Below are positions 1 to 64,000 of a stretch of DNA of 64,000 nt, one piece after another; the stretch's first letter is position 1, and the number at the start of each line of letters is the position of its first letter. The DNA comes from an uncultured Gammaproteobacteria bacterium (GTDB lineage: Bacteria; Patescibacteriota; Microgenomatia; Levybacterales; GWA1-39-11). The translations under genes and the position numbers were made by a program. The notes under the pieces are model-generated. The model saw nothing but the letters and a program-made list of their open reading frames with translations. It had not been told where the DNA came from and did no database searches. The DNA lies in the NCBI GenBank assembly GCA_964448725.1, contig CAYVAJ010000002.1, positions 66,587 to 130,586 on the forward strand, in the 5' to 3' direction.

Positions 1-323
1 CTAAAAAAGGAAATGTGTTTTCTGTAAATTCTATTCCACGAATATTTCAAGATCGTGATATATCAACACTTATTCGCGAGATTATAGAAGATCTTTCTTC
101 TGGAACTGGTGTTAAAGATATAGATTCATACTCAACTACTATGATTTCTTTCCTTGCTTGCAGAGCAGCTATTAAAGCAGGTGAACGGCTTACAGCGGGT
201 GAAGCAAAGCGCTTAATAGAAAAATTAGAGAACACAAAGAATAATACAACATGTCCTCATGGAAGGCCCACAAGAATAGCGTTAGATCTCATAGAACTGC
301 ATAAGTGGTTTAAGCGTTTGTAA
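1..323 (+). CDS. mutL: DNA mismatch repair protein MutL, C-terminal fragment (5' part outside window)
   Basis: ORF runs to the window edge; C-terminal dimerisation-domain residues with ...TCPHGRPT... near the C-terminus, a hallmark of the MutL C-terminus. Confidence 0.7.
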   Translation, partial: KKGNVFSVNSIPRIFQDRDISTLIREIIEDLSSGTGVKDIDSYSTTMISFLACRAAIKAGERLTAGEAKRLIEKLENTKNNTTCPHGRPTRIALDLIELHKWFKRL

Positions 324-2253
324 AAGTGGTTTTTAGTGGTAATGTAAAATAAAATGTTGCCCCTTTTCCTTTTTTGCTTTTTACCCACATTTGACCACCA
401 TGTTTATGTATAATCTCTTTAGAAATATAGAGCCCCATTCCGAGACCAGGAAATGTTTTTTCTTTCAAATCTCCTATTTGATATAATTTCTCAAATATTT
501 TTTGGTGTTGATCTTTTGCTATACCAATTCCTTGATCTTTAACACTTACTTCAATGTACTTATCTTTCTTTTTTGCTTTAACTATGACTATTGTATTATC
601 AGGTGAATATTTTATTGCATTCGTAAGGAGATTTGTAAATACTTGATAAATTCTGTATTTGTCACATACTATTAATAATTCTTCTTTGGGTTTATATCGT
701 ATTTCATGCGTTGTTGTTGTATAACTGAGATCATCAATTATATCGGTGATAAGCTCATTTAAATCAAATCGAACAGCACGAAAGCGCATTTTACCTGTCT
801 CAATTCTAGAAACATCAAGAAAGTCATTCACTAATCCTGCTAATTTTGCTGTTTGTTGTTTGATTTTTGCTATGAGCATTTTAGTGTTCTCAAAATTTTT
901 TTTCTCTGTCTGTTTTTTGAGCAGTTCGATGAAAAGATTGAGACTAGTGATTGGTGTTTTTAATTCATGGCTTGCCATAGATACAAATTCATCTTTTCTT
1001 TTTTCTATTTCCTTTTTTTCTGTAATATCTATTATTGTTGATACTCCAGCGATGATCTTTCTGTTTTTATCTTTTATTGGCGCACCGTTGACTAATACAT
1101 ATCCCAATGTTTTATCTCCTCGTACTATTTTAATCTCTTCATCTTTTATGATTTTGCCGGTTTTCATAGCCCGTACGACAGGCCATTCTTCAGTCACATA
1201 TTCTTTTCCGTCTGGATGAAACCCCCGGTATTTTTTATAGTCATTATATGAATCTGCGCAAAAATCCTTTTCTCTAAGGATTTTTTTAACTTGTGCATTT
1301 TCCAGTACAAATTTCCCGGTTTTTGCATCTACGATAATAACTCCTGCAGGTAATTGTTCGAGTACTGCTTTAAACTGATGTAAAATGTATTCCTTTTCTG
1401 CTTCAGCTTTTTTTCTATCTGTGATATCACGAAAGTTTGCAACAATTGCCTGAACTGCAGGATCATGCAAAAGATTTACTCCAACTCCTTCCATCCAACG
1501 ATATTCACCCTTTTTGTGTTTTATGCGGTAGGTAAAAGGTATAGTTTTACCTGGGTATTTGAGTGTTTTTTGTATTTTATTTTTGAATTCTTTTTTATCT
1601 TTAGGGTGGATAAATGTGGTGATTTTGTGATTTAGATATTCCTTCATTGAATATCCAAGAATACGTTTTGTTGAAGGGCTGGCATATAGTATCTTTCCTT
1701 TTGCATCAATCATTCGTACCCCATCTGAGCTATTCTCAGTAATAGATTGAAATCTTTTTTCTATTTCCTCACTTTTTTTACGATTGGTCAGATCACGCAT
1801 GATTTTTGTAAATCCTCGTAGTTTTTTTTCTGGGTCATAGAGTGGATATACTCGGCCGCTTCCCCAAAATCGGGATTTGTCGCGTCGTACATGCCACCGT
1901 TCATTTATAGCTAGACCTTTTTGTGCTGCAGTATTTAATTCTTTTTTGGGTTCACCTTTTCTTCTGTCTTGAGGGGTAAAGAGTATTGCTGAGTTTTTTC
2001 CAATTATTTCTTTTTCTTTGTAGCCTAAAATTTTTGCCGCACCAGTATTCCAACTACTTATCCTTCCGAGCGTATCAGTGGTAAATATGGCATATTCATC
2101 AAGACTATCAATGATTTGTTGGAAGAATGTATTGCTTGTGCGAAAGCTCTCGTGGAATCCGCTACGGGGTTTGTCTGAAAGCCGAGATGTATATTCACCA
2201 GTCTGGAAGATTGGCTTTTTTTTACTCCCCAGATATGATTTTGGAGCTTTCAT
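310..2253 (-). CDS. cytoplasmic multi-PAS sensor histidine kinase
   Basis: H-box HELKTPITSL; HATPase_c C-terminus (GLGMGLYISKEIIHKHGG); several PAS-like repeats; no TM segments. Confidence 0.85.
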   Translation of the reverse strand: MKAPKSYLGSKKKPIFQTGEYTSRLSDKPRSGFHESFRTSNTFFQQIIDSLDEYAIFTTDTLGRISSWNTGAAKILGYKEKEIIGKNSAILFTPQDRRKGEPKKELNTAAQKGLAINERWHVRRDKSRFWGSGRVYPLYDPEKKLRGFTKIMRDLTNRKKSEEIEKRFQSITENSSDGVRMIDAKGKILYASPSTKRILGYSMKEYLNHKITTFIHPKDKKEFKNKIQKTLKYPGKTIPFTYRIKHKKGEYRWMEGVGVNLLHDPAVQAIVANFRDITDRKKAEAEKEYILHQFKAVLEQLPAGVIIVDAKTGKFVLENAQVKKILREKDFCADSYNDYKKYRGFHPDGKEYVTEEWPVVRAMKTGKIIKDEEIKIVRGDKTLGYVLVNGAPIKDKNRKIIAGVSTIIDITEKKEIEKRKDEFVSMASHELKTPITSLNLFIELLKKQTEKKNFENTKMLIAKIKQQTAKLAGLVNDFLDVSRIETGKMRFRAVRFDLNELITDIIDDLSYTTTTHEIRYKPKEELLIVCDKYRIYQVFTNLLTNAIKYSPDNTIVIVKAKKKDKYIEVSVKDQGIGIAKDQHQKIFEKLYQIGDLKEKTFPGLGMGLYISKEIIHKHGGQMWVKSKKGKGATFYFTLPLKTTFTNA

Positions 2254-2422
2254 CTACCTGATGTGGTCAATATAGCAGAAGAATAATAAGTGTGCAAGAG
2301 ATAAAATTGCAGGTTCGGAAAGACCTGCGCGTGAACCATTAAAATGAATATCGTTTACTTTGTGTGACCATTTGTGGTTTTATATACAGTACCAAATATA
2401 TTCGTGGTAAAATGAGAGAATT

Positions 2423-2788
2423 ATGAAGCAAGAAAATATGAAAAACCATCGGATTTATTCCATGAGTGTATCAAGTGTCTATACTTTATATATTGCAAAA
2501 GCAGAGAAAAAAGGACGTACAAAAGCAGAAGTAGATGAGATCATTCGCTGGCTGACAGGATATTCTCAAAAAGAGTTAGAGGAGCAGCTTAAAGAACAAA
2601 CAGACTTTGAAACATTTTTTGTTGACGCTCCTGAGATGAATCCTGCACGGAGGTTAATTACTGGTATAATCTGTGGCGTGCGAGTCGAAGATATTAAAGA
2701 GCCAACTATGCAGGAAATTCGCTATCTCGATAAATTAATCGATGAGTTAGCAAGAGGAAAAGCAATGGAAAAGATTTTGCGTAAGTAA
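2423..2788 (+). CDS. DUF2200-family protein
   Basis: about 120 aa; N-terminal pattern ([38 protein letters not shown]) matches my recollection of DUF2200 proteins. Confidence 0.5.
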
Positions 2789-2869
2789 TAGCATACCCCA
2801 GTATTTGAATTATTCAAACGGAGTTGTCTAAATTAGTTTTATATCTGTTATTTTTGATACTAGTTGATA

Positions 2870-3172
2870 CTAGGATTTATTTGTAACTTTATAGACTTTA
2901 CCGTTGCTATCATAGGTTGTCCATTCACCTACACGTTTACCCATGTCAAAATATCCAGATCGTTTTAAGGTTCCGTCTGGGCGATACCATTCCCAGTAAC
3001 CATCTGTTTTACCTTCTACAATTTTTCCTTTTGACCAACGAGTTTTCCCATTTGCGTGATACTTAATGGTATAACCATCTATGATTTCAATTTTCTTCTC
3101 TGTAACACCATTTGGATGAACAATAATGTCACATTTGTTTTCAAGACAGTCGTGTTTATTGGGATCTATCAT
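2870..3172 (-). CDS. MORN-repeat variant protein (YwqK-like)
   Basis: repeated G-x-W-x-x-Y/W...DG units (GKTDGYWEWYRPDGTLKRSGYFDMGKRVGEWTTYDSNGKV). Confidence 0.55.
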   Translation of the reverse strand: MIDPNKHDCLENKCDIIVHPNGVTEKKIEIIDGYTIKYHANGKTRWSKGKIVEGKTDGYWEWYRPDGTLKRSGYFDMGKRVGEWTTYDSNGKVYKVTNKS

Positions 3173-3315
3173 TTTTTGTATTTTAGAATGAATAGAGCGA
3201 ATGCAAACTATATTGAGTATACCAAACGAAATAGGTCATATTACACTGGTTTTCATATTTTCTAATTTCAAAAATTGACAAACACTATTCAAGATCTTTA
3301 AGTATATAAAATGTA

Positions 3316-4377
3316 TTATTTTTCTAATGGTAGTGAGAAGTAAAATGTAGAACCTCTTTTTTTAGAGCTCTCTACCCATATCTTCCCTTTATGTCGATTA
3401 ATAATTTCCTTAGAAATGTATAATCCCAATCCAAATCCAATTTTACTTTTTGCTTTTACTGTGTAATAGCGATCGAAAATTAATTTTTGGTTATTTTTAG
3501 CAATACCGATACCTTGATCTTTTACAGACGTTATGACATGGTTACCCATTACCGTTAATGCAATTGTTATATCTGTACCATCAGGGGAGTATTTCACTGC
3601 GTTTGAAAGAAAATTTAGGAGGACTTGCTCAATTCGTGTTGGATCAGCAATAACTTTTGCGTGAGTAGGTAAGGATTCTATAAAGATTTTATGGTTTTTA
3701 GCATATATTTGTATCTTTTGCACAGCTTTTTTGGTGAGTTCTACCAGATCTATCTCTTCATATGTCATAAATTGTTTTCCTGTTTCAAATCTTGAGCTAT
3801 CGAGCATATCATTTATTAATCGGATAATCCTATCTAATTCTCTATCAATGAGTTGTAATTCACTTGTTTTAATACTGTCTGAACCTTGATTTTTTGCTTT
3901 ACGTAAGTGAGATTGTGTAAGAAGTTTAAGTACTGTAATAGGAGTCTTTAGCTCATGGGCTGAGGCAGATAAAAATTCTTTACGTAGTTCATCTAAACGT
4001 TTCGTGTTAGTGATGTCATGTTGGAGTTGGACATAGCAACACACTTTATTATTCCGTAATACAGGATAGATATTTGATTGTATTTGATACTCTGTCCCGT
4101 TTTTCTTTTTGTTTATGACTTCGTCCGATGTGTAAGTATGTCCGTTTAATAAAACTTGCCACATTTTTTTAAATACTCTTCTAGGAGTCTTTCCGCTTTG
4201 TAGTATTTTTGGGTTTTTTCCTTTAACCTCTTCTAACGTGTATCCAGTAAGTTTTTCCCACGCAGGATTTACATACACAATTTTTATGTCTTTGGTAGTA
4301 ATAAGAATAGGATCGGGTGAAGAAATAAGTATTTGTGGTAATACTCCACTTTCAGTAATTGGAAATTGAGGTTTCAT
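3316..4377 (-). CDS. PAS-domain sensor histidine kinase (cytoplasmic)
   Basis: H-box HELKTPITVLKLL; HATPase_c (GFGLGLYISKEIINRHKGKIWVES); N-terminal PAS. Confidence 0.85.
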   Translation of the reverse strand: MKPQFPITESGVLPQILISSPDPILITTKDIKIVYVNPAWEKLTGYTLEEVKGKNPKILQSGKTPRRVFKKMWQVLLNGHTYTSDEVINKKKNGTEYQIQSNIYPVLRNNKVCCYVQLQHDITNTKRLDELRKEFLSASAHELKTPITVLKLLTQSHLRKAKNQGSDSIKTSELQLIDRELDRIIRLINDMLDSSRFETGKQFMTYEEIDLVELTKKAVQKIQIYAKNHKIFIESLPTHAKVIADPTRIEQVLLNFLSNAVKYSPDGTDITIALTVMGNHVITSVKDQGIGIAKNNQKLIFDRYYTVKAKSKIGFGLGLYISKEIINRHKGKIWVESSKKRGSTFYFSLPLEK

Positions 4378-4451
4378 GAATGTAGTATAAAAACGTATCT
4401 TAACTCATGCATTGATTATAATCACACATAGTAATCTGATAGAATACAGGT

Positions 4452-5096
4452 ATGGATGAGCATATAGTAAAAAAAATTGAAGAATTTTTTACTCAGTATA
4501 AACATCAGTCATATAAAAAAGGTGAACTTTTGATAAGAGCTGATGATGAACCACCAGGAGTATTCTATCTCAAAGAAGGTTTTGTAAAACAGTATGCTAT
4601 CTCGAAAAAAGGGGATGAGCTCGTCATTAATGTATTTAAACCAATTGCATTTTTTCCTATGTCCTGGGCAATTAACTCAACATCTAACAAATATTTTTTT
4701 GAAGCAATGACGGGTTTGAATATCTATCGTGCACCACGTAAGGAGACGATTAATTTTCTCAAAAACAATCCTGATGTACTTTATGACTTGATGAGTCGAG
4801 TATATAAAGGAGTTGATGGAGTATTGACGCGAATAACATATCTTATGTCAGGAAATGCATATGCACGGCTTGTTGATGAACTGTTGATTTATGCAAAGCG
4901 TTTTGGAAAAGGAGAAAATACCATAACACTAGCTGTCACTGAGAAAGACATAGCATCACAGTCTGGATTAACAAGGGAAACCGTTAGTCGAGAGATGAAA
5001 ATTTTAAAAGATAAAAGAATAATTGTGAGTGATAACCATAAGCTTATTATAAATGATTTACAAAAACTTGAAGATGAACTCGCTGATGGTGTTTAG
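4452..5096 (+). CDS. Crp/Fnr-family transcriptional regulator
   Basis: N-terminal cNMP-binding fold; C-terminal HTH (SQSGLTRETVSREMKILKDKRII). Confidence 0.75.
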   Translation: MDEHIVKKIEEFFTQYKHQSYKKGELLIRADDEPPGVFYLKEGFVKQYAISKKGDELVINVFKPIAFFPMSWAINSTSNKYFFEAMTGLNIYRAPRKETINFLKNNPDVLYDLMSRVYKGVDGVLTRITYLMSGNAYARLVDELLIYAKRFGKGENTITLAVTEKDIASQSGLTRETVSREMKILKDKRIIVSDNHKLIINDLQKLEDELADGV

Positions 5097-5491
5097 TGTG
5101 TAGATTTTGTGATTATTTCATGTGTCGGAATTATCCTGTTTCTTTTTTTCTTATCAGATGGCAGTCCTGTTGGGAGCAAATACCCTTGCCAAACGCTTTC
5201 TCCAGCTAATAACTCTAAATGATTTAAATCAGTTAATTTGGGCTCATCTTTTACTTCATAGAGTCTATATTTCCCTACTGCAAGGATACAATCAGTTTTG
5301 TGAGTATTATGAGTTGTAACAAGAATTTCTCCTATATCTGCTGCATTAACCCATGCAAAACTCTTTTTCCTATCAAGTATTAGAATTTTTGTCTGTCGTT
5401 TGGTTTCTATAAGTTGATATGAACCTTCTTGGATTACTTTAATCATATTTACTATATTAGATGATTTCGTTGAGTATGTAAGTGATTTCAA
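5093..5491 (-). CDS. hypothetical protein
   Basis: ORF only; no recognisable motif. Confidence 0.35.
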   Translation of the reverse strand: MKSLTYSTKSSNIVNMIKVIQEGSYQLIETKRQTKILILDRKKSFAWVNAADIGEILVTTHNTHKTDCILAVGKYRLYEVKDEPKLTDLNHLELLAGESVWQGYLLPTGLPSDKKKRNRIIPTHEIITKSTH

Positions 5492-5627
5492 TCAAAGATT
5501 TCAATTGATATATATCACTGCATCTTACAAATTTAGAATGTAATCTAATGTTGATATAAAATTTTTATGGTATGTATATGACAAGTAGAAACAGTTCAAT
5601 ACTCATCAAGGAAAGGAGGGAGAGTTT

Positions 5628-5798
5628 ATGAAAAATAATGCAAGCTCTGGCGCTCTCTATGGAATTGGGGTACTTGGAGCATTGGTATATTTTATTCAAC
5701 ATGCAAGTTCAATTTTGGATGGGTTATTGGGAATTTTTCTCGCGATCTTTTGGCCAGGAGTTATAGTCTATAAAGTGTTAGAGATTTTAAGAATGTAG
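5628..5798 (+). CDS. small hydrophobic protein (56 aa), not in supplied ORF track
   Basis: strong RBS GGAAAGGAGGGAG 7 nt upstream of ATG; MKNNASSGALYGIGVLGALVYFIQHASSILDGLLGIFLAIFWPGVIVYKVLEILRM; two hydrophobic helices; immediately precedes the next gene. Confidence 0.55.
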   Translation: MKNNASSGALYGIGVLGALVYFIQHASSILDGLLGIFLAIFWPGVIVYKVLEILRM

Positions 5799-5806
5799 GA
5801 ATAAGT

Positions 5807-6400
5807 ATGAATGTCCAAGAAAAAATATTAGGTGTAATCAATGATGATCAAGAGAGAAAGATAGTGGTTACACATGTAACAATACGGCAAAGTATAATAA
5901 TACTATTAGTGCGACTTGTTGTATTAGAAATGCTTGCTGCAGTAGGGGTAGTTATATTCCATGCGTTAATTATTTCTACTAACATTACAGATATTGTAAA
6001 TTATGTGAATTCTGAGATTATATTGTTTAATACTTCTCTATTTCTTTTCCTTATTTTTTTAAAAACATGCGTTATGATTTTTATTATCATCCAATGGTTA
6101 AATCAATATTATGAAATTACGCCTAAAGAAATTATCTTCAAGAGAGGATTCATATTTAAGAAGGAAGAACGAAATACGTTAGATCATCTTGGATCTATCG
6201 AGGTGGACCAGGGATTACTGGGTAGGATATTCAATTTTGGAACCATAAAATTATTTAACTGGGCAACAGAGAAGAATTTTCCTCTATACCTTATACATAA
6301 TCCAATGAAATATCATTTTATTTTGCAAACACTTCTTCCTGAAGCGGATAAAAAGAAGAAAGTTTTTAGAGAGCACTTAATTGAGCCAGAGGAATTATGA
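5807..6400 (+). CDS. membrane protein with bacterial PH (bPH_2, YdbS/YdbT-like) domain
   Basis: N-terminal TM helices followed by bPH_2-like segment (IIFKRGFIFKKEERNTLDHLGSIEVDQGLLGRIFNFGTIKL). Confidence 0.55.
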   Translation: MNVQEKILGVINDDQERKIVVTHVTIRQSIIILLVRLVVLEMLAAVGVVIFHALIISTNITDIVNYVNSEIILFNTSLFLFLIFLKTCVMIFIIIQWLNQYYEITPKEIIFKRGFIFKKEERNTLDHLGSIEVDQGLLGRIFNFGTIKLFNWATEKNFPLYLIHNPMKYHFILQTLLPEADKKKKVFREHLIEPEEL

Positions 6401-6428
6401 AAAAGGAAAATTTATAAAACGAATTACC

Positions 6429-6809
6429 ATGTTAGCGGTTTTTGCATTAGAAGGAGTGGGAGCAATTTTAGGAGGTATGTTTCTTGTAATCGCTCCAGAT
6501 GGATATTTTATGAAAATGCCTGTCGATGTGCTGCATGGTGTTTTTCCTAATTTTCTTATTCCGGGTTTAGCTTTAACAGGAATCGGAATAGTAAGTATTG
6601 CAGCATTTTTTGTAGTACTTCAAAGGAATCGTATTGATTGGATTATTGCAGGTACTGCGCTAGTTGGTTTTGTCATTTGGTTTGTAGTAGAAATTGTAGT
6701 CCTTAGAGAGATACTCTGGCTTCATATTGTTTGGGGTGCTCCTGTTCTTGTAGGTATTTGGGCAGCGTTCTCTTTAGTTCCATTTCAAAAAATAAAAAAA
6801 CAAGTCTAA
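6429..6809 (+). CDS. small polytopic membrane protein
   Basis: four hydrophobic helices; the track ORF begins at a TTG at 6381 that overlaps the upstream gene, so the first in-frame ATG (6429) was preferred. Confidence 0.45.
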   Translation: MLAVFALEGVGAILGGMFLVIAPDGYFMKMPVDVLHGVFPNFLIPGLALTGIGIVSIAAFFVVLQRNRIDWIIAGTALVGFVIWFVVEIVVLREILWLHIVWGAPVLVGIWAAFSLVPFQKIKKQV

Positions 6810-6878
6810 GTATTTCTTGACAACACCTTACAAGTTTCTTAGATGGTTTTCTTATACAAGTAATACAATTTTCTACAT

Positions 6879-7271
6879 ATGAAAGGATATGTATTAAATA
6901 TTGAAGATACAACAGAAAAAAATTCTGATTACAGACGGGTACTTTATACTGGACGATATTTACAGCTTGTAGTCATGAGTTTAAAGCCAAGAGAAGAGAT
7001 TGGTCAGGAAATTCACGGACTGGATCAATTTATTCGGATTGAAAGGGGTCTGGCAAAAATAGTACTAAATAATGGAGAAACTGAATACGATTTGAAAGAC
7101 AATTGGGCAGTCATTATTCCCGCAGGAACGTATCACAATGTTATTAATACTGGAGATGAAGATTTAAAGTTATATACTATTTACTCGCTTCCAGCTCACT
7201 TAAAAGATACCCTTCAATCTACCAAAACGGATGAGAAAGAAGATCACTTTGATGGAATAACCTCAGAATAG
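6879..7271 (+). CDS. cupin-domain protein
   Basis: cupin beta-barrel motifs (QEIHGLDQFIRIERG ... PAGTYHNVINTGDEDLKLYTIYS). Confidence 0.65.
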   Translation: MKGYVLNIEDTTEKNSDYRRVLYTGRYLQLVVMSLKPREEIGQEIHGLDQFIRIERGLAKIVLNNGETEYDLKDNWAVIIPAGTYHNVINTGDEDLKLYTIYSLPAHLKDTLQSTKTDEKEDHFDGITSE

Positions 7272-7289
7272 TAAATTATTACTCATTTG

Positions 7290-7871
7290 CTAATGTGAGA
7301 TGACTCCATAATCTTTGCTAACTGGGTCCTGAAAAAGAAAATTTTCCGGAGGGAAAAAGGTAAAATAAACGAATGAAAAAAGTAGTGCCAGAATAATAAA
7401 TGCACCAATTTTTTTTAAATTGAGCCTTTTTTCAATATAAAGTATCCTATATCCTGCATATTGACCGATGAGTATAGAAATTACAAAGATTGCTATATCT
7501 AAAAATAAGTAGTTCTCACCAAGAATTGCTGTGTACACATAAAAAAGAATAGGTATCGAAATACCGTAAGCTGCAATAGTAACAGCTTCGGCAATCACAA
7601 AGTTTTCATTTCTTACCTTAAAGAAATAATATTTAACAAGCATCCAAATAAGAAGTGGCCAAAAACCAAGCTTGATATGCTCCCATGTACTCTCATTAAC
7701 CGCAGCGATTGGTGCAACTATTAGAGAATTATTGCTCCACTCGAAAACAAAGTGTAGTGCTGCACCTAATACTAGGGTAAACAATGATCCTCCTAGAGCA
7801 AGATGTATTGAAAAGTTTTTCATAAGTGAATTGTACCAAAATACATGAATCTCTTTTTTTATTAGTACCAT
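7290..7871 (-). CDS. integral membrane protein (hypothetical)
   Basis: five to six hydrophobic helices; no catalytic motif. Confidence 0.4.
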   Translation of the reverse strand: MVLIKKEIHVFWYNSLMKNFSIHLALGGSLFTLVLGAALHFVFEWSNNSLIVAPIAAVNESTWEHIKLGFWPLLIWMLVKYYFFKVRNENFVIAEAVTIAAYGISIPILFYVYTAILGENYLFLDIAIFVISILIGQYAGYRILYIEKRLNLKKIGAFIILALLFSFVYFTFFPPENFLFQDPVSKDYGVISH

Positions 7872-7899
7872 TTTTTGTTTTCAGTGATAGACTAATAAG

Positions 7900-8436
7900 A
7901 TGAAATATGTTGCGCTTCTCCGAGGGATTAACGTGGGTGGAAATTCTAAAATTGAGATGAAGCGATTAAAAAACGTTTGTGAGTCGCTTGAGTTTGAAAA
8001 TGTCCAAACGTATATTAATTCAGGAAATGTATTGTTTGAAACTACAAAAGATAAGAAACAAATTGCACAAGCTATTGAAGAAGCAATAGTAAAAGAGTTT
8101 GGCTTTGTAGTCCCAGTAGTTGTTAAAAACAGTGAGGCAATCCGAGCAATAGACAAGGAAGTTCCAAAGACTTGGGTAAATAATACTGAGATGAAAACTG
8201 ACGTACTGTTTTTATGGGATGAAATTGATGATAAAAATATTATAAAAGATTTGATTGTAAGACCTGAAATAGACAATATAAAATATATTCAAGGTGCGAT
8301 TATCTGGAATGTAAAGCGTGCAGATGTGACAAAAAGTGGACTTCTGAAAATAATAGGAACCGATCTTTATAAGAAAGTGACGGTAAGAAATATCAATACT
8401 GTAAGAAAGTTACATGAGCTTCTAAATATTACATAA
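7900..8436 (+). CDS. DUF1697-family protein
   Basis: N-terminus MKYVALLRGINVGGNSKIEMKRLK is the characteristic DUF1697 start. Confidence 0.7.
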   Translation: MKYVALLRGINVGGNSKIEMKRLKNVCESLEFENVQTYINSGNVLFETTKDKKQIAQAIEEAIVKEFGFVVPVVVKNSEAIRAIDKEVPKTWVNNTEMKTDVLFLWDEIDDKNIIKDLIVRPEIDNIKYIQGAIIWNVKRADVTKSGLLKIIGTDLYKKVTVRNINTVRKLHELLNIT

Positions 8437-8477
8437 TGAAATTATTTTTCTAGCGAAGCCAGGCGCAGACTTGTGCC

Positions 8478-8551
8478 TGGTTGCCGAGCAGGGATTCGAA
8501 CCCCAATAAACGGATCCAGAATCCGTTGTCCTACCATTAGACGACTCGGCA
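8478..8551 (-). tRNA. tRNA-Gln (anticodon CUG), CCA encoded
   Basis: hand-folded cloverleaf: acceptor TGCCGAG/CTCGGCA with U1:A72 (typical of bacterial tRNA-Gln); anticodon loop TTCTGGA; T-loop TTCGAAT; discriminator A; 3' CCA. Confidence 0.85.
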
Positions 8552-8652
8552 GTGTTGCTGTGCTTCAATGATCAATTTCCAATTAACAAATTCCAAAAAT
8601 AATTTCTGTGATTCGCGTTCTCTATTTTACTAAAGATGGGGGATATTTCAAA

Positions 8653-9834
8653 CTATTTGCGGTTTTTTATGTCATTTCGCATATATCTAAGCTGATTGTG
8701 TCCCCAGAATAATACAAGAAATATTATGATGCCCGAAATATAGTAGGGAAGCGGTAATATGATTTCAGCCATAATTCCTCCTGTAATAGGTCCTACTACA
8801 CGGGCTAACGCTGATGCACTTTGTGCCACCCCCATGACAGCTCCCTGTTCTTCAGGTTTAGATTCAAGAGAGATAAGAGCTTGAATATTTGAATTCATAA
8901 GTGAGAAACCAACAGAGGATATCATACCCGATAGGATAATAAAGATTTCATTGAACGCCAAACCTATTCCAATAGTCGAGATTCCAAAAATTAACATACC
9001 AATTTTTATCAGTCTGGGTTCATCAAACTTTCTCAATAGTAATCTGATCAGAAATGCTTGTGTTACAAACTGACCAATACCTATAGCAACAAAATAATAT
9101 GAGGTTTGTAACTCATTCCAACCGAATCTTGCCTCAGTATATAAAGGTAATATACCTATAATAAGGGCAAGTGATGCGCTGGTTAGAAAGAACAGAAAAA
9201 TTAGGAAAGAAATATTCTTAGGAGTTAGTACCTCCTTTATAACTTTTGTATTTACAATTTCTATCTTGATTTCTTTTTGTAATGCTTTATTTGACTCGGG
9301 TAGAGCAAAGAATACAAAGATTGCATTAACGAGGGACAAGATAGCTGTCAGAAGAAATGGAAAGTGTATTCCGTACTGGTCAGCGGTTACTCCTCCAAGA
9401 AACGGCCCAATAATAAAGCCAAGACCAAACATTGAGTTAATAAGTGCAAGTCTTTTTGTACGTTCTTGGGATTTAGACGTATCTGCGACATATGCATATA
9501 CAACTGGAAGATTTCCTGTTGCTACTCCTCCCAAGATTCGCCCGATCATAATAATCCACAGATTTGGAGCAAGCCAGATGATTCCGTATGCCACAACGTT
9601 AAGTAATAGAGTAATTGCCAGTATAGGTTTCCGACCAAACTTATCAGAAAGTCTTCCCCAAATCGGAGTAAAAATAAATTGGAACAAGGAGTAGAGTCCT
9701 ATCACAACTCCTACAAGAAATGGATTATAACCACTTACGTCTTGAATCAATTGAGGGATCAACGGAATAACAATACCGAATCCGGCCAAGTCAATAAACA
9801 CAATAAATAGTAATATTAATAATTGTTTGTTCAT
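8653..9834 (-). CDS. MFS transporter (drug/H+ antiporter-like)
   Basis: 12 predicted TM helices; MFS signature loop GRLSDKFGRKP. Confidence 0.8.
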   Translation of the reverse strand: MNKQLLILLFIVFIDLAGFGIVIPLIPQLIQDVSGYNPFLVGVVIGLYSLFQFIFTPIWGRLSDKFGRKPILAITLLLNVVAYGIIWLAPNLWIIMIGRILGGVATGNLPVVYAYVADTSKSQERTKRLALINSMFGLGFIIGPFLGGVTADQYGIHFPFLLTAILSLVNAIFVFFALPESNKALQKEIKIEIVNTKVIKEVLTPKNISFLIFLFFLTSASLALIIGILPLYTEARFGWNELQTSYYFVAIGIGQFVTQAFLIRLLLRKFDEPRLIKIGMLIFGISTIGIGLAFNEIFIILSGMISSVGFSLMNSNIQALISLESKPEEQGAVMGVAQSASALARVVGPITGGIMAEIILPLPYYISGIIIFLVLFWGHNQLRYMRNDIKNRK

Positions 9835-10044
9835 AAGGGCGCATTAAACCACATTAGAATAGCGCGGGCTTAGGGAGCTAATAACAATTAGCCTCTTGGG
9901 AAGCTTATTATTGTATCTCTTAATTATCTGAACTGTCAACAGGTATAATGAATGGGTGGAGATATTCTTACGTGTATTTTATATATTATACGTATTATAT
10001 TAACTAATAATTATTGAGAGCTCATTTTCTTACACACATTAATG

Positions 10045-10073
10045 TTGACAATTAGCAAATAAACTGTTACACT
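10045..10073 (+). promoter_or_regulatory. sigma70-type promoter for lon (TTGACA-17-TACACT)
   Basis: TTGACA at 10045-10050, 17-nt spacer, TACACT at 10068-10073, 15 nt upstream of the lon ATG. Confidence 0.55.
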
Positions 10074-10088
10074 GCTAACGTTCAAATT

Positions 10089-12488
10089 ATGAATCTGTCT
10101 AATAAATCCAAAACAAAATTAATTCCTGTAATCCCAATTCGAGACGGCATTGTTTTTCCTCATACAGAAAGTATTCTAACTTTTGGTCGTCCAAAAAGTT
10201 TGGCAGCACTTGAGTCAGCATTCTCTGGTGAGCGTGTTGTCTGTTTTGTTCTACAACGTAATCCTCGTCAAAATGATCCAAATCCTGAAGACCTCTATAG
10301 TATGGGTACTGTCTCACACATTGAACGCATGATTCGTTCTGACGGGGAAGTAAATGCATTAGTCCGCGGACTTACCCGTTCAAAAATTATTTCTTATGAA
10401 GATAAAGGTAACTATTTCCTTGCAGAAATTGAAGAAATAGATGAAGATGATACTGCAAATGCTGAAATTAAAGCACTTACCAATCATTTAATTAGTGAGT
10501 TTAAAAAAGCGCTCAATTATGGCAAACAAGCAGACTTTCTGGTGTTTATGAATATTATGTCTGAGATTACTGCCGGAGAACTTGCTGATCAAATTGCCTC
10601 AACACTTGATATCAAAGGAAGTGAACGTCAGGAAATTTTAGAAACAATCGATGTAAAGAAACGGCTTGAGAAAGTATCAGAATTCCTCTCAAGAGAAGTA
10701 AAGGTGCTTGAGCTCGAGCGGAAAATTGCCTCTAAAACACAAGAACAATTTGAAAAGAATGCAAAAGAAGCGATTCTGCGAGAAAGACTTAAGACAATAG
10801 AAAAAGAGCTTGGTGAATCAGATGAGGGTGGAGAAGTTCGTGAGTTACTTGACAAAATTCGCAAAGCAGGAATGCCAAAAGATGTCGAAGAAAAAGCTCG
10901 CAAAGAACTGCGTAAATTACAACAGACAACCCCATACAATCCTGAAGCAGGATATATTCGTAATTATCTTGAATGGTTAGTCGCACTGCCATGGAGTAAA
11001 AAGACAAAAAGTACTCTTGATATGAAAAAAGCAGAAGAAGTACTGAATGAGGAACATTATGGCCTTGAAAAAGTAAAAGAGCGAATTGTTGAGTATCTCG
11101 CTGTCCATAAACTGTCTGGAAAAATGAAAGGTCCGATTATCTGTTTTGTAGGGCCGCCAGGTGTAGGTAAAACATCTATTTGTAAATCAATTGCAAAATC
11201 ACTGAATCGTAAATTTGTAAAGCTCTCGCTTGGAGGTATCAGAGATGAAGCAGAGATTCGTGGACATAGACGTACGTACGTTGGTGCATTACCAGGACGA
11301 ATTATCCAGGGTATTAAAGATGCAGGCACAAAAAATCCAGTGTTCATGCTTGATGAAATCGATAAAGTTGGCAGTGACTTTAGAGGTGATCCTACGGCAG
11401 CACTTCTTGAAGCGCTTGATCCAGAACAAAACGACAAATTTGGTGATCACTATCTAGATGTAGATTTTGATCTTTCAGATGTAATGTTTATCACCACAGC
11501 TAACATGTTGGATACTATACCACCTGCGCTTCGTGACAGACTTGAGATTATTCGGTTTGCTGGATACACAGAAGATGAGAAGTTCCACATTGCTAAAAAT
11601 TTCTTAGTTAAAAAACAGCGTGAGGCACACGGTCTGAAAGCAGAAGATGTAAAAATGACTGATGATGCACTCAGATATATCATCAGACGGTATACTCGTG
11701 AAGCAGGTGTTCGAAGTCTCGAACGTGAAATTGCAGCAGTGATGCGAAAGGTAGCAAAAGGAGTTGCTGCAGGAAAGAAAGCAAAAGTAGAAGTAACACA
11801 AAGAATTGTAACTAAATATCTGGGTCCTGCAAAATTTGCTTCAACGATTGCTGAGAAGAAAAATGAAGTGGGTATTTCAACAGGACTTGCCTATACTGAG
11901 GTTGGAGGAGATATTCTCTTTATTGAGATTGCGCTCATGCCGGGTAAAGGTAGACTTACTCTTACTGGAAAACTTGGTGATGTCATGAAAGAATCAGCAC
12001 AAGCTGCACTATCTTATATCAGGTCTCGGGCAAAGAAACTTGGACTGGCAGAAGATTTCTATGACAAAATTGATATCCATATCCATGTACCTGAGGGTGC
12101 AGTACCAAAAGATGGACCATCAGCAGGAACAGCAATTACAACTGCTATTGTCTCAGCACTCACCAAAATTCCGACTAACCATTTAGTAGGTATGACAGGT
12201 GAAGTAACTCTGCGCGGACGAGTGCTTGAGATTGGTGGAGTCAAAGAAAAGGTAATTGCAGCACATCGCGCTGGACTAAAGACAATAATCATGCCAAAAG
12301 AGAACAGAAAAGATCTTGAAGATGTACCGAAAGAAGTGATTAAGGACTTACGATTTGTATTCGTTAATCATATGGATGATGTATTAAAGGTAGCACTTAC
12401 CAAACCATTACCGGGATTTAAAGAATTAAAGGGTGAAAAGGAAATGAAAAAAAATCTGACATTACTTCGACCCACTCCAGCTGAATAG
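10089..12488 (+). CDS. lon: ATP-dependent Lon protease (endopeptidase La)
   Basis: Lon N-domain; AAA+ Walker [10 protein letters not shown]; protease Ser-Lys dyad region [10 protein letters not shown]; 799 aa. Confidence 0.95.
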
Positions 12489-12613
12489 CCTGTAATAAAC
12501 TGTTTTATTTGCATCTTTTGTAAGAAAATGCCTGAGAACATCTCGATTATTGTCTATAATGGTTCTCCAGAAAGTAAGTGAATTTTACATAATAATTTAG
12601 TACCTATAGTATA

Positions 12614-12642
12614 TTGACAGAATTAAAATTTCTGGGTATACT
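12614..12642 (+). promoter_or_regulatory. near-consensus sigma70 promoter (TTGACA-17-TATACT), here called P3
   Basis: TTGACA 12614-12619; 17-nt spacer; TATACT 12637-12642. Confidence 0.55.
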
Positions 12643-12646
12643 GAGA

Positions 12647-12703
12647 AGCAACCATATTAAGAACTGGCGAAAGTCAACTTCTTGAGACCGGTTGCTTTTT
12701 TTG
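12647..12703 (+). terminator. stem (AGCAACC/GGTTGCT) plus U7 tract; closes a roughly 55-nt transcript from P3 (candidate sRNA or attenuator)
   Basis: inverted repeat 12647-12653/12690-12696 followed by TTTTTTT at 12696-12703; internal sub-hairpins. Confidence 0.45.
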
Positions 12704-13162
12704 TACCTAAAAATCAGTCTTTTTAGACAGTTCTTTAACAAGATGTTTTATTCAGAAATTATTTTTAAGTAAAGACTGTGAAGAGAGGGCTGATTTTCTT
12801 CAGTGTTCCCTTCGCAGTCTTTGCTTACCGGCTGTGCCGGATGACGGAGGCAAAGTGGAATTGAGAGGAACAATCTTCTATTCGTAACCTTGGGACGTCA
12901 TCCCATAACAACCATTCGATTTCATTGAAAGGTACGGTCATGTTGCTCCCCGACTTTCTCCCCGACGATGTTTACGTAGACCTCATCATTGTGATGAGGT
13001 ACAACGAGATTCTTAAGGAGAAATTTCGGATGGCTGCACGCCGTGCAGTCAATAGAAAATATGAAAGTTTCGCATAGCTGACGTTTCGCTTTTCGTGAAA
13101 GGAGGCGCCTATACGCCTTTCTGTTCTTCAGTGGGGACATCGATTCATTGGAAGGGATCATC

Positions 13163-13468
13163 ATGGACACTGAAAAAAATAGTGCTTACTCCTCCTACAT
13201 GAGAAAGGAGATGGCGTGGTGGTACGAAAAGCTGTCCTCGCTTGAAGAGGAAGTTTTTCATGCACTGCTGCGCGTCTTGCAGACACCCTGCCGGGTGTTC
13301 TCAGAATGGGAAGAGGAAGCTCTTGCCCGTGAGGGGATCTGTGGACCATCTGGGCCTTGCGGATGCGGGACATACACCCGCAGAATGTTTTACCACTCGG
13401 TAGATGCCCTTCGGGCAGTCCTGCCGAGCTTCCACCGCAACAACTTCACAATCAGGTACGCCGCCTGA
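13163..13468 (+). CDS. hypothetical small protein (101 aa) in the GC-rich island
   Basis: RBS GGAAGGG 6 nt upstream of ATG 13163; Cys/Gly-rich segment EGICGPSGPCGCGTYTRR; overlapping antisense ORFs make coding status uncertain. Confidence 0.3.
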   Translation: MDTEKNSAYSSYMRKEMAWWYEKLSSLEEEVFHALLRVLQTPCRVFSEWEEEALAREGICGPSGPCGCGTYTRRMFYHSVDALRAVLPSFHRNNFTIRYAA

Positions 13469-13610
13469 TACACAACTGAATAAAATATTTAACAGCCAAT
13501 GGCTGTACATCGTGCAATAGCACGAAAATGAGCACGGGGTTATCAGGTGACAAGGTATGCTTTGCTGCATAAATGGCTTGTCTCCCGACGACTTTTACTG
13601 CTCATTATTG

Positions 13611-13641
13611 CCGGGCGGGGACACACTACTTCCCCGCTCGG
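13611..13641 (+). repeat. 11-bp-stem hairpin, copy 1 (CCGGGCGGGGA-N9-TCCCCGCTCGG)
   Basis: near-perfect inverted repeat; a second copy lies at 14292-14318. Confidence 0.7.
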
Positions 13642-13688
13642 ATACGCTCATTTCCTACAGTAGATCATTCTCATTTTTTTATTCATTA

Positions 13689-13717
13689 TTGACTCTCTTT
13701 TTGCAAGCAATTATACT
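13689..13717 (+). promoter_or_regulatory. near-consensus sigma70 promoter P1 (TTGACT-17-TATACT)
   Basis: TTGACT 13689-13694; 17-nt spacer; TATACT 13712-13717; lies within a repeat shared with 14360-14388. Confidence 0.55.
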
Positions 13718-13918
13718 GGTGAACAACCATGTAATTGGTTAAAAGCACCTTAAAGTTGAAGTGGTATTATTTCCATAAAATCCTTTAATTATATTCAGAA
13801 TTGCTCATGAGAGGAGAGTGTATAACTCTTTTGTGGTGAGCAATTCTGTTCGTTTAGAGAAAGGAGTTTATATTCGCGGTTTCTGTAGCGGTAGTGGGAT
13901 TACGAAAGGATCTCGATA

Positions 13919-14203
13919 ATGCAGGAGTCTGTTGTTGCAGACGAAGAGACTCAGGTGGGCTTAGTACTTGTCGTTCCTGCTCTGGTGTACGGACATGGTC
14001 GGCATGTAGAGTCAGTTGATGGCTTTGCCCGCCACAAAGACTGTCGTATTGTTCCTATTCCGACAGATCCGAAGAACGTGATCGTTCACTTGGGTCCTTC
14101 TTGGAGGTGTAAAACCTCTGATGGGATTACTTATATCTCTAACAACGATGGGCTCGTGTGCTACTACTGTGGGGAGTCACCTCGCGCCATCTTCTTTCTG
14201 TAG
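13919..14203 (+). CDS. hypothetical small protein (94 aa)
   Basis: AAAGGA 8 nt upstream of ATG; downstream of P1 after a roughly 200-nt hairpin-rich leader. Confidence 0.3.
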   Translation: MQESVVADEETQVGLVLVVPALVYGHGRHVESVDGFARHKDCRIVPIPTDPKNVIVHLGPSWRCKTSDGITYISNNDGLVCYYCGESPRAIFFL

Positions 14204-14291
14204 CACAAGATGAGCACCGGGTAGTCTTGGGAAGAGTAGTGCGCTGAAAGCACAATATCTCGTCTCCTGATAACTTGTACGCTCATCATAC

Positions 14292-14318
14292 CCGAGCGGG
14301 GACTCACTCCCCGCTCGG
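14292..14318 (+). repeat. 11-bp-stem hairpin, copy 2 (CCGAGCGGGGA-CTCAC-TCCCCGCTCGG)
   Basis: perfect 11-bp inverted repeat with the same 3' arm as copy 1. Confidence 0.7.
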
Positions 14319-14359
14319 TATACACATTTCAATATATTTTATAACTGCTTGCTGCGTTA

Positions 14360-14388
14360 TTGACTCTCACATATATTGTCTTTATACT
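14360..14388 (+). promoter_or_regulatory. near-consensus sigma70 promoter P2 (TTGACT-17-TATACT)
   Basis: TTGACT 14360-14365; 17-nt spacer; TATACT 14383-14388; flanking TTATTGACTCTC identical to P1. Confidence 0.55.
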
Positions 14389-14557
14389 TGTCCTCAATTG
14401 GGTCAGAATTTTAGCGTAATAAAGATTGCTTGGTTCTGATTTTATTTTAATTTGTACATTAACAGCTATTTGGAAATGTAATATTTCACAGAATCGCCGT
14501 GAGAGCAGAGTAGTAATACTCTTTTCTTCCGGCGGTTTTGTAAAGAAAGGGGGTACT

Positions 14558-14875
14558 GTGTATCGCTTTGGCATTATTGTCATGATCATGTGTCTTGTGA
14601 TTGCACCACTCATTGTGGCGCATGATGCTGTTGTCGTACTAGCTGTGTTGCTAAGCATGAACCTTCTCTGGCTTGCAGGATTTTTTCAGTCTGCAAAGCG
14701 CACTGCTTCTCGTGCACACCTTGAACAGATATACCAAACATTGGGTGTGCTTACCGGTCCTTGGTATGCAACCAAGTATACTTACGTCCAGATCAAGAGT
14801 CAGAATCATGAGGCAACAAAACCTTTGAGAAAGGAGTATGCCGTATGGCAGTCCAGAAGGTTTAGAACGGTGTAA
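14558..14875 (+). CDS. small membrane protein (about 105 aa, GTG start)
   Basis: RBS AAGGGGG 4-5 nt upstream of in-frame GTG 14558; two hydrophobic helices (FGIIVMIMCLVIAPLIV / AVVVLAVLLSMNLLWLAGFF); the track ORF starts further upstream at 14426. Confidence 0.4.
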   Translation: MYRFGIIVMIMCLVIAPLIVAHDAVVVLAVLLSMNLLWLAGFFQSAKRTASRAHLEQIYQTLGVLTGPWYATKYTYVQIKSQNHEATKPLRKEYAVWQSRRFRTV

Positions 14876-15397
14876 GCCGTTTTGTAGCTTTACTCGAATT
14901 ATTGAAGGGATAACTCATGACAAATCGGAGTAAGGGTGGATATCCAGAAAAGTCTTCTGTTCCGAATGCGCCTCGCAAACTTGTGATCGCAATTCGCGAA
15001 TACCGGAATCGAAGACAGAAGATCAATACTAACCGTAAGGATATGCGTTCAAAGAAGAATCCACTCCTTACCTAGTTCCAGATAGACACTGCGTTGGAGG
15101 ACATGGTAATCACTATGACAGCTGTACAATCGAAATCAATCGCTGAGGTTGATACGCGATCTGCAGTTTTCCTCCAACGCAGATCACATTTTTGATTTCA
15201 ACCTCTTATTTAGGTATAATTCTAGAGCCTTAAGGCGGTTTATGGTTAGTGGATTATGGTCATTAGGCAGTAAATATCTCTTTATTAATAATTCGTAAAC
15301 CATGAATCATTGACGGCCCCATCGTTTCCGATGATGGTATCATTCGGAATCCCGATGGAAACTACCATCGGGGCTAGAGGCTATATATAATACGTAT

Positions 15398-15652
15398 ATG
15401 TACTGTATGTACATTTTACAGAGAGAGGTTGATAATTCCTTTTATATAGGAAGCACGGACAATATTGATAAGAGGATTGATAAGCATAATAAAGGGTATT
15501 CAAGGTACACGAAGAGTAAAAGACCTTGGAAATTAGTGTATAACGAAATTTATAATACTCTTTCAGAGGCAAGAAAACGCGAATATTATTTAAAGTCACT
15601 TAAGAGCAGAACTGCAATAGAAAAGTTAATTAAAATTGGCCCCATCGTCTAG
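15398..15652 (+). CDS. GIY-YIG nuclease-domain protein (YhbQ/UPF0213-like)
   Basis: YILQREVDNSFYIGSTDNIDKRIDKHNKG ... YYLKSL matches the single-domain GIY-YIG family; 3' end overlaps the start of tRNA-Glu by 15 nt. Confidence 0.7.
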   Translation: MYCMYILQREVDNSFYIGSTDNIDKRIDKHNKGYSRYTKSKRPWKLVYNEIYNTLSEARKREYYLKSLKSRTAIEKLIKIGPIV

Positions 15653-15710
15653 AGGCCTAGGACATCAGGTTCTCATCCTGAAAACCGGGATTCGAATTCC
15701 CGTGGGGTCA
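15638..15710 (+). tRNA. tRNA-Glu (anticodon CUC), no encoded CCA
   Basis: hand-folded: acceptor GGCCCCA/TGGGGTC; D-stem GTCT/GGAC; anticodon stem TCAGG/CCTGA with loop TTCTCAT; T-stem CGGGA/TCCCG with loop TTCGAAT; discriminator A. Confidence 0.8.
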
Positions 15711-17160
15711 CTAAAGTTGTTTTATTGCCTGCAAAATCACCGATTAGATTGAAAGGAAGCCCTAAAGTAGCGGTTCCAAATCCTTCGTTGCTAACAGGCA
15801 TGCCACTTGGAAATAACAATGACTGGAACCTTTGTTTGTTCTCCAAATTAGACTCAAACCACAGTGATGCTACATTATCAAAGAGTGTTTCTACTAAAGA
15901 TATTAAGTGGTCTATATTTGTCTCACTCTCTCTGTAGTCTCCACGTTCAATTTCTTTTACAGTAATATTATCGTTTAATTGTTTAACCTGTGATTTATAA
16001 TCCTCATCTGAAACAATACCGTCAAGGTTTTTCTTAAGCAGTTTATCTTTCATATTTTTAAAGTGCATGATTTCTAAATCTATATTTCTAAGAGCTGTCT
16101 CTGCTTCAAGATGTTTCCTCTTCCATACATCACGTACTATTAATTGAAACAGCTTTGAGAGCTCCTGATTTGGCTGTATTGTTTTTATATACTCATAAAA
16201 TAAATTATCTAACTGCTCTTGTCTTACCCTGACAGCTCCGCATATACAATGATAGTAAGAGTATTTTAGACGTCTTCCTTTTGATTTGCTTCCTGTTAGC
16301 CTCTTCCCACAATCTGAACACGTTAGCACGCTTTTAAGTGGAAAGGTGGGATTTTTACTAAAGTGTGGTATAGCTGCTGTAACCGACTTTCCCAAACGTA
16401 TATTGTTTACTGTGTAGAATAATTCTTTACTAACTAATGGCTCGTGGGCTCCTACATGCTCTTCTCCCCACGCTTCAACTACTCCCATGTACAACTTGTT
16501 TGAAAAAATCTTTATCATTAGTTGTGGGGTTATACGTTTATTCTTCTCAGTTCTCAATCCCATCCTATTAAGTTTCTTGCTAATAGAAATGACTGAGTAT
16601 CCACCTTTGGCGTAAGTTTCAAATGCAGTCTTAATATAGGAAGCTCTAGTGTTATCAATAATTAACCCTGCAGGTGAATTTTTATAACCAATAGGAGCTT
16701 TCCAAGGCCAGTGTCCTTGTCGTGCCTTTTCTTTCATACCTTCCTTTGTCCTATCTGAACGAACATCATTGTCAAACTGTGCGATAGAAGAAAAAATGTT
16801 CTCCATTAACTTTCCCGCTGGAGTATCATCAATTTGTTCTGAAACAGACCGGAGTTTTACTCCCACTTTTAGTAATGCTGCTCTTACTGCGCTATGGTCT
16901 GCGGTATTTCTAGAGAACCTATCTAATTTATGGACTAATAAAATGTCTATCTTACCTCTATTTTCGTGACAAAATTTTAGAAGTTTTAGGAGCTGAGTTC
17001 TGTCTGCGGTTTTTGCTGACTCTCCTTGTTCTTGGAATACTTGAACAATATTCCAACCCATTCTCTCTGCGTATTCTTTACACAATTTTTCCTGGTACGT
17101 TAAGCTGTAACCCTCTATTTGTTCTTTTGTGCTGACTCTTGTGTAAAGAATGACATTCAT
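15673..17160 (-). CDS. large serine recombinase (resolvase/invertase catalytic domain, recombinase domain and zinc-ribbon)
   Basis: N-terminus MNVILYTRVSTKEQ with catalytic Ser; ...HKLDRFSRN...; C-terminal CxxC...C zinc-ribbon region; last 12 codons are antisense to the tRNA-Glu T-arm. Confidence 0.85.
   Translation of the reverse strand: MNVILYTRVSTKEQIEGYSLTYQEKLCKEYAERMGWNIVQVFQEQGESAKTADRTQLLKLLKFCHENRGKIDILLVHKLDRFSRNTADHSAVRAALLKVGVKLRSVSEQIDDTPAGKLMENIFSSIAQFDNDVRSDRTKEGMKEKARQGHWPWKAPIGYKNSPAGLIIDNTRASYIKTAFETYAKGGYSVISISKKLNRMGLRTEKNKRITPQLMIKIFSNKLYMGVVEAWGEEHVGAHEPLVSKELFYTVNNIRLGKSVTAAIPHFSKNPTFPLKSVLTCSDCGKRLTGSKSKGRRLKYSYYHCICGAVRVRQEQLDNLFYEYIKTIQPNQELSKLFQLIVRDVWKRKHLEAETALRNIDLEIMHFKNMKDKLLKKNLDGIVSDEDYKSQVKQLNDNITVKEIERGDYRESETNIDHLISLVETLFDNVASLWFESNLENKQRFQSLLFPSGMPVSNEGFGTATLGLPFNLIGDFAGNKTTLVTPREFESRFSG
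15695..15711 (+). repeat. attL-like 17-bp direct repeat (tRNA-Glu 3' end)
   Basis: exact copy of 21704-21720. Confidence 0.7.
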
Positions 17161-17169
17161 AGTATTTAC

Positions 17170-17379
17170 TTAATTCCCATTTTCGCTTTTTAGCTTCAAG
17201 GAGTCAATAACCCCACGTTGTTTTTTGGAACCGTAAGTGTCAATGTATATTTCTGCTAACACCTCCATGCTGTTAATCAGAGAGAGAAGCTCATCATCGG
17301 TAAACTTACTGGCACTCTTTCCTAATATTCTTTTAGCGGTTTTTAAGGTTACTGTTTTCATCCTGCCTATATTAGGCAT
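17170..17379 (-). CDS. hypothetical small protein (element cargo)
   Basis: ORF only. Confidence 0.35.
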   Translation of the reverse strand: MPNIGRMKTVTLKTAKRILGKSASKFTDDELLSLINSMEVLAEIYIDTYGSKKQRGVIDSLKLKSENGN

Positions 17380-17419
17380 ATAAGCTGGATATGGAGATTG
17401 TAATATTTGGGTCTAAAAA

Positions 17420-17851
17420 TTACTCAGTAAATGCCAGTTCTTTATCTTTCTCTTCCATAATTTTCAGTGCATCAGCCAGAATATCAGGCGATACATTGAA
17501 GGTGTTATTCTGTGTGGCTTTTACTAGAGGAGAAGCATCTGTGATACCATGAGAAGCCTTTAAGAGAAATGCTGCAAACCTCGCGTTATATTTGTTGCTA
17601 AGTCCCCCGGAGATGAGCAAGTGTCTTTGAGCGTCACGAAGCATCTCCATCGTCTGCATAAAATCAGAATGCTCCTTCTCCCACTCGTATAATACCCTTG
17701 TTCCTACCCCTAAATAAGACGCTAAATGCTCAATAGTGGGAAATTCATCATTTTGAAGACACTTCTTTGTGTAATGCATTACACGTTTCGGAGTCTCTTT
17801 TGTGTACTTTGTAGGTCTTCCTCTTTTGAGTGTAAATATCTGTTGCTCCAT
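17420..17851 (-). CDS. phage terminase small subunit-like HTH protein
   Basis: GRPTKYTKE...IEHLASYLGVGTRVLYEWEKEHSDF...N..F..FLLK pattern typical of TerS proteins of Firmicutes phages and PICIs. Confidence 0.6.
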   Translation of the reverse strand: MEQQIFTLKRGRPTKYTKETPKRVMHYTKKCLQNDEFPTIEHLASYLGVGTRVLYEWEKEHSDFMQTMEMLRDAQRHLLISGGLSNKYNARFAAFLLKASHGITDASPLVKATQNNTFNVSPDILADALKIMEEKDKELAFTE

Positions 17852-17902
17852 ACTAATATTATCTCACTAATGAAGCTACTTTGTAATGTGATTTCAGTCT
17901 AA

Positions 17903-18574
17903 ATGTACTATAATCCCATCAATGTGTCATATAAAGTAATTCTGGAAAATTCTATAAAAAGTATCTTTGATGACTTTGAGAAAATGGGAGGTCATATAAA
18001 AAACCCATCAATCATTGATAGATACTTAATTGCTGCAACTTATAAAGCTGCTAGACTAACTAACACTCTCATTTTGCTATGTGAGAACGGAAAATGTGAG
18101 GATGCATTAATAATTCTGCGGTCTTTAATAGAACATACTGTAAATATGCGGTGGATTACTACCAGAGATACTAAAACAAGGATAAAAATGTATGTTAATG
18201 ATATTAGCGATAAAGGATTTGGTGCTCAATGGACCGATGTAAATTTATATGACAGAATGAAACAAATTAGTTTTGAAGATAAGGACTATTTTGATTTTTG
18301 TGTAAAGCTAACCTACTCCTATGCCCATGTAAACGCATTGTCACTAAGATGGGGAGAAGTATATGATGACCCCAGGTTAAGAGACGATGATTGGCCTCCT
18401 GATGCAATCTATCAAGTTGCTGCTCAGATGACTGGACATGTAATGCTTGCTTTGAATAAAAACTACAAAGAATATTTTAAGGGTTATGATAGGCTATGGG
18501 AGAGCATTCCGGTTGATAAGGATATCAGAAAAAAATATGAGGAAGTTAAGGAGAAGTTGAAAAATGAACGATAA
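17903..18574 (+). CDS. hypothetical protein (helical; possible defence-associated partner of the downstream HNH gene)
   Basis: ORF overlaps the next gene by 11 nt (operon); no catalytic motif recognised. Confidence 0.4.
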   Translation: MYYNPINVSYKVILENSIKSIFDDFEKMGGHIKNPSIIDRYLIAATYKAARLTNTLILLCENGKCEDALIILRSLIEHTVNMRWITTRDTKTRIKMYVNDISDKGFGAQWTDVNLYDRMKQISFEDKDYFDFCVKLTYSYAHVNALSLRWGEVYDDPRLRDDDWPPDAIYQVAAQMTGHVMLALNKNYKEYFKGYDRLWESIPVDKDIRKKYEEVKEKLKNER

Positions 18575-19319
18575 ACAGAGTTGCGTATTTTGTCATAGTA
18601 CCTCTAATAAGATGTCACGTGAACATGTGTTTCCAAACTGGTTGTGCAATCTATACCCAGAAGAAACAATGATAATAAACCAATTTATTGGTAAATCTCA
18701 AAATATTTGGCCTTCAAAAATATTTCAACATAAAGCAAAAGTAGTATGTGAACCCTGTAATAATGGCTGGATGGCTGACCTGGAAGGTGAAGTTAAGCCA
18801 ATCCTTAGTAAAATGATGCGATTATCACCCTATGTTTTGAATGAAAGAGCCCAGGCTACTTTATCATTTTGGGCTCAAAAAACGCTGTTAATGCTCAATC
18901 AAGCAGTTCCTGGAGACCTCAAGATAACTTCTGACCTGTATGATGATTTATATACCAAGAAATCAGCATCCTCTAAGGTGCTTGTACAAATAGGCTGGAG
19001 AATGCTCAATAGAGGTACAAAAGATGAACCAATCGCAAGTTTTGAATTAAAACAGATACCTTCTGTAGAAGTGCCCCGAGAACTATTAGGGGCTCTTGAA
19101 AAGCAAAAAGACTCAGGAGGCTTTATATGGAAAGCTGTCATTGCGATTGGACCAGTAGTCTTTGAAATGGCTGGTCATAATATGCAGATAACTCTTACAG
19201 TAGGCACGAACAGCAAGGTCTTCATTCCAATAAGGCCTTATAGGCAAGATATAACTTGGCCGCTGGAATGGCCGATAGAAGCTGAGGGTGGGTTACCAGA
19301 GATAAAGAGACGGCAATAA
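18564..19319 (+). CDS. HNH-endonuclease-domain protein
   Basis: N-terminal CVFCHSTSNKMSREHVFPNWL ... CEPCNNGWM (C-x2-C ... EH-x2-P ... C-x2-C-N), an HNH/His-Me finger. Confidence 0.6.
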   Translation: MNDKQSCVFCHSTSNKMSREHVFPNWLCNLYPEETMIINQFIGKSQNIWPSKIFQHKAKVVCEPCNNGWMADLEGEVKPILSKMMRLSPYVLNERAQATLSFWAQKTLLMLNQAVPGDLKITSDLYDDLYTKKSASSKVLVQIGWRMLNRGTKDEPIASFELKQIPSVEVPRELLGALEKQKDSGGFIWKAVIAIGPVVFEMAGHNMQITLTVGTNSKVFIPIRPYRQDITWPLEWPIEAEGGLPEIKRRQ

Positions 19320-19404
19320 ACAATATCTATATCCTTATAAGACCATAGCTTTAGTCCACGCTGGATGCCATCAGGGGAGGTATATGGTTTATGAGTGTGT
19401 ACTC

Positions 19405-20364
19405 CTATGCCATACCCAAGTACTGCATTATTGCTGATGCAATCATTGAGCCTGCTGTATTATTTGCTACAGATATACTTCCTTTACCTATCATAATCAT
19501 GACTCTTGATATCCAACTCGTTGTAGCAGGTCCTGGTTGTTCCTCGGATTTCTCGTCCTTAGACAAAGCGTCTTCTAACTCAGTTATCAGTGCGTCTGTT
19601 ACACCCAATTCCTTAAGAGATTTTTTTAATCCATCAAAGTCCCCTGGGCGTACAACTATATTGTTCTGGGTTGTAGCACCAAAATTACCCACAGAAACGT
19701 TACCCCCGTATATTATGTTATGAACATTTTGAGTAACTTTTTTGTCAGTAGGTGGAGATACTTCAACCTCTTCTTTCCCTTTACTACCCTTAATATCTAA
19801 TTCGTCTTCTATGCTGAGAACAAATTCAAGTACCCGTGTTCTTATTGTATCCAGTATTCCTCCCAACCTAGCTTTGCTAATCACCCTCCAAGCAGAAGCG
19901 AGTACCATGCCTCCACTAAATATCTCTTTGGTTTGATAAAATGCAATAACATCTGCGGGCCAATGTGACGACAGTGTGTCTGTCTTATCTCCTTGTGAGG
20001 ATAATTCTTCCAGTTCTGCAACTGGCTCAGTCATATAGTTTGTGAATAACATTTTCCGATGCTTCTTATCTATAACTGACTGTGGTACTTGTATATTACG
20101 ATATCCACTTCCGAATGGACCTGAGAGATGGCCCATTACCTGTGCTCCAAACTCTCTATAATCAGGTAATCCATCATTAGATGTATACCCATTAAGCTCA
20201 GATTGAGACCATTTCACTAGTTCATCATTTTGCAGCAACTTTCCGAGTCTCATGCAGAGACGCAACACTTCACTCAGAGGAATGTCATGACCAGTTGAGC
20301 CATCTTTAATTTTTTTTATGAGTTCACTGACTTCACTTAAATCTACAGTTTTATTCTCTGCCAT
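19405..20364 (-). CDS. AbiTii-like abortive-infection protein
   Basis: N-terminal LSEVLRLCMRLGKLLQNDELVKWSQSELNGY matches the AbiTii N-domain signature (LRK.KVLA..L.N.E...W...ELNGY). Confidence 0.55.
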   Translation of the reverse strand: MAENKTVDLSEVSELIKKIKDGSTGHDIPLSEVLRLCMRLGKLLQNDELVKWSQSELNGYTSNDGLPDYREFGAQVMGHLSGPFGSGYRNIQVPQSVIDKKHRKMLFTNYMTEPVAELEELSSQGDKTDTLSSHWPADVIAFYQTKEIFSGGMVLASAWRVISKARLGGILDTIRTRVLEFVLSIEDELDIKGSKGKEEVEVSPPTDKKVTQNVHNIIYGGNVSVGNFGATTQNNIVVRPGDFDGLKKSLKELGVTDALITELEDALSKDEKSEEQPGPATTSWISRVMIMIGKGSISVANNTAGSMIASAIMQYLGMA

Positions 20365-20417
20365 TTGTCAGCTATTATAGCACTCCACCGGTGTTTAATG
20401 ATTACACAAAAATGAGG

Positions 20418-21386
20418 TCAATTATAGGCACTGCACTGTTGCTGGTACGCTTCATCGTTCTTAACTTCTTGTTCCATCTTATTTCTAGTTCCTGTCCATA
20501 CACATTCATTGTATTGGGTCTCCGTAAGTGAATTGGCTTCCTTTAATTGCGTACAAGCAACTATGGAGTCTTGAGTTTTTTCCTCTACTGAAAGGGTAAT
20601 CCCCAGTGCGGGGTTCAAGTCTACATCCTCCTTTAATCTAGCAAAAATTGACCTTCTTTCCTCGTCATGCAGCTGATTTAAGAAAATTGACTGTGCCGTA
20701 AAAGCATCAGCCTCCTGTCCAAAACATTCCAATTTTTCTTTAGTCTCACGTTGATATATCTCCTGTCCTACATGTGTTAGCTCATGTATTAAAATAGTAG
20801 CAATTGAGAGGTCATCGTAAGTCTTGTACTGGGGGTGCAGTATAATTTTCAATGCATCTGTTGGGGAATCCGTCATAAATCCTCCTTCTAAGTCCATTTC
20901 AGATGCCTCTTCTGAATACTGAATATCAAGACAGTTTCTGTAATCAAAAGCCCTTCCATAGTACGAGCCGGGGTTATTCTCTATATCCAACCGCTGTGAT
21001 ATCAAATCCAAGGCTCTATTAATTTCTGGCTCTAAAGCGTGTGGAGTACCTCTCAAACAGCGTGCTACTGGTGCTGTTCTCGCACTGTATTCCATATACC
21101 CAACTAACCCTGTCCCTAACAGCCAAAAAATGATTAGAAAGACTGAAACCATCCTAAATCGCTTCTTCCAAAATGTTATTACTGAAAACAAGGCTGTAAA
21201 GACTGCCCATAAGATGACAACCCTCCACATGTTTTCTCCACCAATGGCTGCCCGTTGCTCATAGAGTAACCCGTCCGCGGTTCTCATGAACGGGAACATC
21301 GCTACAAAAAATATCACAGTTACAATTCCCAGAAGAAATAGGCGGGAAAATATCCTTTTAACTGATAGGTTATATCTCTTACTCAT
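20418..21386 (-). CDS. membrane-anchored HExxH zincin-like metallopeptidase-domain protein (DUF4157-like)
   Basis: three N-terminal TM helices; ILIHELTHVGQE motif resembling the DUF4157 HELxHVxQ signature. Confidence 0.45.
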   Translation of the reverse strand: MSKRYNLSVKRIFSRLFLLGIVTVIFFVAMFPFMRTADGLLYEQRAAIGGENMWRVVILWAVFTALFSVITFWKKRFRMVSVFLIIFWLLGTGLVGYMEYSARTAPVARCLRGTPHALEPEINRALDLISQRLDIENNPGSYYGRAFDYRNCLDIQYSEEASEMDLEGGFMTDSPTDALKIILHPQYKTYDDLSIATILIHELTHVGQEIYQRETKEKLECFGQEADAFTAQSIFLNQLHDEERRSIFARLKEDVDLNPALGITLSVEEKTQDSIVACTQLKEANSLTETQYNECVWTGTRNKMEQEVKNDEAYQQQCSAYN

Positions 21387-21703
21387 CTGTTTTCAGTATA
21401 TCTTAAAGAAAGAAAAAAAGTAGCAAAAAAAGAAAGAAAATAATTTTGGTTCATAAATCTACTGGTAGTTATATTGATAGGCTGGGGTGTGGCTGGGATA
21501 TACTACCTCTCTCCACTGGTCTAATGAGGCACGAACTTGGTTCCAATGCAAAAACATTTGGGTCACATAAAAAATATCTCGCAACAGTGCGAGATTTTTT
21601 TGTGGGATTTCACCGTAGGAAATTGAATATTTGTTCGTGCCGCTACGAAGTAGCTAATACCCTTGGGGTACGACACTTCGAAGAAGTTAGTCCTCTTGTA
21701 GGA

Positions 21704-21720
21704 AATTCCCGTGGGGTCAC
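21704..21720 (+). repeat. attR-like 17-bp direct repeat
   Basis: exact copy of 15695-15711. Confidence 0.7.
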
Positions 21721-21808
21721 GATAAACTTATAGCTACTTTGCATCATTTACCTGCTATAATTCACTACTAAGAATAGTCTTGTTCGTTTCCAATTCATAG
21801 GAGGTACC

Positions 21809-22393
21809 ATGACTGACCAAAGTCAGGATCAATTATTGCCTGTCCGCCGAAGTCTTCCTTCCAAAAGAAAAGGTATTACGTGGGAAGGAAGGGTAGCTGG
21901 GCAGAAAGTCTATCTTCGGACAGGGGAGTTTGAAGATGGAACGATCGGTGAGATCTTCATTGACCTCCACAAGGAGGGGATGGCGATGCGGTCCATTATG
22001 AACTGCTTTGCGATAGCGGTAAGTAAAGGGCTTCAGTTCGGTGTTCCTCTTGAGGAGTTCGTGGAAACATTCACCTTCACCCGGTTCGAGCCACAAGGAA
22101 TTGTAGAAGGCCATCCCAACATCAAGATGGCAACATCTATAGTGGATTACGTGTTCCGTGTATTGGGTCATCACTATCTGGGGTGGGAAGACCTCGCTCT
22201 AACATCTGGCACGTCTGAGGTTACATCATCTCCAGTTGGGGAAAGTTACGCTGAACAGAGTATGTTTGCGCATCTTGAAAGGATGATGGGAGAAGCACCC
22301 TTCTGCAGTGTTTGCGGACATATTACAGCACGCAATGGAGCACTTTTCAAGTGTCTGAATTGTGGAAATAGTATGGAGGAGCCAAAAGACTAG
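21809..22393 (+). pseudogene. nrdJ: C-terminal fragment (NrdJb-like, 194 aa) of adenosylcobalamin-dependent class II ribonucleotide reductase
   Basis: [39 protein letters not shown]...TRFEPQG...[16 protein letters not shown] and a C-terminal Cys4 ribbon CSVCGH...CLNCG; no N-terminal 500-plus aa upstream, where the sequence is attR. Confidence 0.6.
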
Positions 22394-22638
22394 GACTTGT
22401 TATTCTATAAGGGCCTTCGGATTTTACCGTAGGCCCTGACTCTATTGAGAAACGATTTTAATAATCAATGGTAGTAAGGAGTGAAGCATGACTAACCTTG
22501 GCTGAACCATCGTCTTCCATTCTCGTAGTGAACCGAGAACTTGGTTCTCCTTCAGAAAATTTCCCATTTCATGGTGTCACAATTCCAAAATACCCCAAGG
22601 GTATTAGCTATCGCATAGCGGCACATTTGGCTCACAAA

Positions 22639-23511
22639 TTACGTCACACTAGTCCTCACATGAATTAGATTATTCCAAGGATCTGGAAAAATTAGTGTAT
22701 CTTTTTTGGAAGTTACCTTAATTTTATATTGTTCAAGTCTCTTGCCAAGTGTATCTACTGCATGTTTGGATGGTAGTAGTAACTCAATACTTTGGAGTCC
22801 TAAAGTTTTGTTTCTCTTGCCAGCACCGTAACTTTGCCAGGAGTTCATACCGAGGTGATGATGATAGCCGCCTACTGATACAAAAAGTGCTTGTGGCATC
22901 TCGGCCGTGATATTAAAACCCATCACATCCACATAGAAATTTTTTGCAGTCTTAATGTCTCCCACTTTCAGATGAACATGGCCCATATGTTTTTCATCAG
23001 AGTCATCTTGAGCAGAGTGTGTATTAATATATGCAATAGGGTCTATGTATTCTACCCCCATTTTTACGAGTCCGTCTTCCCATTCCCATAAGGATCTATC
23101 TCTATCAAAGTACAGCTCTAATTCATTTCCTTCAGGATCAGTGAAATAAAATGCTTCACTCACAAAATGATCAGCACTCCCTATAAATGAGCCAGGATAA
23201 TCCTGGAACAATCGTTTTAATGTATTTGCTAATTGTCCACGCGATTTAAAAACAATAGCATTATGAAATAATCCTGCTGATGTTCTTGGTGAATTAGGAA
23301 GGTCAGGCGCACTACTGAGTGTAATTATTTTTTTATTATCATTTCCTAAAATTATTTCATTGTTCTCATTACTCAGTATCTCAAGCCCTACACCTGAGTG
23401 ATAAAACTGTTGTAATTTAGAAGTATTTTCAATATTAAGAATTGTATTTCCTACTTCAAGTGTTGAAGCAAGAGTATCTCTTTTATCGTATTTACTCATA
23501 TTTGTATTCAT
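22639..23511 (-). CDS. two-domain VOC-family protein (extradiol dioxygenase/glyoxalase-like)
   Basis: two tandem VOC modules; metal-ligand His/Glu pattern (HVHLKV ... YHHHLGM). Confidence 0.6.
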   Translation of the reverse strand: MNTNMSKYDKRDTLASTLEVGNTILNIENTSKLQQFYHSGVGLEILSNENNEIILGNDNKKIITLSSAPDLPNSPRTSAGLFHNAIVFKSRGQLANTLKRLFQDYPGSFIGSADHFVSEAFYFTDPEGNELELYFDRDRSLWEWEDGLVKMGVEYIDPIAYINTHSAQDDSDEKHMGHVHLKVGDIKTAKNFYVDVMGFNITAEMPQALFVSVGGYHHHLGMNSWQSYGAGKRNKTLGLQSIELLLPSKHAVDTLGKRLEQYKIKVTSKKDTLIFPDPWNNLIHVRTSVT

Positions 23512-23608
23512 TATACTCCCATCTAATGACTAAGTGAATCTATACTCTATTAATATACTCTTACACGGCTATAACGTTAGCTGTTTACCTATGTTGTATA
23601 CTTATTAC

Positions 23609-24568
23609 ATGACACAAGGGATTCATCATATAACCGCTATTGCCTCAGATCCACAAAAGACGACTGACTTTTATACGAATATTTTGGGTTTAAGACTCGT
23701 TAAAAAAACAGTCAATCAGGATGATGTAAGTGCCTATCATCTGTTCTTTGGCGACAAAATGGGAAATCCGGGCATGGATCTTACGTTCTTCTTTTTCCGA
23801 CCTGCATTAGAGGGGAAGATTGGGAATGGATTTGTTTCCAAAATATCTCTTGCTGTACCTGAAGAGTCACTCGATTTTTGGTCTGAACGTTTTAAGCGAT
23901 TTAATATAAAACATGACAAACTAACAAAAATATTAGGAAAAAAACGAATACCCTTTTTCGATGTTGATAATTTACCTCTCGAACTTGTAGGACTCACACA
24001 AGCAGAAATGGAAAAAGAACCAGATATTTGGGAAACACAGGAAATCACAAAAGAGAATGCAATCAGGAATTTCTATTCTGCAACGCTCAGTATATCTGAT
24101 GTACGTCTGATGGACCCTATCTTAAAGCACGTATATAATTACGAGCAGTTCAATAACGATGATAATACATATTTATACAAAGTAGCGAATTCCACAAGAG
24201 CAAGTATCTTGGAAGTACACGCTGAAAAATCAGGTGAAATTGGTGAGAGTGGAGCAGGAACTGTTCATCACATTGCATTCCGCGCTCATGATGAAAAAGA
24301 ACAGTTAGAATTTACGCATAAAATATTCGAGCTTGGTCTGTATCCAACAGAAGTAATAAATAGATTCTATTTTAAGTCAGTATATTTTAGAACTCCTGCT
24401 GGTATACTATTTGAGATCGCAACAGATGGTCCTGGATTTACTGCAGATGAAAGTGAAAAAGACCTTGGAAAAAGATTGGCACTTCCTCCTTTTCTAGAAG
24501 GGGAACGAGATATGATTGAAAAAAATCTTTCTCCAATCTCATTTGATTCAGTTGCGCTTTATGCATAA
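23609..24568 (+). CDS. ring-cleaving dioxygenase (MhqO/MhqE-like VOC family)
   Basis: GIHHITAIASDPQKTTDFYTNILGLRLVKKTVNQDD..YHLFFGD matches B. subtilis Mhq-type dioxygenases; start moved to ATG 23609, giving MTQGIHHIT. Confidence 0.7.
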   Translation: MTQGIHHITAIASDPQKTTDFYTNILGLRLVKKTVNQDDVSAYHLFFGDKMGNPGMDLTFFFFRPALEGKIGNGFVSKISLAVPEESLDFWSERFKRFNIKHDKLTKILGKKRIPFFDVDNLPLELVGLTQAEMEKEPDIWETQEITKENAIRNFYSATLSISDVRLMDPILKHVYNYEQFNNDDNTYLYKVANSTRASILEVHAEKSGEIGESGAGTVHHIAFRAHDEKEQLEFTHKIFELGLYPTEVINRFYFKSVYFRTPAGILFEIATDGPGFTADESEKDLGKRLALPPFLEGERDMIEKNLSPISFDSVALYA

Positions 24569-24573
24569 AAATT

Positions 24574-25431
24574 ATGAACCAATTTACCCATATCTATATT
24601 GATAATAATGCCGAGAACACACTTTTTCTTCTCCATGGCTCAGGCGGTACAGAAAATGACTTTCTTTTTTTAGATGAACTTTTAGAAAAAAAATACAATC
24701 TTGTTGGGCTACGCGGCAATATCTTAGAAAAAGGGATGAATAGATTCTTTAGACGGTTGTCAGAAGGTGTTTTTGATCAAGAAAGTATTAATGATGAGAC
24801 TAAAAAACTGCGTTATTTTATAAAAGAGTGGGTAATTGGACATAACCTGACACTCGATGATCTTATTTTCCTTGGATATTCAAATGGTGCAAATATGATC
24901 CTTGCGATGCTTTTTAATTATCCTGACATAATACGGAATAGTGTATTGCTACATCCAATGCTCCGATATAAACCAAGTAAAAATGACCTCGATTTAGAGT
25001 CTCATGTTGCATTCCTCAGTTATGGAAGACAAGACCACCTAATCCCTGAGCAAGAAAGTAAAGATCTTGTCAAACTTTTAACCTCACTGAATATGAATTT
25101 AACCGTTAATGAATATGCCTCAGGTCATGAAATAACGGAAGCAGAAATTAACGATGTTGTCCAGTACTTGCTTACTGTACATTCCTCAGAGCATACTGCA
25201 AATAAACAATCGAAAAAAGAACAGCTTGCAGATGAGTCTGGAACAATCAGTTTGCGAGAGCTGCAAGAGAAAGAGCGTGGGTATGATATGCCAGAACTTG
25301 AAAAGAGTCGCCCACATGTGACTGGTGAACAGTCAGCTGCAGGGAGTATGCCAAATCCTGAATATGTAACTGCAAAAACAACGCTTGAAAAAGCGCGATC
25401 AATGAGAGTCCATAAAAAGCCGCAGAAATAA
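24574..25431 (+). CDS. phospholipase/carboxylesterase-family alpha/beta hydrolase (MhqD-like) with an unusual C-terminal tail of about 85 aa
   Basis: LHGSGGTENDF ... LGYSNGANMI (GxSxG); sits 5 nt after the dioxygenase gene, as in mhqED. Confidence 0.65.
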   Translation: MNQFTHIYIDNNAENTLFLLHGSGGTENDFLFLDELLEKKYNLVGLRGNILEKGMNRFFRRLSEGVFDQESINDETKKLRYFIKEWVIGHNLTLDDLIFLGYSNGANMILAMLFNYPDIIRNSVLLHPMLRYKPSKNDLDLESHVAFLSYGRQDHLIPEQESKDLVKLLTSLNMNLTVNEYASGHEITEAEINDVVQYLLTVHSSEHTANKQSKKEQLADESGTISLRELQEKERGYDMPELEKSRPHVTGEQSAAGSMPNPEYVTAKTTLEKARSMRVHKKPQK

Positions 25432-25512
25432 ATTTCATGCAAAACCTTTGATATCTAAAGATCTACAACTCTTCTAATTCTACTTTGTTTTCTATATAAT
25501 CAACATTTCGAT

Positions 25513-26073
25513 ATGACAGCATATTTTACTGCTTCGGTTGCGGCAAAACAAAAATATATTAAAAATTATTTAAAAATTATTCACGAGCTTCAGGGAATGA
25601 AAATTAATGTGGTGTACGAGCATATCATCAACTCAAGCGAAGCAAAGATTCGGTTGCATACAAAAGAAGAACGACATACGTTTCATGACCAGGTTGCAAA
25701 ATGGATCCAGTCATGTGATTTTATGGTAGTTGATACTTCATTTCCGAGTATAAGTGTGGGTTATGAAATAGCCCATGCACTCCGTATTGGAAAGCCAGTA
25801 CTGTTGTTATATTCTCATGGAGACCCACCTTCACTTCTTGCGTATCATAAAAATGAAAAACTTGTCTGCGAAAAATATACGCTTGAAAGCATAAAACAAA
25901 TTCTTAAAAATTTTATTGAATATGTCCAAGGTAAGCACGACTTGCGATTTACCTTTTTTATTTCACCTGAAATTGCAACATACTTAGACAGTATTGCTGT
26001 TAAAAGAAAGATTCCTAAATCTGTATTTATCCGCCAATTAATAGAAAAAGAAATGGAAAAAGACTCCTCTTAA
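25513..26073 (+). CDS. fusion of a nucleoside 2-deoxyribosyltransferase-like domain and a C-terminal ribbon-helix-helix
   Basis: YFTASVAA...CDFMVVDTSFPSISVGYEIAHALRIGKPVLLLY (NDT/Rcl-like); C-terminus LRFTFFISPEIATYLDSIAVKRKIPKSVFIRQLIEKE (RHH/CopG-like). Confidence 0.5.
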   Translation: MTAYFTASVAAKQKYIKNYLKIIHELQGMKINVVYEHIINSSEAKIRLHTKEERHTFHDQVAKWIQSCDFMVVDTSFPSISVGYEIAHALRIGKPVLLLYSHGDPPSLLAYHKNEKLVCEKYTLESIKQILKNFIEYVQGKHDLRFTFFISPEIATYLDSIAVKRKIPKSVFIRQLIEKEMEKDSS

Positions 26074-26101
26074 TACATATCTGTGGCGCATTGGAGAAAC
26101 T

Positions 26102-26467
26102 TTGAACTCGCGCTATAATTCTTTTGTTGTTCGTATAGATAGTCAGAGAGGACTTCACATGTGTGTCTCAGCTCATTGTGAGAATGCAACTGTGCTTCAT
26201 CTTCGGCAAGCAATCCAATTCTGCTCAAAGGAGCGAAACTGCACAGAGATGGGCTTGGAGGCTCATATCTCGCGTGAATGTAACACAGATTGTGCGCAAA
26301 AGGCTGTTGCCCAGCTCGAGGAGCTTGGGTTGATTACCTTTACAATGAGCGGTGAGATCGGATTCACCGTGAAAGCGAAGCATTTTCTCAATAGAGACAT
26401 GCAACGTCAGCCAGAAATCTTCGAATGTGATGAGATTGTTCTGGCAATGAACCGTCTTTTTGACTAG
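26102..26467 (+). CDS. hypothetical Cys-rich protein
   Basis: ORF followed directly by an intrinsic terminator. Confidence 0.35.
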   Translation: MNSRYNSFVVRIDSQRGLHMCVSAHCENATVLHLRQAIQFCSKERNCTEMGLEAHISRECNTDCAQKAVAQLEELGLITFTMSGEIGFTVKAKHFLNRDMQRQPEIFECDEIVLAMNRLFD

Positions 26468-26487
26468 GACACCAGTCCTCAACGTAT

Positions 26488-26517
26488 CCCGGTTCTCTGA
26501 GAGCCGGGATTTTTTTC
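26488..26517 (+). terminator. rho-independent terminator
   Basis: CCCGGTTCTCTGAGAGCCGGG hairpin followed by TTTTTTT. Confidence 0.8.
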
Positions 26518-26562
26518 TATAGAAAGAACAACGAGGCTAAAAACCCTAGGATCTTTTTACTT

Positions 26563-26601
26563 AAAGAAAAGGTGTGAACCTAAACCACCTGGAAGGTGGA
26601 A
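26563..26601 (+). promoter_or_regulatory. conserved upstream motif, copy 1: AAAGAAAAGGTGTGAACCTAAACCACCTGGAAGGTGGAA, 57 nt upstream of a TATAAT
   Basis: near-identical copy at 38298-38336; contains the palindrome CCACCTGGAAGGTGG; TATAAT at 26658-26663. Confidence 0.6.
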
Positions 26602-26865
26602 TAATAAGATACGAAAGAGAGGTGAGGTAGAAATTTCGCTAGGTAGCAAAATAATCCTATAATATTGATTTTTCACTCTTTTTTTGCTAAAATAATACTG
26701 ATTTATCTAATAGTTGTTGAGTAATTACTTGGCATGAGTATTTGATGAATCAAGTTGCTCTTTAAGAGATTAAGAATCATTAGTACAGTAGATGGCGTAG
26801 TACCTATATTAGCTATATGTAGTACGCCGTCTATTGGCGCAGCAGTTTATTGCATGGAGGCATGA

Positions 26866-27198
26866 ATGTCCTATTTAGACGAGATCGACGAAGGTGGCTT
26901 TAATTCTAATGCACATCGGGCAACGCATGATCGTCCGTACTTTGGACGTCTGCAAGTTCTAAACATTGCAGAAGTCCAGGTAGGGAAGGTATATCAACGT
27001 GTCTACGCTTCAGGATCCGTGATAATCGAGATCCTAGAACCGCCTTTTAAGAAAAAGAACGGTTGGTGGGTAAAGGTCAGAAATCTGACGTACCCACGCG
27101 AAGACACGATATCCTTGGAGGACGCAGGTGTCACTCCATATCAGGGTGATAATGGCCCAGTATGGAATCCTAGAAACCATCTGCTGAGGGTGGAATGA
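26866..27198 (+). CDS. hypothetical protein (first gene of the fibre/ATP-synthase operon)
   Basis: RBS GGAGG; followed by a stem-loop at 27218-27249. Confidence 0.4.
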   Translation: MSYLDEIDEGGFNSNAHRATHDRPYFGRLQVLNIAEVQVGKVYQRVYASGSVIIEILEPPFKKKNGWWVKVRNLTYPREDTISLEDAGVTPYQGDNGPVWNPRNHLLRVE

Positions 27199-27383
27199 TT
27201 TTTTCTCTTTTCATTACTCCCTGCTGGGTTTTAAAAGCTTAGCAGGGAGTCTCTATTTAGAAGTATAAATTTTCATGATCACTGAATAAAAATTTCTTGT
27301 TTTTATGTAAGTATATCTTGATTTTGATTGCAATCTGGTGAAGTAATTGGGTATGATAGAATTGGGCGATTTAACAGTTACGA

Positions 27384-30300
27384 ATGGATCCAGATTCTTT
27401 AACCAGAAGTAAAAAAACTTCATCCTTTTTAAAACTTTACGGTAAGATTGCAGCATACAGCTTGGCTGTTGTGTTTGGAATCATAACTGTAGTGTATATT
27501 ATTGATTGGAACTCAGAGTCGGAAGATCCAACAACTCCTACAAAAACAAATCCAATGCCCGAAGTTTTGGCTGAAGCAGACAGTTTATTTGAGTCAGGGG
27601 GTGTAGTATTTGGTATTCCAACAAATTTTACTGCAGCAGCAACATTTGGTTCAGACATTACCGTTGCTCAAGATACTAATCTTGAAGGGGATTTGTATTA
27701 CAGAGGAGATTTAGTTGATCTTTCAATAATTGTCGATGGATTGGAAATAGACTCAGACTCGCTTTCAACCATCCTGGATGAAGGTGTTGGAATTAGTATC
27801 ACAGGTGATGAAGTACTGCAGATAAATAATACTGGTGTACTGTCATTTAATGGCCTTACCGGTGATGTTGTCTATGAGATTGAAGAACATAATATGTTTA
27901 AAAATATTCTTGTGCCTGGTAATGCCACAATTGTAGCAGATTCAACGAATGATTCGTTAACATTTATTCCTGGTGACGGAATTTCTCTTGCGACAGATGC
28001 GACTGGTAAAAGTATCACAATAACAAGCTCAAGCGCCTCTAGTGGTGTTAATACAATTACTGGCATACCAAATCAAGTTATTGTTACAAGACTTGGTCAG
28101 GATGTTATACTCTCACTCCCTCAAGATTTTCATACAGCTGCGAGTGTTACATTTTCTGAAATGACTTTGGCAGATCCAATTACTTCTGCTAATGTACTTT
28201 CATTTACTTCAAGCGGGCGTATCTCCACATTAAATAATGCTGATTTACTCCTCGGGAGTAATAGTACTGGAAATATACAATTCATATCAAAGGGAGCCAC
28301 ATCATTGTTGCTTAATGGATCAGACTTGGTTGCAAGCGGTTCGCTTACTGGAGTCACAGATTTTAGTGCCTCAGGTGAGATAGAACTTACATCACTTGCT
28401 AATGGAATTGTGCAAGCGCAAGGATATACATTAACCAGTGGACCTATCAATCTTGCAAGCAGTAACCACGTATCAGGAATTTTATCCGCAGAAAATGGCG
28501 GAACTGGTACTGATAAGACACCATTGGATGGACAAATATTAATTGGTAGCGGTCACACAAAAAGTTATGAACCGAGACATTTAAGTGTGGGTACTGGTAT
28601 TTCTGTAACAAGAAACCCCTATTCGTTAACTCTTACAAATAGCGGAGTAACAAAAATTGCTGGAGGAGTGAGGCATATTTTGGTGAATGGATCATATTCA
28701 CCAACAGGACTGACAGGTGATGTTACATTAACATTACCCCAGATACTTGATACTGTAGCCTCACCAACATTTGCAGCGTTGCGGCTCACCTCACATGAAG
28801 ATATTCTTACCTTTACTGCAGAATCAGGAGATTTAGCCTATCTCCAGATAGGTGAGCTTACACAGAATAGGAATTACACTCTCCCAGATGAATCAGGTAC
28901 TTTTTGTCTTACTTCAGGTAACTGTGTTGGAATTGGTGGAGGGCTTGTCGGAACCGGTACTGCCAACTATATTCCTAAATACTCAAATGCAAATACACTT
29001 ACGCCATCACTCATTTATGATGATGGATCAAGTGTGGGAGTTGGAACAACGCTCCCTTTGCTGGGAGTAGCACTTGATGTGAATGGTTCTCTTCGCATTG
29101 GAGTTGCAAGAGGCACATATGACATTTTGAACACTGTACCTGCACAGGGAGATCCATTGGCTTCATTATTCTGGGGAGATAGAACACTCTGTGATTCTAG
29201 TGGGAGTTGTCAGGGGACAGCAGGTGCAGGAGTTGAGAGCATGGGGACAGATGGATATATTGCTCTTTTTTCTAACAGCGGGAATACTCTCGCGAACTCT
29301 CTTATCTATGATTCAGGATCTGCTGTTGGGATTGGGACAACTACACTCACAGGATTTATTACGATTTCAGGAAGTAGTGAAAATTCAGCACTCTCCATCA
29401 ATCAGACGAACTCAGTAGGGGATATTATCAGTGCGTCAATTGAAGGGGAAGAGAAGATGATTCTAACCAGTGTCGGTGATCTGGATTTGGTGAGTGGGGT
29501 ATATAAAAATAAAGGAAATTCAGGTGCAACAGTAGGAGGATATTCTTGTGTAACAACAAGTGGTGGTATTGTTACCGGAAGCGGAGCATGTCCTGTAGAT
29601 CCATCTGCTACGTTGTGGGAATCACAAGGAAGTCTTACCTTTGCAAAAAATACGAATCATAATTTTGCACTTGGTGGTACAACCGTAAATAATGCAAAGT
29701 TCGCAGTATTAAATATAGATTCTGGTGATCCGACTATTTGGTTGAGAAGTTCTCCTACCCAAACTTTGTCAATTACCTCAAGCGGTACTTTTAAAACAAT
29801 TAACGATGCAAATATTACACTCGAATCAGGTGAAGATATTGTACTCAAACCAGGCAGTGGCGATATTGTTGTAGAAGGTAAATTAGTAACTCCAGAAAGC
29901 TCAGATTTGATAGTGGAACCTGAAGGGTCATTTCATGTTAGACCTCACGGACAGCAGGTATTGAGTGTTTCAACAGATGGAGTGGGAGTTAATACTACAA
30001 TTTCGCGTGGGGCATTTACTATAAAAGAACTGTCAAGTTTCCCAACACAAGGAGAAGGGGAGGGAACTCCTGATAATAATTTGATTTTAGATCCTGCAGA
30101 CAGTAATTTCTCATCTAATACTGGACATTGGACCTTATGGTCTGGATGGTCGATTAGTGGAGGAAGATTAACATATAGCGGAGGTATTGCTACTGCATCT
30201 TTAGAAAACCAATATATAGGCAATTATATTGAAGCCGGTAAAACCTATACAGTGAAATTTGATTTATTGGAAACAACTTCTCCAGGGGCGATTGGTATCC

Positions 30301-32168
30301 AAGTTGGGAATGCACAAAGTGGTATGATTTGGGCAGATATGCCTCCATATGATTATGGGACAAAAACATCTGTTATTACTCCCACATCGTCTGGAAATTT
30401 ACATATATATGCAAATAATGGATGGCAAGGCTCAATTACAAATATAAGAATAACTTCCCCAGGTATAGAGCCACCTCCATCTACCCCACCTTCACCAGAT
30501 CCATCAGGACCAGGTCTTGTGCTTGTTAGTAGCGATGGTGCCTTAACCCCACTTGAGATGAGAGCAGGAGGAAGCGGACTATCCAACACATTTGTAGGAT
30601 ACTCTGTAGGTGGATTAAATGAATCAGGAACACATAATGCAGGGTTTGGGGCAGAAGCGCTCTATAGTTTATCACTAGGAGATTACAACACTGCTATTGG
30701 ATCTGAGGCGTTATATAACAATCTCTCAGGTTTGGACAATGTTGCATTAGGATATAAATCAGGATACCACTTAAGTGGTGGATCTGGAAATGTATTTGTT
30801 GGCTCAAATGCAGGGCCATCAAGTTCTGCTGAATTATCTAATCAATTATATATTGCAAATGCTGCAGGAAATCCTCTTATTTGGGGAGATTTCAGTGAAA
30901 AAATGGTGGGAATAAATCTTGCAGATACTACATCTGCAAATAATACGTTAAGTGTTGCTGGTAGTTTGTGTGTAACTGCAACGGGAGTATGTGAAAATAA
31001 TTCTGATGGAACGATTTATACCACCAACACGGTAGTAACAGGGGCAGATGTTGCAGAAAATTATGTGTCTGCTCAGCAGTTACATCCTGGAGATGTCGTG
31101 AGTATGGCTAACAATGGTAATTCTCAAGCAGTAGTAAAAGCACATGCTGCATCCAATACTTTGCTTGGTGTCGTTTCAACAGCTCCTGGTCTCACACTTA
31201 ATTCTGATGCGAGAACAGATAAGGTACATAAATATATATACCCAATCGCTTTAAATGGAAGAGTTCCGACAAACGTAAGTACAGAAAATGGGTTAATTTC
31301 AGTAGGTGACCCGCTTACCGTTGGCTCTACTCCAGGAGTAGCAGTAAAAGCAATAAACTCGGGATATATTATTGGACGTGCACTTGAATCATATTCTGGA
31401 TCAGGGACTGGTACGATAATAGTATATGCTAATGCAGGTTGGTACGCACCGTTGATTGTAAATGGTGATGGAAATATCGTCTCTGATTCTGAACTTGTGA
31501 TGAATACAAATAATGAGTTTTCTCTATTATCTATAAAGGGTCTACCTTCAACAGATGATACATATGAGGAATCACTACAGACTTTGGATGCAAAGATTTC
31601 AGGACTTGAAAAAAAAATCCAAGAGCTTGAAAAAAGTCTGAATCTAATCGAAGAGATTAAAAATTCTGATACAATGCCTCGATCTAAAGAAAGCAGTGAA
31701 TTATTGGATGGATTAGGTGAAATTTCTCTAGAATCTGCTTCTATTGCAGGTTCGTTAAGAGTAGAAGCACTGTATCTTGATGGAAATGGGAGTATTAGTA
31801 CACAAGATACTCCGCTTCGGCTTCAAGCAAATAGTACTCACAATATTGTGATGTTTGATGGAAGTATCATATTTGCTGCAAACGGTGATATTTCAACTTC
31901 AGGTACAGTCAAAGCAAAAAAAATTGACATTGATACAAGTGATGAAGAAGCAGCTTCAATCGGAGTTGGTACAATAAAAGAAGGTGAAAAATCAGTTACC
32001 GTCAACACAAAAGCAGTGACTGAAAAATCAAATATATTTATTACACCAAAGACGTTATTTCCCGGGATGATCGCGGTAACAGAACAGACAGAGAATGAGT
32101 CATTTAAAGTTGAAATAGAAAAAGATGCGACAAAAGATATTCTGTTTAACTGGTGGATAGTAAATTAA
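27384..32168 (+). CDS. giant N-terminally membrane-anchored surface fibre protein (1594 aa) with tail-fibre-like repeats
   Basis: single N-terminal TM (AAYSLAVVFGIITVVYII); long Thr/Ser/Gly/Asn-rich beta-type repeats; Pro-rich linker PPPSTPPSPDPSGPG; NTAIG/NVALG-type tail-fibre repeats; coiled-coil segment; C-terminal domain paralogous to the N-domain of the next gene. Confidence 0.7.
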   Translation: MDPDSLTRSKKTSSFLKLYGKIAAYSLAVVFGIITVVYIIDWNSESEDPTTPTKTNPMPEVLAEADSLFESGGVVFGIPTNFTAAATFGSDITVAQDTNLEGDLYYRGDLVDLSIIVDGLEIDSDSLSTILDEGVGISITGDEVLQINNTGVLSFNGLTGDVVYEIEEHNMFKNILVPGNATIVADSTNDSLTFIPGDGISLATDATGKSITITSSSASSGVNTITGIPNQVIVTRLGQDVILSLPQDFHTAASVTFSEMTLADPITSANVLSFTSSGRISTLNNADLLLGSNSTGNIQFISKGATSLLLNGSDLVASGSLTGVTDFSASGEIELTSLANGIVQAQGYTLTSGPINLASSNHVSGILSAENGGTGTDKTPLDGQILIGSGHTKSYEPRHLSVGTGISVTRNPYSLTLTNSGVTKIAGGVRHILVNGSYSPTGLTGDVTLTLPQILDTVASPTFAALRLTSHEDILTFTAESGDLAYLQIGELTQNRNYTLPDESGTFCLTSGNCVGIGGGLVGTGTANYIPKYSNANTLTPSLIYDDGSSVGVGTTLPLLGVALDVNGSLRIGVARGTYDILNTVPAQGDPLASLFWGDRTLCDSSGSCQGTAGAGVESMGTDGYIALFSNSGNTLANSLIYDSGSAVGIGTTTLTGFITISGSSENSALSINQTNSVGDIISASIEGEEKMILTSVGDLDLVSGVYKNKGNSGATVGGYSCVTTSGGIVTGSGACPVDPSATLWESQGSLTFAKNTNHNFALGGTTVNNAKFAVLNIDSGDPTIWLRSSPTQTLSITSSGTFKTINDANITLESGEDIVLKPGSGDIVVEGKLVTPESSDLIVEPEGSFHVRPHGQQVLSVSTDGVGVNTTISRGAFTIKELSSFPTQGEGEGTPDNNLILDPADSNFSSNTGHWTLWSGWSISGGRLTYSGGIATASLENQYIGNYIEAGKTYTVKFDLLETTSPGAIGIQVGNAQSGMIWADMPPYDYGTKTSVITPTSSGNLHIYANNGWQGSITNIRITSPGIEPPPSTPPSPDPSGPGLVLVSSDGALTPLEMRAGGSGLSNTFVGYSVGGLNESGTHNAGFGAEALYSLSLGDYNTAIGSEALYNNLSGLDNVALGYKSGYHLSGGSGNVFVGSNAGPSSSAELSNQLYIANAAGNPLIWGDFSEKMVGINLADTTSANNTLSVAGSLCVTATGVCENNSDGTIYTTNTVVTGADVAENYVSAQQLHPGDVVSMANNGNSQAVVKAHAASNTLLGVVSTAPGLTLNSDARTDKVHKYIYPIALNGRVPTNVSTENGLISVGDPLTVGSTPGVAVKAINSGYIIGRALESYSGSGTGTIIVYANAGWYAPLIVNGDGNIVSDSELVMNTNNEFSLLSIKGLPSTDDTYEESLQTLDAKISGLEKKIQELEKSLNLIEEIKNSDTMPRSKESSELLDGLGEISLESASIAGSLRVEALYLDGNGSISTQDTPLRLQANSTHNIVMFDGSIIFAANGDISTSGTVKAKKIDIDTSDEEAASIGVGTIKEGEKSVTVNTKAVTEKSNIFITPKTLFPGMIAVTEQTENESFKVEIEKDATKDILFNWWIVN

Positions 32169-32169
32169 T

Positions 32170-32976
32170 ATGAACATGACCTGCCTAATCAAAAAAATTG
32201 TATCAACAAAAAATATTCTTTGTCTCACCGCACTGATACTTCTCAGTATGTCGATGTTTACAATACCAACGCTCGCAACAGTCTCCTATGGAATTGCTAA
32301 CCGTATTACCATAGACGATACCAATGTAAGAACAGGGAGTATTGTTTCATCACGTGGAACAGGGGGATTTATTTTAAGCAGCATTCCCTATGACCCTTCG
32401 ATTGTTGGTGTTGTTACGGATAATCCGGCAATTTTAATTCATCTCAGTAATGCACAAGGAGAATATCCGGTTGTCTCAACTGGAAATGCGATGGTAACAG
32501 TATCACTTGAGAATGGATCAATTAAAAAGGGGGACCCTATTACCACTTCTTCTGTAAAAGGGGTGGGAATGAAGGCGACAAAATCAGGGTATGTAGTAGG
32601 TAATGCAACGCAAGATTTTTCTGGTAACAATCCTAACGAGATGCGGGCAATAAATGTAGCAGTCAATATCCGTTATCAGAATCCTAAAATTGATGTTCAA
32701 TCAAAACTTTCTGATATTGCCAATTTATCTGCGGCTGCAGTTTCAGAAGAACCATTAACCGTTTTTAAGTATGTAGTAGCTGGATTTATTATTATCCTCT
32801 CTTTTATTATTGGTTTTTTGACATTTGGAAGAATAGCAGCACGAGGAGTGGATGCGTTAGGAAGAAATCCTTTAGCCATTAAGAGAATTGGATTTGGAAT
32901 CGCGCTTAATGTTATCATAACAGTAGGCATCATTATCTCAGGAATCGGTATTTCTGTTTTCATTTTAAGAATATAG
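32170..32976 (+). CDS. fusion protein: signal peptide, then an extracellular domain, then a C-terminal ATP-synthase c-subunit-like helical hairpin lacking the conserved carboxylate
   Basis: C-terminal 70 aa VVAGFIIILSFIIGFLTFGRIAARGVDALGRNPLAIKRIGFGIALNVIITVGIIISGIGISVFILRI has the c-subunit topology and the R-N-P polar loop, but Asn where the ion-binding Glu/Asp should be; sits in the c-subunit position of the operon. Confidence 0.55.
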   Translation: MNMTCLIKKIVSTKNILCLTALILLSMSMFTIPTLATVSYGIANRITIDDTNVRTGSIVSSRGTGGFILSSIPYDPSIVGVVTDNPAILIHLSNAQGEYPVVSTGNAMVTVSLENGSIKKGDPITTSSVKGVGMKATKSGYVVGNATQDFSGNNPNEMRAINVAVNIRYQNPKIDVQSKLSDIANLSAAAVSEEPLTVFKYVVAGFIIILSFIIGFLTFGRIAARGVDALGRNPLAIKRIGFGIALNVIITVGIIISGIGISVFILRI

Positions 32977-32977
32977 T

Positions 32978-33667
32978 ATGGAACTTATTGTGCTTTTAAT
33001 TACATTAGTCATTACTGCAGGTTTTATTGCTCTCTTCGTTTTTTGGCGCAAACTTAAAATAAAAGAGAAAAGAATTCAAAGAATTGAGTCTAGACTTCAT
33101 CGCCATTCTGTAAAAACAATGGAACAAGTACATCAAAACTCTGAACAGATTCTCCGCGAGTCATTGAGTAAAGCTTCAGATATTATCAAAGATACGAAAA
33201 CGGTGAAAGAAGAAAATGAGAAAAAGCTCGAGGAAGTCTTACAACAGACTGCAAAGCAACATGTAGATATTTTAGAACAGCAGTTGGGGGAAATTTCAGA
33301 TACGTTCGGTGCAGAGTTTGAGAATCTTGAAAAATTGTATGAAAAACAGGCTAAAAAAACATTGTCTAAGATGGAGTCTACTGGAAAAGTTGGATTGGAA
33401 AAATTGGAAAAGGTTTTAGACAAACAAACAGTTTCATTGCAAAATTATCTTAAGCTGAAAGTAGATTCTGAGTTTGAGAAAGCACAACGTGAGATTGATA
33501 ACTACAAAAGGGCTGAATTGAAAAAAGTAGATAAATCAATTCAAGAATTAGTTAAAAAAACTGTTTCTGAAGTGATTGGAAAAAGTATTCCAATGAGTGA
33601 GCATGAAAAGCTCATTATTGCAGCTCTAGATGAAGCAAAACTCGAAGGTATGTTTAATCATGAATAA
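32978..33667 (+). CDS. atpF: F-type ATP synthase subunit b-like (single TM plus long coiled coil)
   Basis: N-terminal TM then about 200 aa of charged coiled coil; position in the operon. Confidence 0.6.
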   Translation: MELIVLLITLVITAGFIALFVFWRKLKIKEKRIQRIESRLHRHSVKTMEQVHQNSEQILRESLSKASDIIKDTKTVKEENEKKLEEVLQQTAKQHVDILEQQLGEISDTFGAEFENLEKLYEKQAKKTLSKMESTGKVGLEKLEKVLDKQTVSLQNYLKLKVDSEFEKAQREIDNYKRAELKKVDKSIQELVKKTVSEVIGKSIPMSEHEKLIIAALDEAKLEGMFNHE

Positions 33668-34127
33668 AGAGGCTTATATCGAAATACTAAAAAATATATA
33701 TACAAAAAAACAAGCTGACACATTTGTTGCAAATATAGATACGCTTATCGCATCTCTTTACAGTAAGGGAAGAACTCTCAATAAAATACAAGCAACTTTT
33801 TCATTGGAGCTCAGTGAGGAAATTATTGAGGTGATGAGAAAAGAAAAAATCTCGTTCAATGATAATGATGCTTGTAAAAAATTTTTTGAATCATTACGAA
33901 AGATCGTATTGGATATACCTACAATTGATCTCACAATTTCGTTTGATCCAACGCTTTCACAAGTCCAGAAAATTTGCCACTGGATTATCAACAATAAAAA
34001 AGAAAAGCATCTTTTACATATAATTGTTGATCCAGGAATAATCGGGGGTGTACAGATAGGATTGGACGGTCGGTACAAAGATAAATCACTGAAAGCTAAG
34101 CTTGGAGATATGACAATTTCCCTATGA
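33660..34127 (+). CDS. atpH: F-type ATP synthase subunit delta (OSCP)
   Basis: C-terminal ...IVDPGIIGGVQIGLDGRYKDKSLKAKL; start chosen at ATG 33660, which overlaps the atpF stop (ATGAATAA); the track ORF starts at 33630. Confidence 0.6.
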   Translation: MNKEAYIEILKNIYTKKQADTFVANIDTLIASLYSKGRTLNKIQATFSLELSEEIIEVMRKEKISFNDNDACKKFFESLRKIVLDIPTIDLTISFDPTLSQVQKICHWIINNKKEKHLLHIIVDPGIIGGVQIGLDGRYKDKSLKAKLGDMTISL

Positions 34128-35596
34128 ACAATTTTTCTCAATATTTGGAAACAACAGGAGAGTATGGTGTGGTTAAGGAGTTGAAGTCTTCGATTGTAAA
34201 GGCTTCAGGTATTCCCAAAGCAAAACTCCATGAATTGGTACTTTTTGAGTCAGGCAAAATGGGACAGGTTTTTTCAGCCAGTCGGGATATTGTCGAGGTT
34301 CTCACGTTCTCAAAAGAGCCAGTAGCAATCGGTGAGAGATTTGTACGAACTAATAGGATGATTTCTGTGCCAGTAGGGGAAAGTCTGCTTGGTACAATTA
34401 TTGATCCTCTAGGATTACCTTTCCCAAACGTAAAAAACTTTAAGAGACCCAAAGAGATGCGTGAGATTTTTGTTGAAGCGCAAAAAATTGATGTACGTGA
34501 GGCAATCAATAAACCTCTTTTGACGGGTGTGAATATTGTTGATTTGTTGGTTCCTTTAGGTATGGGACAAAAAGAGCTTGTTATTGGTGACAGAAAAACC
34601 GGAAAAACTGCGTTCGTGCAAACTACGATGGTTAACCAAATAAAAAATAACAATTGTATTGTTATTTATGCAGGAGTTGCAAGAAAAACTCATGAGATAA
34701 AAAGACTTCATAACTACCTTCTCACTGAGAAGATAATGGATAAAGTGATAATTGTAGCCTCTGATTCTCAGGATTCACCTAGTCTCATTTATTTAACTCC
34801 ATACACTGCAATGACGATTGCTGAGTATTTTCGTGATCAAGGACAGGATGTCTTATTGATTTTGGACGATTTATCTACTCATGCAAAATTTTATCGCGAA
34901 GTTTCTCTCGTGGGTAAAAGATTTCCAGGAAGAGACTCATATCCAGGTGACATTTTTTATGTACATGCTCGACTTTTAGAAAGGACAGGAAACTTTACGC
35001 ATGCAAAAAAAGGGGCTGTTTCAATATCCTGTCTGCCGATAGTCGAGATAGTGGAGGGCGATTTGGCATCGTATATCGCGACTAATATTATGGGTATGAC
35101 AGACGGACATATACTCTTTGATAGCGGTGCATTTCATGATGGAAGACGTCCTGCTATCACTCCCTCTCTCTCTGTGACGAGGGTAGGAAAACAAGCACAA
35201 TCAAAACTCAGGCGTGAGATTACTCAGACCTTAACTGCGTTTTTAGCAGAATATGAAAAAATGCAAAATTATTCCTACTTTGGAGCGGAGCTTTCGGATA
35301 AAGTAAAAGATTTATTAACTACCGGTGATAAAATGTACCGCTTATTTAACCAATCATATAGGCTCATCGTACCTGAAAAAGTGCAGACTATCTTATTTAT
35401 GCTTACGTGGATGAAAGCATTTAATACGTACACCAATGATCAAATTGAGACAGCAATCACAAATCTTTCACACGTTGCAGAGGAAGGTAAATTAGATCAG
35501 CTTTTTAATGCATTAGAGAAAGTAGAGACACTTAAAGAACTTGAGAAATTAGTTGAGATGAATAAAAGTAAAATTCTCAAATTATGCAAAGTTTAA
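34124..35596 (+). CDS. atpA: F1 ATP synthase subunit alpha
   Basis: P-loop GDRKTGKTA; alpha-type N-terminal beta-barrel and nucleotide-binding domain. Confidence 0.85.
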   Translation: MNNFSQYLETTGEYGVVKELKSSIVKASGIPKAKLHELVLFESGKMGQVFSASRDIVEVLTFSKEPVAIGERFVRTNRMISVPVGESLLGTIIDPLGLPFPNVKNFKRPKEMREIFVEAQKIDVREAINKPLLTGVNIVDLLVPLGMGQKELVIGDRKTGKTAFVQTTMVNQIKNNNCIVIYAGVARKTHEIKRLHNYLLTEKIMDKVIIVASDSQDSPSLIYLTPYTAMTIAEYFRDQGQDVLLILDDLSTHAKFYREVSLVGKRFPGRDSYPGDIFYVHARLLERTGNFTHAKKGAVSISCLPIVEIVEGDLASYIATNIMGMTDGHILFDSGAFHDGRRPAITPSLSVTRVGKQAQSKLRREITQTLTAFLAEYEKMQNYSYFGAELSDKVKDLLTTGDKMYRLFNQSYRLIVPEKVQTILFMLTWMKAFNTYTNDQIETAITNLSHVAEEGKLDQLFNALEKVETLKELEKLVEMNKSKILKLCKV

Positions 35597-36495
35597 AAGA
35601 ACTACGTGAAAATATTGCAGCTGTGGGAACTATGGGAATGGTTGTTCAAGCTATGCAGGAAATCTCAGTTATGAAGATGCAAAAAGAGAGAAATGGTGTG
35701 GTGCAGACCCGTTTTTTACTCGATCGATTAACAGATGTTTTTTATGATGTTAAAACAAATTATAGAAAAAAGATATTACGAATTGTCAGGAAAAAAAATA
35801 AAGATCTTGAAGAACATTCTTCTTTTGTTAAAAACGGAAAATCTGCTGCTGTTTTTCTTTCATCAAATGGAAAGCTTCAAGGAGATATTATTGCCAAAGT
35901 TTATAAATACTATGCAGAGTCGATCAAAAATAAAACAGATGATATTTTTATTGTGGGTAAGGTAGGAAAGGCGATGTATGAAAGTAGCGGATCTAAAAAA
36001 CCGATCCAATACTTTGAAATTCCTGATAGTGATGTGAAAATTGATGACTTAAAAGAGTTAGTATTGAGCTTGATCAACTATCAGAAAGTCGATGTATATT
36101 ATGGAAAATTTGAGAGTATTGTTACTCAAAACCCTACTGTTTCAAATGTTTCAGGGCATAAAACAGAAGATAATATTCAGAACTTACTATACAAAGATGT
36201 TGAGGAAAAAGATAAAAATGGAAAAGAAAAAGATGATTATAAACACTTTCTTTTTGAGCCATCACTTGAAAATATTTTGCAGTTTTTTGAAACACAGGTA
36301 TTTGCCTCTCTATTTAAACAAACAGTAAGTGAGGCACAACTTGCGCGCTATGGGTCACGAATACGTTCTATGGGTGAGGCAATTGGACATATTGAGGGCG
36401 AAAAGAAAAATTTATTAAGCAAAGAAAGGAGGACCAAGCAGATGATCAATAATAAGAAACAGTTAGAAAGGCTATCAGGGGTCATGCTTTGGTAA
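35584..36495 (+). CDS. atpG: F1 ATP synthase subunit gamma
   Basis: N-terminus MQSLKELRENIAAVGTMGMVVQAMQ... matches the gamma N-terminal helix; position between alpha and beta. Confidence 0.7.
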   Translation: MQSLKELRENIAAVGTMGMVVQAMQEISVMKMQKERNGVVQTRFLLDRLTDVFYDVKTNYRKKILRIVRKKNKDLEEHSSFVKNGKSAAVFLSSNGKLQGDIIAKVYKYYAESIKNKTDDIFIVGKVGKAMYESSGSKKPIQYFEIPDSDVKIDDLKELVLSLINYQKVDVYYGKFESIVTQNPTVSNVSGHKTEDNIQNLLYKDVEEKDKNGKEKDDYKHFLFEPSLENILQFFETQVFASLFKQTVSEAQLARYGSRIRSMGEAIGHIEGEKKNLLSKERRTKQMINNKKQLERLSGVMLW

Positions 36496-37881
<1,386 letters not shown>

Positions 37882-37884
37882 CAT

Positions 37885-38268
37885 ATGGAAGAAAATAAGC
37901 CAGTTACAAAACAGAGCACACCTCCTCGTGAAGAATTGGCAGTCAATATTGTGAGTGCTGATGAAAATGTATTTGATGGGACTGTATACATGCTTACATC
38001 AAAAAACAATGAAGGAGAGTTTGATGTATTACCCCTCCATACAAATTTTATTACCTTGATTGAGGAAAAAATAATCTTACACAAAACTTCAAAAGAGAAG
38101 AAGGAAATACCGATAACTAATGGGGTACTCAAAGTAGCAGAAAATCAGGTGAGTATTATCTTAGGACCGTTTGTCGGTGCAGACCTATTACCAGAAGACA
38201 TACTTCAATCGTCAACACGTTCAGTAGGTTCAAAAATAGATAAGATTAAAAAACTGTTTGTTGACTAA
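37885..38268 (+). CDS. atpC: F1 ATP synthase subunit epsilon
   Basis: N-terminal beta-sandwich pattern LAVNIVSADENVFDGTVYMLTSKNNEGEFDVLPLH. Confidence 0.75.
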   Translation: MEENKPVTKQSTPPREELAVNIVSADENVFDGTVYMLTSKNNEGEFDVLPLHTNFITLIEEKIILHKTSKEKKEIPITNGVLKVAENQVSIILGPFVGADLLPEDILQSSTRSVGSKIDKIKKLFVD

Positions 38269-38297
38269 CTCCTTACTCTTTCTCGCTTTTACCATAC

Positions 38298-38336
38298 AAA
38301 GAAAAGGTGTGAACTTAAACCACCTGGGAGGTGGAA
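38298..38336 (+). promoter_or_regulatory. conserved upstream motif, copy 2: AAAGAAAAGGTGTGAACTTAAACCACCTGGGAGGTGGAA, 58 nt upstream of a TATAAT
   Basis: matches 26563-26601 at 37 of 39 positions; TATAAT at 38394-38399. Confidence 0.6.
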
Positions 38337-38470
38337 CTTTTAATACCAAAATTGAAGTGATGAATATAATATCCGCTCCTGTAGATATAAACCTATAATA
38401 TTGTGGAAAATATTCTTTTAGTGTATAATACCCGCTATTGCTCGTTAACAGTATAGTTTAAGGAGGGATC

Positions 38471-39196
38471 ATGAATCCAATACTAAAGACCCTTCTGGCT
38501 GTTGTGTCTTTAGTCCTATCCTATTTCACATGGAAATGGATGTTTGGAGGCAATGTGTCGCTGGCAGTGATTGTTGGGGTAAGTGTAGTGCTCCATGAGA
38601 TTGGACACGGAATAGTACTTCGGTACTATGGACACCGCTTCAAGATGGTGTTTTTGCCAATTGGAGCTGCTGTCATTCCTGATAATACACAGGCTCTGCG
38701 TGAATCTCCCTTGGGTCAGCAAGCGAAAGTATTTCTCGCTGGTCCACTGGTAACCGTAGTATTAATTCTTGCCGGATTAGCGCTCGCTGTGAGTCCTCAG
38801 TGGTACAGGGAGGGAATTGCATTAGCCGCAATAAATGCTGCTCTTGGTGCAATGAATTTAATCCCCTGGGGGAAGTGGCTTGATGGCGGCGTATTTATTC
38901 GGATGCTCTTTCGGAGCATGACGAAGGATCAGCGTACCAAAATGAAGAATATCATTATTGGCGCGTGCGTCATCTGTGGCATATTCCATAGTTTTGGATA
39001 TGTCACTCTGATTCTGGGCCTATCAATTCTTGGAGTAGTAAAGGAGTCAAAGAGGGAAACTTTTTCTGACTCCCAATCTTCCGCACTAATAGGCCCTGCG
39101 CAAGGGATGAGACTATTTGTTTTATTTCTTGCGATGCTGTCAATCTCTTTGTTGGTAGCAGGTTTAACCCTGCCACTGAGAGAACTATACTTGTAG
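38471..39196 (+). CDS. M50-family (site-2-protease-like) intramembrane zinc metalloprotease
   Basis: HEIGHG within a TM helix plus the second M50 motif NLIPWGKWLDGG; strong RBS AAGGAGGG. Confidence 0.75.
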   Translation: MNPILKTLLAVVSLVLSYFTWKWMFGGNVSLAVIVGVSVVLHEIGHGIVLRYYGHRFKMVFLPIGAAVIPDNTQALRESPLGQQAKVFLAGPLVTVVLILAGLALAVSPQWYREGIALAAINAALGAMNLIPWGKWLDGGVFIRMLFRSMTKDQRTKMKNIIIGACVICGIFHSFGYVTLILGLSILGVVKESKRETFSDSQSSALIGPAQGMRLFVLFLAMLSISLLVAGLTLPLRELYL

Positions 39197-39405
39197 CAAA
39201 CATAGCAAAAAAAGCACCGTAAGGTTAGACCACATATGATGTGGCAAAAAGCCACGTTTGACTTGGCAAAAAGCCACATTTGACGTGGTGAGAAAGGAAT
39301 GCCTATGGCACACTTCCTGCACATGCAGGACGAAGAAAGTGACTAAGGGCTCCCAGTCTTAATAACCCCAAGGTGCTTTCTTCGTGATTAGTGCAAAAAA
39401 TATAC

Positions 39406-39825
39406 TTACGAGTTAGCTTTTGGACTGGTAATATTTACCATCCAATCAATACCGAATTTATCAGTAAGCATACCAAAAGTATCACCCCACGGAGCTTTTT
39501 CAAGAGGCATTACCTGAGTACCACCTTCAAGAAGCTTAGTCCAGTAATCACGCAGTTCTTCTTCATTCTCACCACTGAGTGACATACTAAAGTTCTTTCC
39601 TGGCTTATATTCCATATTACTTGGAGTATCAGAAGCCATAAAGGTTATGCCATTCTCAGCTTCTAGCATAGCATGCATAATTTTATTCTCATCGCTTGGA
39701 TCTTGTGAGACATTAAATTCTTTAAATGTGCTCATATCAAGTTTGCCACCAAAGACAGATTGGTAAAATTCCATTGCTTCACGGGTAGTATCTCTAAAAT
39801 TGAGATATGGAGTTAATCTTGTCAT
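39406..39825 (-). CDS. VOC-family protein (PhnB-like)
   Basis: start moved to ATG 39825, 6 nt after a strong RBS AAAGGAGGTG, giving MTRLTPYLNFRD; VOC fold motifs. Confidence 0.65.
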   Translation of the reverse strand: MTRLTPYLNFRDTTREAMEFYQSVFGGKLDMSTFKEFNVSQDPSDENKIMHAMLEAENGITFMASDTPSNMEYKPGKNFSMSLSGENEEELRDYWTKLLEGGTQVMPLEKAPWGDTFGMLTDKFGIDWMVNITSPKANS

Positions 39826-39978
39826 AGTTACACCTCCTTTCAACAAAATACTATTCTCTTTTTCGATTATATCACGCAATTTAATTACATACTTTGTATC
39901 TGGAAAATATCTTTACAATCAAAATACTTAACTCTTATAGAACGTTTAAGAGGAGAGGATAGAATTGGGGATAGTAGT

Positions 39979-41016
39979 ATGAAGGTTTTTACTCTTTTTA
40001 TTCTTTTTTTCTTCAGTGCTTTTTTTACCGCTACTTTGGTTATGACAGTACACACAATGAGTAAGTCTGTAATGAGTGATAATTCACAAAATACTACAGA
40101 TTTAGATCCACTGTCGATTGAGTATCTTCGTAATATTGAGTATGACGGAAGTGAACTGCACATAGAAGAAAAATTAAAATCTGAAAATGACTATGAAGAA
40201 TATATTGTTTCGTATCTATCGGAAGGCTTGAAGATTTACGCACTTTTATCAATTCCAAAAGGTATAGAACCAAGAAATGGATGGCCAGCAATTATTGTCA
40301 ATCACGGCGATATTCCACCAAGCCAGTATAGAACAGAAGAGAAGTATGTCCCTCATATAAACAGTCTTGTATCAAACGGATATATAGTTTTGAAACCTGA
40401 TTATCGAGGACATGGTAACTCACAGGGAATAGCAATTAACGCATATTCAGTTCCGGATTATACAATAGATGTTTTGAACGCTATTGCTTCTTTGCGCAAA
40501 TTTTCAAAAGTTGATTCAAAAAGGATTGGCCTTTGGGGTCATTCCACCGGCGGGCATATAACATTGCGTGCAATGGTTGTAGATCCTCATATAAAAGCGG
40601 GTGTGATCTGGGGTGGTGTCGTAGGTTCATATGAGGAACTTCTTGAAGAATGGCCATCATATTGGGAGATAACAAATACACCTGTTCCAGCAGATGATAC
40701 AAAAAATCCTTTGCAAAATTGGCGTTCATATCTTGTGTCAACATATGGACAACCTACAGAAAATTCGGATGAATGGAACGCAATCTCTGCAACCACATAT
40801 CTCAGTGATATCTCAGGTCCTTTACAATTACATCATGCACAAAGCGATACGTGGGTACCTGTTGTATTATCAGAATTACTGCATGAAAAAATGGATCAGC
40901 ACAATAAATATTCTCAACTTTTCAAGTACCAGGAAGATGATCACAATCTCACAGCAAATTATGCAGTAGCAATGGAACGATCAGTGCAGTTTTTTGATCA
41001 GTATGTAAAAGAGTGA
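39979..41016 (+). CDS. secreted alpha/beta hydrolase (S9/dienelactone-hydrolase-like)
   Basis: signal peptide; nucleophile elbow GLWGHSTGG; His-Asp region. Confidence 0.7.
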   Translation: MKVFTLFILFFFSAFFTATLVMTVHTMSKSVMSDNSQNTTDLDPLSIEYLRNIEYDGSELHIEEKLKSENDYEEYIVSYLSEGLKIYALLSIPKGIEPRNGWPAIIVNHGDIPPSQYRTEEKYVPHINSLVSNGYIVLKPDYRGHGNSQGIAINAYSVPDYTIDVLNAIASLRKFSKVDSKRIGLWGHSTGGHITLRAMVVDPHIKAGVIWGGVVGSYEELLEEWPSYWEITNTPVPADDTKNPLQNWRSYLVSTYGQPTENSDEWNAISATTYLSDISGPLQLHHAQSDTWVPVVLSELLHEKMDQHNKYSQLFKYQEDDHNLTANYAVAMERSVQFFDQYVKE

Positions 41017-41028
41017 TTTATTTTTAGA

Positions 41029-41856
41029 TCAGACATAAGGTAAAGAACCAAGAGAGGAATAATGCTCGTTAAGCTCGGAAAGCTTCTGCATATCATCATC
41101 ATCTATCTTAAAGTCAAAGACATTGATATTTTCTTCTAAATGTTCTATTTGATTCGCTTTTATAATTGGGACACTACCTATCTGTAAATTCCATCGGATT
41201 AAAATTTGTGCTGGTGATTTTTGATATTTTCCTGCAAGTTGAGTAAGCGTATCGTCATCAAGTCGTGTAGTTCTGGTTAATGGGCTATATGCCTGTATAA
41301 CAATGTTCTTTTCTCGACAGTAATGGATCATATCATCACTATAACCAAACGGACTCCACTCAATCTGATTAACTGTTGGAGTCTCACCACTGGCTTCAAT
41401 AAGCTCATCTATCAGTACAGTGGAGTAATTACTTACTCCAATATCCCGAGTATATCCTTCATTTTTTGCTTGAATTAATCCTTCCCATAATTCTATACCT
41501 GCTCCTGTTGGAGGAGGGCGATGGATGAGCATTAAATTAACGTACTCAAGACCTATTTCTTTTATATATGCTTTCGTTGCTTCATATGCATTATCGGTTT
41601 CTTCCACTTTTGTTACTACATAAATGCTTTCGCGATTAATAGTGCTATTTCTCATTGCCTCACCAATACTAGTTTGGGTGCCATAATCGCTCGAAGTATC
41701 AATAAGACGATAACCCAGTTCTAACGCATTGGTAACAGTATCTACAGTATTTGTTGAGAGTTGCCAAGTTCCTAAGCCAAGAACAGGCATAGTATTTCCT
41801 GTATGGAGTGATATAGTTGAATTTTTATCCATACATTTATGGTAAAGACAGCGCAT
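41029..41856 (-). CDS. aldo/keto reductase
   Basis: MPVLGLGTWQ ... IDTSSDYGT ... IEWSPF (AKR signatures); the true start may be the internal ATG at 41832. Confidence 0.8.
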   Translation of the reverse strand: MRCLYHKCMDKNSTISLHTGNTMPVLGLGTWQLSTNTVDTVTNALELGYRLIDTSSDYGTQTSIGEAMRNSTINRESIYVVTKVEETDNAYEATKAYIKEIGLEYVNLMLIHRPPPTGAGIELWEGLIQAKNEGYTRDIGVSNYSTVLIDELIEASGETPTVNQIEWSPFGYSDDMIHYCREKNIVIQAYSPLTRTTRLDDDTLTQLAGKYQKSPAQILIRWNLQIGSVPIIKANQIEHLEENINVFDFKIDDDDMQKLSELNEHYSSLGSLPYV

Positions 41857-41903
41857 AAATCCACTGTCTATGTGTAGTAAGAAAGCTGCAAGAGTGTACA
41901 GTA

Positions 41904-42443
41904 TTAAGCTTTTTGAAGTTTTCGTATAACTACCTGAATGATATTTGCGGTTAGCGCGTCATTAATTTCTCCTGTATCAATCATAGAGAGTGCTTCGGTA
42001 AAACTCACAAACTTTTGTTCAACTACAAGCTCGCTCGATTCTGATTTTTTTGTTGTTACGGTTGTTGATGGGATCTGGGTATAAAAGAGAGTAACACTTT
42101 CGGTATTGAAGCTATTAAGCGGATAAAATACTCCTATTTCTTCTAATTTCTCAACTGTTATTCCGGTCTCTTCATATAACTCTCTTATTGCTGCTTGTTC
42201 TGGAGTTTCACCCTCATCTATTCCGCCTCCAGGAACTTCCCAGCTATATTGGTCTATGACATATCGATATTCGTAATTAAGCAGGATTTTATTGTCAGTT
42301 GTTACAACAACAATACCGACACCATTCTTACGATTTACCCATGCGTAGGTTCCCGTTGATCCATCAGGAAATTCTATCTCGTCTTGATATAAAGTCAGCC
42401 ATTCATCCTTATACTTCTCTTTTTGCTTTATTCGTTTGAACAT
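41904..42443 (-). CDS. NUDIX hydrolase
   Basis: Nudix box [23 protein letters not shown]. Confidence 0.8.
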
Positions 42444-42538
42444 AGTTGCAGTATACCTTATTCTGATAACTGATGGTAGGAGATAGCAAATCGTAAATGT
42501 TAGAATATTGAAACTAGAAAACTCGAGGTCTCATATTG

Positions 42539-43615
42539 TTATCCGTATTTTTTTTTAAATATTTCATATATTTCATTGGCTCTGTCTAAAGTAGTAGTTT
42601 TTTCAGTCCCTATATCAACTTCTCTTGTATATCTGATTATTCTTTGAAGGATTTCATGTCTACATGCTTGAATAATTGCGTCTTCATTAGTAATTCCATC
42701 CATTACTTTATTTACTGACATTGCGGTAGGATTATTCATGGCATCTACTGGATTATTTTCCTTTTTGCCATATATTTCAAATATCTTTTTTAGCAAATTA
42801 TAATTTTCAATATCTTTATCATACGTTGTCATACTTTTTGCTTCTGAACTCAGTGAGACTACGCGGTTTTGTAAATCAGCCGTTGCAGCCTCAAATGCGA
42901 GATTGAGTGCATGATCTGGTTCAGCTTCAAAAACTGGGAAAGTTTCAAACTTTATAAAATTCGGATTGTGACCGTTACGTAATGCGTGATATATCTCCGA
43001 GAGTAAAAAACCAAATTTTCCACTTCCACCTCCAGGACTGAATGCAATAAGATGATTATTTACTTCATGAACAACATCATTTCTACTAAAAATACTTTCT
43101 GCGTTCTCAAGTATGGAGGTATCAGGGTACTGAGGAATTTCAAAATGGCTATGCATATATACTCCCTCTTTAAATAAATTTTCTCGGAAGTGATCCAACA
43201 TACGTTTATCTGTTTCAGAAGGGTTAACAGGTGAAACGCTAACAACAACATCTTTAATATCAAATTCTAATTCTCTAGCTTTATGAATAAGTCGTATGGT
43301 CTCAAAATCATACCTGAGTTGTGAGTCACCTCTAAAACGCCCGTTCAATGTCCTCCCATATGGAGGAGGAAGTATATCTCGTGCATTAACAACCATTACG
43401 ATTTTCCCTACTGGTAACAATTCTGCAAGTAATTGTGCTTTACAATCAGGTTCATATCCTGGCAGTACTCTTTCTGCATGATGGTCTTCGAAAGGTTTGC
43501 CACCAAATTCCATAAATACTTGATCTCTATTAAACTGGTTTATTCTTTCTCGAATAGAAGAAGATTGGAATTCGATGTATTTTTTAGTATCAAAACCAAT
43601 TTCTTTGGTAGTCAT
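42539..43615 (-). CDS. UPF0371/DUF1846-family protein (shortened C-terminus)
   Basis: FGGKPFEDHHAERVLPGYEPDCKAQLL, GGGSGKFGFLLSEIYHA and FETFPVFE...LNLAFEAATADL match UPF0371 proteins; 358 aa against my recollection of about 490 aa. Confidence 0.6.
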   Translation of the reverse strand: MTTKEIGFDTKKYIEFQSSSIRERINQFNRDQVFMEFGGKPFEDHHAERVLPGYEPDCKAQLLAELLPVGKIVMVVNARDILPPPYGRTLNGRFRGDSQLRYDFETIRLIHKARELEFDIKDVVVSVSPVNPSETDKRMLDHFRENLFKEGVYMHSHFEIPQYPDTSILENAESIFSRNDVVHEVNNHLIAFSPGGGSGKFGFLLSEIYHALRNGHNPNFIKFETFPVFEAEPDHALNLAFEAATADLQNRVVSLSSEAKSMTTYDKDIENYNLLKKIFEIYGKKENNPVDAMNNPTAMSVNKVMDGITNEDAIIQACRHEILQRIIRYTREVDIGTEKTTTLDRANEIYEIFKKKYG

Positions 43616-43618
43616 AAA

Positions 43619-44257
43619 TTATTGATCTTTGATATGATGAAAAGATAATAAATGGTCAATAATCTCATAAGCGATTTGTTGAGGGTTTAAATAGGTTGTA
43701 TCAAGTTGGATAGCCTTTCCAATTTTTCGTAACTCAGATGAATGTTCCAGTAAGAAATTTTCAAAAAAATCTAATCTACTGCCTGTATTGCGTATTTCTT
43801 TGTCTTTCCAATCTATTTCTTCTCGTTGTTTTATTCTTTCTTGACGTACCTCTTCATCGATGGTAAGTATTACTCTTAAGTCAGGTTGAACAATTGGAAA
43901 TAATTGAGAAATTTGTACAACATTTTTTACACCTAGGTGGGCATGGTGTGCCAACACATCGTCAATATAACGACTCTTTACTACAGAATATCCTAACTGT
44001 AAAAGCTCTTCTATTCTTTCACTATGAAATACATTTGATCCTAAGTAAAATGCGAGCTGAGACGTTGGAGATGTTTCTGTTAATACTCTTTTTTTTAAGG
44101 AAGAAAAAGGGTTGTCTATCTGTTCAGTTTCATAAATATCATAGTTTATATTATTAAGACCAATTTGTGTTAATTCTTGAGAGAGCACGTTTGAGGTGGT
44201 TGTTTTTCCAGTACCATCTATCCCATGGACAGTTATAAAAACTGGTTTCTCTTTCAT
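43619..44257 (-). CDS. thymidylate/(d)NMP kinase-family protein
   Basis: P-loop HGIDGTGKTT at the N-terminus; Tmk-like length. Confidence 0.5.
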   Translation of the reverse strand: MKEKPVFITVHGIDGTGKTTTSNVLSQELTQIGLNNINYDIYETEQIDNPFSSLKKRVLTETSPTSQLAFYLGSNVFHSERIEELLQLGYSVVKSRYIDDVLAHHAHLGVKNVVQISQLFPIVQPDLRVILTIDEEVRQERIKQREEIDWKDKEIRNTGSRLDFFENFLLEHSSELRKIGKAIQLDTTYLNPQQIAYEIIDHLLSFHHIKDQ

Positions 44258-44817
44258 AAAAAGTTTGATACCTCTTGATACACTTTGTTTATTGTTTCAT
44301 ATCGTTTTGTAATACGGTCTTTATACTCGGGAAATAGTATTTTTTTATATCCTTTTTCAAGATATTTTTGACCCCATGCAAGTTTTTCAGTGTATGTTTG
44401 CTTTTTACATAGAAGCATAAATGCTTCATGGTATACGACTTTAGAGGCAGCATCTGCTGTAATAACAATTTTTTCTTCGAGTGAATATTCAGGCAATATT
44501 TTATTGTGGTTTTTTACACAAGCAACTATTATTGATTTTTCATTTTTGGATATAGGCAGGTTCTCTAAGATTTTAGTTGATATTCTTGCACCTGCGTCAG
44601 CATGATCTTCTTCTCCTTCTTCATGATCGCGCCCTATGTCATGGAGTAGGCAACTCAATTCTATTACTCTACTATCTACATTATGAGTTCGAGATAATTT
44701 CAATCCAAGTTTTACTACAAACTGAATATGACAGTAATATTCTTTCTCTTTTTCGTTGAGTAGCCTTTGAATGATTTCCTTCTTTGCATTATTAAATTGA
44801 GATGTATTCATATGCAA
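44254..44817 (-). CDS. HD-domain phosphohydrolase
   Basis: H...HD motif (LLHDIGRDHEEGEEDHADAG); 4-nt overlap with the kinase gene. Confidence 0.65.
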   Translation of the reverse strand: MHMNTSQFNNAKKEIIQRLLNEKEKEYYCHIQFVVKLGLKLSRTHNVDSRVIELSCLLHDIGRDHEEGEEDHADAGARISTKILENLPISKNEKSIIVACVKNHNKILPEYSLEEKIVITADAASKVVYHEAFMLLCKKQTYTEKLAWGQKYLEKGYKKILFPEYKDRITKRYETINKVYQEVSNFL

Positions 44818-44909
44818 TAGATGTTTGGAGTGATTATATTGCGATTAAAATTAAAAAACAAGGTACAATCGATTATCTGTATGGTTGGGTTTTATAATTG
44901 CTGTTGTAA

Positions 44910-45281
44910 TTATTTGGATAATGACGAAATATTTTTTTTCACAATTTCTACTAGTTCACTTGTCTCAAAAGGTTTTGCGATAAAATCATTCGCTTCAGAT
45001 TGTAGTGCATCAAGTTTAGCAGAAGGGTGTGCAGACATGAGCACAATGGGAATATGTTTTGTGCTTTCTTGACTCTTCAGAATTTTACAAATTGTTCTTC
45101 CGTCATTTCCTGATAAGAGAATATCTAATAGGATAAGATCAGGTTTAAATGTGTCTATATTTTTATATGCCTCATCTCCTTTTTCAGTTGTACAAATTAC
45201 ATATCCTTCAGCTTCTAAAATCAAAGAAATTGGTTCTAATATATCGTGGTCGTCATCAATAATGAGTATTCTCTTTTTCAT
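44910..45281 (-). CDS. single-domain response regulator (CheY-like receiver)
   Basis: ILIIDDD ... phospho-acceptor Asp in LILLDILL ... conserved K; no output domain. Confidence 0.8.
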   Translation of the reverse strand: MKKRILIIDDDHDILEPISLILEAEGYVICTTEKGDEAYKNIDTFKPDLILLDILLSGNDGRTICKILKSQESTKHIPIVLMSAHPSAKLDALQSEANDFIAKPFETSELVEIVKKNISSLSK

Positions 45282-45291
45282 CGGTATGTTC

Positions 45292-47157
45292 TTAAGGGTT
45301 TATAGGCAGGCTGAAATAGAATGTTGATCCTTTCCCTTTTTTACTTGTTAACCATATTTTTCCTCCGTGTCTTTCAACAATATCTTTTGATATGAATAAC
45401 CCTAATCCAAGACCTGGAAATGTTTTCTCAGTGGGGTCTGATACTTGGTAAAGGCGATCAAATATTTTAGTCTGCTTTTCTTTTGCAATGCCAATTCCAT
45501 AATCTTTGATACCTACAATTACCTGACTATCATTTTTTTCCAGTGTGATTTTGATTTTTTTATTGTTAGGAGAATACTTAATAGCATTAGTTATAAGATT
45601 AACAAGTACTTGATACACTCGATACCTATCTGCTGATACAAAAATCTTTTTTCTATCTTGTATAAGTAGGGTATGGTTTGTTGTTGCCTGTAATCCTTCT
45701 ACTGTATCTTGCACTAATTCATGTAAATCGAAGAGCTCTTTATGAAGCTGTAATTTTCCTGTTTCAATACGTGAAACATCAAGGAGATCATTTGTGAGTT
45801 CTGTTAAACGATATGTCTGATCTTTAATTCTTTTCGTAAAGTATAATGGTTTCTCTTGTTTTTCTTTCTGTAATTCTTTGTACAAAAGGTCTACGAACAT
45901 TTTCATACTCGTAATTGGTGTCTTGAGTTCGTGTGAAGCCATACTTAAGAAATCACTTTTTTCTTGTTCAAGTTGCTTGTGCTGTGTAATATCAGTTGTT
46001 GCTCCAAGCATCCTTGTTGGTTTTCCATTTTTGTCATACGTAACGACTGCTTGGGTTTCGACCCAGCGTACGGTTCCACTTGGAGGAACAATTCTAAACT
46101 CAATATAAAATTGGGTTTTATTTTGTAAACTTTTTTCTATTTCTTGTAAAACTCTTGCTCTATCATCAGGATGAATAAGTTGCTTAAAATTATCGAATGT
46201 TACGATAAAATCTTTTTTACTGACATCATGAATGGTATATACATTATCTGTCCATGTTAATGTATTGTTATCTATTTCCCAATCCCAAACTCCAATTTTA
46301 CCTGCATCAAGCGCTATTTTTAGTCGTTCCTCGTTTTGTCGAATTAATTCTTCTGACTTTTTCTGATTCGTTATATCGCGTGCTATTTTTGAGGCTCCAA
46401 TGATTGCGCCATTTTTTCCTTTTATGGGGGATATACTGAGCGAAACATCTATTAATTGTTTGTGTTTCGTTATTCGTACGGTATGAAAATGATGTATTCG
46501 TTTTCCTTTTTTTAATTTATTAATAATATCTTCTTCTTCTTTTCTCCGCTCAGGTGGAATGATAAGTGTGATTTTTTCCCCAAGTGCTTCTTTGGCTGTA
46601 TACCCAAATAATTTTTCAGCACTTTTATTCCAGCTAGTAATATTTCCATCTAAAGTTTTACTGATAATTGCATCATCAGATGACGCAACGATTGCTGCGA
46701 GTCGGGCATTGATTTCATCTGCTTCCATTCGTTCAGTTATGTCTTCGTGTTGAAGTACGACATATGCAAGATTTCTTTTTTGATCACGGATAGGATACAT
46801 ATGTCCAGAAATCCAGCGGTATGGGACCTGTCCATTTATTTGCACTGTTTTAGAAGGATCATATCGGATAGGGGGAAGATAAACAATTTTTCCGTTAAAT
46901 CCACGTTTTATATAGTGCATTGATCCAGATGCAATTAATTGCTTGTCTTTGAGAATATTATATGACCCTACGTGCTTGTATTTAACATTCCACAGTTTTT
47001 CCCATGCTTTATTGACAAAAATTATTTCTCCGTCTGGGGTAAAAATTTGAGTACTTATCGGATTTTGATCAAAAATGGTTTTAAAAAGCTTGATTCCTCC
47101 CTCTTCGATGGTCAGATTTATCATAATAAACCAATAAAGTATACCATAGATATACAA
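45292..47157 (-). CDS. multi-PAS sensor histidine kinase (cytoplasmic)
   Basis: H-box HELKTPITSMKMF; HATPase_c (GLGLGLFISKDIVERHGGKIWLTS); three PAS-like repeats. Confidence 0.85.
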   Translation of the reverse strand: MYIYGILYWFIMINLTIEEGGIKLFKTIFDQNPISTQIFTPDGEIIFVNKAWEKLWNVKYKHVGSYNILKDKQLIASGSMHYIKRGFNGKIVYLPPIRYDPSKTVQINGQVPYRWISGHMYPIRDQKRNLAYVVLQHEDITERMEADEINARLAAIVASSDDAIISKTLDGNITSWNKSAEKLFGYTAKEALGEKITLIIPPERRKEEEDIINKLKKGKRIHHFHTVRITKHKQLIDVSLSISPIKGKNGAIIGASKIARDITNQKKSEELIRQNEERLKIALDAGKIGVWDWEIDNNTLTWTDNVYTIHDVSKKDFIVTFDNFKQLIHPDDRARVLQEIEKSLQNKTQFYIEFRIVPPSGTVRWVETQAVVTYDKNGKPTRMLGATTDITQHKQLEQEKSDFLSMASHELKTPITSMKMFVDLLYKELQKEKQEKPLYFTKRIKDQTYRLTELTNDLLDVSRIETGKLQLHKELFDLHELVQDTVEGLQATTNHTLLIQDRKKIFVSADRYRVYQVLVNLITNAIKYSPNNKKIKITLEKNDSQVIVGIKDYGIGIAKEKQTKIFDRLYQVSDPTEKTFPGLGLGLFISKDIVERHGGKIWLTSKKGKGSTFYFSLPINP

Positions 47158-47250
47158 CTGACAATTTTGTGTGTCTCATTATACTCTTACAGACCTATAG
47201 AGTATTTTTAATACGATTTTACGAAAATATTGTTACTGGAGGTGGTAATT

Positions 47251-47463
47251 GTGAATGATATACAAAATGCAGTAACACATTTAAGAGAGCATCAAGAGTA
47301 TCCTGCGACAAAACAGGAGTTAGTAGAATCATGCAATAATCTATCAGATTTTTCTGAAGATGATAAAAAATGGTTTGAATCTAATTTGCCAGAGGGTACC
47401 TATAACTCAGCAGATGAGGTCATGCGTGCGCTCAATATAATGCAGGGAGAAATGGCTGCCTGA
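47251..47463 (+). CDS. DUF2795-family small protein (GTG start)
   Basis: RBS GGAGGTGG 5 nt upstream of GTG 47251; HLREHQEYPATKQELVESCNN resembles DUF2795; the track ORF uses an upstream TTG. Confidence 0.5.
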   Translation: MNDIQNAVTHLREHQEYPATKQELVESCNNLSDFSEDDKKWFESNLPEGTYNSADEVMRALNIMQGEMAA

Positions 47464-47468
47464 GTACT

Positions 47469-48038
47469 CTATGACTGTACTTCTTTGAGTAGTTCTTCAG
47501 TTAATTGCAGTGGAAGTCCGGTTATACTATTGATATCTCCTTCAATATAATCGATGTATGGTTGGAGCAGCGGGTGCTCAACGATAAATCCACCTGCTGT
47601 ATGCATAACCAGACCTTCTTGTACGACTGTATCAATAACTGAGGAAGGAATTTTTTTAAAATAGGCGAGTGCTGTATCTACTGCCTCTGCTTGTTTCCCG
47701 GTGACAGTATTTGTCACCACAATTGCTGTATGTGTCTGAGCAGGGTACTGATAGTAACTTTCTAAGTACTGTATTGCTTGTTGGGTACTTTCTGGTTTTT
47801 CACGCAGCTCACCGTTATACAGTACTACTTGATCAGAAGTGATAAGAAGAGCAGGTTCATGAATTTTGGGAATAAGTGCATCTGCTTTTGCTCGTGCAAT
47901 TAGGAGTGGGAGTTGTTCAAAATCATCTGATCGTATAGCTTTTTCATCAATATCAGCAATAAGTACATCAAATGTATATCCTGCATCTTCGAGCACTTTT
48001 TTCCGCCCAAACGATTGTGACCCAAGAATTATCTTCAT
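47469..48038 (-). CDS. maf: Maf-like nucleoside triphosphate pyrophosphatase
   Basis: MKIILGSQSFGRKKVLEDAGYTFDVLIADIDEK matches the Maf N-terminal signature. Confidence 0.8.
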   Translation of the reverse strand: MKIILGSQSFGRKKVLEDAGYTFDVLIADIDEKAIRSDDFEQLPLLIARAKADALIPKIHEPALLITSDQVVLYNGELREKPESTQQAIQYLESYYQYPAQTHTAIVVTNTVTGKQAEAVDTALAYFKKIPSSVIDTVVQEGLVMHTAGGFIVEHPLLQPYIDYIEGDINSITGLPLQLTEELLKEVQS

Positions 48039-48104
48039 AGAAAAAGTATACCACCCTCTTTACATTTCTTCATTTTTTTGCAATGATGCAATAGATTGAT
48101 CTCT

Positions 48105-49082
48105 ATGTCAAAAGAGACGCAGCAAGCATTCATATTCCCCGGACAAGGAAGCCAAAAAGTTGGTATGGGGGAAGGTCTCCTCAAACATCCGTATCCTGAT
48201 CTTGCGCAAATTGCTCAGCGAACATATGAAGAAGCACAGGATGTATTAGAGATGGATTTTGCAGAAATCTGCCAAAACGATCCAGAAAATCAACTTGACT
48301 CCACACGTATAACTCAGCCAGCTCTTCTCGTAACAAGTATTGCAGCATTTCGTATGCTTAATCATCTTGACTATAAACCAGATGTAGTTGCTGGTCATAG
48401 TATGGGTGAGTACTCAGCAGTAGTTGCTGCAGAGGCATTGAGTTTTGAGCAAGCATTACGACTAGTGAAAGCACGGGGAGAATTTATGGAAGAGGCAGGA
48501 GAGATAAATCCTGGTAAAATGGCAGCTATTCTTAGATTACCAGTTGAACAAGTGGCACAGATATGTGAAGAGTCAGGGGCGCAATTAGCGAATATAAATT
48601 CTGAGCAGCAAATTGTTATTTCTGGAAGTAATGAAACAGTAACCTATGCAAGTAGATTAGCTGCAGATAAAAAAGGAAAAGTAATTGGATTGAATGTAAG
48701 CATAGCCGCACACTCAAGCCTCATGGAGCCAGCACAACAACAGATGGAGATGTTGCTCTCAACACTTGATGTTGCTGATCCTACAGTTCCATTTGTTGCA
48801 AATGTGCATGGAAATTATATGCATACCGCAGATGAAGTACGGCGAGGATTGGTTAATCAGATGACCGGAAGCGTATTGTGGCTTGATAGTGTAAAACGTA
48901 TGATAGGTGATGGAGTCGGGTCTTTTATAGAAGTAGGTCCTGGAGAAGTACTTTCTAACATAATAAAACGAATTGATAAAACAGTCGACACACAAAATTC
49001 AGATACTATTTTGTCAAAAATAGTACCAGGAAAATCAGAAGAAGTGATCCTTATTGAAAACACCTCAGCTGATAATAGGTAA
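48105..49082 (+). CDS. fabD: malonyl CoA-ACP transacylase
   Basis: FIFPGQGSQ ... GHSMGEYSA active-site Ser; the track ORF begins at TTG 48096 and the first ATG is at 48105. Confidence 0.9.
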   Translation: MSKETQQAFIFPGQGSQKVGMGEGLLKHPYPDLAQIAQRTYEEAQDVLEMDFAEICQNDPENQLDSTRITQPALLVTSIAAFRMLNHLDYKPDVVAGHSMGEYSAVVAAEALSFEQALRLVKARGEFMEEAGEINPGKMAAILRLPVEQVAQICEESGAQLANINSEQQIVISGSNETVTYASRLAADKKGKVIGLNVSIAAHSSLMEPAQQQMEMLLSTLDVADPTVPFVANVHGNYMHTADEVRRGLVNQMTGSVLWLDSVKRMIGDGVGSFIEVGPGEVLSNIIKRIDKTVDTQNSDTILSKIVPGKSEEVILIENTSADNR

Positions 49083-49131
49083 TTTGCTGGATTTTTATCT
49101 CATCACTAATTTTGTATAATAAACCGAGTAT

Positions 49132-49884
49132 ATGCGAAAAAAGTTCCTCTCCGTTATTATCCCATCATATAATGAAATGGCAAACTTGCAAAAAGGTACC
49201 CTTGATAAGGTGCAGCGATACCTTGATTCACAGTCCTATGGATATGAAGTTATTGTGGTAGATGATGGTTCAAATGATGGGAGTAAAGAATTTGTCAAAA
49301 AGTTCGTGAAGGACAATACAAAATTTCGTCTGATTGAAAATCACCATACTGGTAAAGCAGGTGCTGTTACTGCAGGAATGTTGTCCGCAGATGGTGAGTA
49401 TGTATTATTTACTGATATGGATCAGGCAACTCCAATCGAGGAAATTGAAAAAATGATTCCGTTTCTAAAAAAAGGATTTGATGTAGTGATCGGGTCACGA
49501 AAAGAACGCAAGGGAGCTCCCTTTTCCCGCAAAATTATGTCTCAAAGCGCAATATTACTGCGTAAAACAATAGTAGGACTATCTGAGATACAAGATACTC
49601 AGTGTGGTTTTAAGGTATTTAGTCATGCTGCAGCACAGGATATTTTTAAAAAGATTAAAAAAATTCATGACGGATTTAAAGAAATCAAAGGTTCAGCAGT
49701 TACCTCAGGTTTTGATGTAGAAGTGCTCTATCTCGCTCAACAGGCTAATTACTCAATAAAAGAAGTGCCTGTTCGCTGGCTATATGTAGAGACTCGACGG
49801 GTTAATCCAATTAACGACTCAATCAACGGAGTAAAAGACCTGTTTAAAATTAGATACAATATTAGTAAAGGAATATATAAATAA
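49132..49884 (+). CDS. family 2 glycosyltransferase (Dpm1/polyprenyl-phosphate sugar synthase-like)
   Basis: SVIIPSYNE ... VIVVDDGSNDGS ... DMDQ. Confidence 0.8.
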   Translation: MRKKFLSVIIPSYNEMANLQKGTLDKVQRYLDSQSYGYEVIVVDDGSNDGSKEFVKKFVKDNTKFRLIENHHTGKAGAVTAGMLSADGEYVLFTDMDQATPIEEIEKMIPFLKKGFDVVIGSRKERKGAPFSRKIMSQSAILLRKTIVGLSEIQDTQCGFKVFSHAAAQDIFKKIKKIHDGFKEIKGSAVTSGFDVEVLYLAQQANYSIKEVPVRWLYVETRRVNPINDSINGVKDLFKIRYNISKGIYK

Positions 49885-49984
49885 ATAAGGTAAATGTTTA
49901 AAATTAAAAATCAAAATTACTGCAAATTATCAATAAAAAGTAATCAATAATAAATAACTCAACAACTATGAACTTATTCATATT

Positions 49985-51154
49985 ATGATCACCAGACTAT
50001 TGCTTCCCGCATGGATATTTGCCGCTGGACTTCTTGTGCTTTACTCTTTTACTCAAGTAAGTTTGAGTCTTACTCTCACACAGGTTTCTATATGGCAGGA
50101 GATTCAGCAGGCATTTCAGTATATTGGATATTTTAATAGACCATTATCAGTATTTCTGTATGTAGCATTACTTGCATTGCTGTTTTTACTCTATGTTTTG
50201 ACACTGCGAGTTATCAAAGCAAAACAGCTCTCAGTAAAGCACGTTACTAGAATTATTGTGGCAGTAAGTGTGATTGTTTTTGTGTCATATAATGCGTTTT
50301 CATTTGATATTTTTAATTATATATTTGATGCAAAAATAGTTACCGAGTATGGCGATAACCCATATGCTAAGAAAGCCTTAGATTATCCTGGTGATCCCAT
50401 GCTTTCTTTTATGCAGTGGACTCATCGCACGTATCCGTATGGTCCTCTATGGCTTGGGATAACTATTCCCGTATCGTATCTTGGTTTTCAATACTTTCTG
50501 CCAACCTATTATTTATTTAAATTACTTGCAGTTGGAGCATATCTTGGTACTGCATGGGGTATTTATAAAATTGTTTCCTTACATACCAAGAAAAATGCAT
50601 TGTATGCAGCTGCTTTTTTTGCATTGAATCCGCTCATGATAATTGAGTTTCTCGTTTCAGCACACAATGATATTGTGATGCTGTTTTTAGCTGTTCTTGG
50701 AATATATGCACTGCTCAATAAAAAGAAAGTCGTTTCTGCAGTACTGTTAATACTTTCATCAGGAGTAAAATATGCGACAGGGTTCCTTGCTCCAATGATT
50801 CTTTATCTTTTGATACGACCAAGACAATGGGAAAAAGCAGTTGGAATAGGAATAGTTTCTATGATTGCAGCTGTGATTGCTGCATCACTGAAAAGCGGTA
50901 ATTTTCAACCATGGTACTTATCATATATTTTTGTCATTGCATCGTTCATCTCGTTCCGTTCATATATTGCAGTGCCATTAGGATTACTCTCGTTTTTTGC
51001 GTGCTTACATTACGTGCCATATTTATATACTGGCACATGGGATGCGCCAATTCCTTTTCTTTTATCTACTGGTCTGTGGCTTGCAATAGGAGTTTCATTT
51101 ATTGCTTTTATGTATTATTTTTTTCTTCCTATCGTGAAACGAAGTGAGGTATAA
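49985..51154 (+). CDS. polytopic membrane protein, putative GT-C-type glycosyltransferase (DUF2029-like); paralog of 54335-55579
   Basis: 10-plus TM helices; shared motif FNYIFDAKIVTEYGDNPY..KALDYPGDP...WTHRTYPYGPLWL. Confidence 0.5.
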   Translation: MITRLLLPAWIFAAGLLVLYSFTQVSLSLTLTQVSIWQEIQQAFQYIGYFNRPLSVFLYVALLALLFLLYVLTLRVIKAKQLSVKHVTRIIVAVSVIVFVSYNAFSFDIFNYIFDAKIVTEYGDNPYAKKALDYPGDPMLSFMQWTHRTYPYGPLWLGITIPVSYLGFQYFLPTYYLFKLLAVGAYLGTAWGIYKIVSLHTKKNALYAAAFFALNPLMIIEFLVSAHNDIVMLFLAVLGIYALLNKKKVVSAVLLILSSGVKYATGFLAPMILYLLIRPRQWEKAVGIGIVSMIAAVIAASLKSGNFQPWYLSYIFVIASFISFRSYIAVPLGLLSFFACLHYVPYLYTGTWDAPIPFLLSTGLWLAIGVSFIAFMYYFFLPIVKRSEV

Positions 51155-52652
51155 TGTATTCATGCGCTTTGTTAACCATTCATTTTTTGCTGTAGGTGCA
51201 CTTATATTTTTGTATTTTCTCACCCGTCTGGAAAACCTTACTATTTTGCCTATTTTTACTGATGAATCAATCTATATTTATTGGGCAAAAGTTATTGAGT
51301 CAACTCATTCTCAATGGTTTATTTCTTTAACCGATGGCAAACCACCATTACTCGTCTGGACGACTGCATTTTTTCTCACAATTTTACCAGATGCTTGGTA
51401 CTTAATTGCGGGTAGACTGCCTGCAGTGATAGCAGGAGCATTCAGTGTATTTTTTATTTTTAAGTTATCTGAGCTTTTGTTTGCCAACAGAATAGTTGCA
51501 ATCGCTGCAAGCGTTTTGTATATCATTTTTCCGTTTACGCTGATTTATGATCGAATGGCATTATATGATCCATTACTTCAGGCGACTCTTTTATCTTCTA
51601 CTTATTTTGCAATCAAAACTGCAAAAACACTGGAGGTTAAATATGCAGTACTTTGGGGTCTGAGTTTGGGCTTGGCATATTTATCAAAACCAACGGCGTT
51701 ACTATTTGTCGGATTATTGCCTTTAATATATGTATTATTTACTTGGGAAAAATTAAAAAAGCAATGGAAGAGAGTGATAGGGCTTGCTGTATTTGCAGTA
51801 ATAATTGCGGAAGTCATTAATAACCTCCAAAGACTATCAAGTGTTTATTTTATGGCGGGAATGAAAAATGCTCAGTTTCAGCAACCGATCGAGGAGTTGT
51901 TGAAAGATCCATTTGCACTAACATTTAGTAATTTACAAGGATTTTACACTTGGATTTTGGGGTATTATACATTGCCAATTTTGTTACTGGGAATAATAGG
52001 ATTTGCAGTCTTGTTATTTACAAAGTTCAGAATAGGTGTTCTATTGCTCTCACTCTGGTTAATTCCGATTGTAGCACTTGCAACTATTGGCCGAGAAATA
52101 TTTCCGAGATATATTTTATTTACAGCTCCTTATTTTCTCATTTCTCTTGCATATCTATTTTCAAAAGCAATTTCTTATGCAAAGAAGAAATGGTGGATTG
52201 TCGGTATAACTACTTTACTATTGATTATTCCGCTAGTGAGAACCGACTACTTTATTCTTACTGCACCTGAAAAAGCTAACTTACCCAAAACAGATTATGA
52301 TCAGCTCGTAGCAACACACCCTTCTGGATATGGTTTGAATGAGATATATGAGTTTCTGAATAAAGAACTTGATAATGGTCAGAATATAACGCTTGTTACA
52401 CAGGGAACATTTGGACTATATCCGTATGCTTTCGATCTTGAATACTGGGATAATCCAAGTATTAATATTCTTCCTAGATGGCCACTCGATACAATTGATG
52501 AGGAAATACAACAGGCAAGAGAGAATACTGACGTAATTATTTTATTAAAGGAACATGAATCAATTCCTCAGACATTACCGTTAAATTTGGTCAAGAAAGT
52601 AGAGAAGCCTGGAGGAGCCTATCCAATTCTTATAACAGAACTAGAACAATAA
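51144..52652 (+). CDS. GT-C fold glycosyltransferase (ArnT/PMT family 39/83-like)
   Basis: TDESIYIYWAK loop (DE motif) after TM1; polytopic N-terminal half; large C-terminal soluble domain. Confidence 0.6.
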   Translation: MRYNVFMRFVNHSFFAVGALIFLYFLTRLENLTILPIFTDESIYIYWAKVIESTHSQWFISLTDGKPPLLVWTTAFFLTILPDAWYLIAGRLPAVIAGAFSVFFIFKLSELLFANRIVAIAASVLYIIFPFTLIYDRMALYDPLLQATLLSSTYFAIKTAKTLEVKYAVLWGLSLGLAYLSKPTALLFVGLLPLIYVLFTWEKLKKQWKRVIGLAVFAVIIAEVINNLQRLSSVYFMAGMKNAQFQQPIEELLKDPFALTFSNLQGFYTWILGYYTLPILLLGIIGFAVLLFTKFRIGVLLLSLWLIPIVALATIGREIFPRYILFTAPYFLISLAYLFSKAISYAKKKWWIVGITTLLLIIPLVRTDYFILTAPEKANLPKTDYDQLVATHPSGYGLNEIYEFLNKELDNGQNITLVTQGTFGLYPYAFDLEYWDNPSINILPRWPLDTIDEEIQQARENTDVIILLKEHESIPQTLPLNLVKKVEKPGGAYPILITELEQ

Positions 52653-52653
52653 T

Positions 52654-54351
52654 ATGAGATCTTTTTTCTTTATTTGCAGTCTTTTACTGCTTACTGTTTT
52701 TTCTTTACTCCCTTTTTTACAGCCTGGATTTTTTTCAATGCACGATGACACGCAGGTCGCTCGAGTTCATCAAATGACGCAATCACTACAAGACGGAATG
52801 TTCCCAGTACGCTGGGTACAGGACCTGGGATATGGATACGGATATCCAATTTTTAATTTTTATGCTCCATTTCCCTATTATTTTGGAAGTATGTTTGCGA
52901 TTGTGACAGATGTATTGCTTGCGACAAAAATAGCATTTATTGCAGCAATTGTATTATCAGGGATCGCGATGTATTTATTCATGAGCGCATTTTTTTCTCG
53001 TCTATCAGCGCTTGTTGCAGCAGTCGTATACATCTATTTTCCGTATCATGCGGTGAACATCTATATACGCGGAAATTTAAATGAAGTATTTGCTTATGCT
53101 TTCCTCCCACTCGTACTACTTGGGTTTTTTAAATTGTACTATCTTAAAAAAACAGCACCTATTCAAAACAGAATAAACTGGATTATCCTAACTGCTATAA
53201 GTAGCGCACTTGTGATAACTTCGCATAACCTTACTGCACTTATGCTTGGCCTTATTCTTTTCCTGCTTACATTTATACTCTTGTTCTTTTCTAATCATAA
53301 AAAATATTTTTTAATATCAGTTATAAGCACCGGAGTACTGACGATAGGAGCAAGTGCATTTTATTGGATTCCGGCTCTCCTTGAGATGCAATATACCAAT
53401 GTCTTATCGCAAGTTGGAGGAACAGCTGATTTTCGTGATCATTTTATTTGTGTATCACAATTATGGAATAGCAATTGGGGTTTTGGAGGTTCAGGTCCAG
53501 GGTGTATTGATGGAATGAGCTTCAAACTGGGAAAGATAAATATTGTGGCAGCACTTGGTGCGTTTGTACTATTTATTTTTCTCTTGTTTAAGCAAAAAAA
53601 ACAGAATTTTGTGCTTCTTCAGGTAGTACTGTATGGGTTGCTGATCTTTTCAGTTTTTATGTCTACACAGTACTCAGCAATCATTTGGAATATTATACCT
53701 GGTCTTGAATTTCTACAGTTTCCATGGAGATTTCTTAATTTTGTAGCATTATGTATATCAGCAGTAATTGGATTATTTGTATATTATATTTCAAGTACTC
53801 GCAACAAGTATATTACCAGTATCGTAGCTTTTGTGTTGATAGCAAGTACGTTAGTATTACATGCAAAACTTTTTGTACCGCAAACATACTATAGCAACCA
53901 AGATGAAGCGTATTATTCAAAAAAAGAAAATATTCAGTATAAAGCATCATCATTGACTGATGAGTATTTACCAAAGGGTTTTATAAAGCCTCAGAGTGAA
54001 GATGAGTTACCAAAAAATCGTCTAGAAGTGGTCCAAGGTCAAGCAGAAGTAAATGAGGTTATTTCCCGAACTGGGTACTTTTCAGCATTGATAGATGCAA
54101 GCACAAAGGTACAAATACATCTTAATATTGCTTATTTTCCAGCATGGACGCTCTTTATTAATGGAGAAGAAGCAGAGTATGATACAACTAACAAAGGAAT
54201 TCAGTTTAGTCTTTCTCCAGGGCAGTCAGATATTGCAATGCAATTTATTCAAACACCTATTCAAAAATCAGCTAATGTGATCTCACTGATTACACTCGTA
54301 AGTATTGTTGGTGTTTATATAAGGTTTAAAAATTATGGTAAAAAAGAGTAA
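52654..54351 (+). CDS. YfhO-family membrane glycosyltransferase-like protein
   Basis: N-terminal FFSMHDDTQVARVHQMTQSLQDGMFPVRWVQDLGYGYGYPIFNFYAPFPYY resembles the YfhO signature; polytopic. Confidence 0.55.
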   Translation: MRSFFFICSLLLLTVFSLLPFLQPGFFSMHDDTQVARVHQMTQSLQDGMFPVRWVQDLGYGYGYPIFNFYAPFPYYFGSMFAIVTDVLLATKIAFIAAIVLSGIAMYLFMSAFFSRLSALVAAVVYIYFPYHAVNIYIRGNLNEVFAYAFLPLVLLGFFKLYYLKKTAPIQNRINWIILTAISSALVITSHNLTALMLGLILFLLTFILLFFSNHKKYFLISVISTGVLTIGASAFYWIPALLEMQYTNVLSQVGGTADFRDHFICVSQLWNSNWGFGGSGPGCIDGMSFKLGKINIVAALGAFVLFIFLLFKQKKQNFVLLQVVLYGLLIFSVFMSTQYSAIIWNIIPGLEFLQFPWRFLNFVALCISAVIGLFVYYISSTRNKYITSIVAFVLIASTLVLHAKLFVPQTYYSNQDEAYYSKKENIQYKASSLTDEYLPKGFIKPQSEDELPKNRLEVVQGQAEVNEVISRTGYFSALIDASTKVQIHLNIAYFPAWTLFINGEEAEYDTTNKGIQFSLSPGQSDIAMQFIQTPIQKSANVISLITLVSIVGVYIRFKNYGKKE

Positions 54352-55579
54352 ATCTTTCATATATAGTGTAAAAAATATTCATTTCTGGATGCTGAGTATT
54401 GGGTATGGCGTATTTTGTCTTGCTCTTTTCTTGTACTCATTCTCACAGATGGATCTCAATTTAACCCTCATTAATCATCCACTTTTTCTGAATTTCCAAA
54501 AACCATTTATAACGCTTGGGTATTATTATCGGTTAGAGTCTACGATTATATACACAGTACTCATGCTTGGTCTTTGTGTCCTCTATGGATTAAGCATAAT
54601 TTTTATTACAAAAAAGAAACTGCAAATAAGACAGTTAGTACTGATGGTCGCACTTATTGTGGGTGTGCTCTTTTTTTCATATCCTGCATTTGTATCTCAT
54701 GATATTTTTAACTATATGTTTGATGCGAGAATTGTGACTGAGTATGGACAAAACCCCTACCTCCACAAAGCGCTTGATTATCCCTCTGATCCTTGGATTC
54801 GATTCATGCATTGGACTCATCGCACATATCCCTATGGTCCTGTTTGGCTTGTAGTAACAATTCCGCTTACCTTTATTGGAGGAGGAAAATTTTTAATTAC
54901 GCTGTATCTTTTCAAAGCCTTGGTTATTGGATCGTATATTGCAACTTCTATTTTTATCTATAAAATACTGAAAAAAATATCTCCTTCTCATGCACTTGCC
55001 GGAGCTGCATTTTTTGCACTTAATCCATTAGTGATTATTGAGGGTATTATGTCTGCACATAATGATATGGTAATGATTTTCTTTGCAGTGTTAGCAGTAT
55101 ATTTTTTAACACTCAAAAAAAGAATATATGCATCTCTACTAGCTGGTTTATCTATTGGAGTAAAATTTACCACTATATTTCTTGCTCCTTTTGTCATCAT
55201 TGGCTATAGACCTTTTCTTGCATTTGTTTTTGCGATGCTTACTTTTGCGGGAATAGCATATCAAATTGGTATTCAGCCGTGGTATTTTTTGTGGGTAATG
55301 CCATTTGCTGCACTTGCGTACCAATCTGTTTTAGTAAGAATTATTGTGTTTAGCATGACAGTATCGTTATTACTTCGATATTTGCCGTATCTTTTAAGTG
55401 GTTCCTGGTATCCTTCAGCTGTTCCTTTTCAGTACTGGATCACGGTTGTTGCAGTTATAATAAGTATTGTTTTGTATTCGATCTTCTTAGTACGAGGCAA
55501 GTTCTGGATCAAACTGCGTACTATTACGTGGAATCGTGCAAATATGCTTGATATAATCAGTGCAAGAGATAAAAAATAA
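54335..55579 (+). CDS. polytopic membrane protein, putative GT-C-type glycosyltransferase (paralog of 49985-51154)
   Basis: FNYMFDARIVTEYGQNPY..KALDYPSDPWIRFMHWTHRTYPYGPVWL. Confidence 0.5.
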   Translation: MVKKSKSFIYSVKNIHFWMLSIGYGVFCLALFLYSFSQMDLNLTLINHPLFLNFQKPFITLGYYYRLESTIIYTVLMLGLCVLYGLSIIFITKKKLQIRQLVLMVALIVGVLFFSYPAFVSHDIFNYMFDARIVTEYGQNPYLHKALDYPSDPWIRFMHWTHRTYPYGPVWLVVTIPLTFIGGGKFLITLYLFKALVIGSYIATSIFIYKILKKISPSHALAGAAFFALNPLVIIEGIMSAHNDMVMIFFAVLAVYFLTLKKRIYASLLAGLSIGVKFTTIFLAPFVIIGYRPFLAFVFAMLTFAGIAYQIGIQPWYFLWVMPFAALAYQSVLVRIIVFSMTVSLLLRYLPYLLSGSWYPSAVPFQYWITVVAVIISIVLYSIFLVRGKFWIKLRTITWNRANMLDIISARDKK

Positions 55580-56295
55580 TGAGTACTCTTTCGGAATTAT
55601 CAATTTTTTTTCCATTTTGGAATGAAGAAAAAAATGTAGAACGTGTGGTATCAGATGCGATATCTGTTGCAAAATCTGTTGCTCAAAAATGGGAAATAAT
55701 ATTAATAAATGACGGATCAACAGATAATACACTTACAATTGCAAAAGAATTAGCGCGAAAAAATAAAAATATTCGTGTTATTTCACATACTCCTAACAGA
55801 GGATATGGGGCAGCACTGCGGGAAGGTTTCTCTGCTGCGCAATATAAATATATTGTTTTTGCTGATGGAGATGGACAATTTGATTTTTCTCAGGTCTCAC
55901 AGCTTATTGATGCAATACGGGGAAATGATATGGCAATTGGATATAGAAAAAAGAGACGAGATACAAAAATTGTGATTAGATTGCTGCTCATGTATTTATT
56001 AAAAATTTGGGCTTTTGTCTTATTTAGATTTTATGTAAAAGATATTGATTGTGGTTTTAAGATGTTTAAGAAATCTGCAATTGATCAACTAATGCCACTC
56101 CGATCTGAGGGGGCAATGATAACGACTGAGATTTTAGCAAAAGCAAAAGCACGAAATTTAAAAATTGCACAAGTTGGTGTGGATCATTTTCCTCGGAAAC
56201 ACGGTGAACAGAGTGGAGCAAACATACAAGTGGTAACACGGGCTATATTTGAGAGTTTAATATTATGGTGGGATATAAAAAATAACCGATTTTAA
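55579..56295 (+). CDS. family 2 glycosyltransferase (polyprenyl-phosphate sugar synthase-like)
   Basis: LINDGSTDNT ... NRGYGAALREGF ... DGDGQ. Confidence 0.8.
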   Translation: MSTLSELSIFFPFWNEEKNVERVVSDAISVAKSVAQKWEIILINDGSTDNTLTIAKELARKNKNIRVISHTPNRGYGAALREGFSAAQYKYIVFADGDGQFDFSQVSQLIDAIRGNDMAIGYRKKRRDTKIVIRLLLMYLLKIWAFVLFRFYVKDIDCGFKMFKKSAIDQLMPLRSEGAMITTEILAKAKARNLKIAQVGVDHFPRKHGEQSGANIQVVTRAIFESLILWWDIKNNRF

Positions 56296-56297
56296 AT

Positions 56298-57746
56298 ATG
56301 GAAGAAATTGATATTAAATCAGTTGCGAAAAAATCAATTCATGGAGTTTTCGTATTGATCTCTCGACAAATGCTTCTTAATATTATCTCTTTTGTGGCAT
56401 TTCTTATTGTTACCTCTATTCTTGCTCCGCGTGATATTGGAATTTTTACTGCAGTAATCGCGATTCAGCGAATTATTAGCTTTTTTACTGATTTTGGATT
56501 TGGTGCTGCACTTATTCAAAAGAAAAGTGATTTGACGCAGAAAGATATCTCGACAACATTTACTTTGCAGGCAGGAGTAACACTGTTTATTTTTGTCCTT
56601 GTTTTGCTGTTGCAGGACATAATCGCAGGCATTTTTGGCTTTTCAGATCAGGGTAAGTATCTGCTGCTTGCTCTTGTCTTTTCAATCTTTTTATCATCAT
56701 TTAAGACAATTCCTGCGGTGTTACTGGAAAGAAGTATTAATTTTGGGAAATTAGTAATTCCTCAGATTGCAGAATCAATAGTGTTTAATACTCTCTTGGT
56801 TATTTTGGTAATTCAAGGATTTGGGATTGCAAGCTTCTCATGGGCATTTTTTGTCTCAGCCATTGTCGGAATTCCTTTTTATTATTTTGTGTCTCCATGG
56901 AAAATAAGCTTGGGGATTTACCGAGAGTCATTACAGCATCTAAAGTTTGGTATTCAGTTCCAGGCAAAGAGTATATTAGCAACAATAAAAGATGATCTCC
57001 TTACTGCATTTCTACCCCGATTTATTTCATATGCAGAAATTGGATATATTGGATTTGCACAGAGACTTGCATTTTTTGTATATCGATATGTTGTTGATAG
57101 TTTAACAAAAGTAACGTTTTCTACATACTCTCGTATGCAGGATAATACTGAATTTCTACGCAAAGCAATTGAAAAATCACTCTTTTTTGTAAGTACTACA
57201 ATGTTTCCTCTTCTGATAGGATTAATTATTACAATTCCCTTCATAATTGAATATTTTCCTGGATGGGATAATAAATGGGAACCAGCAGTAATCAGTGTTA
57301 TTTTTTTCTCTTTGAATGCATTGTTATCATCACTGTCGGGAGTACTCATAAATGTATTGGATGCTACGGGAAAAGTAGGTACCACTTTACGCTTGATGGG
57401 CGCGTGGACAATACTTACATGGATTCTAACTCCACTAGCTATTGTTTTATTTGGATATAACGGAGTATCAATTGCATCCTTTGTGATTGCGTTAAGTCTT
57501 ATCTATACCATATATTTGGTTCGAAAGCAGATCGTATTTAGTGTGATCAGGCCAATATTAAAACCAACTGTTGCAGTTGTGATTATGGGAATTATTGCAT
57601 ATGCTGGAGGACAAATCTTTGTCAATAATTTCTTATCACTGATTGTTCTTGTACTCATGTCGGGAATGATATATGGATCAATACTGTATCTTATTGCAAA
57701 AGATGAGATAATGACCGATATACGTAAATTTATTTTGAAGCGATAA
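56298..57746 (+). CDS. oligosaccharide flippase (Wzx/MOP superfamily)
   Basis: about 12 TM helices; polysaccharide-biosynthesis-protein architecture; sits in the glycosyltransferase cluster. Confidence 0.65.
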   Translation: MEEIDIKSVAKKSIHGVFVLISRQMLLNIISFVAFLIVTSILAPRDIGIFTAVIAIQRIISFFTDFGFGAALIQKKSDLTQKDISTTFTLQAGVTLFIFVLVLLLQDIIAGIFGFSDQGKYLLLALVFSIFLSSFKTIPAVLLERSINFGKLVIPQIAESIVFNTLLVILVIQGFGIASFSWAFFVSAIVGIPFYYFVSPWKISLGIYRESLQHLKFGIQFQAKSILATIKDDLLTAFLPRFISYAEIGYIGFAQRLAFFVYRYVVDSLTKVTFSTYSRMQDNTEFLRKAIEKSLFFVSTTMFPLLIGLIITIPFIIEYFPGWDNKWEPAVISVIFFSLNALLSSLSGVLINVLDATGKVGTTLRLMGAWTILTWILTPLAIVLFGYNGVSIASFVIALSLIYTIYLVRKQIVFSVIRPILKPTVAVVIMGIIAYAGGQIFVNNFLSLIVLVLMSGMIYGSILYLIAKDEIMTDIRKFILKR

Positions 57747-57748
57747 GT

Positions 57749-58666
57749 ATGGCAAAAATTTCAGCAGTTATAATAGTCCGAAATGAAGCATCTGTGATAG
57801 ATGAATGTCTTTCATCACTGAGCTGGGTTGATGAAATTGTGGTTGTTGATGATTCTTCAACTGATGATACTGCACAAATTGCAAAAAAGTATACAAAGCA
57901 TGTATATGCTCATAAAAGTGTTGGCTATGTTGAGCCAGTGAGAAATTTTGCGATTGAGAAAGCAAGCAATGAGTGGATATTATTGCTTGATGCTGATGAA
58001 AGAATACCAAAGAGTTTAGCCGAGCACATTACAGCGCTGTTGAATGCTAGTGATCCATCAGATGCGTACTCAATCCCCAGGAAAAATATTATTTTTAATA
58101 AATGGATTCAGCATACTGGGTGGTGGCCTGATCATAACATCAGACTTTTCAGAAAAGGAAAAGTAACCTGGTCAAATATCATCCATAGTAAGCCTGAGGT
58201 ACAGGGAGAGCTAATCGAGCTTGAGCCAAAAGAAGAGTTGGCAATTACTCATTTAAATTACACAACAGTCGCACAATTTTTGGAAAAAATGCTTCGATAT
58301 ACTGATGTTGAGGCACAAGAATATTATCGCAGTAATAAAAAAATTTCCGTGGGTACTTTTATTACACTGCCTGCACAAGAATTTCTACGCAGATTTTTTG
58401 TAGGAAAAGGGTATAAAGATGGAGTTCATGGACTGGTACTAAGTATATTACAGTCAGTATCGGTATTTCTTATGGTAGTAAAAGTATGGGAAAAGCAAGG
58501 ATTTGAGCCAAAAGAGGAGACAAATATTCTAGGTGCTGTACAGAAAGAAGGAAATGGAATGTATAAAGAATTTATGTACTGGTTCGCAAATGAATTACTG
58601 AAAACAGAAAAAAATGCTATCAGAAAAGCAAAACTTAAATTAATACGAAAACGTTCTCAAAAATAA
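57749..58666 (+). CDS. family 2 glycosyltransferase
   Basis: SAVIIVRNEAS ... VVVDDSSTDDT ... LDADE. Confidence 0.8.
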   Translation: MAKISAVIIVRNEASVIDECLSSLSWVDEIVVVDDSSTDDTAQIAKKYTKHVYAHKSVGYVEPVRNFAIEKASNEWILLLDADERIPKSLAEHITALLNASDPSDAYSIPRKNIIFNKWIQHTGWWPDHNIRLFRKGKVTWSNIIHSKPEVQGELIELEPKEELAITHLNYTTVAQFLEKMLRYTDVEAQEYYRSNKKISVGTFITLPAQEFLRRFFVGKGYKDGVHGLVLSILQSVSVFLMVVKVWEKQGFEPKEETNILGAVQKEGNGMYKEFMYWFANELLKTEKNAIRKAKLKLIRKRSQK

Positions 58667-58670
58667 CTGT

Positions 58671-59621
58671 ATGGCAACGACTGCAATCATTCTTCTCAAC
58701 TATAACAGTACTGATGATACTGTAGCCTGTATTAAGTCATTATATACAACACCGCACACGAGTAAAGACGCCATGATAATAGTGGTTGATAATCATTCAA
58801 AAAAAAGTGAAGTACAAAAACTTACTCAATATATTGATACGATTTCAAAACAGAAAAATAATATAATTCCAATTCATTTTATTAAGAATGATAAAAATCT
58901 TGGTTTTTCCGGAGGAAATAATGTGGGTATAGAATATGCGCTTAAAGAAAATGTAGAGAATATATTGATTCTTAATAACGATACAATTGTAGATAAAAAT
59001 TTTTTACAGAAAATGACAGTAGAGATGGAAAAAGATTCAAAGATTGGAGTTGTTGTTCCGAAAATTTACTTCGCGCCAGGTCATGAATATCACACGCAAC
59101 GATATACAAAAGAAGAGCTTGGAAAAGTCATATGGTATGCAGGAGGGACTATAGACTGGAAAAATGTTATAGGACACCATGAGGGAGTAGATGAGGTAGA
59201 TACGGATCAGTATACAGTCCATAAAACAACTGAATATGCAACTGGTGCGTGTATGTTAGTCCGTGCATCTGTTTTTCAAAAAATCGGTATGTTTGATACT
59301 GACTATTTTCTTTACTATGAGGATAGTGATATCAGTATGCGAATAAAAAAAGCTGGATATACAATTAATTTTAATCCAGATAGTATAATTTGGCATAAAA
59401 ATGCAGGTTCTACTGGCGGATCAGGATCTGATTTGCAGGATTATTATATTACTCGAAATAGACTTATCTTCGGATTTAGGTATGCGCCACTTCGTGCAAA
59501 ACTCGCATTACTCAAAGAAGCAGGCAAGCAGCTGATCACCGGACGTACATGGCAAAAGAAAGGAATACGAGATTTCTTTATACATAAATTAGGAAAAGGA
59601 AGTTATCCAATTTCTGACTAA
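58671..59621 (+). CDS. family 2 glycosyltransferase
   Basis: AIILLNYNS ... LNNDT ... YYEDSD. Confidence 0.8.
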   Translation: MATTAIILLNYNSTDDTVACIKSLYTTPHTSKDAMIIVVDNHSKKSEVQKLTQYIDTISKQKNNIIPIHFIKNDKNLGFSGGNNVGIEYALKENVENILILNNDTIVDKNFLQKMTVEMEKDSKIGVVVPKIYFAPGHEYHTQRYTKEELGKVIWYAGGTIDWKNVIGHHEGVDEVDTDQYTVHKTTEYATGACMLVRASVFQKIGMFDTDYFLYYEDSDISMRIKKAGYTINFNPDSIIWHKNAGSTGGSGSDLQDYYITRNRLIFGFRYAPLRAKLALLKEAGKQLITGRTWQKKGIRDFFIHKLGKGSYPISD

Positions 59622-59729
59622 AGTCAGAAACAGTTTAGGGTTTATAGTTAGTAGATCATAGCAAAGAAGATTGAAGTGTCTGTCGCCAAGAACCAATAAC
59701 CATAAACCAATAACTATAAGCAAACAGAT

Positions 59730-60479
59730 ATGTTATCCGTTATCATTCTTACTAAAAACTCTGAATTAACATTAGCTGATTGTATTGGGAACATTAAGCC
59801 TATTGCAGGTGAAGTTATTGTGGTTGATTCTGGGTCATCAGATCGTACTGGAGAAGTTGCAAAGCTGGCAGGTGCGCGATTTATAGAACATCCGATGAAT
59901 AACTTTGCAGACCAGCGAAATTTTGCTTTTAAGCAGGCTAAAGGTACTTGGGTGCTGTACTTGGATTCAGATGAGTTTGTGACAAAGCGTTTTTGCCAAG
60001 AAGTAAAACAAATTATTGATGAATATACTCCAGATTCTGATATTGGAGGATATTATCTGAAAAGAAAAACATATTACTATGGACGTGACTGGGATTTAAC
60101 AGATGAAGTACAACGGTTGTTTGTAAAAGAAAAATTTATAGAATGGCGTGGTGTAGTACATGAGACTCCTCATATCCAAGGAAAATATGGACATATTACA
60201 AATCCAGTCCACCATTTTACCCATCAAAATTTATCTCAAATGCTTACTAAAACAATTGAATGGTCAGAACATGAAGCACAGTTACGGTATGAGGCAAAAC
60301 ATCCTACAATGAATACACTGCGATTTATGCGAGTCATGATTACAGGATTTCTTGATTCATATATCAGAGGGAAAGGATATAAAAACGGTACAGAAGGTTT
60401 TATTGAAGCAACCTACCAAGCATACTCAATGTTCATCACCTACGCAAAACTATGGGAGAGGCAAAAGAATAGCACGTAA
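59730..60479 (+). CDS. family 2 glycosyltransferase
   Basis: LSVIILTKNSE ... VVVDSGSSDRT ... LDSDE. Confidence 0.8.
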   Translation: MLSVIILTKNSELTLADCIGNIKPIAGEVIVVDSGSSDRTGEVAKLAGARFIEHPMNNFADQRNFAFKQAKGTWVLYLDSDEFVTKRFCQEVKQIIDEYTPDSDIGGYYLKRKTYYYGRDWDLTDEVQRLFVKEKFIEWRGVVHETPHIQGKYGHITNPVHHFTHQNLSQMLTKTIEWSEHEAQLRYEAKHPTMNTLRFMRVMITGFLDSYIRGKGYKNGTEGFIEATYQAYSMFITYAKLWERQKNST

Positions 60480-60491
60480 GTGCTATTCTTT

Positions 60492-60520
60492 GTTCATAGT
60501 TATTGGTTCACGGTTCACAG
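60492..60520 (+). repeat. left inverted repeat flanking the four-helix-bundle gene (GTTCATAGTTATTGGTTCACGGTTCACAG)
   Basis: its reverse complement CTGTGAACCGTGAACCAATAACTATGAAC matches the right-flank repeats. Confidence 0.65.
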
Positions 60521-60862
60521 CAAGGAAGATTTTAGCGCATTGATTTTCTTTGAGAGAATATTTAATCGCTCGTATAACTCATTATATCTCTGTTCCGTAA
60601 TATATTTTTGGTTTTTTGATATAGCAAGAATCGCAATACATTCATAACAGGACCCACGAGCAATATCTAGAAAGTGACGGAAATCTTTTTTAGTCCTGCT
60701 TGTTCCTTCTGCAATATTTAATGTAATTGATACTGCAGCTCTCCTCATTTGATCAGTTAAACCAAAAGTTTCAGATTTGGGAAAAGTTTGAGAAACTGTA
60801 TAGATTTCATTACAAAACAGTAATGAATCTTGGTACACCCGCAAATCCTCAAATTTAAACAT
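60515..60862 (-). CDS. four-helix-bundle protein (23S rRNA intervening-sequence protein family)
   Basis: FEDLRVYQDSLLFCNEIYTVSQTFPKSETFGLTDQMRRAAVSITLNIAEGTSR...FLDIARGSCYECIA matches the TIGR02436-type family. Confidence 0.8.
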   Translation of the reverse strand: MFKFEDLRVYQDSLLFCNEIYTVSQTFPKSETFGLTDQMRRAAVSITLNIAEGTSRTKKDFRHFLDIARGSCYECIAILAISKNQKYITEQRYNELYERLNILSKKINALKSSLL

Positions 60863-60869
60863 TTTAATT

Positions 60870-60966
60870 TACTATGAACCGTGAACAATGAGCTAATAAA
60901 TATGAGCCGTGAATTTTAAACTGTGAACTAATAACTGTGAACTAATAACTGTGAACCGTGAACCAA
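60870..60966 (+). repeat. right-flank GTGAAC repeat array (ATGAACCGTGAACAA; GAGCCGTGAAT; 2 x CTGTGAACTAATAA; CTGTGAACCGTGAACCAA)
   Basis: tandem and inverted copies of the left-flank sequence. Confidence 0.65.
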
Positions 60967-60967
60967 C

Positions 60968-61228
60968 CTACTTCTTTGAAGTAGGTTTCTTCTGTACCCA
61001 TCCTCGGACTTCGTCTAGGGTAAGAGGTTTTTTTGCAAATTTTGAGAGGTAGATGACATCAATAAGTCCTCCTAAATTTAAGAATGGGATAAGCAATAAG
61101 AAGGCAATAAAAAGCGCAACAAACCAATTCTTCTGGTCAGACTTTGCAGCTCTCCATAATGCAATTCCTTTAACACTGAGAGAAAAAATAGCAAGTGCAA
61201 ATGCGAGTACAGATTGTATATCAACCAT
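60968..61228 (-). CDS. small two-TM membrane protein
   Basis: two hydrophobic helices; basic C-terminal tail. Confidence 0.4.
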   Translation of the reverse strand: MVDIQSVLAFALAIFSLSVKGIALWRAAKSDQKNWFVALFIAFLLLIPFLNLGGLIDVIYLSKFAKKPLTLDEVRGWVQKKPTSKK

Positions 61229-61368
61229 TTCTTCATTATCACATAGCTTTTTTTAATATGCAAGCTTAGGTTAAATGTGAATTGTTAGATTGTTGTATTG
61301 CTAAATTGCTATAATAAGCTTGCTAAGCATTATTTTGTGCTTTGAGCTTTACATTTTTAATTTGAGAT

Positions 61369-62430
61369 ATGAAAATTGCATTGTATGATCCATATTTAGA
61401 TGCGCTTGGCGGAGGAGAGAAGTATATGCTGACAGCAGCCGAGTGTCTGTCAAAAAAGCATGAGGTATCAATTTTATGGGATGATGTTCAGGATATAGAA
61501 CGTGTCGAAGAACGATTTGATCTTGATTTATCGAAGGTCAAGATTTCAAGAAATATATTTGGGCCACAAGTATCATTTATCCAGCGTTTGTTACAAAGCA
61601 GACAGTATGATGTAATACTGTATCTAAGTGATGGCAGTATTCCGCTCGTTCTTTCTAAAAAACTAATTCTCCATCTTCAGTTTCCTATTGAGTGGGTAAA
61701 ATCTGATATTAAAACTAAAGTAAAACTTAAAAAAGTACATTCTGTTATATGTAACTCACAGTTTACGAAAGAATTTGTCGATAAAAAACTGGGAATTGCG
61801 AGTACTGTTCTCTATCCACCAGTGGAAATCAAGCGAAAAGAAATACCAAAAGAAAATATTATTTTGCATGTCGGAAGATTTATGCAAACAGATAAAGATG
61901 GTGATGATTATAAAAAGCAGTATTTTATGATTGAGACCTTTAAGCAGCTGATAGATGAAAAATTAGCAGATTGGAAATTTGTAATCGCAGCAAGTGTACG
62001 GACACGCGACCTTGCACAGTTCCAAAAAATGCAGGCAACAGCAGCAGGATATCCGATTTCATTTATTGTGAATGCGACAAATGATGATTTATGGAAAGAA
62101 TACAATAGAGCAAAAATATATTGGCATGCATCAGGCTTTGGGGAGAATATTGAAAAAAATCCGGAGCGCGCAGAACACTTTGGTATCTCAACTGTTGAGG
62201 CGATGGGAGCAGGAGCAGTACCGGTGGTTATCAATGCCGGGGGGCAAAAAGAAATTATTAATGATGCAGAAAACGGGGTACTTTGGGATACACAAGCAGA
62301 ATTGAAAGAAAAAACACTCGCATTAATCCGTGATGATAAAACATTGAAAAATTTATCATCACAAGCACAGAAAGATGTACAAAACTTTAGTAAAGAAGAA
62401 TTCTGCAAGCAATTAGATGCATTAATGTAA
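61369..62430 (+). CDS. family 4 (GT-B) glycosyltransferase
   Basis: C-terminal EHFGISTVEAMGAGAVPVV (E-x7-E-like GT4 motif). Confidence 0.8.
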   Translation: MKIALYDPYLDALGGGEKYMLTAAECLSKKHEVSILWDDVQDIERVEERFDLDLSKVKISRNIFGPQVSFIQRLLQSRQYDVILYLSDGSIPLVLSKKLILHLQFPIEWVKSDIKTKVKLKKVHSVICNSQFTKEFVDKKLGIASTVLYPPVEIKRKEIPKENIILHVGRFMQTDKDGDDYKKQYFMIETFKQLIDEKLADWKFVIAASVRTRDLAQFQKMQATAAGYPISFIVNATNDDLWKEYNRAKIYWHASGFGENIEKNPERAEHFGISTVEAMGAGAVPVVINAGGQKEIINDAENGVLWDTQAELKEKTLALIRDDKTLKNLSSQAQKDVQNFSKEEFCKQLDALM

Positions 62431-62431
62431 T

Positions 62432-63382
62432 ATGAATATAAGTGTAGTTATCCCAAATTACAATGGAGAAAATATTCTTGAAGCAAATCTATCTCGTGTT
62501 ATAGAAGTACTTAAAAAGTATACAAACGGAAAAAAAGAAATAGTTATTGTTGATGATGCATCAGTTGATAAGTCATGGGAGATCTTGCAAGAGATTCAAA
62601 AAGAATATTCTACAAATGATCTATCAATCTCAGTATATCGCAATCAATACAATAAAGGGTTTGCTACAACGGTTAATACGGGTGTGGGTTATGCAAAAGG
62701 TGATATTGTCTTATTGCTGAATACTGACATAATTCCCGAAGATGGTTTTATTGAACCACTTATCACTCATTTTAAAGACGAAAAAGTTTTTGCAGTGGGC
62801 TGTATGGATAAAAGTATTGAGAATGAACGCGTTACGTTGAGAGGAAGAGGATTGGGAAAGTGGCATAAAGGACTTTTTACCCATAAAAAAGGTGACGTAA
62901 CAAAGACAAATACGCTATGGGTGAGCGGAGGAAGCGGAGCATTCAGACGTGACGTCTGGAATACATTAGGTGGACTTGATTCAATCTATAATCCTTTTTA
63001 TTGGGAGGATATTGATCTTTCGTATCGTGCAGTAAAATCTGGATATACTGTCTTGTTTGAACCAAATAGTATTGTGGTACACGAACATGAAAAAGGTTCT
63101 ATCAAAACTCAAAACTCTCGAAAAAATATTACTACGATCTCATATCGTAATCAATTTATTTTTATCTGGAAAAATATTACAGAACCGTTGTTTATTGTTG
63201 AACATGTACTGTGGTTGCCTGTGCATATAGGAAAAGCAGTGCTAAGAGGTGATACAGCATTTTTTCACGGAGTAATTGCAGCGCTCCGGAAATTGCCTGC
63301 AATACTTAAATCTCGCAATCGTGCAAAGAAGTTATTTACTCTAACAGATACGCAAGTAATTGCGCGTGCTTCTAGTACGTAA
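62432..63382 (+). CDS. family 2 glycosyltransferase
   Basis: ISVVIPNYNGE ... IVIVDDASVDKS ... YWEDID. Confidence 0.8.
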   Translation: MNISVVIPNYNGENILEANLSRVIEVLKKYTNGKKEIVIVDDASVDKSWEILQEIQKEYSTNDLSISVYRNQYNKGFATTVNTGVGYAKGDIVLLLNTDIIPEDGFIEPLITHFKDEKVFAVGCMDKSIENERVTLRGRGLGKWHKGLFTHKKGDVTKTNTLWVSGGSGAFRRDVWNTLGGLDSIYNPFYWEDIDLSYRAVKSGYTVLFEPNSIVVHEHEKGSIKTQNSRKNITTISYRNQFIFIWKNITEPLFIVEHVLWLPVHIGKAVLRGDTAFFHGVIAALRKLPAILKSRNRAKKLFTLTDTQVIARASST

Positions 63383-63983
63383 TCTGAGTAATGTTAAACC
63401 AGTATTTATTCTCTGTCAGTTCTTTATCTGCTTCCCTATAATCAAAAAATCCGTTTGCCTTTCTCATTTCTTCTGGCGTTTTAAGAAACATAAGTATAAA
63501 AGTTGTTGGACTCTTTCGGTACATAATTATATTTTCTGTCTGAATGATCAACTCTTTATTATTAGCTAGCTCCTGTTCGACAATAGTATTCAGTTCATGT
63601 GCATCAGTGAGAAAATCTATGCTTTTGATACGACCTGAATTGAAAAGAAGGAATGGTGTGTTAACTCTTTCATGATTAACAGAAATTCCAAATTCTTTCA
63701 GCACATGATCTACTTCTTTTTGCGGAAGACCTGTCTTACTAAATATAAATGAACCAGGTGAGTAAAATTCTCGGAATTCCCAATAGTCTTCAGCATCGAT
63801 TGCGTTATGAGACTGTGTATTTTCTATAAAGGTATGTAACCGATATTCTGATGCAAACGGAAAAAGTCTTGCAGATACTTTAGGAGTTAAAAGTAGGAAC
63901 AGTACTATAATCACTACAAGATTGAACAGAAGAAATTTATGAGAAATTTTAGTATTGCTTGCTTCGTTTCGTTTTTGTGTCAT
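63372..63983 (-). CDS. N-terminally anchored hypothetical protein
   Basis: single N-terminal TM (FLLFNLVVIIVLFLLL); otherwise no motif. Confidence 0.4.
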   Translation of the reverse strand: MTQKRNEASNTKISHKFLLFNLVVIIVLFLLLTPKVSARLFPFASEYRLHTFIENTQSHNAIDAEDYWEFREFYSPGSFIFSKTGLPQKEVDHVLKEFGISVNHERVNTPFLLFNSGRIKSIDFLTDAHELNTIVEQELANNKELIIQTENIIMYRKSPTTFILMFLKTPEEMRKANGFFDYREADKELTENKYWFNITQITY

Positions 63984-64000
63984 ATTGTATATAATTGGAA

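Follow-up and report, generated by a model that had tools for sequence, protein, structure and literature searches.

The window analysed here, a stretch of DNA of 64,000 nt, contains between lon (10089-12488) and a GIY-YIG gene (15398-15652) an island, 12600-15190, that is readily distinguished by its base composition. Downstream lie tRNA-Glu (15638-15711) and a separate integrative element of ~6 kb at this tRNA gene (15695-21720), which carries a serine recombinase and AbiTii. In 500-nt windows the GC content of the island is 0.45-0.52, compared with a mean of 0.366 (sd 0.038) for the whole window, and the sliding-window profile peaks at +3.4 sd. Within 12600-14880 no ORF exceeds 149 aa, the length of the one at 14426-14875, and both strands contain short overlapping ORFs. 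It can also be observed that structure is denser in the island than anywhere else in the 64 kb. On the + strand, 12 of the 25 most stable 120-nt windows (GC-adjusted) fall within 12600-15100, the mean structure z is -1.36 inside the island region and 0.05 outside, and 22% of the windows inside have z < -2 compared with 2.2% outside. Single elements of the island fold with z values of -4 to -6.5 relative to dinucleotide shuffles. These values agree well with the sequence-only reading of this DNA, which had described a GC-rich, hairpin-dense region with no ORF above 150 aa and had suggested the GC profile as a check. The three hairpins it cited were all located: ACCTCATCA-TTG-TGATGAGGT at 12980-13000 and CTGCAC-GCC-GTGCAG at 13034-13048 both lie inside ORF A1, while GAATTGCTCA...TGAGCAATTC at 13798-13846 is part of a 24-bp leader hairpin.

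The island is organised as three or four autonomous cassettes arranged in tandem on the + strand. The order within a cassette is a sigma70-type promoter with the -10 element TATACT, an AU-rich leader, a hairpin with a GAGAG core, a Shine-Dalgarno (SD) sequence, one or two orphan ORFs and a 3' structure or terminator, the promoters and terminators being defined as consensus matches only. Three near-consensus promoters had been proposed at 12614, 13689 and 14360; they are present at these coordinates with 11/12, 10/12 and 10/12 matches, all on the + strand. In the whole-window scan for promoter-like sites with at least 10/12 matches, 3 fell within the 2,281 nt of this region, where 0.58 would be expected (Poisson P ~0.02), which represents a modest enrichment.

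Cassette A begins with P1 (12614-12642, +, TTGACA-17-TATACT). Directly behind it, a three-tier promoter-proximal hairpin is followed by U7 (12643-12707, +, -23 kcal/mol, z -4.0), so that at the sequence level the leader has the stable stem-loop and U run 3' of a promoter by which intrinsic terminators are recognised. Since the leader of cassette A opens with a full predicted intrinsic terminator, downstream expression would need read-through or a second start. The predicted terminator may be either an attenuator of cassette A or the end of a short RNA of ~55 nt. The flank and promoter are homologous to positions 9108-9160 of a relative whose Lon is 91% identical (L175), where the counterpart of the hairpin, at 9150-9232, has z -3.9 and U9. 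Over P1 and its terminated leader, the window and L175 9108-9232 share 74% identity, a level of conservation about the same as that of lon DNA. Further downstream are leader hairpin A (12766-12827, +), with a GAGAG core and inverted-repeat arms of 28 nt in a surrounding fold of z -6.5, and two orphan ORFs, A1 (12940-13077, +, 45 aa, also called as a gene on Logan contigs) and A2 (13163-13468, +, 101 aa).

Comparison with the related sequence L003 indicates how these two ORFs evolve. In A1, the substitutions at the three codon positions number 1, 1 and 8, with 7 synonymous and 2 non-synonymous changes. In A2 they number 11, 10 and 34 (chi-square P = 4e-5), biased towards the third position, and a 3-nt indel keeps the frame. 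The ratio of synonymous to non-synonymous changes in A2 is 24/18 in frame, compared with 6/39 and 5/42 in the other two frames (11/81 pooled; Fisher P = 1e-7). For A1 and A2 together the counts are 12, 11 and 42 (P = 6e-7). As judged from these substitution patterns, both ORFs are shown to be under purifying, protein-coding selection. Homologues of A2 were found in P0001 and P0002 only.

The 3' end of cassette A is formed by the first copy of an element termed R (13525-13645, +, z -6.0), composed of a long imperfect hairpin (13528-13606) and a GC hairpin (13610-13641). The second copy (14207-14318, +, z -6.2) forms the 3' end of cassette B. Both are closed by ATGAGCA/TGCTCAT and are ~75% identical, with 29 pairs of which none is broken and 4 are compensatory. 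R was found in the lineage of the window only, where it is part of an R-plus-promoter module duplicated at ~75% identity. This module includes P2 (13689-13717, +, TTGACT-17-TATACT), the promoter of cassette B, which is followed by leader hairpin B (13796-13848, +), again with a GAGAG core, and the orphan ORF B (13919-14203, +, 94 aa, GC3 0.51). The only homologue of ORF B is the same gene at 97% identity, and its AF2 model has a pLDDT of 54. Cassette C begins with P3 (14360-14388, +, TTGACT-17-TATACT); a spacer of 16 nt separates its leader hairpin with GAGAG core (14488-14541, +) from the GTG start codon of ORF C (14558-14875, +), which encodes 105 aa from GTG 14558 or 149 aa from TTG 14426. 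The N-terminal half of ORF C is hydrophobic, and the ORF is missing in a strain that is 98.5% identical. Subsequently, ORF D (14917-15075, +), a basic orphan of 52 aa called on Logan contigs, shows 5 substitutions relative to the strain sequence L001, 4 of them non-synonymous, and a Y-shaped structure of 94 nt with perfect inverted-repeat arms of 13 nt closes the island (15089-15182, +, z -5.5). Among the cargo ORFs, A1 and A2 alone showed coding selection. For the other three, B, C and D, the relatives compared are either too similar to be informative or lack the gene, and these ORFs may be decaying or have no coding function. The ORFs of the island have GC3 values of 0.43-0.63, whereas 39 host ORFs of at least 200 aa average 0.275 (sd 0.044); the GC content of the leaders is 0.36-0.40. 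Instead of a foreign origin, selection on mRNA structure may explain the high GC at third codon positions.

The element common to the cassettes is the GAGAG hairpin. It consists of a lower stem of 12-18 bp with variable sequence, the GAGAG core and a short apical stem-loop. The 5' GAGAG faces UU[C/G]UN with a conserved G.U wobble and frequently a G.G mismatch, and it is invariant in six of the seven instances, which come from three genomes and are all located on the lon strand. In the lower stems, every one of the 84 cells is paired and each column shows 2-4 pair types, compared with a mean of 46.9 paired cells and a maximum of 59 after shuffling of partners; the instances were picked by a hairpin search, so that perfect pairing is partly built in, and the independent genomes number three. 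A strict descriptor gave 13 matches in 2.97 Mb searched on both strands (~5.9 Mb), 7 of them in ~6.5 kb of islands and 6 elsewhere (Poisson P = 2e-17). A covariance model with hairpin C as its sole input recovers four other instances at E <= 0.06, including hairpin B at E = 8e-5. The hairpin always lies between promoter and SD site on one strand, and is absent elsewhere in the window. It is a previously undescribed motif, absent from Rfam, and a candidate cis-regulatory RNA.

With its conserved G.U wobbles and its bias to one strand, the hairpin looks more like an RNA than a DNA element, and it is proposed to act in cis at the RNA level, most likely as a processing site of the double-strand-specific RNase III type or as the binding site of a regulator. 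After cleavage at the hairpin, the mRNA would retain a 5' stabiliser immediately in front of the ribosome-binding site. We infer the involvement of RNase III solely from the length of the helices, 22-28 bp, and their 1x1 internal loops. Well-known RNase III hairpins in mRNA leaders include the sites of the T7 early region, the lambda N leader and the 5' stabilisers of SP82. In common with such sites, the GAGAG hairpin has about two helical turns of double-stranded RNA with small internal loops between promoter and ribosome-binding site; to our knowledge, no invariant pentamer comparable to GAGAG occurs in them.

Islands of the same kind occur in two relatives, L175 and L025 (Lon 81%), where GC-rich DNA directly 3' of lon contains near-consensus promoters, long leader hairpins, small ORFs and terminators. 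Neither island displays any DNA or protein similarity to the cargo of the window. Pairs of small ORFs are found in all three genomes: A1 and A2 in the window, ORFs of 90 aa and 112 aa in L175, and of 124 aa and 72 aa in L025. In relatives with Lon identities of 76-78%, ordinary genes take the position next to lon. The host itself has a low-GC genome of CPR type, and among named MAGs the one nearest to it in Lon identity carries the label Candidatus Levyibacteriota. It is shown by this comparison of sequences that the same build and the GAGAG hairpin recur at the same locus in two relatives with unrelated ORFs. The alternative offered in the sequence-only reading, horizontally acquired cassettes of small proteins, thus stands in outline, considering the foreign GC3, the promoter, leader and 3' structure belonging to each cassette, and the replacement of cargo between relatives.

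Turnover is also visible between close strains. L003 is 82-92% identical to the window over cassette A and 100% identical over cassette B. L001 and L002 differ from the window at a single site in 1.4 kb of cassette A, but an 85-nt stretch of leader C contains 21 differences. In addition, they have lost hairpin C and ORF C through a deletion of 309 nt (14497-14805) between CAGAATC..TGAG repeats. Aligned in this manner, the strain sequences demonstrate mosaic divergence and the deletion of a cassette.

These comparisons bear directly on the first proposal for the region, namely a large structured non-coding RNA, of the GOLLD, ROOL or OLE kind, that would occupy most or all of it and in which the small ORFs are incidental. 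The high structure density of the + strand, the GC enrichment within an AT-rich genome and the adjoining tRNA are what such an RNA would display, and the second cassette of L025, ~350 nt of GC-rich, structured DNA with no + strand ORF of at least 50 aa, would fit as well. However, A1 and A2 evolve as protein-coding genes. A coding substitution pattern across the span had been named beforehand as the result that would contradict the proposal, and it was found for ~444 nt, in A1 and A2 only. Moreover, three internal promoters and several terminator-like hairpins cut the span into units of at most ~1 kb, and across relatives with Lon identities of 76-91% only short leader elements are conserved in sequence or structure. 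The proposed Rfam search, which covered GOLLD, ROOL, OLE, HEARO and raiA, gave only two tRNAs in the whole window at the gathering score, only sub-threshold matches to miRNA- or snoRNA-like hairpins in 12400-15400 at E <= 10, and only tRNAs in the islands of the relatives. A giant non-coding RNA is consequently barely credible, and this part of the earlier proposal is abandoned.

The arrangement also resembles an integron array, in which tandem small cassettes carry unrelated cargo and each has an imperfect hairpin of kept shape and variable sequence. An integron-like capture platform would use the GAGAG hairpins and/or R as folded-DNA recombination sites, with a recombinase inserting ORFs behind resident promoters. 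Consistent with this, three genomes have a conserved chassis and cargo that is unrelated and of foreign composition, the hairpins are imperfect, with a conserved mismatched core and variable terminal structure, R elements are placed at the 3' ends of two cassettes, and the junction of the L001 deletion falls at the TGAG of the hairpin core. That deletion, however, is explained by 11 nt of microhomology, and R is confined to the window lineage. No tyrosine recombinase or IntI was found in a Pfam scan from 6 kb upstream to 17 kb downstream (ORFs 6879 to 32976), where the only recombinase is the large serine recombinase of the separate tRNA-Glu element. By inspection, neither hairpin contains the attC R''/R' boxes RYYYAAC/GTTRRRY. 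Unlike in integron arrays, a promoter is present in every cassette and the hairpins precede the ORFs and have the character of RNA elements, as judged from their G.U wobbles and single-strand bias. Such a platform is very improbable here. A broader version, also quite unlikely, is that the island is a lineage-specific capture and expression platform of CPR bacteria, in which a native promoter-leader-GAGAG chassis takes up foreign small ORFs time and again, with the hairpins or R serving as recombination sites of an unrecognised mechanism, or with GAGAG as the target of a dedicated RNA-binding regulator that co-ordinates all cargo.

With respect to its origin, the island might be regarded as the decaying remains of a prophage or plasmid that integrated long ago beside tRNA-Glu, the hairpins being ordinary terminators or palindromes with no common function. 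In keeping with this explanation, the ORFs are orphans with foreign GC3, the neighbouring tRNA gene is an integration hot spot occupied by a genuine integrative element of 6 kb, and the apex of the hairpin (AGAGT..ACTCTTTTCTT) is similar to AT-rich terminators of phages. Nevertheless, phage and plasmid collections gave no DNA-level match and PHROGs no match, and att-like repeats around the island were not found. The L025 island is anchored to lon, with no tRNA-Glu in the 3.5 kb of contig 3' of lon. Purifying selection on A1 and A2, a P1 leader as conserved as lon DNA, and the recurrence of the GAGAG core and layout in three genomes, always from promoter to SD site and on one strand, also argue against debris, which we consider unlikely.

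A closer likeness is provided by morons, independent transcription units with their own promoter, own terminator and deviant GC in phage and prophage genomes (PMC3594210). The units described here likewise have a promoter and a terminator-like end each, at the sequence level, differ from their neighbours in base composition, by GC3 in particular, and are small, accessory and missing from close relatives. Unlike morons, which reside inside phages or prophages, the island lies outside the 15695-21720 element, with no phage genes or PHROG matches; its units stand in tandem at a chromosomal locus conserved across three genomes, and they have a specific leader hairpin in common, a trait not described for morons. 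Hypervariable islands that lack a recombinase, are short and consist of small ORFs flanked by conserved genes have also been described, such as the purF-radC island with acrIIA22 in clostridial CAG-217 (PMC8545432). The fixed position between conserved genes, the few small ORFs of mostly unassigned function, and the strong gene turnover between close strains with no dedicated integrase or transposase are all found again at lon. In contrast, the lon-flank islands have no common gene and instead have promoter, leader and GAGAG hairpin in common, the host is of CPR type, and no link to the phage gene pool was found.

The evidence is best accommodated if lon is followed on its 3' side, at 12600-15190, by a hypervariable accessory island made of recombination-prone, moron-like cassettes with a conserved hairpin for post-transcriptional control, a reading to which we assign a probability of roughly 0.62. 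The promoter, leader and R pieces would provide portable homology between cassettes, by which cargo genes could be swapped, duplicated and lost via ordinary homologous or microhomology recombination. The small proteins are probably accessory, with toxin/antitoxin-like, anti-phage or host-interaction roles; none of the island ORFs has a match in Pfam, NCBIfam, PHROGs or PADLOC.

As a functional refinement of this explanation, and no replacement for it, the cassettes may be toxin-antitoxin-like or small-protein defence or anti-defence modules, type II-like for A1/A2 and type I-like for the putative membrane peptide of ORF C, where structured leaders would provide the tight post-transcriptional control typical of toxin mRNAs. 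The small-ORF pairs of the three genomes, which would be bicistronic, the hydrophobic stretches in ORF C and in a 51-aa ORF of L175, the highly structured mRNAs, the predicted short terminated RNA driven by P1, the sister strain that lives with no cassette C and the nearby AbiTii-carrying element are consistent with such a role. On the other hand, no known toxin, antitoxin or defence family was matched in Pfam, NCBIfam or PADLOC by the cassette ORFs, the pairs of all three genomes included, and no antisense promoter was found in the promoter scan. Among the duplexes predicted between the P1 RNA and island transcripts, even the strongest did not exceed background extremes, and the structure models were too poor for comparison of folds. 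This assignment is possible but doubtful.

Under the main reading of an accessory cassette island, the speculative call of a giant non-coding RNA gives way to a locus that swaps strongly promoted orphan mini-genes in an ultra-small symbiotic bacterium of CPR type. The GAGAG motif can be searched for across CPR genomes and is directly testable. If the hairpin is a mere processing site, the island would represent ordinary, tidy moron-like gene turnover. Should the cargo turn out to act in toxicity, defence or host interaction, the locus would offer a convenient marker of rapidly evolving accessory functions in unculturable organisms.

The island at window 12600-15190 is made up of several units, arranged in tandem on the + strand, and is not a single entity. 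Its surroundings are as the sequence-only reading had described them, with lon at 10089-12488 on one side and the GIY-YIG gene (15398-15652) and tRNA-Glu (15638-15711) on the other. Cassette A opens with promoter P1 (12614-12642), which is followed on the + strand by a three-tier hairpin and U7 (12643-12707; z -4.0), an AU-rich spacer and the 28-bp hairpin A (12766-12827). Downstream lie ORF A1 of 45 aa (12940-13077, +) and ORF A2 of 101 aa (13163-13468, +), the initiation regions of which are both TTCATTGRAAGG..ATG, and copy A of R, a structured 3' element of 120 nt (13525-13645, +; z -6.0). Cassette B comprises promoter P2 (13689), hairpin B (13796-13848), ORF B of 94 aa (13919-14203) and copy B of R (14207-14318; z -6.2), and cassette C comprises promoter P3 (14360), hairpin C (14488-14541) and ORF C (GTG 14558 to 14875), all on the + strand. 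Subsequently, ORF D of 52 aa (14917-15075, +) and a Y-shaped structure of 94 nt (15089-15182; z -5.5) are found. The duplicated module consists of R and the next promoter, its two copies being ~75% identical. None of the 29 predicted pairs of R is broken across four sequences, and compensatory changes occur in four. R was not found outside the window lineage, to which it is restricted, and viral contigs scanned with patterns for its GC hairpin and for the P1 promoter and leader showed 0 matches.

The three promoters lie exactly where they had been reported, TTGACA-17-TATACT at 12614 and TTGACT-17-TATACT at 13689 and 14360. Three promoter-like sites of at least 10/12 in 2,281 nt, against 0.58 expected (P about 0.02, whole-window scan), represent an enrichment that is suggestive rather than striking. 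The -10 hexamer is TATACT at every island promoter, both in the window and at about 8429 and 9127 in L175, a related genome with an island after lon; other strong promoter-like sites of the window mostly have TATAAT-type hexamers. P1 and its terminated leader are homologous to L175 9108-9232 at 74% identity, about equal to that of lon DNA. In both cases the strong promoter leads straight into a predicted intrinsic terminator, which implies either putative attenuation or a separate short RNA. As an antisense regulator such an RNA was rejected, its best duplexes (z about -3.8 among 559 windows) not being distinctive. A 5'-proximal hairpin as a general cassette feature was likewise dropped, since it is significant for cassette A and its L175 counterpart only.

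The coding capacity of the island was examined by comparison with contigs of near strains from other samples, two of which (L255 and L256) are identical to the window, two (L001 and L002) 98.5% identical, while a fifth, L003, spans 12914-14169. The strain itself occurs in samples SRR7082976, SRR7082982, SRR23814902 and SRR23814904. Relative to L003, substitutions by codon position number [11,10,34] in A2 and [1,1,8] in A1 (combined bias, P = 6e-7). The codon changes in A2 are 24 synonymous to 18 non-synonymous in frame, compared with 6/39 and 5/42 in the other frames, and the sole indel within A2 is of 3 nt. Hence both A1 and A2 encode proteins on which purifying selection acts. Protein-coding substitution patterns could be read for these two genes, B, C and D being putative genes for which the relatives are identical or lack the gene or, for D, show 4/5 changes that are non-synonymous. 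The absence of any ORF above 150 aa was borne out, the longest in 12600-14880 having 149 aa, with short ORFs overlapping on both strands. The hairpins that had been named are present, two of them within a coding ORF. The structural richness is also real: of the 25 windows of 120 nt on the + strand that rank as most stable after GC adjustment, 12 fall in the island, the most structure-dense part of the window, with a mean z of -1.36 compared with 0.05 elsewhere. A single large ncRNA, one of the two interpretations first offered, is nevertheless essentially excluded by the coding nature of A1 and A2, the several separate + strand units and the lack of any Rfam family; only two tRNAs in the window reached the gathering score, and at E <= 10 the island held sub-threshold hairpin look-alikes only. 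The other interpretation, small-protein cassettes, stood.

Regarding the function of the cargo, A1, A2, B, C and D had no match to Pfam, PHROGs, NCBIfam or PADLOC, and searches of 5.8 billion and 1.8 billion proteins recovered only the same genes. Homologues of A2, B and C are the same genes on near-identical Logan/NCBI contigs, plus one A2 relative at 81%. HMMER matches of A2 among the 1.8 billion representatives were eukaryotic tandem-repeat proteins and artefactual. A sequence search of the PDB gave 0 matches, and the AlphaFold models are of low confidence (pLDDT 46 for A2 and 54 for B) and not good enough for fold searches. That the cargo has a toxin-antitoxin or defence function would agree with the anatomy of the cassettes, and homology lends it no support.

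Composition was then considered. The island had been called richer in G+C than its flanks, and 12750-14000 reaches 0.45-0.52 GC against a window mean of 0.366 (sd 0.038, 500-nt windows). The excess is located in the cargo ORFs, at third codon positions: GC3 is 0.57 in A1, 0.63 in A2, 0.51 in B, 0.45 in C and 0.43 in D, compared with 0.25 in lon and a mean of 0.275 (sd 0.044) for the 39 window ORFs of at least 200 aa. The leaders are host-like (GC 0.36-0.40). Elsewhere in the window, the ORFs at 21809-22393, 26102-26467 and 38471-39196 have GC3 of 0.44-0.47, clearly higher than the 0.275 that is the mean of the host. Directly upstream of a 1594-aa gene there is a further small orphan gene rich in GC3 (26866-27198; 110 aa, GC3 0.46). 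Its unit (26640-27250), with its own promoter-like site, SD site, terminator (27218-27250) and a long leader hairpin at about 26780-26835 that lacks the GAGAG core, resembles the island cassettes in style.

An exact look-up of Lon matched no recorded entry. The nearest Lon proteins are from MAGs, one labelled Candidatus Levyibacteriota (76%) and three further ones (76-81%) under doubtful "uncultured Gammaproteobacteria" labels; Lon on a JGI metagenome contig is 91% identical. L004, L005 and L025 carry the latter label and match the Candidatus Levyibacteriota MAG L006 in Lon, GC content and gene order; they are probably mislabelled third-party bins. In relatives at 76-78% Lon identity, lon is followed by ordinary genes or by the tRNA alone. 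In the two closest relatives, L175 (Lon 91%) and L025 (Lon 81%), a GC-rich island of the same build lies directly after lon, with ORFs of GC3 0.50-0.54. That of L175 (8428-10000) has promoters at about 8429 and 9127, hairpins at 8511-8563 and 9313-9360, and ORFs of 51, 90 and 112 aa, followed by an identical tRNA-Glu. That of L025 (12660-14510) has promoters at 12665 and 13955, hairpins at 12839-12899 and 14096-14155, and ORFs of 124 and 72 aa. In the second L025 cassette (13955-14510), a near-consensus promoter (TTGACA-17-TATCAT) is followed by a GAGAG hairpin, by structured, GC-rich sequence of ~350 nt and by a strong terminator (14482-14505 plus T7). This cassette has no + strand ORF of at least 50 aa and could be a gene that has decayed or else a true non-coding RNA. 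Apart from P1 and its terminated leader, the window, L175 and L025 islands show no pairwise DNA or protein alignment; the peptide QVG[LC][VIL]LL, common to B and ORFs of L175 and L025, is not a significant similarity.

One layout is common to all seven long leader hairpins of the three islands, which were aligned manually by structure and checked against the sequences after MAFFT and RNAalifold had misaligned them. The lower stem has at least 12 pairs and is unrelated in sequence among the seven. Every one of its 84 cells is in a pair, and each column shows 2-4 types of pair. Partner shuffles reach 46.9 on average and 59 at most; the statistic is partly circular because the instances were picked by eye. 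The 5' core GAGAG (UAGAG in 1/7) faces UU[C/G]UN, giving a G.U wobble in 6/7, two A-U pairs and a middle G-C (3 cases) or G.G (4 cases). Above the core are a mismatch of 0-1 nt, an apical stem of 4-9 bp and a loop of 3-7 nt. All seven are on the lon strand, 70-140 nt downstream of a near-consensus promoter, and an SD-like purine run follows by ~1-25 nt in 5/7. A strict descriptor (11-bp perfect stem no more than 2 nt from [G/T]AGAG) yielded 13 matches on both strands of 2.97 Mb, 7/13 within ~6.5 kb of islands. Independent support for the motif comes from enrichment, fixed position and invariant core. A covariance model from hairpin C only, which scores higher on the + strand, retrieved instances L025-1 (E = 5e-6), B (8e-5), L025-2 (0.014), L175-2 (0.06) and A (1.3). 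Its matches at window 7254-7307(-) and L025 3071-3125(-) were discarded as terminator-like hairpins without the GAGAG core. The apical pattern, which matched viral contigs 91 times, was also set aside, each match being an ordinary phage terminator, rich in A+T and lacking the lower stem. The conserved wobble pairs and strand bias argue for a putative RNA-level element. Its role would be cis-acting and post-transcriptional: most likely it would serve for double-strand-specific processing, or as a 5' stabiliser, immediately ahead of the ribosome-binding site. Alternatively, it may bind a regulator. Inert prophage debris is contradicted by this recurrent, position-specific hairpin and by the selection that acts on A1 and A2; in phage and plasmid collections, blastn with the island found 0 matches. 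An integron-like capture platform is very improbable, there being no IntI-type integrase among the ORFs from 6879 to 32976 and no attC boxes, and the hairpins behaving like RNA.

Divergence between strains is a mosaic. L003 differs by 8-18% across cassette A and is identical from the P2 promoter onward. L001 and L002 have 1 difference from the window in 1.4 kb of cassette A, 5 in ORF B and 21 in the 85 nt after the P3 start. A deletion in both removes 14497-14805, and with it hairpin C and ORF C; two CAGAATC..TGAG repeats flank its junction, and the 5' arm of hairpin C is one of them. Where near-identical sequence gives way to divergent sequence, or the reverse, the two clearest cases are at promoters, at P2 in L003 and just after the P3 start in L001 and L002, a location that fits cargo being exchanged, presumably by ordinary recombination, at a conserved chassis.

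To the right of tRNA-Glu there is a separate integrative element of 6 kb (15695-21720), outside which the island lies. A direct repeat of 17 bp that copies the 3' end of tRNA-Glu, AATTCCCGTGGGGTCAC (15695-15711 and 21704-21720), delimits this element. It encodes a large serine recombinase (15673-17160, -), a gp3-like small terminase (17420-17851, -), AbiTii (19405-20364, -), DUF5677, an HNH-like protein and a metallopeptidase-like protein, and resembles a satellite-like element or a small defence island. The TSCPD-domain ORF at 21809-22393 lies directly right of its attR repeat. On the 5' side (15305-15652), the first 11 nt of tRNA-Glu (GGCCCCATCGT) are repeated at 15315-15325, followed by a ~50-nt hairpin and CTAGAGGC (tRNA nt 12-19), and the GIY-YIG gene (84 aa) separates this partial copy from the intact tRNA. 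Neither partial copy nor gene is present in L175, which suggests that a GIY-YIG element may have been inserted at the tRNA 5' end.

The reading with the best support is that of a moron-like, hypervariable accessory island, the cargo of which is replaced between relatives: autonomous promoter-to-terminator units with compositionally foreign small genes would be anchored to the 3' flank of lon. A promoter and a terminator of their own, together with deviant GC, define morons (PMC3594210); however, the lon-flank island is outside any prophage. Short hypervariable islands that consist of small ORFs, have no recombinase and lie between conserved genes have been described as well (PMC8545432), and from these too the lon-flank islands differ in not lying in a prophage. 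In comparison with both systems, no gene is common to the lon-flank islands, and non-coding control elements are common instead. The kind of locus is already known in outline, and the new variants are the conserved GAGAG leader hairpin and the arrangement of conserved chassis and variable cargo in a CPR-type genome.

Follow-up and report, generated by a model that had tools for sequence, protein, structure and literature searches.

A repeated hairpin, promoter and leader module between orphan small genes in a Patescibacteria islet

In the genome of a bacterium of the Patescibacteria (Microgenomates-type, candidate phyla radiation), a GC-rich hairpin followed by a strong promoter occurs twice in front of very small genes. 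This raises the question of whether the repeat is the trace of a local duplication, a functional RNA, a recombination site, or a control unit kept while the genes beside it change. We analyzed the whole stretch of 64 kb containing both copies (the window), together with the corresponding loci of a near-identical strain (L122) and of a second Microgenomates species (L129). The module sits among host genes, in an islet located between lon and a GIY-YIG/tRNA-Glu pair and outside the neighbouring integrated element, and the G+C content is 45–52% vs 35–40% in the surroundings.

Two module copies in the window and a third in a second species

The sequence-only reading of this DNA had described the repeat as a hairpin plus a promoter. 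The repeat is real but larger than described, since it comprises the whole intergenic region of ~350 nt in each copy (13518–13866 and 14201–14553), beginning at the upstream gene's stop codon and extending as far as the ribosome-binding site of the following gene. Both copies have the same order: a long imperfect hairpin (H1), a GC hairpin (H2), the promoter, a leader hairpin with a U-rich tail (H3), and a Shine-Dalgarno site (Table 1). The copies aligned with 68% identity across 181 nt (E = 3e-15). The repeat is restricted to intergenic DNA, and ORF C and ORF D, which follow the two copies, are unrelated. We rejected the possibility that the module is coding, since the loops of the copies differ in length by numbers not divisible by three and the copies have no frame in common. 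The sequence comparison supports the view that the two modules are true paralogues, with the promoter blocks as their best-conserved part.

The module is not unique to the window, so that one half of the refuting condition set by the sequence-only reading does not apply. A third copy with the same fold was found in the orthologous lon/tRNA-Glu islet of the second species, by nhmmer with a model built from the two window copies alone (E = 2.9e-8) and by cmsearch (E = 9e-19). A homologue of ORF D lies at the equivalent islet position (L129 1849–2181; E = 3e-6). Since the L129 module was found at the DNA level while the ORF D homologue retains 25% amino-acid identity, the non-coding module outlasts the adjacent coding DNA in detectability.

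The search for more copies that the sequence-only reading had proposed yielded this one and none in phage, plasmid, viral or metagenome sets. No copies beyond the two were found in the window, and a search of the window and of related loci totalling 129 kb revealed no dispersed ones. When the islet was compared by blastn with phage and plasmid collections, no match was obtained. Viral contigs were scanned with six patterns based on the hairpin plus promoter, the leader hairpin, the promoter, and the H1/H2 junction; the matches proved to be due to chance when their flanks were read and nhmmer was applied, and the metagenome scan gave one chance match inside a 67% G+C contig. The bare hairpin pattern detected chance GC hairpins in more than 100 high-GC genomes of the genome collection, with no matching flanks among the matches listed. 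In eight further loci from six other relatives the islet is absent, and a glycosyltransferase or other genes adjoin GIY-YIG. By these searches, the module is known from only two species.

A distribution of this kind bears on whether the module could have arisen as a Correia-type or MITE-type miniature transposable element with an outward-facing promoter. Neisseria Correia elements can supply promoters and RNase III sites, and elements of this class give long hairpins once transcribed. We consider such an origin extremely unlikely in view of the lack of dispersed copies in the window and the related loci, the absence of terminal inverted repeats with target duplications, and the second-species copy, which is orthologous in position and not new.

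The module copies separate tiny orphan genes within the variable islet, and the two small ORFs and their ribosome-binding sites were found as the sequence-only reading had placed them. Protein searches with ORFs B, C, and D detected nothing beyond strain variants; for ORF C, a search among 5.8 billion clusters returned only a 97% identical strain variant, and its AlphaFold model was unusable (pLDDT 41). Four weak matches of ORF B proved to be unrelated repetitive proteins. The idea that the tail of ORF D is a fusion with the ORF of another cassette was dropped because the tail aligns with the L129 orthologue.

Table 1. Features of the islet, in window coordinates
Feature	Position	Strand	Description
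Islet left edge, promoter P0	12614–12712	+	TTGACA-17-TATACT, then immediately a hairpin and T7; 70% conserved at L129 124–234
H1, copy 1	13527–13606	+	Long imperfect hairpin (MFE folds); closing helix AUGAGCA/UGCUCAU; tandem G.U pairs in GGGU/ACUU helix
H2, copy 1	13611–13641	+	11-bp GC stem (one G.U pair), 9-nt loop, no U-tract after; absent from terminator scan list
Promoter P1	13686–13717	+	TTATTGACTCTC-N13-TTATACT; -35 at 13689–13694, 17-nt spacer, -10 at 13712–13717; inferred start near 13724
H3, copy 1	13796–13848	+	53-nt leader hairpin, then U-rich tail UUCGUUU, just before Shine-Dalgarno site
Conserved Shine-Dalgarno block, copy 1	13856–13866	+	AGAGAAAGGAG; end of repeat; no canonical start codon after it
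ORF C	13919–14203	+	94 aa, Cys-rich orphan; no Pfam or PHROG family
H1, copy 2	14209–14287	+	MFE folds; architecture as in copy 1 and L129
H2, copy 2	14292–14318	+	11-bp GC stem, 5-nt loop
Promoter P2	14357–14388	+	-35 at 14360–14365, -10 at 14383–14388; inferred start near 14395
H3, copy 2	14488–14541	+	Leader hairpin; 3′ end GGUUUUGU
Shine-Dalgarno site of ORF D	14544–14553	+	AGAAAGGGGG
ORF D	14558–14875	+	105 aa, GTG start, two hydrophobic helices; kept in second species, missing in strain L122
Deletion-flanking direct repeat	14801–14812	+	CAGAATCATGAG; repeats CAGAATCGCCGTGAG (14489–14503, 5′ arm of H3)
Analogous non-homologous unit after ORF E	15089–15220	+	Long hairpin whose arms are 13 bp and perfect, with a U-rich tail; promoter P3 (TTGATT-17-TATAAT) follows

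Double hairpin, promoter and leader hairpin

The H2 hairpins reported by the sequence-only reading were confirmed, with identical 3′ arms: CCGGGCGGGGA-N9-TCCCCGCTCGG in copy 1 (one G.T pair) and CCGAGCGGGGA-N5-TCCCCGCTCGG in copy 2. The pattern GCGGGGA-N(3–12)-TCCCCGC occurs twice in the window vs 0 expected from shuffles. Of the CGCTCAT motifs said to flank both hairpins, the downstream one is present in copy 1 only, and the upstream GCTCAT is the 3′ closing strand of H1, a hairpin of ~80 nt. The closing ends of H1 are ATGAGC/GCTCAT in the window copies and GTGA/TCAC in L129. H1, the terminator-like character of H3, and the phage precedent discussed below had all been overlooked earlier.

When each copy was folded independently, H1 and H2 adopted the same architecture, with z-scores of -4.8 (copy 1), -6.0 (copy 2), and -5.9 (L129). 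The sequence of the apical helix differs in every copy with its pairing kept, at position 4 of the H2 stem the three copies have G.U, A-U, and G-C, and the sole strain substitution within H1 turns a G-C pair into G.U. Because the tandem G.U pairs of H1 are conserved, the H1+H2 fold is predicted to work on the + strand as RNA only. In an alignment fitted to the structure of copy 1, 83% of the cells pair, vs 38–51% when the partners are slid, and five pairs are changed on both sides. This covariation is formally weak, as the observed number of doubly changed pairs was reached in 133 of 500 shuffles with only three independent copies.

H2 resembles an intrinsic terminator in being a strong GC hairpin at a gene end but differs in having no U-tract in any of the three copies (tails AUACGCUCAU, UAUACACAUU, and CAAGCAUAAA), as the sequence-only reading had noted, and the + strand terminator scans do not list it. 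Termination at H2 is thus doubtful. Since the islet has genuine hairpin-plus-U-tract terminators elsewhere (12652–12712; L129 2396–2490), a role of H2 in processing, stability, or binding, which the same reading had preferred, is a reasonable, if unproven, alternative to a classical intrinsic terminator. The orthologue of the post-ORF E unit (L129 2396–2521) also carries a T8 tract. A palindromic operator was rejected because both the loop length (9, 5, and 4 nt in copies 1, 2, and L129) and the distance from H2 to the promoter (44, 38, and 31 nt) vary and the stems contain G.U pairs; the earlier figure for the distance in the window copies, about 45 nt, is corrected by these values.

Both window copies have the promoter TTGACT-17-TATACT, as had been described. 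In each of the three copies the promoter agrees with the consensus at 10 of 12 positions and is preceded by AT-rich sequence. The sequence TTATTGACTCTC occurs exactly twice in the window vs 0.46 expected with one mismatch allowed. Across the three copies ATTGACTCTC and TTATACT are invariant, whereas none of the 13 intervening positions is common to all, and with such invariant blocks on either side of an unshared spacer the promoter looks to be under selection. Over 2.9 kb, five promoter-like sites that match the consensus at 10 or more of 12 positions lie on the + strand of the islet; in a 20-kb stretch of host DNA, the two strands together yield ten, which is not above its shuffles.

The leaders are structured, as the sequence-only reading had held, being more stable than shuffled sequence (z = -5.0 and -4.4). 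H3 occurs in full three times, with compensatory changes among the copies and a U-rich tail on each, although the tails are U-rich only in part. Judged from these features, H3 is a putative family of its own and terminator-like. It resembles an attenuator in being a hairpin with a U-rich tail between the promoter and the Shine-Dalgarno site but differs in lacking a conserved sensor or antiterminator sequence upstream. By direct reading, ORF C is served by a second Shine-Dalgarno site (13904–13912). In the left part of the islet, each of the promoters examined (P0, P1, and P2) has a terminator-like hairpin before the first ORF.

These folds could instead be functional RNAs in their own right, with H1+H2, and perhaps the leader from the promoter to H3, acting as a small RNA derived from a 3′ untranslated region or a short leader, as a protein-binding RNA, or as an RNA antitoxin for the small membrane protein. 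Conservation extends to the basal helices, including tandem G.U pairs, and to unpaired bases, the predicted transcripts from P1 and P2 to H3 are discrete RNAs of ~140–150 nt with a terminator-like hairpin at the end, and a hairpin and U7 directly follow P0. However, Rfam gave only tRNAs above the gathering threshold and only chance microRNA or snoRNA matches up to E = 10, the 5′ portion of the leaders is not conserved between the copies, ORF D exceeds the typical size of a type I toxin, and no conserved antisense promoter was found. We therefore regard a functional RNA of this kind as unlikely.

A plainer explanation is ordinary local duplication or gene conversion of an intergenic terminator-like hairpin and promoter, in which the hairpins are generic 3′-end stabilisers with no shuffling role or special RNA function. 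It fits two copies only, lying adjacent, a hairpin sequence that is generic GC and arises by chance in many high-GC genomes, and the weak statistical covariation. It does not readily account for the module being kept at the orthologous site of the second species despite the divergence of the neighbouring protein, for the preservation of the complex H1 and H3 folds through sequence change, or for strain breakpoints that coincide with module motifs, as described next. Ordinary duplication is possible on this evidence, but we find it doubtful.

Gene turnover and comparison with known cassette systems

Gene content around the modules varies between strains and species. In L122, ORF D is gone through a 309-nt deletion bounded by two short direct repeats (CAGAATC..TGAG). 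The left end of the deletion lies within H3 and the right end within ORF D, and neither is at a module border or in H1/H2. The identity to L122 falls from 98.4% to 78% immediately after the -10 box of P2, whereas the left part of the islet shows no differences in 1058 nt and lon shows seven synonymous differences. The comparison, which is of a single strain pair, points to recombination at module motifs. The deletion of ORF D could also be a simple microhomology-mediated event unrelated to module function.

The sequence-only reading had likened the locus to a cassette array in which each gene brings its own promoter. The look of autonomous units and the turnover of genes bear this out, but no sign of a site-specific cassette system was found. 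In such a system the hairpins would be DNA sites, either integron attC-like or dif-like, or sites on which the neighbouring serine recombinase acts. Imperfect palindromes do follow each small unrelated ORF at the gene borders, as in an integron array, a serine integrase lies 1.3 kb from the module, and gene content is variable in strains and species. However, integron cassettes are normally promoterless and require an IntI tyrosine recombinase and conserved core sites. Direct reading of the three copies found no R″/R′ core sites (RYYYAAC ... GTTRRRY) at the H1 ends, and no tyrosine recombinase is present among the annotated ORFs (all of at least 150 aa, from 1 to ~33 kb). The folds need G.U pairs, which are A.C mismatches on the opposite strand, and the loop lengths and promoter distances vary. 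Since no recombinase accompanies the module in both species (none was found within 8 kb after the L129 module), attC-type core sites are lacking, and the indel lies off the module borders, with its ends in H3 and ORF D, a site-specific cassette system is unsupported and, in our estimate, very unlikely.

A closer likeness is found in the promoter-early stem-loop (PeSL) cassettes of T4-type phages (Arbiol et al. 2010, PMC2839356; Comeau et al. 2014, PMC4122927). These cassettes lie between orphan genes and bring together a GGGG...CCCC stem-loop, a sigma-70-like promoter, and a Shine-Dalgarno site. PeSLs and the present module are both composite, begin at the stop codon of the preceding gene and end at the Shine-Dalgarno site of the next, and recur between small orphan genes of a variable region. 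A promoter close to the sigma-70-type consensus, an AT-rich stretch, and a stable GGGG...CCCC-rich stem-loop are common to the two. In PeSLs, close relatives differ by indels and replacements that break within the motif, and the deletion and the fall in identity in the one strain pair compared here may be a parallel. The differences are also clear. PeSLs are short, with the stem-loop usually in or overlapping the promoter, most commonly between the promoter boxes or over the -10 box (PMC2839356, PMC4122927), whereas the GC hairpin of the ~350-nt module lies 31–44 nt upstream of the -35 box and is joined by H1 and the conserved H3. PeSLs are many per phage genome and lie in hyperplastic regions; the module has two copies, plus one in the second species, on a bacterial chromosome. 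No sequence homology to PeSLs was detected, and none of the viral contigs scanned has the module. Terminator and promoter activity, mediation of indels, and mini-circle formation of PeSLs were established by experiment (PMC2839356, PMC4122927).

The islet can also be compared with phage morons, which, following Juhala and colleagues (2000), are said to be autonomous units of promoter, gene, and terminator. The likeness lies in a small accessory gene with its own promoter, a 3′ hairpin, and a G+C content unlike that of the surroundings. Morons differ in being defined within prophage genomes and in having no shared repeated control module, whereas the islet lies outside the integrated element.

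A possible role for the module

With moderate confidence, we favour the explanation that the module is a paralogous composite control cassette, PeSL-like in design, which combines an RNA-level insulator, a restart promoter, and a leader gate in an orphan-gene islet of fast turnover. H1+H2 would form in the upstream gene's 3′ untranslated RNA and would make or protect the 3′ end of the transcript: transcription would pause or terminate there, or an endonuclease would process the RNA and the new end would then be protected from exonucleases. The upstream unit would thereby be insulated, and the near-consensus sigma-70-type promoter would restart transcription. In the new transcript, H3, directly before the Shine-Dalgarno site, may gate the transcription or translation that reaches the small gene. 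Since the genes beside the cassette copies are unrelated, the conserved patches of the cassette may act as recombination homology, by which small genes would be added, removed, or swapped, as PeSL cassettes do.

A bolder reading, which we think rather unlikely, is that H1/H2-promoter-H3 represents an undescribed cellular counterpart of PeSLs, namely a mobile cassette that drives, gates, and shuffles orphan small genes in candidate-phyla-radiation genomes. Since a terminator-like hairpin follows each of P0, P1, and P2, the islet may stay silent until an antitermination signal arrives, for example from an infecting phage.

The practical reach of the proposed control cassette is limited by its presence in two species and by a function deduced from sequence. 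To our knowledge, very little regulatory RNA has been described in the candidate phyla radiation lineage, and the cassette, if correctly interpreted, would add two candidate structured RNA motifs (H1+H2 and H3). It would also be a clear cellular case in which a control cassette is conserved for longer than the genes under its control, and would indicate how bacteria of the candidate phyla radiation, with their tiny genomes, could acquire, express, and discard orphan small genes by a mechanism described so far in large phages only.

The module and its genomic setting

The duplicated hairpin and promoter lie in a 2.9-kb stretch (12490-15400, hereafter the islet) that has no long ORF and a G+C content of 45-52%, compared with 35-40% nearby. 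The islet contains five small ORFs on the + strand, each with a Shine-Dalgarno site, as had been claimed for the ORFs behind the hairpins. No Pfam or PHROG family was found for any of the five, and for ORFs B, C (13919-14203), and D (14558-14875) strain variants were the sole relatives among billions of proteins. The left neighbour is lon (10089-12488), and the genes on that side are ordinary host genes. The right neighbour is an 84-aa GIY-YIG gene abutting tRNA-Glu. The GIY-YIG homologues with a named source were from Levybacteria, Daviesbacteria, and other Microgenomates and Patescibacteria, which indicates that the host is a candidate-phyla-radiation bacterium.

The two copies aligned over 181 nt with 68% identity (E = 3e-15). 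The duplication noted in the sequence-only reading is thus real, but the repeat is larger than had been described: its left end is the stop codon that closes the preceding ORF (TAGCAC..ATGAGCAC, at 13518 and 14201), and its right end is the Shine-Dalgarno site of the next ORF. The ORFs 3' of copies 1 and 2 are mutually unrelated. The GC-rich hairpins (H2) with their identical 3' arm and the promoters with their identical -35 region read as that account had them. The promoter is indeed downstream of H2, at 38-44 nt rather than about 45 nt, and the flanking CGCTCAT is present but is the 3' strand of another hairpin, H1, located 4 nt before H2. The leaders, described as structured, extend about 130-150 nt to the Shine-Dalgarno site and fold with z = -5.0 and -4.4; their last third is a hairpin, H3. 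The pattern GCGGGGA-N(3-12)-TCCCCGC has two sites in the window, both at H2, and none in shuffled sequences, and TTATTGACTCTC occurs exactly twice against 0.46 expected with one mismatch allowed. Sensitive blastn and nhmmer detected no further copies in the 64-kb window, and Rfam gave no match to the module.

Parts of the two module copies in the window
Feature	Copy	Position	Strand	Description
H1	1	13527-13606	+	imperfect hairpin of ~80 nt, closed by AUGAGC/GCUCAU
H1	2	14209-14287	+	imperfect hairpin of ~80 nt, closed by AUGAGC/GCUCAU
H2	1	13611-13641	+	CCGGGCGGGGA, 9-nt loop, TCCCCGCTCGG; one G.T pair
H2	2	14292-14318	+	CCGAGCGGGGA, 5-nt loop, 3' arm as in copy 1
Promoter	1 and 2	38-44 nt after H2	+	TTGACT-17-TATACT
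H3	1	13796-13848	+	leader hairpin (53-54 nt), U-rich end
H3	2	14488-14541	+	leader hairpin (53-54 nt), U-rich end
Shine-Dalgarno block	1		+	AGAAAGGAG
Shine-Dalgarno block	2		+	AGAAAGGGGG

An integrated element lies right of tRNA-Glu (15673-21400) and encodes a serine integrase, a small-terminase-like protein, DUF5677, HNH, and AbiTii. The 3' end of the large serine integrase gene overlaps tRNA-Glu, and in the relative L134 a serine recombinase directly follows the GIY-YIG gene and tRNA. Because both share this location, tRNA-Glu appears to be a hot spot of integration. The 5' part of this tRNA (15638-) is duplicated before the neighbouring GIY-YIG gene, at 15313-15380, where an insert interrupts the copy: GGCCCCATCGT is followed about 48 nt later by GGGGCTAGAGGCT. 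This split copy also occurs at L129 2649-2730 and in L132, L133, and other relatives, with ~85% conservation between the species of the window and the second species described below. A mobile GIY-YIG gene may have left it as a target duplication, or it may be a structured leader. Farther right, a 1594-aa ORF (27384-32168) resembled the K1 capsule lyase C-terminal domain weakly, at its own C-terminus, and is otherwise unannotated.

Conservation in a second species

In a second species (loci L129-L132), whose GIY-YIG protein is 80% identical to that of the window, an orthologous islet was found at the same location; it was absent from eight further loci of six other relatives. From left to right, L129 has the lon end (read directly in its first bases), the promoter P0 followed by its hairpin with a U-tract, a different set of small ORFs, a single module, a homologue of ORF D (about 25% identity, full length, E = 3e-6), a U8 hairpin, the promoter P3, a leader element that is conserved, and lastly the GIY-YIG gene and tRNA-Glu. 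L129 has no counterparts of ORFs B and C, and three of its ORFs have none in the window. The search for more copies thus showed that the module is not unique to the window: the L129 copy (1579-1758) was detected with a profile from the two window copies alone (E = 2.9e-8) and with a covariance model (E = 9e-19).

The H1+H2 architecture was the same in all three copies folded independently (z = -4.8, -6.0, and -5.9 for copy 1, copy 2, and L129). All three have a GGGU/ACUU helix with two consecutive G.U pairs, while the apical helix is AUGC/GCAU, GUGC/GCAC, or UUCCACG/CGUGGGA, H2 stem position 4 is G.U, A-U, or G-C, and the H2 loop is 9, 5, or 4 nt long. Within H1 the strains differ by one substitution (13568), which replaces a G-C pair with G.U. 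Since G.U pairs would be A.C mismatches on the opposite strand, the fold is a + strand RNA feature rather than a palindromic DNA site for a protein. In the model-fitted alignment 83% of the cells pair, compared with 38-51% when partners were slid. Five pairs are changed on both sides, and since there are three independent sequences and 133 of 500 shuffles reached this count, the covariation is supportive of a maintained structure but not decisive.

The two promoter blocks, ATTGACTCTC and TTATACT, do not vary among the three copies, and none of the 13 positions between them is common to all. H3 was found in three full copies, the one at L129 858-900 (z = -8.5) not being downstream of a module promoter. 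H3 shows covariation in its outer stems (UUGCUCA/UGAGCAA, UCGCCG/CGGCGG, CUGCCGG/CCGGCGG) around a conserved inner core, GAGU...ACUC. The leader of the L129 module has a shortened form of H3 with the CUGUUCGUU tail as in copy 1.

P0 (12614-12712; L129 137-222) is TTGACA-17-TATACT, matching 11 of 12 consensus positions, and the hairpin AGCAACC...GGTTGCT with T7 follows within a few bases. By direct reading, the two species have different sequences in the inner stem of this hairpin. The hairpin may belong to a ~60-nt small RNA, be an attenuator, or be the lon terminator with the promoter embedded before it.

Strain differences and proposed working

The close strain L122/L123 (98.7% identical) lacks window 14497-14805, so that H3 loses its 3' half and ORF D most of its length. 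The deletion is flanked by the direct repeats CAGAATCGCCGTGAG (14489-14503, in the H3 5' arm) and CAGAATCATGAG (14801-14812). Identity is 98.4% over 14204-14387 and 78% (22% differing) over 14388-14496, a segment that begins with the final base of the copy 2 -10 box and ends at the deletion. Over 12510-13567 there is no difference from L122 in 1058 nt, for which P is about 0.001 at the rate of lon (seven differences, all synonymous). These sharp differences between segments indicate that the islet is a mosaic of segments with different histories, parts of which seem to have been exchanged between strains recently. Retention of the module beside differing genes and strain breakpoints at its motifs, seen in one strain pair and one species pair, would fit a second role of the module as recombination homology.

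We infer all steps of the following working. Since H1 and H2 follow the upstream gene as part of its 3' untranslated region, they would act on the 3' end of its transcript. H2 has no U-tract in any of the three copies, as had been noted, and was rejected as a canonical intrinsic terminator. Because canonical hairpin-plus-U-tract terminators do occur in these islets, behind P0 and behind ORF E, H2 probably does not work as an efficient classical terminator. It would more plausibly serve as a pause or roadblock, as a block to exonucleases, or, with the long imperfect H1 duplex, as a double-strand-specific processing site. The promoter would restart transcription. H3 may then act as a leader terminator or attenuator, or as a translational gate, judging from its U-rich tail directly before the Shine-Dalgarno site, its purine-rich, Shine-Dalgarno-like 5' arm, and its pyrimidine-rich 3' arm.

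On the minus strand of L129 (1667-1694), T7 follows H2, in the second species only, so that H2 scores there as a canonical leftward terminator; a minus-strand promoter-like site (1778-1749) lies just right of it. The conserved Shine-Dalgarno site of copy 1 has no canonical start codon after it. At 13872-13921, a candidate ATT-initiated 15-codon frame ends in TAATG, overlapping the ORF C ATG, which hints at translational coupling.

Relation to known cassettes

The sequence-only reading had likened the arrangement to a cassette array. Gene turnover around the module agrees with this, but an integron-type cassette was rejected: the annotated ORFs include no IntI, core sites are lacking, and neither end of the indel falls on a module border. 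A MITE was likewise rejected because no dispersed copies were found in the 64-kb window or in 129 kb of related loci. A metagenome scan gave a chance match only, and in the genome-collection scan the pattern was too generic to gauge the spread of the module.

The closest described system is the promoter-early stem-loop (PeSL) cassette of T4-type phages. PeSLs reach from the stop codon of one gene to the Shine-Dalgarno site of the next and combine a strong sigma-70-like promoter, preceded by an AT-rich region, with a stable stem-loop that is often GGGG...CCCC. They are concentrated around orphan genes in hyperplastic regions; experiments have demonstrated their terminator and promoter activities, and their involvement in indels, replacements, and mini-circles has also been demonstrated (PMC2839356, PMC4122927). 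On paper, the module would work similarly. However, it has neither the phage location nor the high copy number of PeSLs, which the literature searched mentions for phages only. Its size and layout also differ: H1 and H3 are additional, and the stem-loop lies at a clear distance upstream of the -35 box.

The module is a real, conserved, structured module duplicated within an orphan-gene islet, and we infer that its role is one of control. It is best described as a cellular variant of the T4-type phage stem-loop/promoter cassette with two added RNA hairpins. With a distribution that is narrow as known and a presumed function, it is a tidy and testable find.

What the first reader, a model, noticed from the sequence alone, without database searches (positions are those of the whole stretch)
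15638..21720. PICI-like integrative island at tRNA-Glu carrying a small terminase and abortive-infection-type cargo
A 17-bp exact direct repeat (15695-15711 within the tRNA 3' end; 21704-21720) brackets 6.0 kb. The island encodes a large serine recombinase next to the tRNA, a TerS-like HTH protein but no large terminase, capsid or tail genes, an operon of an unknown protein plus an HNH protein, an AbiTii-like protein and an HExxH membrane protein. An integrase plus terS plus interference genes with no structural genes is the hallmark of phage satellites (PICI-like elements). Two aspects are unusual. The integrase is a serine rather than tyrosine recombinase, yet the element sits in a tRNA with a long direct repeat. 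And the last 12 codons of the recombinase are antisense to the tRNA T-arm.
Basis: partly seen in the sequence, partly recalled or inferred. Interest (0 to 1): 0.7.

Follow-up and report, generated by a model that had tools for sequence, protein, structure and literature searches.

The report
Serine-recombinase defence island at tRNA-Glu
A 5.9-kb mobile island carrying likely anti-phage genes and an orphan phage packaging gene sits at a tRNA gene of a Patescibacteria genome; its recombinase has its recombination site inside its own coding sequence, so integration rewrites the enzyme's tail.

Summary
tRNA-Glu(CTC), the exact 17-bp repeat, the large serine recombinase (LSR) reading antisense into the tRNA, a TerS-like gene with no TerL, and AbiTii and HExxH cargo are all present.

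The 17-bp repeat is not the island's att site. Comparison with five independent junctions places the distal end at 21566. The shared core is only GGGTCAC (15705-15711 and 21560-21566), and 21567-21720 is an older fossil kept in a strain that carries a different insert.

Joining the two ends as in a circle extends the LSR ORF from 495 to 518 aa. The added tail is conserved at protein level in relatives, so attP lies inside the LSR gene. This explains the 12 antisense-tRNA codons. 108 of 147 representative homologues end in tRNA-antisense peptides, and a 12-kb relative occurs as an apparently circular contig with the native tail.

The island belongs to a Patescibacteria-wide family: LSR plus a small conserved ORF, with or without TerS-like, plus variable defence cargo (retron VI, type III R-M, TIR).

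It is not a PICI. No regulator, primase-replicase or capsid-morphogenesis gene was found. A satellite-like lifestyle for the TerS-carrying subset is plausible but unproven.

The parts
15638..15711 (+). tRNA-Glu(CTC), intact. It is the integration target and forms the left half of attB.
   Evidence: ARAGORN; Rfam tRNA 55.7 bits.
15705..15711 (.). attL core GGGTCAC, the last 7 nt of the tRNA gene.
   Evidence: This is the only sequence shared between the tRNA end and the conserved distal end. In L137 a mismatch at the corresponding position places the crossover within TCAC.
15673..17160 (-). Large serine recombinase, integrated-state ORF of 495 aa. After ..LVT it ends in PREFESRFSG, encoded antisense to the tRNA.
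   Evidence: Pfam Resolvase 8e-38, Recombinase 2e-13, Zn_ribbon_recom 5e-5; phrog_95 integrase 7e-92. The N-terminus reads YTRVSTKEQ, as in serine recombinases.
17170..17379 (-). p69, a small conserved ORF directly upstream of the LSR. It is a core gene of the family and a candidate directionality factor or regulator.
   Evidence: tblastn finds homologues (37-49% identity) in the same position in all related islands, with or without TerS. No Pfam, PHROG or PADLOC hit. The model has three helices (pLDDT 80) and gives no significant fold match.
17420..17851 (-). Orphan small-terminase homologue (GP3_package).
   Evidence: Pfam 5e-17 covering 1-102/105 and PHROG terminase families. Viral homologues (30-40% identity) are followed by TerL in 8 of 10 loci scanned, with the other two weak or intein-only. 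111 homologues at 55-87% identity occur in Patescibacteria contigs.
17903..18574 (+). DUF5677 protein (cargo), in an operon with the next gene.
   Evidence: Pfam PF18928 4e-11. It overlaps the next ORF by 11 nt.
18564..19319 (+). 251-aa Cys-rich protein (cargo). The HNH assignment is weak.
   Evidence: HNH_5 E=6e-4, below the gathering score, residues 7-29 only. phrog_38451, unknown function, 7e-9.
19405..20364 (-). AbiTii-domain protein (abortive-infection-type cargo).
   Evidence: Pfam PF18864 4e-38; PADLOC AbiTii 1e-39.
20418..21386 (-). Membrane protein with an HELTH motif (putative metallopeptidase, cargo).
   Evidence: Weak DUF6782 match, E=0.002; sequence.
21459..21566 (-). Detached 3' end of the LSR ORF: VT plus 33 codons (QMFLHWNQVRASLDQWREVVYPSHTPAYQYNYQ) plus stop. 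It is in frame with the LSR only in the excised circle, and it also forms the P arm of attP.
   Evidence: Translation. The same tail is conserved in L142 (two copies), L144, L137, L147, P0139 and P0150, with synonymous and conservative codon changes and no stops in this frame.
21560..21566 (.). attR core GGGTCAC, the true distal boundary.
   Evidence: Similarity to the distal ends of related islands stops exactly here. Homology with strain L004 starts exactly here. Reconstructed attP has its best dyad centre on the T of this core, 13 of 22 positions.
21576..21595 (+). Terminator-like hairpin, probably the tRNA's native terminator. It lies in the right half of the reconstructed attB.
   Evidence: Terminator scan. 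Conserved in L004.
21567..21720 (.). Resident fossil segment ending in the 17-bp tRNA-3'-end copy (21704-21720). It is the remnant of an older insertion and is not part of this island.
   Evidence: Present in L004 downstream of a different element end that itself carries ATTCCCGTGGGGTCAC.

Best explanation
Window 15712-21566 is a 5.86-kb integrative element of a Patescibacteria-wide family. The host is Woesebacteria-like. The element is moved by a large serine recombinase that recombines at the very 3' edge of tRNA genes, here tRNA-Glu(CTC).

The crossover lies in the last bases of the tRNA (GGGTCAC, probably within TCAC). The tRNA therefore stays intact, and only 7 bp are duplicated.

attP sits inside the recombinase's own ORF, 33 codons before its stop. 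The free circular element therefore encodes a 518-aa enzyme with a conserved WNQ..SL..W C-terminal tail. After integration that tail is left 5.9 kb away at the distal end, and the resident gene makes a 495-aa enzyme ending in 10 residues read antisense from the tRNA.

The core of the family is the LSR plus a small upstream ORF (p69), which I infer to be a directionality factor or regulator. This island additionally carries a highly conserved orphan small-terminase gene in the same transcription unit. It also carries four cargo genes that look like anti-phage functions: a DUF5677/Cys-rich pair, AbiTii, and a membrane HExxH protein.

Shown: the boundaries, the split ORF, membership of the family, the variable cargo, and a circular relative.

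Inferred: (a) the tail swap changes recombinase activity, stability or directionality between the free and integrated states; (b) the TerS-like protein redirects a helper phage's terminase to the excised island, giving a satellite-like transfer route. I put about 40% on (b).

The 17-bp repeat is a fossil of an earlier insertion at this hot spot.
For: Boundaries:
- The distal-end motif (21483-21566) recurs at the far end of the islands whose LSRs are 82% and 69% identical (L142, two copies; L144-146) and in L120. Similarity always ends after GGGTCAC, with unrelated flanks beyond it.
- Strain L004 is homologous only from GGGTCAC rightwards.
- Reconstructed attP has its dyad centre in the core.
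- No relative shows a long tRNA repeat.

Split ORF:
- The circular junction gives 518 aa. The tails of window, L142a, L142b, L144, L137, L147 and P0150 share VTQM..[HN]WNQ..SL..W, with synonymous and conservative changes and no stops in that frame.
- 38 of 49 close homologues and 108 of 147 representatives end in tRNA-antisense peptides. 4 and 19, respectively, have native tails.
- The LSR ends overlap tRNA-Glu(TTC), Lys and Gln in other loci.

Circular form:
- L147 is 12,166 bp, has a 29-bp terminal overlap and no tRNA, and its LSR carries the native tail.

Mobility:
- L104 (Lon 91% identical) has an empty tRNA-Glu.
- Other islands occupy the same tRNA (L128/L130 at 67% LSR identity, L123/L124, L142-146).

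TerS:
- Pfam and PHROG hits.
- Viral homologues sit next to TerL.
- Isolate phages annotate the homologue as terminase.
- TerS is 57-73% identical between islands whose LSRs are only 24-54% identical.
- It is always on the same strand as, and upstream of, p69-LSR.

Cargo:
- AbiTii.
- Retron type VI in L142; type III R-M in L141 and a TIR protein in L012.

No structural or replication Pfam hits appear in any flank.
Against: No read-level or contig evidence for excision of this particular island was available; the circular contig is a 54%-identity relative.

The empty site is in a related species with different downstream genes, not in an isogenic strain.

The function of the tail is untested, and the swap might be neutral.

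No helper phage, pac/cos site or replication gene was identified.

The closest LSR relatives have no terS. They carry an Xre-type HTH gene in the equivalent slot (L142 8413-8625, L147 2259-2468). That arrangement fits a regulatory role for the TerS-like protein as well as a packaging role.

The TerS model is only moderately confident, and its matches to solved small terminases are not significant.

Only AbiTii among the window's four cargo genes matches a catalogued defence family.
Confidence: 0.75

Rival explanations
1. The island is a PICI-family phage satellite. On this reading a helper phage induces excision, the island replicates, and its TerS redirects packaging.
For: It has an integrase plus an orphan terS, no structural genes, and interference-type cargo. 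The terS family is a genuine TerS in viruses.
Against: Three of the five PICI core components are absent: no AlpA/MerR/Stl-type regulator, no primase-replicase and no capsid-morphogenesis gene. The integrase is a serine recombinase. The size is 5.9 kb against a PICI median of 9.5 kb. terS lies in one unit with int rather than at the opposite end. The closest LSR relatives lack terS.
Confidence: 0.08
2. The island is a non-satellite integrative defence island. The TerS-like protein has been domesticated as a DNA-binding regulator or accessory factor of the p69-LSR module. Transfer between cells occurs by transformation or generalised transduction.
For: TerS-less sister islands carry an Xre-type HTH gene in the same slot upstream of p63-LSR. 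The N-terminal half of TerS is an HTH domain. No replication or helper-interaction genes are present. The same LSR clade moves islands without terS.
Against: The match covers almost the whole TerS domain, not just the HTH. TerS is far more conserved than the LSRs and cargo beside it (57-73% versus 24-54%). That is unexpected for a regulator of fast-diverging island DNA and expected for a protein that docks on a conserved partner.
Confidence: 0.35
3. The island is a decayed prophage remnant that kept the integrase, terS and a few moron genes.
For: terS and a serine integrase are phage-type genes.
Against: The same compact architecture, with intact ORFs, recurs in many genomes with different cargo and no structural genes within 10 kb. 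The detached LSR tail is under protein-level constraint. A 12-kb relative without recognisable structural genes is circular.
Confidence: 0.05
4. The 17-bp direct repeats (15695-15711 and 21704-21720) are the functional att sites, and the unit is 6.0 kb.
For: The repeat is exact and not expected by chance.
Against: Family-wide conservation ends at 21566. L004 retains 21567-21720 behind a different element. Relatives have no long repeat. By eye, the arm upstream of the 21704 copy shows no dyad match to the LSR-proximal arm; no computation was run on that junction.
Confidence: 0.03

Closest known systems
PICIs / SaPIs (phage-inducible chromosomal islands)
   Same: A small integrated island with an integrase, its own terS, no terL or structural genes, and anti-phage cargo. 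tRNA-adjacent hot spots are also used by some PICI-like elements such as tycheposons.
   Different: It has no master repressor or AlpA, no primase-replicase or ori, and no capsid-remodelling gene. The integrase is a serine recombinase. The island is about half the usual size. terS is co-oriented with and adjacent to int. No helper is known.
PLE of Vibrio cholerae
   Same: A phage satellite that uses a large serine recombinase for integration and excision (own knowledge; PLE papers surfaced).
   Different: PLE is about 18 kb, integrates in superintegron repeats rather than tRNAs, and has its own replication and many conserved core genes. No homology to it beyond the LSR fold was seen here.
SSV-type ('suicidal') archaeal tyrosine integrases
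   Same: attP lies inside the integrase ORF, so integration splits the gene (PMC8371274).
   Different: Those are tyrosine recombinases, stated to be exclusively archaeal, and the split destroys the enzyme. Here a bacterial serine recombinase loses only its last 33 residues and gains 10 tRNA-encoded ones. All recognised domains stay intact.
Integration-dependent immunity of mycobacteriophages (BPs, Brujita, Charlie)
   Same: attP lies within an ORF, so integration replaces a C-terminal tail and changes the protein's behaviour (PMC3694055). In distant LSR relatives 6 of 19 native tails end in -AA, like ssrA-type tags, against 2 of 108 tRNA-type tails.
   Different: There the affected gene is the repressor and the integrase is a tyrosine recombinase. 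In the window's own clade the tail does not end in -AA, and no functional data exist.
Tycheposons (Prochlorococcus)
   Same: tRNA-targeting integrative elements with modular cargo. A subset is PICI-like with terS or a capsid gene, and a minority use LSRs (27 of 937).
   Different: The host phylum differs. Tycheposons mostly use tyrosine recombinases and many have replication genes. Their PICI-like members are reported to lack cargo.
Characterised phage large serine integrases (phiC31, Bxb1, A118, TP901-1)
   Same: The domain architecture, a short crossover core and a dyad-symmetric attP are shared. A separate small RDF is expected.
   Different: Those target protein-coding genes or intergenic sites. 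Use of a tRNA gene by a serine integrase was described as not previously reported, at 14 of 297 predicted cases (PMC7192596). attP inside the integrase ORF was not found in the searchable literature.

Membership tests
PICI (core components per de Sousa et al. 2023, PMC10085698) | Integrase at one end | tested here: met
   The LSR at 15673-17160 abuts attL. It is of serine type, not the usual tyrosine type.
PICI (core components per de Sousa et al. 2023, PMC10085698) | Regulation module (alpA, merR or stl homologue) | tested here: not met
   No such Pfam, PHROG or NCBIfam hit in any island ORF. p69 has no hit and its model is a three-helix bundle, not a winged HTH.
PICI (core components per de Sousa et al. 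2023, PMC10085698) | Primase-replicase module | tested here: not met
   No primase, helicase or replication-initiator domain in the seven ORFs.
PICI (core components per de Sousa et al. 2023, PMC10085698) | Capsid morphogenesis / remodelling gene | tested here: not met
   No head-related hit apart from terS.
PICI (core components per de Sousa et al. 2023, PMC10085698) | Small terminase without large terminase | tested here: met
   GP3_package 5e-17 and PHROG terminase hits, with no TerL in the island or window flanks. Viral homologues sit next to TerL.
PICI (core components per de Sousa et al. 2023, PMC10085698) | Helper-phage-induced excision, replication and packaging | not testable with these tools
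   Needs experiments or particle-fraction sequencing.
Large serine recombinase integrative element | Resolvase catalytic domain + Recombinase domain + zinc ribbon/coiled coil | tested here: met
   Pfam PF00239, PF07508 and PF13408; N-terminal YTRVSTKEQ motif.
Large serine recombinase integrative element | Short crossover core shared by attL and attR, and a dyad-symmetric attP | tested here: met
   The 7-bp GGGTCAC core was defined from five independent junctions. The best attP dyad centre lies in the core, 13 of 22 positions. The exact dinucleotide is not determined.
Large serine recombinase integrative element | Presence/absence polymorphism and a circular form | tested here: inconclusive
   An empty tRNA-Glu is seen in related species L104, a different insert in strain L004, and a circular contig for a 54%-identity relative, L147. 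Nothing is available for this exact island.
Large serine recombinase integrative element | Cognate recombination directionality factor | tested here: inconclusive
   p69 is conserved next to every LSR but has no recognisable family or fold.
SSV-type self-splitting integrases | attP inside the integrase ORF | tested here: met
   The ORF continues across the reconstructed junction for 33 conserved codons.
SSV-type self-splitting integrases | Tyrosine recombinase, archaeal, with the gene broken into inactive halves | tested here: not met
   This is a serine recombinase in a bacterium. Only the C-terminal 33 of 518 residues are detached.
AbiTii abortive-infection proteins | AbiTii N-terminal domain | tested here: met
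   PF18864 4e-38 and PADLOC PDLC02334 1e-39, on residues 14-195 of 319. Phenotype not testable.
PLE | PLE core gene set, ~18 kb, Vibrio cholerae | not tested
   No PLE protein profiles were searched. The only PLE-like feature seen is the LSR class of the integrase. The island is 5.9 kb in a Patescibacteria host.

The most novel reading that the evidence does not exclude
A large clade of bacterial large serine recombinases targets the 3' edge of tRNA genes. It comprises most of the 150 best cluster representatives, is abundant in Patescibacteria, and also occurs in other phyla. These enzymes carry attP inside their own coding sequence. Integration therefore swaps a conserved C-terminal helix for a tRNA-antisense peptide; in distant members that helix ends in an ssrA-like -AA. 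On this reading the swap is a built-in sensor of the integrated versus free state. It would set recombinase stability or directionality, as a serine-recombinase, bacterial counterpart of SSV-type integrases and of integration-dependent immunity. The subset of these elements with the highly conserved orphan TerS would be a new family of minimal (5-6 kb), replication-less phage satellites that spread defence genes among CPR bacteria.
Probability: 0.3. Interest if true: 0.8.

Novelty: new variant of a known kind. Interest (0 to 1): 0.65.

Why it matters
Mobile elements of Patescibacteria (CPR) are almost undescribed, and how these tiny-genome episymbionts exchange defence genes is unknown.

This island gives a precise, testable model. 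It defines a recombinase, attP and attB to the base. It is part of a family with dozens of natural variants that target different tRNAs.

Large serine recombinases are prized genome-engineering tools. A clade that recognises conserved tRNA 3' ends with a very short core and tolerates variable right half-sites would be of practical interest.

An attP embedded in the recombinase ORF, with an integration-dependent C-terminal swap, is a regulatory architecture previously described only for archaeal tyrosine integrases and for phage repressors.

If the orphan TerS really hijacks phage packaging, this would be the first satellite family in CPR bacteria and among the smallest known.

Tried and rejected
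- I searched for long direct repeats of the tRNA 3' end in ten related loci. None were found. This argued against the 17-bp repeat as a family att feature.
- Exact-protein look-up of the LSR in public assemblies returned nothing, although the homology search later showed the source contig (P0112).
- The homology search with p69 found only itself, because of the word-index limit. Its single-sequence model gave no meaningful PDB match.
- The TerS model's fold search put small-terminase structures on top (2ao9; P22 gp3, TM 0.47), but none was significant. The profile search against PDB sequences was also weak.
- I looked for excess synonymous-site conservation inside terS as a sign of an embedded pac site. 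The result was uninterpretable.
- The genome-contig scan returned only 6 loci because a single peptide pattern was used.
- I tested whether the ORF-free 12.5-15.4 kb stretch is the missing N-terminal part of nrdJ or a known RNA. There were no Pfam, Rfam or phage-DNA matches.
- A first z-score script timed out.
- I considered a helper prophage elsewhere in the window and rejected it. The 32-38 kb cluster is the ATP synthase operon.


Full report
**1. Observation.**
ARAGORN and Rfam place an intact tRNA-Glu(CTC) at 15638-15711 on the + strand. The 17-mer AATTCCCGTGGGGTCAC occurs exactly twice in the 64 kb, at 15695-15711 and 21704-21720. No match is expected by chance even with 2 mismatches allowed.

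- A 495-aa large serine recombinase (LSR) at 15673-17160(-), with Resolvase 8e-38, Recombinase 2e-13, Zn_ribbon_recom 5e-5 and phrog_95 integrase 7e-92.
- A 69-aa ORF with no hits (p69, 17170-17379).
- A 143-aa GP3_package / small-terminase homologue (17420-17851; Pfam 5e-17 over 1-102 of 105 profile positions; three PHROG terminase families).
- A DUF5677 protein overlapping a 251-aa Cys-rich protein, whose HNH_5 match is below threshold.
- An AbiTii protein (Pfam 4e-38, PADLOC 1e-39).
- A 322-aa membrane protein with an HELTH motif.

The LSR's last 12 sense codons and its stop are antisense to the tRNA (15673-15711).

The flanks are chromosomal. They hold Lon protease, a GIY-YIG protein and a stand-alone TSCPD fragment matching the C-terminal part of B12-dependent RNR, and further on the ATP synthase operon. 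Proteins in the same 90%-identity cluster as the window's Lon are named Candidatus Woesebacteria.

**2. The 17-bp repeat is not the island boundary.**
A Logan contig from another study (L004) is 99.5% identical to the window downstream of the island, but the similarity extends leftwards only as far as GGGTCAC at 21560. Upstream of that point L004 has unrelated DNA ending in its own copy of ATTCCCGTGGGGTCAC. The segment 21567-21720, including the 17-bp copy, is therefore resident DNA shared by a strain with a different insert.

I then searched public collections for relatives. The LSRs most similar to the window's are P0113 (82% identical, loci L142/L143) and P0114 (69%, L144-146). Both sit in exactly the same arrangement, with their 3' ends overlapping tRNA-Glu(CTC) by about 40 nt.

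At the far end of those islands lies a sequence 77-84% identical to window 21483-21566. It is present twice in L142, and L120 holds three further copies, two of them the arms of an apparent inverted duplication.

In the aligned junctions the similarity ends immediately after ...CATTTGGGTCAC, and the following bases are unrelated. In L120 the base after the core begins TTCGGCAGC. In L125 and L131 the near-identical TTCGGCAAGC follows an unoccupied tRNA-Glu directly.

The island is therefore 15712-21566 (5,855 bp), bounded by a 7-bp repeat: GGGTCAC at 15705-15711 and at 21560-21566.

Directly after the distal core comes a terminator-like hairpin (21576-21595), as expected for the tRNA's native downstream sequence.

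None of the related loci shows a long repeat of its tRNA 3' end.

The reconstructed attP reads ...GCAAAAACATTT|GGGTCAC|TAAAGTTGTTTTATTGC... Its best dyad centre is on the T of the core, with 13 of 22 positions complementary. By eye, the arm upstream of the 17-bp copy has no such symmetry with the LSR-proximal arm; I did not compute this.

In L137, an island at tRNA-Lys, attL reads ACGGCTCAC and attR reads ACGGGTCAC. The single mismatch places the crossover within the terminal TCAC.

**3. attP lies inside the recombinase gene.**
Reading the LSR ORF across the reconstructed circular junction does not hit the tRNA-encoded stop. It continues in frame for 33 further codons: VT-QMFLHWNQVRASLDQWREVVYPSHTPAYQYNYQ*. 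This gives 518 aa instead of 495.

The same operation in relatives gives:
- QMFENWNQIQASLKQWKQVLQPSLTPTSLLNYH* (L142a)
- QMIQNWNQIRASLEQWKQVLHPSLGPNSFLNYH* (L142b)
- QMFLHWNQIRGSLEQWKSIIQPEATQYPVMTTIGY* (L144)
- RTSENWNQLLASLEAWRQVLNPSFTPSIAYNY* (L137)

The codon differences are largely synonymous or conservative, for example TCA TTA / TCT CTG / TCG CTG for Ser-Leu. This frame has no stops, while the other two frames do in most copies. The distal end is thus constrained as protein, not only as a binding site.

In the integrated state the last 33 residues are detached to the other end of the island and replaced by 10 residues (PREFESRFSG) read from the tRNA's T-arm.

The feature is family-wide:
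- Among the 49 closest database homologues (39-100% identity), 38 end in peptides typical of antisense T-loops (GFEP, GVEP, REFES), 4 carry a native WNQ-type tail and 7 are unclassified or truncated.
- Among 147 full-length representatives of 50%-identity clusters (31-55% identical to the query), 108 end in tRNA-antisense peptides in one of the three frames, 19 have native W-motif tails and 20 are unclassified.
- By coordinates, LSR ends overlap tRNA-Glu(TTC), tRNA-Lys and tRNA-Gln in other loci.

One homologue with a native tail (P0130, 54% identical) lies on a 12,166-bp Logan contig. That contig has a 29-bp terminal direct overlap, no tRNA gene and a p69 homologue upstream of the LSR. It is best read as the circular, excised form of a related element.

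**4. The family and its cargo.**
Two genes are constant: the LSR and a 47-83-aa ORF immediately upstream. This ORF corresponds to p69 and is 37-49% identical in tblastn across all islands.

The TerS-like gene is present in a subset. It has 111 database homologues at 55-87% identity, where named from Roizmanbacteria, Pacebacteria or 'Patescibacteria group'. In every TerS locus where an LSR was detected (8 of the 9 distinct loci examined; none was detected in L008), the TerS gene lies on the same strand as the LSR and 0-6 kb upstream of it.

TerS is much better conserved than the recombinase beside it: 57-73% against 24-54% identity to the window's proteins.

L137 is a second fully delimited TerS island of about 5.4 kb. 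It holds a Peptidase_S51 protein, a SEC-C protein, a 203-aa protein, TerS, p54 and the LSR, at tRNA-Lys.

The islands with the most similar LSRs (L142, L144, L147) have no TerS. They carry an Xre-type HTH gene upstream of the small ORF.

Cargo differs in every island and is often recognisable defence:
- A type VI retron, HTH_VI plus RT_VI at 2e-66 (L142).
- Type III restriction-modification (L141).
- A 1,168-aa TIR protein (L012).
- AbiTii (window).
- SRAP plus a Y-family polymerase (L142, L147).

No TerL, portal, capsid, tail, lysis or replication-initiator families appear in the precomputed Pfam lists for 10-kb flanks of any locus.

L142 has two distal ends in tandem, and the window has the 17-bp fossil. 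The tRNA is therefore a hot spot where elements accrete.

L104, the closest relative found (Lon 91% identical), has the same tRNA-Glu followed directly by CsoR-like and DUF305 genes, with no island.

**5. Is the TerS-like protein a terminase subunit?**
In IMG/VR the homologues (30-40% identity) are followed by a large ORF in all 20 loci inspected. Of the 10 scanned against Pfam, 8 give a large-terminase family above its gathering score. One is an intein-interrupted ORF with a weaker terminase match, and one shows only intein domains.

In cultured phages such as Dhillonvirus and Klebsiella phages, the homologue is at the genome start and annotated as terminase.

The AlphaFold model (pLDDT 72) is all-helical. 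Its best PDB matches are the nonameric phage protein 2ao9 and P22 gp3 (TM 0.47), but none is statistically significant.

The gene therefore descends from genuine terS and is orphaned here. Whether it still works in packaging cannot be decided computationally.
- For a packaging role: the match spans the whole domain; conservation is very strong across islands with divergent recombinases; and it is co-oriented with p69-LSR as if it were one 'escape' operon.
- Against: it is dispensable for the LSR clade; an Xre regulator occupies its position in sister islands; no replication gene is present; and no helper is known.

**6. Comparison with known systems.**
PICI membership fails on three of five core components. 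PLE shares only the use of an LSR.

The literature searched describes tRNA use by serine integrases as previously unreported and rare (14 of 297 predicted; PMC7192596). [quoted passage not shown]

The nearest logic in bacteria is integration-dependent immunity. There attP sits in the repressor ORF, and integration removes a C-terminal degradation tag (PMC3694055).

In the wider LSR clade, 6 of 19 native tails (plus 3 unclassified tails) end in -AA, against 2 of 108 tRNA-type tails. This hints at an ssrA-like tag on the free-form enzyme. The window's own clade ends in ...NYQ...NYH or ...IGY, so this remains a lead only.

Searches for papers on LSRs with attP in their own gene, or on such elements in Patescibacteria, found nothing relevant.

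**7. Verdict.**
The feature is real, and the gene content was read correctly. The att sites were mis-assigned and the PICI label does not hold.

What is there is a member of an apparently undescribed, widespread family of small LSR-driven integrative islands in Patescibacteria. They insert at the 3' edge of tRNA genes, split off the recombinase's own C-terminal tail on integration, and ferry defence genes. A subset, including this island, also carries a highly conserved orphan small terminase that may make them minimal phage satellites.

I rate this a new variant of a known kind, with interest 0.65. The boundaries, the split ORF and family membership are well supported. The functional meaning of the tail swap, the role of p69 and the role of TerS are inferences.

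Noticed in passing
window 12489-15380: A 2.9-kb stretch between Lon and the GIY-YIG gene has no ORF over 150 aa in any frame. Its GC is 42-46% against 36-38% around it. There are no Rfam, Pfam or phage-DNA matches. On the + strand the predicted RNA folding is much stronger than in shuffles: z = -4.6 and -3.0 with dinucleotide shuffles, and -3.4 to -10 across 12500-14500 with mononucleotide shuffles, against about -2.7 to +1.4 (mostly near 0) in flanking genes. It could be a large structured RNA or decayed foreign DNA. Its length equals the missing N-terminal part of nrdJ, but no similarity could be shown.
   Followed up: partly
window 21567-21720; L004 1-252: This is a fossil of an earlier insertion: a 137-bp segment ending in a 17-bp copy of the tRNA 3' end. 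In strain L004 (SRR23814902) the same segment, with a 35-bp deletion, follows the end of a different element. The minus strand of that element end reads VTPREWFDRLTIYTGLSFNKLRVLLN*, which looks like another kind of detached recombinase tail.
   Followed up: partly
window 21809-22393: A stand-alone 194-aa ORF matches only the C-terminal TSCPD/zinc-finger part of B12-dependent ribonucleotide reductase (positions 968-1105 of 1222 in PRK07562). No N-terminal part is recognisable in the window.
   Followed up: partly
window 15398-15652: An 84-aa GIY-YIG nuclease-domain ORF has its last 15 nt overlapping the 5' end of tRNA-Glu. The GIY-YIG-then-tRNA-Glu arrangement recurs in L098 and L109.
   Followed up: no
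L142 261-343 and 2446-2529: There are two copies of the island distal end in tandem, with two unknown genes between them. This indicates an array of one complete island plus a recombinase-less remnant at the same tRNA-Glu.
   Followed up: partly
L147 1-12166 (Logan SRR22000240): An apparently circular 12.2-kb relative (29-bp terminal overlap, no tRNA) carries the full-length LSR, SRAP, a Y-family DNA polymerase, a 588-aa reverse-transcriptase-like protein and many unknown ORFs.
   Followed up: partly
P0326, P0330, P0339, P0351, P0356, P0364 and others: The native (non-tRNA) C-terminal tails of distant LSR homologues frequently end in -AA: 6 of 19, against 2 of 108 tRNA-type tails. This is reminiscent of ssrA-like degradation tags.
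   Followed up: no
L012 12150-12260: The LSR of this TerS-carrying island ends in ...SPPHFAKATRGAMVLQK and reads into GTGAGCCCGCCCC..., followed by a terminator. ARAGORN calls no tRNA there, so the target may be another small RNA gene or a degraded tRNA.
   Followed up: no
L120 2800-4900: This metagenome contig contains an inverted duplication with many frameshifts around the island-end motif. It is probably a chimeric or error-rich assembly, and I used it only for the junction sequence.
   Followed up: no
window 27384-32168: A 1,594-aa ORF whose only Pfam signal is a weak K1-lyase C-terminal domain match (E=4e-4) lies just upstream of the ATP synthase operon.
   Followed up: no

Follow-up and report, generated by a model that had tools for sequence, protein, structure and literature searches.

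A helical DUF5677 protein and an HNH_5-like protein encoded as one operon: candidate conflict-type cargo of a small integrative element at tRNA-Glu

Here, we tentatively propose that two overlapping genes, A and B, on a small integrative element in the window (the whole stretch of 64,000 nt that was analysed) are conflict-type cargo, with B acting as a His-Me nuclease effector, A being its lineage-specific helical partner, and the pair sharing a control region with a gp3-like HTH gene. This is a plausible reading for two families without a known function, and the cargo would most likely consist of anti-phage or abortive-infection genes. The two genes are arranged as one operon, with the start codon of B lying in the last codons of A.

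The gene pair and its two protein families

17903..18574, plus strand: gene A open reading frame, 223 aa, open from ATG 17903
17924..18574, plus strand: gene A, DUF5677 helical protein, 216 aa from GTG 17924 (PF18928, 43.6 bits)
18564..19319, plus strand: gene B, 251 aa, HNH_5-like N-terminus, family without a name
18582..18788, plus strand: B residues 7-75, Cys4 His-Me (HNH_5-type) finger (C7xxC10, E20-H21, ~22-aa insertion, C62xxC65-N66)
18789..19316, plus strand: B residues 76-251, family-specific C-terminal region (conserved W103, K106, T107, G196, P225, W232-P233)

The reading frames of A and B share 11 nt, the ATG of B standing at 18564 and the TAA of A at 18572-18574, and an AAGGAG is found 10 nt 5' of the B start codon. 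A first-pass annotation of this DNA had called the same two open reading frames (17903-18574 and 18564-19319) with the same overlap, and had written the start of the second protein as CVFCHSTSNKMSREHVFPNWL ... CEPCNNGWM; the sequence confirms all of this, with protein B opening as CVFCHSTSNKMSREHVFPNWL ... VVCEPCNNGWM. The true start of gene A is most likely GTG 17924, giving a protein of 216 aa, because this position matches the starts of homologues in the family alignment and the public gene calls, and because a TATAAT at 17909-17914, which is conserved in sibling elements, falls within the longer open reading frame. Judged by sequence comparison, both genes are real; full-length homologues without frame disruption exist at 34-84% identity for A and at 20-82% identity for B.

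Protein A had been described in the first-pass annotation as all-helical and unrecognised. The first part of that description stands, the AF2 model being all-helical with nine helices (pLDDT 79.8, pTM 0.78), and the second falls: A scores 43.6 bits against the Pfam DUF5677 (PF18928) gathering threshold of 27.1 bits over residues 40-172, and PF18928 is precomputed on nearly all of 51 close homologues. The subfamily to which A belongs is rare, making up 210 clusters in a set of 1.84 billion proteins, each of which represents one 50%-identity cluster. At a cut-off of E<=0.001, Foldseek searches with the model found nothing in PDB (best E=0.64), and nothing significant among BFVD viral models, the comparison with AbiV (9bj7) giving E=1.4 and TM-scores of 0.28/0.34, and a PDB sequence search gave only a weak match to 2i9i_A (E=0.0075).

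The family alignment identifies R73, S74, E77, H78, N81, H142, N144, Q175, and H179 as the invariant polar residues of A. R73-x4-H78 (the RSLIEH motif) has the form of the HEPN motif, which prompted us to consider A as a HEPN RNase. This motif is invariant only within the 29-member A subfamily. Among 77 distant DUF5677 relatives R73 is kept in 72, and L, I, T, or V usually stands at position 78; R73, S74, and E77 thus persist in distant members while H78 gives way to aliphatic residues, and the family-level claim fails for an Rx4-6H motif without a conserved H78. The same candidate found no significant Foldseek match in PDB or BFVD, no match to the Pfam HEPN clan, and no hhalign signal between A and the HEPN-like partner families of B described below, whose alignments are shallow. 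With H78 lost in distant DUF5677 members, we refrain from assigning A to HEPN.

DUF5677 is statistically enriched beside serine recombinases in the RADS pipeline (bioRxiv 10.1101/2025.10.07.681051). These RADS candidates and A belong to the same Pfam family and are cargo beside a serine recombinase, and they differ in that the enterococcal DUF5677 is a single gene, whereas A represents a rare subfamily and is coupled to an HNH-type gene. The defence role put forward in the first-pass annotation is one read from genomic context, and for the only DUF5677 ORF tested elsewhere no protection is reported, this ORF not being among the five protective candidates in E. faecalis (bioRxiv 10.1101/2025.10.07.681051).

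The His-Me/HNH finger that had been noticed in the second protein is borne out by sequence comparison. By Pfam itself B falls below the HNH_5 (PF14279) gathering threshold, with 20.1 against 27.5 bits and over residues 7-29 only, and HNH_5 matches are found in 23/27 B-family members, all under the Pfam cut-off (best E-value 2e-5). Comparison by hhalign of alignment A1 with an HNH_5 protein (L007:8760-9500, which itself scores 34 bits for HNH_5) gave a probability of 92.4% and E=5e-7 over B residues 4-75. The predicted zinc-stabilised His-Me finger of B has its catalytic Glu-His and CxxC-Asn intact. In 83 B-superfamily loci, C7 (79/79), C10 (81/81), E20 (82/82), and H21 (82/82) are present in every member covering the column, W26 is invariant wherever covered, and E74 and W103 are nearly invariant, with columns C7, C10, E20, H21, and W26 having played no part in the retrieval pattern. 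C62, C65, and N66, which belonged to that pattern, are invariant as well, and are so also in alignments A1 and A6. Since these finger residues are invariant across the superfamily, the B finger looks catalytically competent.

B shares the CxxC ... EH ... CxxCN finger of the HNH_5 endonucleases (PF14279, His-Me Group 1/8; Jablonska et al. 2017, PMC5714182) and is of similar overall size, at about 250 aa. It differs from them in having ~22 extra residues inserted after the EH strand and ahead of the CxxCN helix, in the NNGWM...E, W26, and W103 that are specific to the B family, and in its C-terminal 175 residues or so, for which hhalign finds no homology to the C-terminus of the HNH_5 protein. 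A sequence search of PDB returned nothing for B, and residues 76-251 lack a Pfam match as well, in agreement with the earlier description of about 180 aa after the finger with no recognisable motif. The 118 public relatives of B are all without a name or "hypothetical", with no Pfam domain recorded, and relatives on plasmids are likewise hypothetical or left without annotation. The family is large, species-representative genomes of Actinomycetota, Patescibacteria, Acidobacteriota, and other groups yielding at least 566 hits, and its 250-aa architecture is conserved across phyla.

The first-pass annotation could not match the pair to a named system, and neither could we: PADLOC-DB v2.0.0 gave no hit for A or B at E<=1, and a PADLOC scan of 27 B and 29 A family members gave scattered matches only (E>=0.002).

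The 6.0-kb element and its control region

15638..15711, plus strand: tRNA-Glu (CTC), integration target (ARAGORN, Rfam), its last 17 nt forming the left repeat copy
15673..17160, minus strand: large serine recombinase, 495 aa (Pfam Resolvase 130 bits, Recombinase 51 bits)
15695..15711, no strand: left 17-nt direct repeat AATTCCCGTGGGGTCAC, attL core (repeat search)
17170..17379, minus strand: ORF encoding 69 aa, flanked by the recombinase and HTH genes (ORF list; no Pfam match)
17420..17851, minus strand: gp3/terS-like HTH protein, 143 aa (Pfam GP3_package 62 bits; PHROG terminase small subunit)
17852..17923, no strand: divergent control region, containing (A)ATTATCTCA and CTTTGTAATG as conserved blocks; TATAAT box 9-11 nt upstream of the gene A start
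19405..20364, minus strand: AbiTii-domain protein, 319 aa (Pfam AbiTii 132 bits, PADLOC AbiTii 134 bits)
20418..21386, minus strand: 322-aa island cargo protein with a hydrophobic N-terminal region, an HExxH motif (ILIHELTHVGQ), and a weak DUF6782 metallopeptidase match
21704..21720, no strand: right 17-nt direct repeat, attR core (repeat search; 6,009 nt from the left copy)

The first-pass annotation had placed the pair in an island, and the 17-nt repeat at tRNA-Glu, the serine recombinase, and AbiTii mark this as a genuine integrated element, in what is probably a Patescibacteria genome. The repeat, a perfect match to the 3' end of tRNA-Glu, has only two copies in 64 kb with 2 mismatches allowed (0 expected by chance, 100 shuffles), and its right copy sets the right end of the island. 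The stop codon of the recombinase falls inside the tRNA-Glu gene, and its Zn_ribbon_recom match of 24.1 bits lies just under the Pfam cut-off of 25.3 bits. Pfam and PADLOC also uphold the neighbours that had been named for the pair, a terS/gp3-like gene and AbiTii. The AbiTii gene, convergent with gene B, is missing from the sibling elements L102, L103, and L104 and is, on this comparison, variable cargo outside the conserved module. The 69-aa ORF has tblastn matches only in the source organism's own contigs, and a 59-aa ORF occupies its position in L103 and L104. Among the ORFs and Pfam matches of the island there is no terL, portal, or capsid gene, nor any primase, AlpA, or Fis among the Pfam matches; in the stretch without ORFs at 12.5-15.4 kb of the window, Rfam and tandem-repeat scans found nothing.

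PICMI satellites (PMC10803314) and other small defence islands are likewise elements of ~6 kb, site-specific, with few genes and a slot for anti-phage cargo. The defining genes of PICMIs are int, AlpA, a primase (DUF3987/DUF5906), and Fis, and terS is absent from them (PMC10803314); the element described here instead has a large serine recombinase, the 69-aa ORF, and a gp3-like HTH gene.

The coupled operon is conserved beyond this window, as the A-B arrangement recurs with the identical 11-nt overlap in L102, L103, and L104 at 67-70% identity. In these three elements the gp3-like gene, A, and B stay linked despite a recombinase of only 29% identity. The gp3-like gene is divergent from gene A and accompanies A in L090 and L091 as well as in L102, L103, and L104, at 62-75% identity. 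Between the two genes, a four-way alignment of the sibling elements shows ~70 nt with 80% mean column identity and invariant blocks. A scan for sigma-70 promoters and terminators gave promoter matches at chance level and no terminator; the conserved TATAAT emerged only from the comparative alignment. This conserved control region, with ATTATCTCA, CTTTGTAATG, and the TATAAT, suggests that the genes on both sides are jointly regulated by the HTH protein, the probable regulator of the A-B operon.

Relatives of A and B in other genomes

Outside this lineage the two families are seldom neighbours. DUF5677 is found within 6-8 kb of B in 0/83 other B-superfamily loci, using narrow and broad profiles, and broad and far-only profiles reveal no divergent DUF5677 gene near other B genes; an A-family gene is absent also from three further B contexts. 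Conversely, B is absent from 14/14 other A-family loci (12 metagenomic, plus L107 and L108, which hold A at 66-67% identity). Even among related elements the combination comes apart: L090 and L091 have the gp3-like gene and A without B, and L112, a related element carrying a recombinase and a gp3-like gene, has B (40% identity) and no A. In L004, B (57% identity) stands alone among housekeeping genes. The A-B combination is, across the loci compared, specific to this element lineage, with each family mostly occurring without the other. With A missing from the 83 other B loci, B missing from the 14 other A loci, and a sister element lacking B, the two-gene defence reading of the first-pass annotation is supported only in part, A and B not being a dedicated, co-inherited pair.

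Several relatives of B do have partners of another kind. At 4 Saccharibacteria loci a Hypoth_Ymh protein of 370 aa (45.9 bits, cut-off 25) precedes B with an overlap of 4-8 nt. At 12 Streptomyces-type loci a ~310-aa protein follows B at 47-82 nt, in one or two copies; it has an invariant RNGxxH and a Cys4 ribbon, and it matches HEPN and DUF3644 below threshold. Ymh and DUF3644 are both HEPN families (PMC3710099). The Streptomyces association holds down to 34% identity between B copies, and the identities of B and of its partner do not co-vary there (rho -0.10). Further neighbours of B are Mrr, a second HNH_5 protein, a PIN-like protein, and a trypsin-like protease, with a true HNH_5 gene adjoining B relatives in L007 and L089. 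In the CPR relatives, the small ORFs that lie upstream of B were compared with one another and no relationship was found. On the side of A, relatives occur near Shedu SduA_C and PLDc_2, in an island that also carries a serine recombinase. Read from sequence by eye, A relatives also stand beside ORFs resembling DNA methylases. By their gene content, the neighbourhoods of A and B relatives look typical of conflict genes.

A comparison can be made with the HEPN modules linked to abortive infection and restriction-modification (AbiV, AbiU2, Ymh; Anantharaman et al. 2013, PMC3710099), in which, likewise in mobile defence settings, nucleases are paired with or lie close to a helical protein whose Arg-containing helix is conserved, and B relatives do pair with Ymh-type and RNxxxH HEPN-like proteins. 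The likeness is limited by Pfam not placing A in HEPN and by the lack of a conserved H78 across DUF5677.

Candidate roles of the pair

If A and B are indeed conflict-type cargo, how might they work? The gp3-like HTH protein would regulate the A-B operon, and B would be the nuclease effector, restrained or targeted by its own C-terminal domain. A would be the partner of B, either as a modulator or as a second effector, a role that would parallel that of the HEPN-type proteins beside B in Saccharibacteria and Streptomyces. Phage infection would then lead to activation, activation to nucleic-acid cleavage, and cleavage to an aborted infection. Weighing against this reading are the E. faecalis DUF5677 ORF that fell outside the protective set, the lack of PADLOC matches, relatives of B that stand by themselves near housekeeping genes, the absence of a significant fold match for A, and the uncorrelated identities of B and its Streptomyces partner.

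A broader version of this idea is possible, if somewhat doubtful. The widespread B family, found beside different HEPN-type partners, suggests a modular two-component anti-phage system in which ~250-aa His-Me nucleases of the B family would be the constant effector. Its partner could be exchanged from one system to the next, the candidates being a Ymh-type HEPN protein, a HEPN-like protein with RNxxxH and a Zn ribbon, a PIN-like protein, and DUF5677.

We consider it unlikely that A and B form a toxin-antitoxin module stabilising the mobile element, with B as the nuclease toxin and A as the antitoxin or immunity protein. The layout is a classic one, consisting of an upstream partner and a downstream nuclease in overlapping frames on a mobile element, and the sister element with A and without B is what would be expected of an orphan antitoxin. 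Variable ORFs of no known family also often directly precede B elsewhere, at 2-20 nt or overlapping. However, B has no co-directional neighbour at all in several genomes, including L004, so it would not be intrinsically lethal, and A-family genes are widespread without B. The consistent co-occurrence taken as a criterion for type II toxin-antitoxin pairs is lacking (B without A at 83 loci, A without B at 14), and A, with its 216 aa and many invariant polar residues, resembles a simple antitoxin less than it does an enzyme or a sensor.

That A and B would be an obligate defence system, neither being functional alone, is quite improbable. Translational coupling and the identical 11-nt overlap are kept at 67-82% identity, and A and B diverge to a similar extent across the sibling elements (84/82, 67/70, and 70/69%). 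Against this stand the separate distributions of the two families (no A family at 83 other B loci, no B at 14 other A loci), the sibling element without B, and the related element on which B, at 40% identity, does without A.

A very improbable alternative is that B is a selfish, free-standing homing-type HNH inserted downstream of A, with A being unrelated cargo. HNH fingers are common in homing endonucleases (PMC5714182), and the difference between L102, which has B, and L090, which lacks it, is a precise one, the flanking genes being the same and L090 carrying a SEC-C-motif gene 65% identical to one downstream in L102. B is moreover solitary, or has varied neighbours, in many genomes. The L090 junction, however, retains ~15 nt resembling the start of B, which suggests deletion of B rather than its insertion. 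The conserved 250-aa architecture across phyla and the stable HEPN-like partnership in Streptomyces, kept to 34% identity, also speak against a homing gene, as does the near-absence of B from phage genomes, where free-standing homing endonucleases concentrate.

This near-absence was seen in 50,697 phage genomes, in which A has no hit and B has one weak, partial match (26%), to a hypothetical gene of a temperate Gordonia phage located next to a serine integrase, in the integrase-proximal region and not in the packaging module. In PHROGs, the pair matches only families of unknown function, B matching phrog_38451 and no annotated family. A phage structural or replication pair, named in the first-pass annotation as the competing identity for the two proteins, was thus not found in PHROGs or among these phages. 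Small satellites carry terS-like genes, and here a gp3/terS-like gene lies ~0.7 kb from B; yet it is hardly credible that B is a life-cycle HNH aiding the terminase-like gp3 protein in satellite packaging or excision, as the island has no terL, portal, or capsid gene, most B loci are far from any gp3-like gene, and A and B are essentially absent from phage genomes, on which grounds we rejected a terminase-helper HNH.

Returning to the conflict-cargo proposal, its consequences depend on which function the pair has. An addiction module or a selfish nuclease would make the finding an ordinary one. A defence system, on the other hand, would mean a new nuclease family and a function for DUF5677, and this in the Patescibacteria (CPR), whose small genomes are thought to hold few known defences. 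If the modular reading is true, the A-B operon would be the DUF5677 version of the system and provide the first functional assignment for DUF5677. The broader pattern of the B family may be of more use than this single locus: an HNH_5-like family that is widespread in Actinomycetota and CPR, and lies beside different HEPN-type proteins, is a concrete candidate for a modular two-component system.

Control region and recombinase junction

The gene for A, a DUF5677 helical protein (window 17924-18574, +), is divergent from a gp3/terS-like HTH gene, and the intergenic region that separates them (window 17852-17923) shows strong nucleotide-level conservation, with a mean column identity of 80%, when aligned with its counterparts in the sister elements L090, L102 and L103, across which the flanking proteins have 62-75% amino-acid identity. 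The blocks ATTATCTCA and CTTTGTAATG within this region are invariant. In the window and in the equivalent regions a TATAAT box lies just 9-11 nt upstream of the start of A, which implies that the leader is very short or absent. At the tRNA-Glu gene (15638-15711), the serine recombinase ORF (15673-17160) terminates inside the tRNA gene, the two being on opposite strands and overlapping by 39 nt. Thus the last ~13 recombinase codons span the att core (the 17-nt direct repeat at the island boundaries) and would change upon excision.

Protein A, neighbouring cargo and the left flank

Residues ~130-198 of A are weakly similar in sequence (E=0.0075) to PDB 2i9i_A, a 254-aa "hypothetical protein". 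This similarity centres on A's invariant segment TYSYAHVN, which the AF2 model places with low confidence. Among the other island cargo, the AbiTii protein (window 19405-20364) carries a C-terminal extension of ~125 residues past the Pfam domain that matched no Pfam family; fusions of AbiTii to Ymh or c2405 HEPN domains have been reported for other bacteria in the literature. The 322-aa island gene (window 20418-21386), which has a hydrophobic N-terminal region, an HExxH motif (ILIHELTHVGQ) and a weak match to the DUF6782 metallopeptidases, may be additional conflict cargo.

To the left of the island, lon and a GIY-YIG ORF are separated by ~2.9 kb (window 12500-15390) in which neither strand has an ORF >150 aa and which has no credible Rfam match and no tandem repeats; its G+C is 0.42-0.49 versus ~0.36-0.40 in its surroundings. 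This stretch may encode a large non-coding RNA, consist of decayed genes or be an intron-like element.

Presence and absence of B, and neighbours of its relatives

The sister elements L090 (624-2229) and L102 (1315-3664) are natural presence/absence variants for B, the HNH_5-type finger protein. They have in common the gp3-like gene, A and a gene for a SEC-C-motif protein of 312-314 aa (65% identity), but only L102 has B; ~15 nt similar to the first codons of B are retained in L090. The sole phage relative of B's N-terminal half is Gordonia phage Lysidious gp33 (L110 3845-4822), a 325-aa hypothetical protein with tail genes on one side and a serine integrase on the other, a typical prophage moron position.

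Elsewhere, members of the B superfamily lie in tight linkage with HEPN-type genes:

about 4872-6777, Saccharibacteria L011-L014: B with an upstream 370-aa Ymh protein, overlapping by 4-8 nt
about 5995-8800, Streptomyces L009, L015, L016, L018, L032, L033, L045, L050, L057, L061 and L063: B with downstream ~310-aa protein(s)

In Streptomyces the ~310-aa partner occurs as a single copy or as two copies in tandem, and it has an invariant RNGxxH motif as well as a Cys4 ribbon. Together, a B-superfamily gene and a HEPN-type gene may form an undescribed two-gene module of their own.
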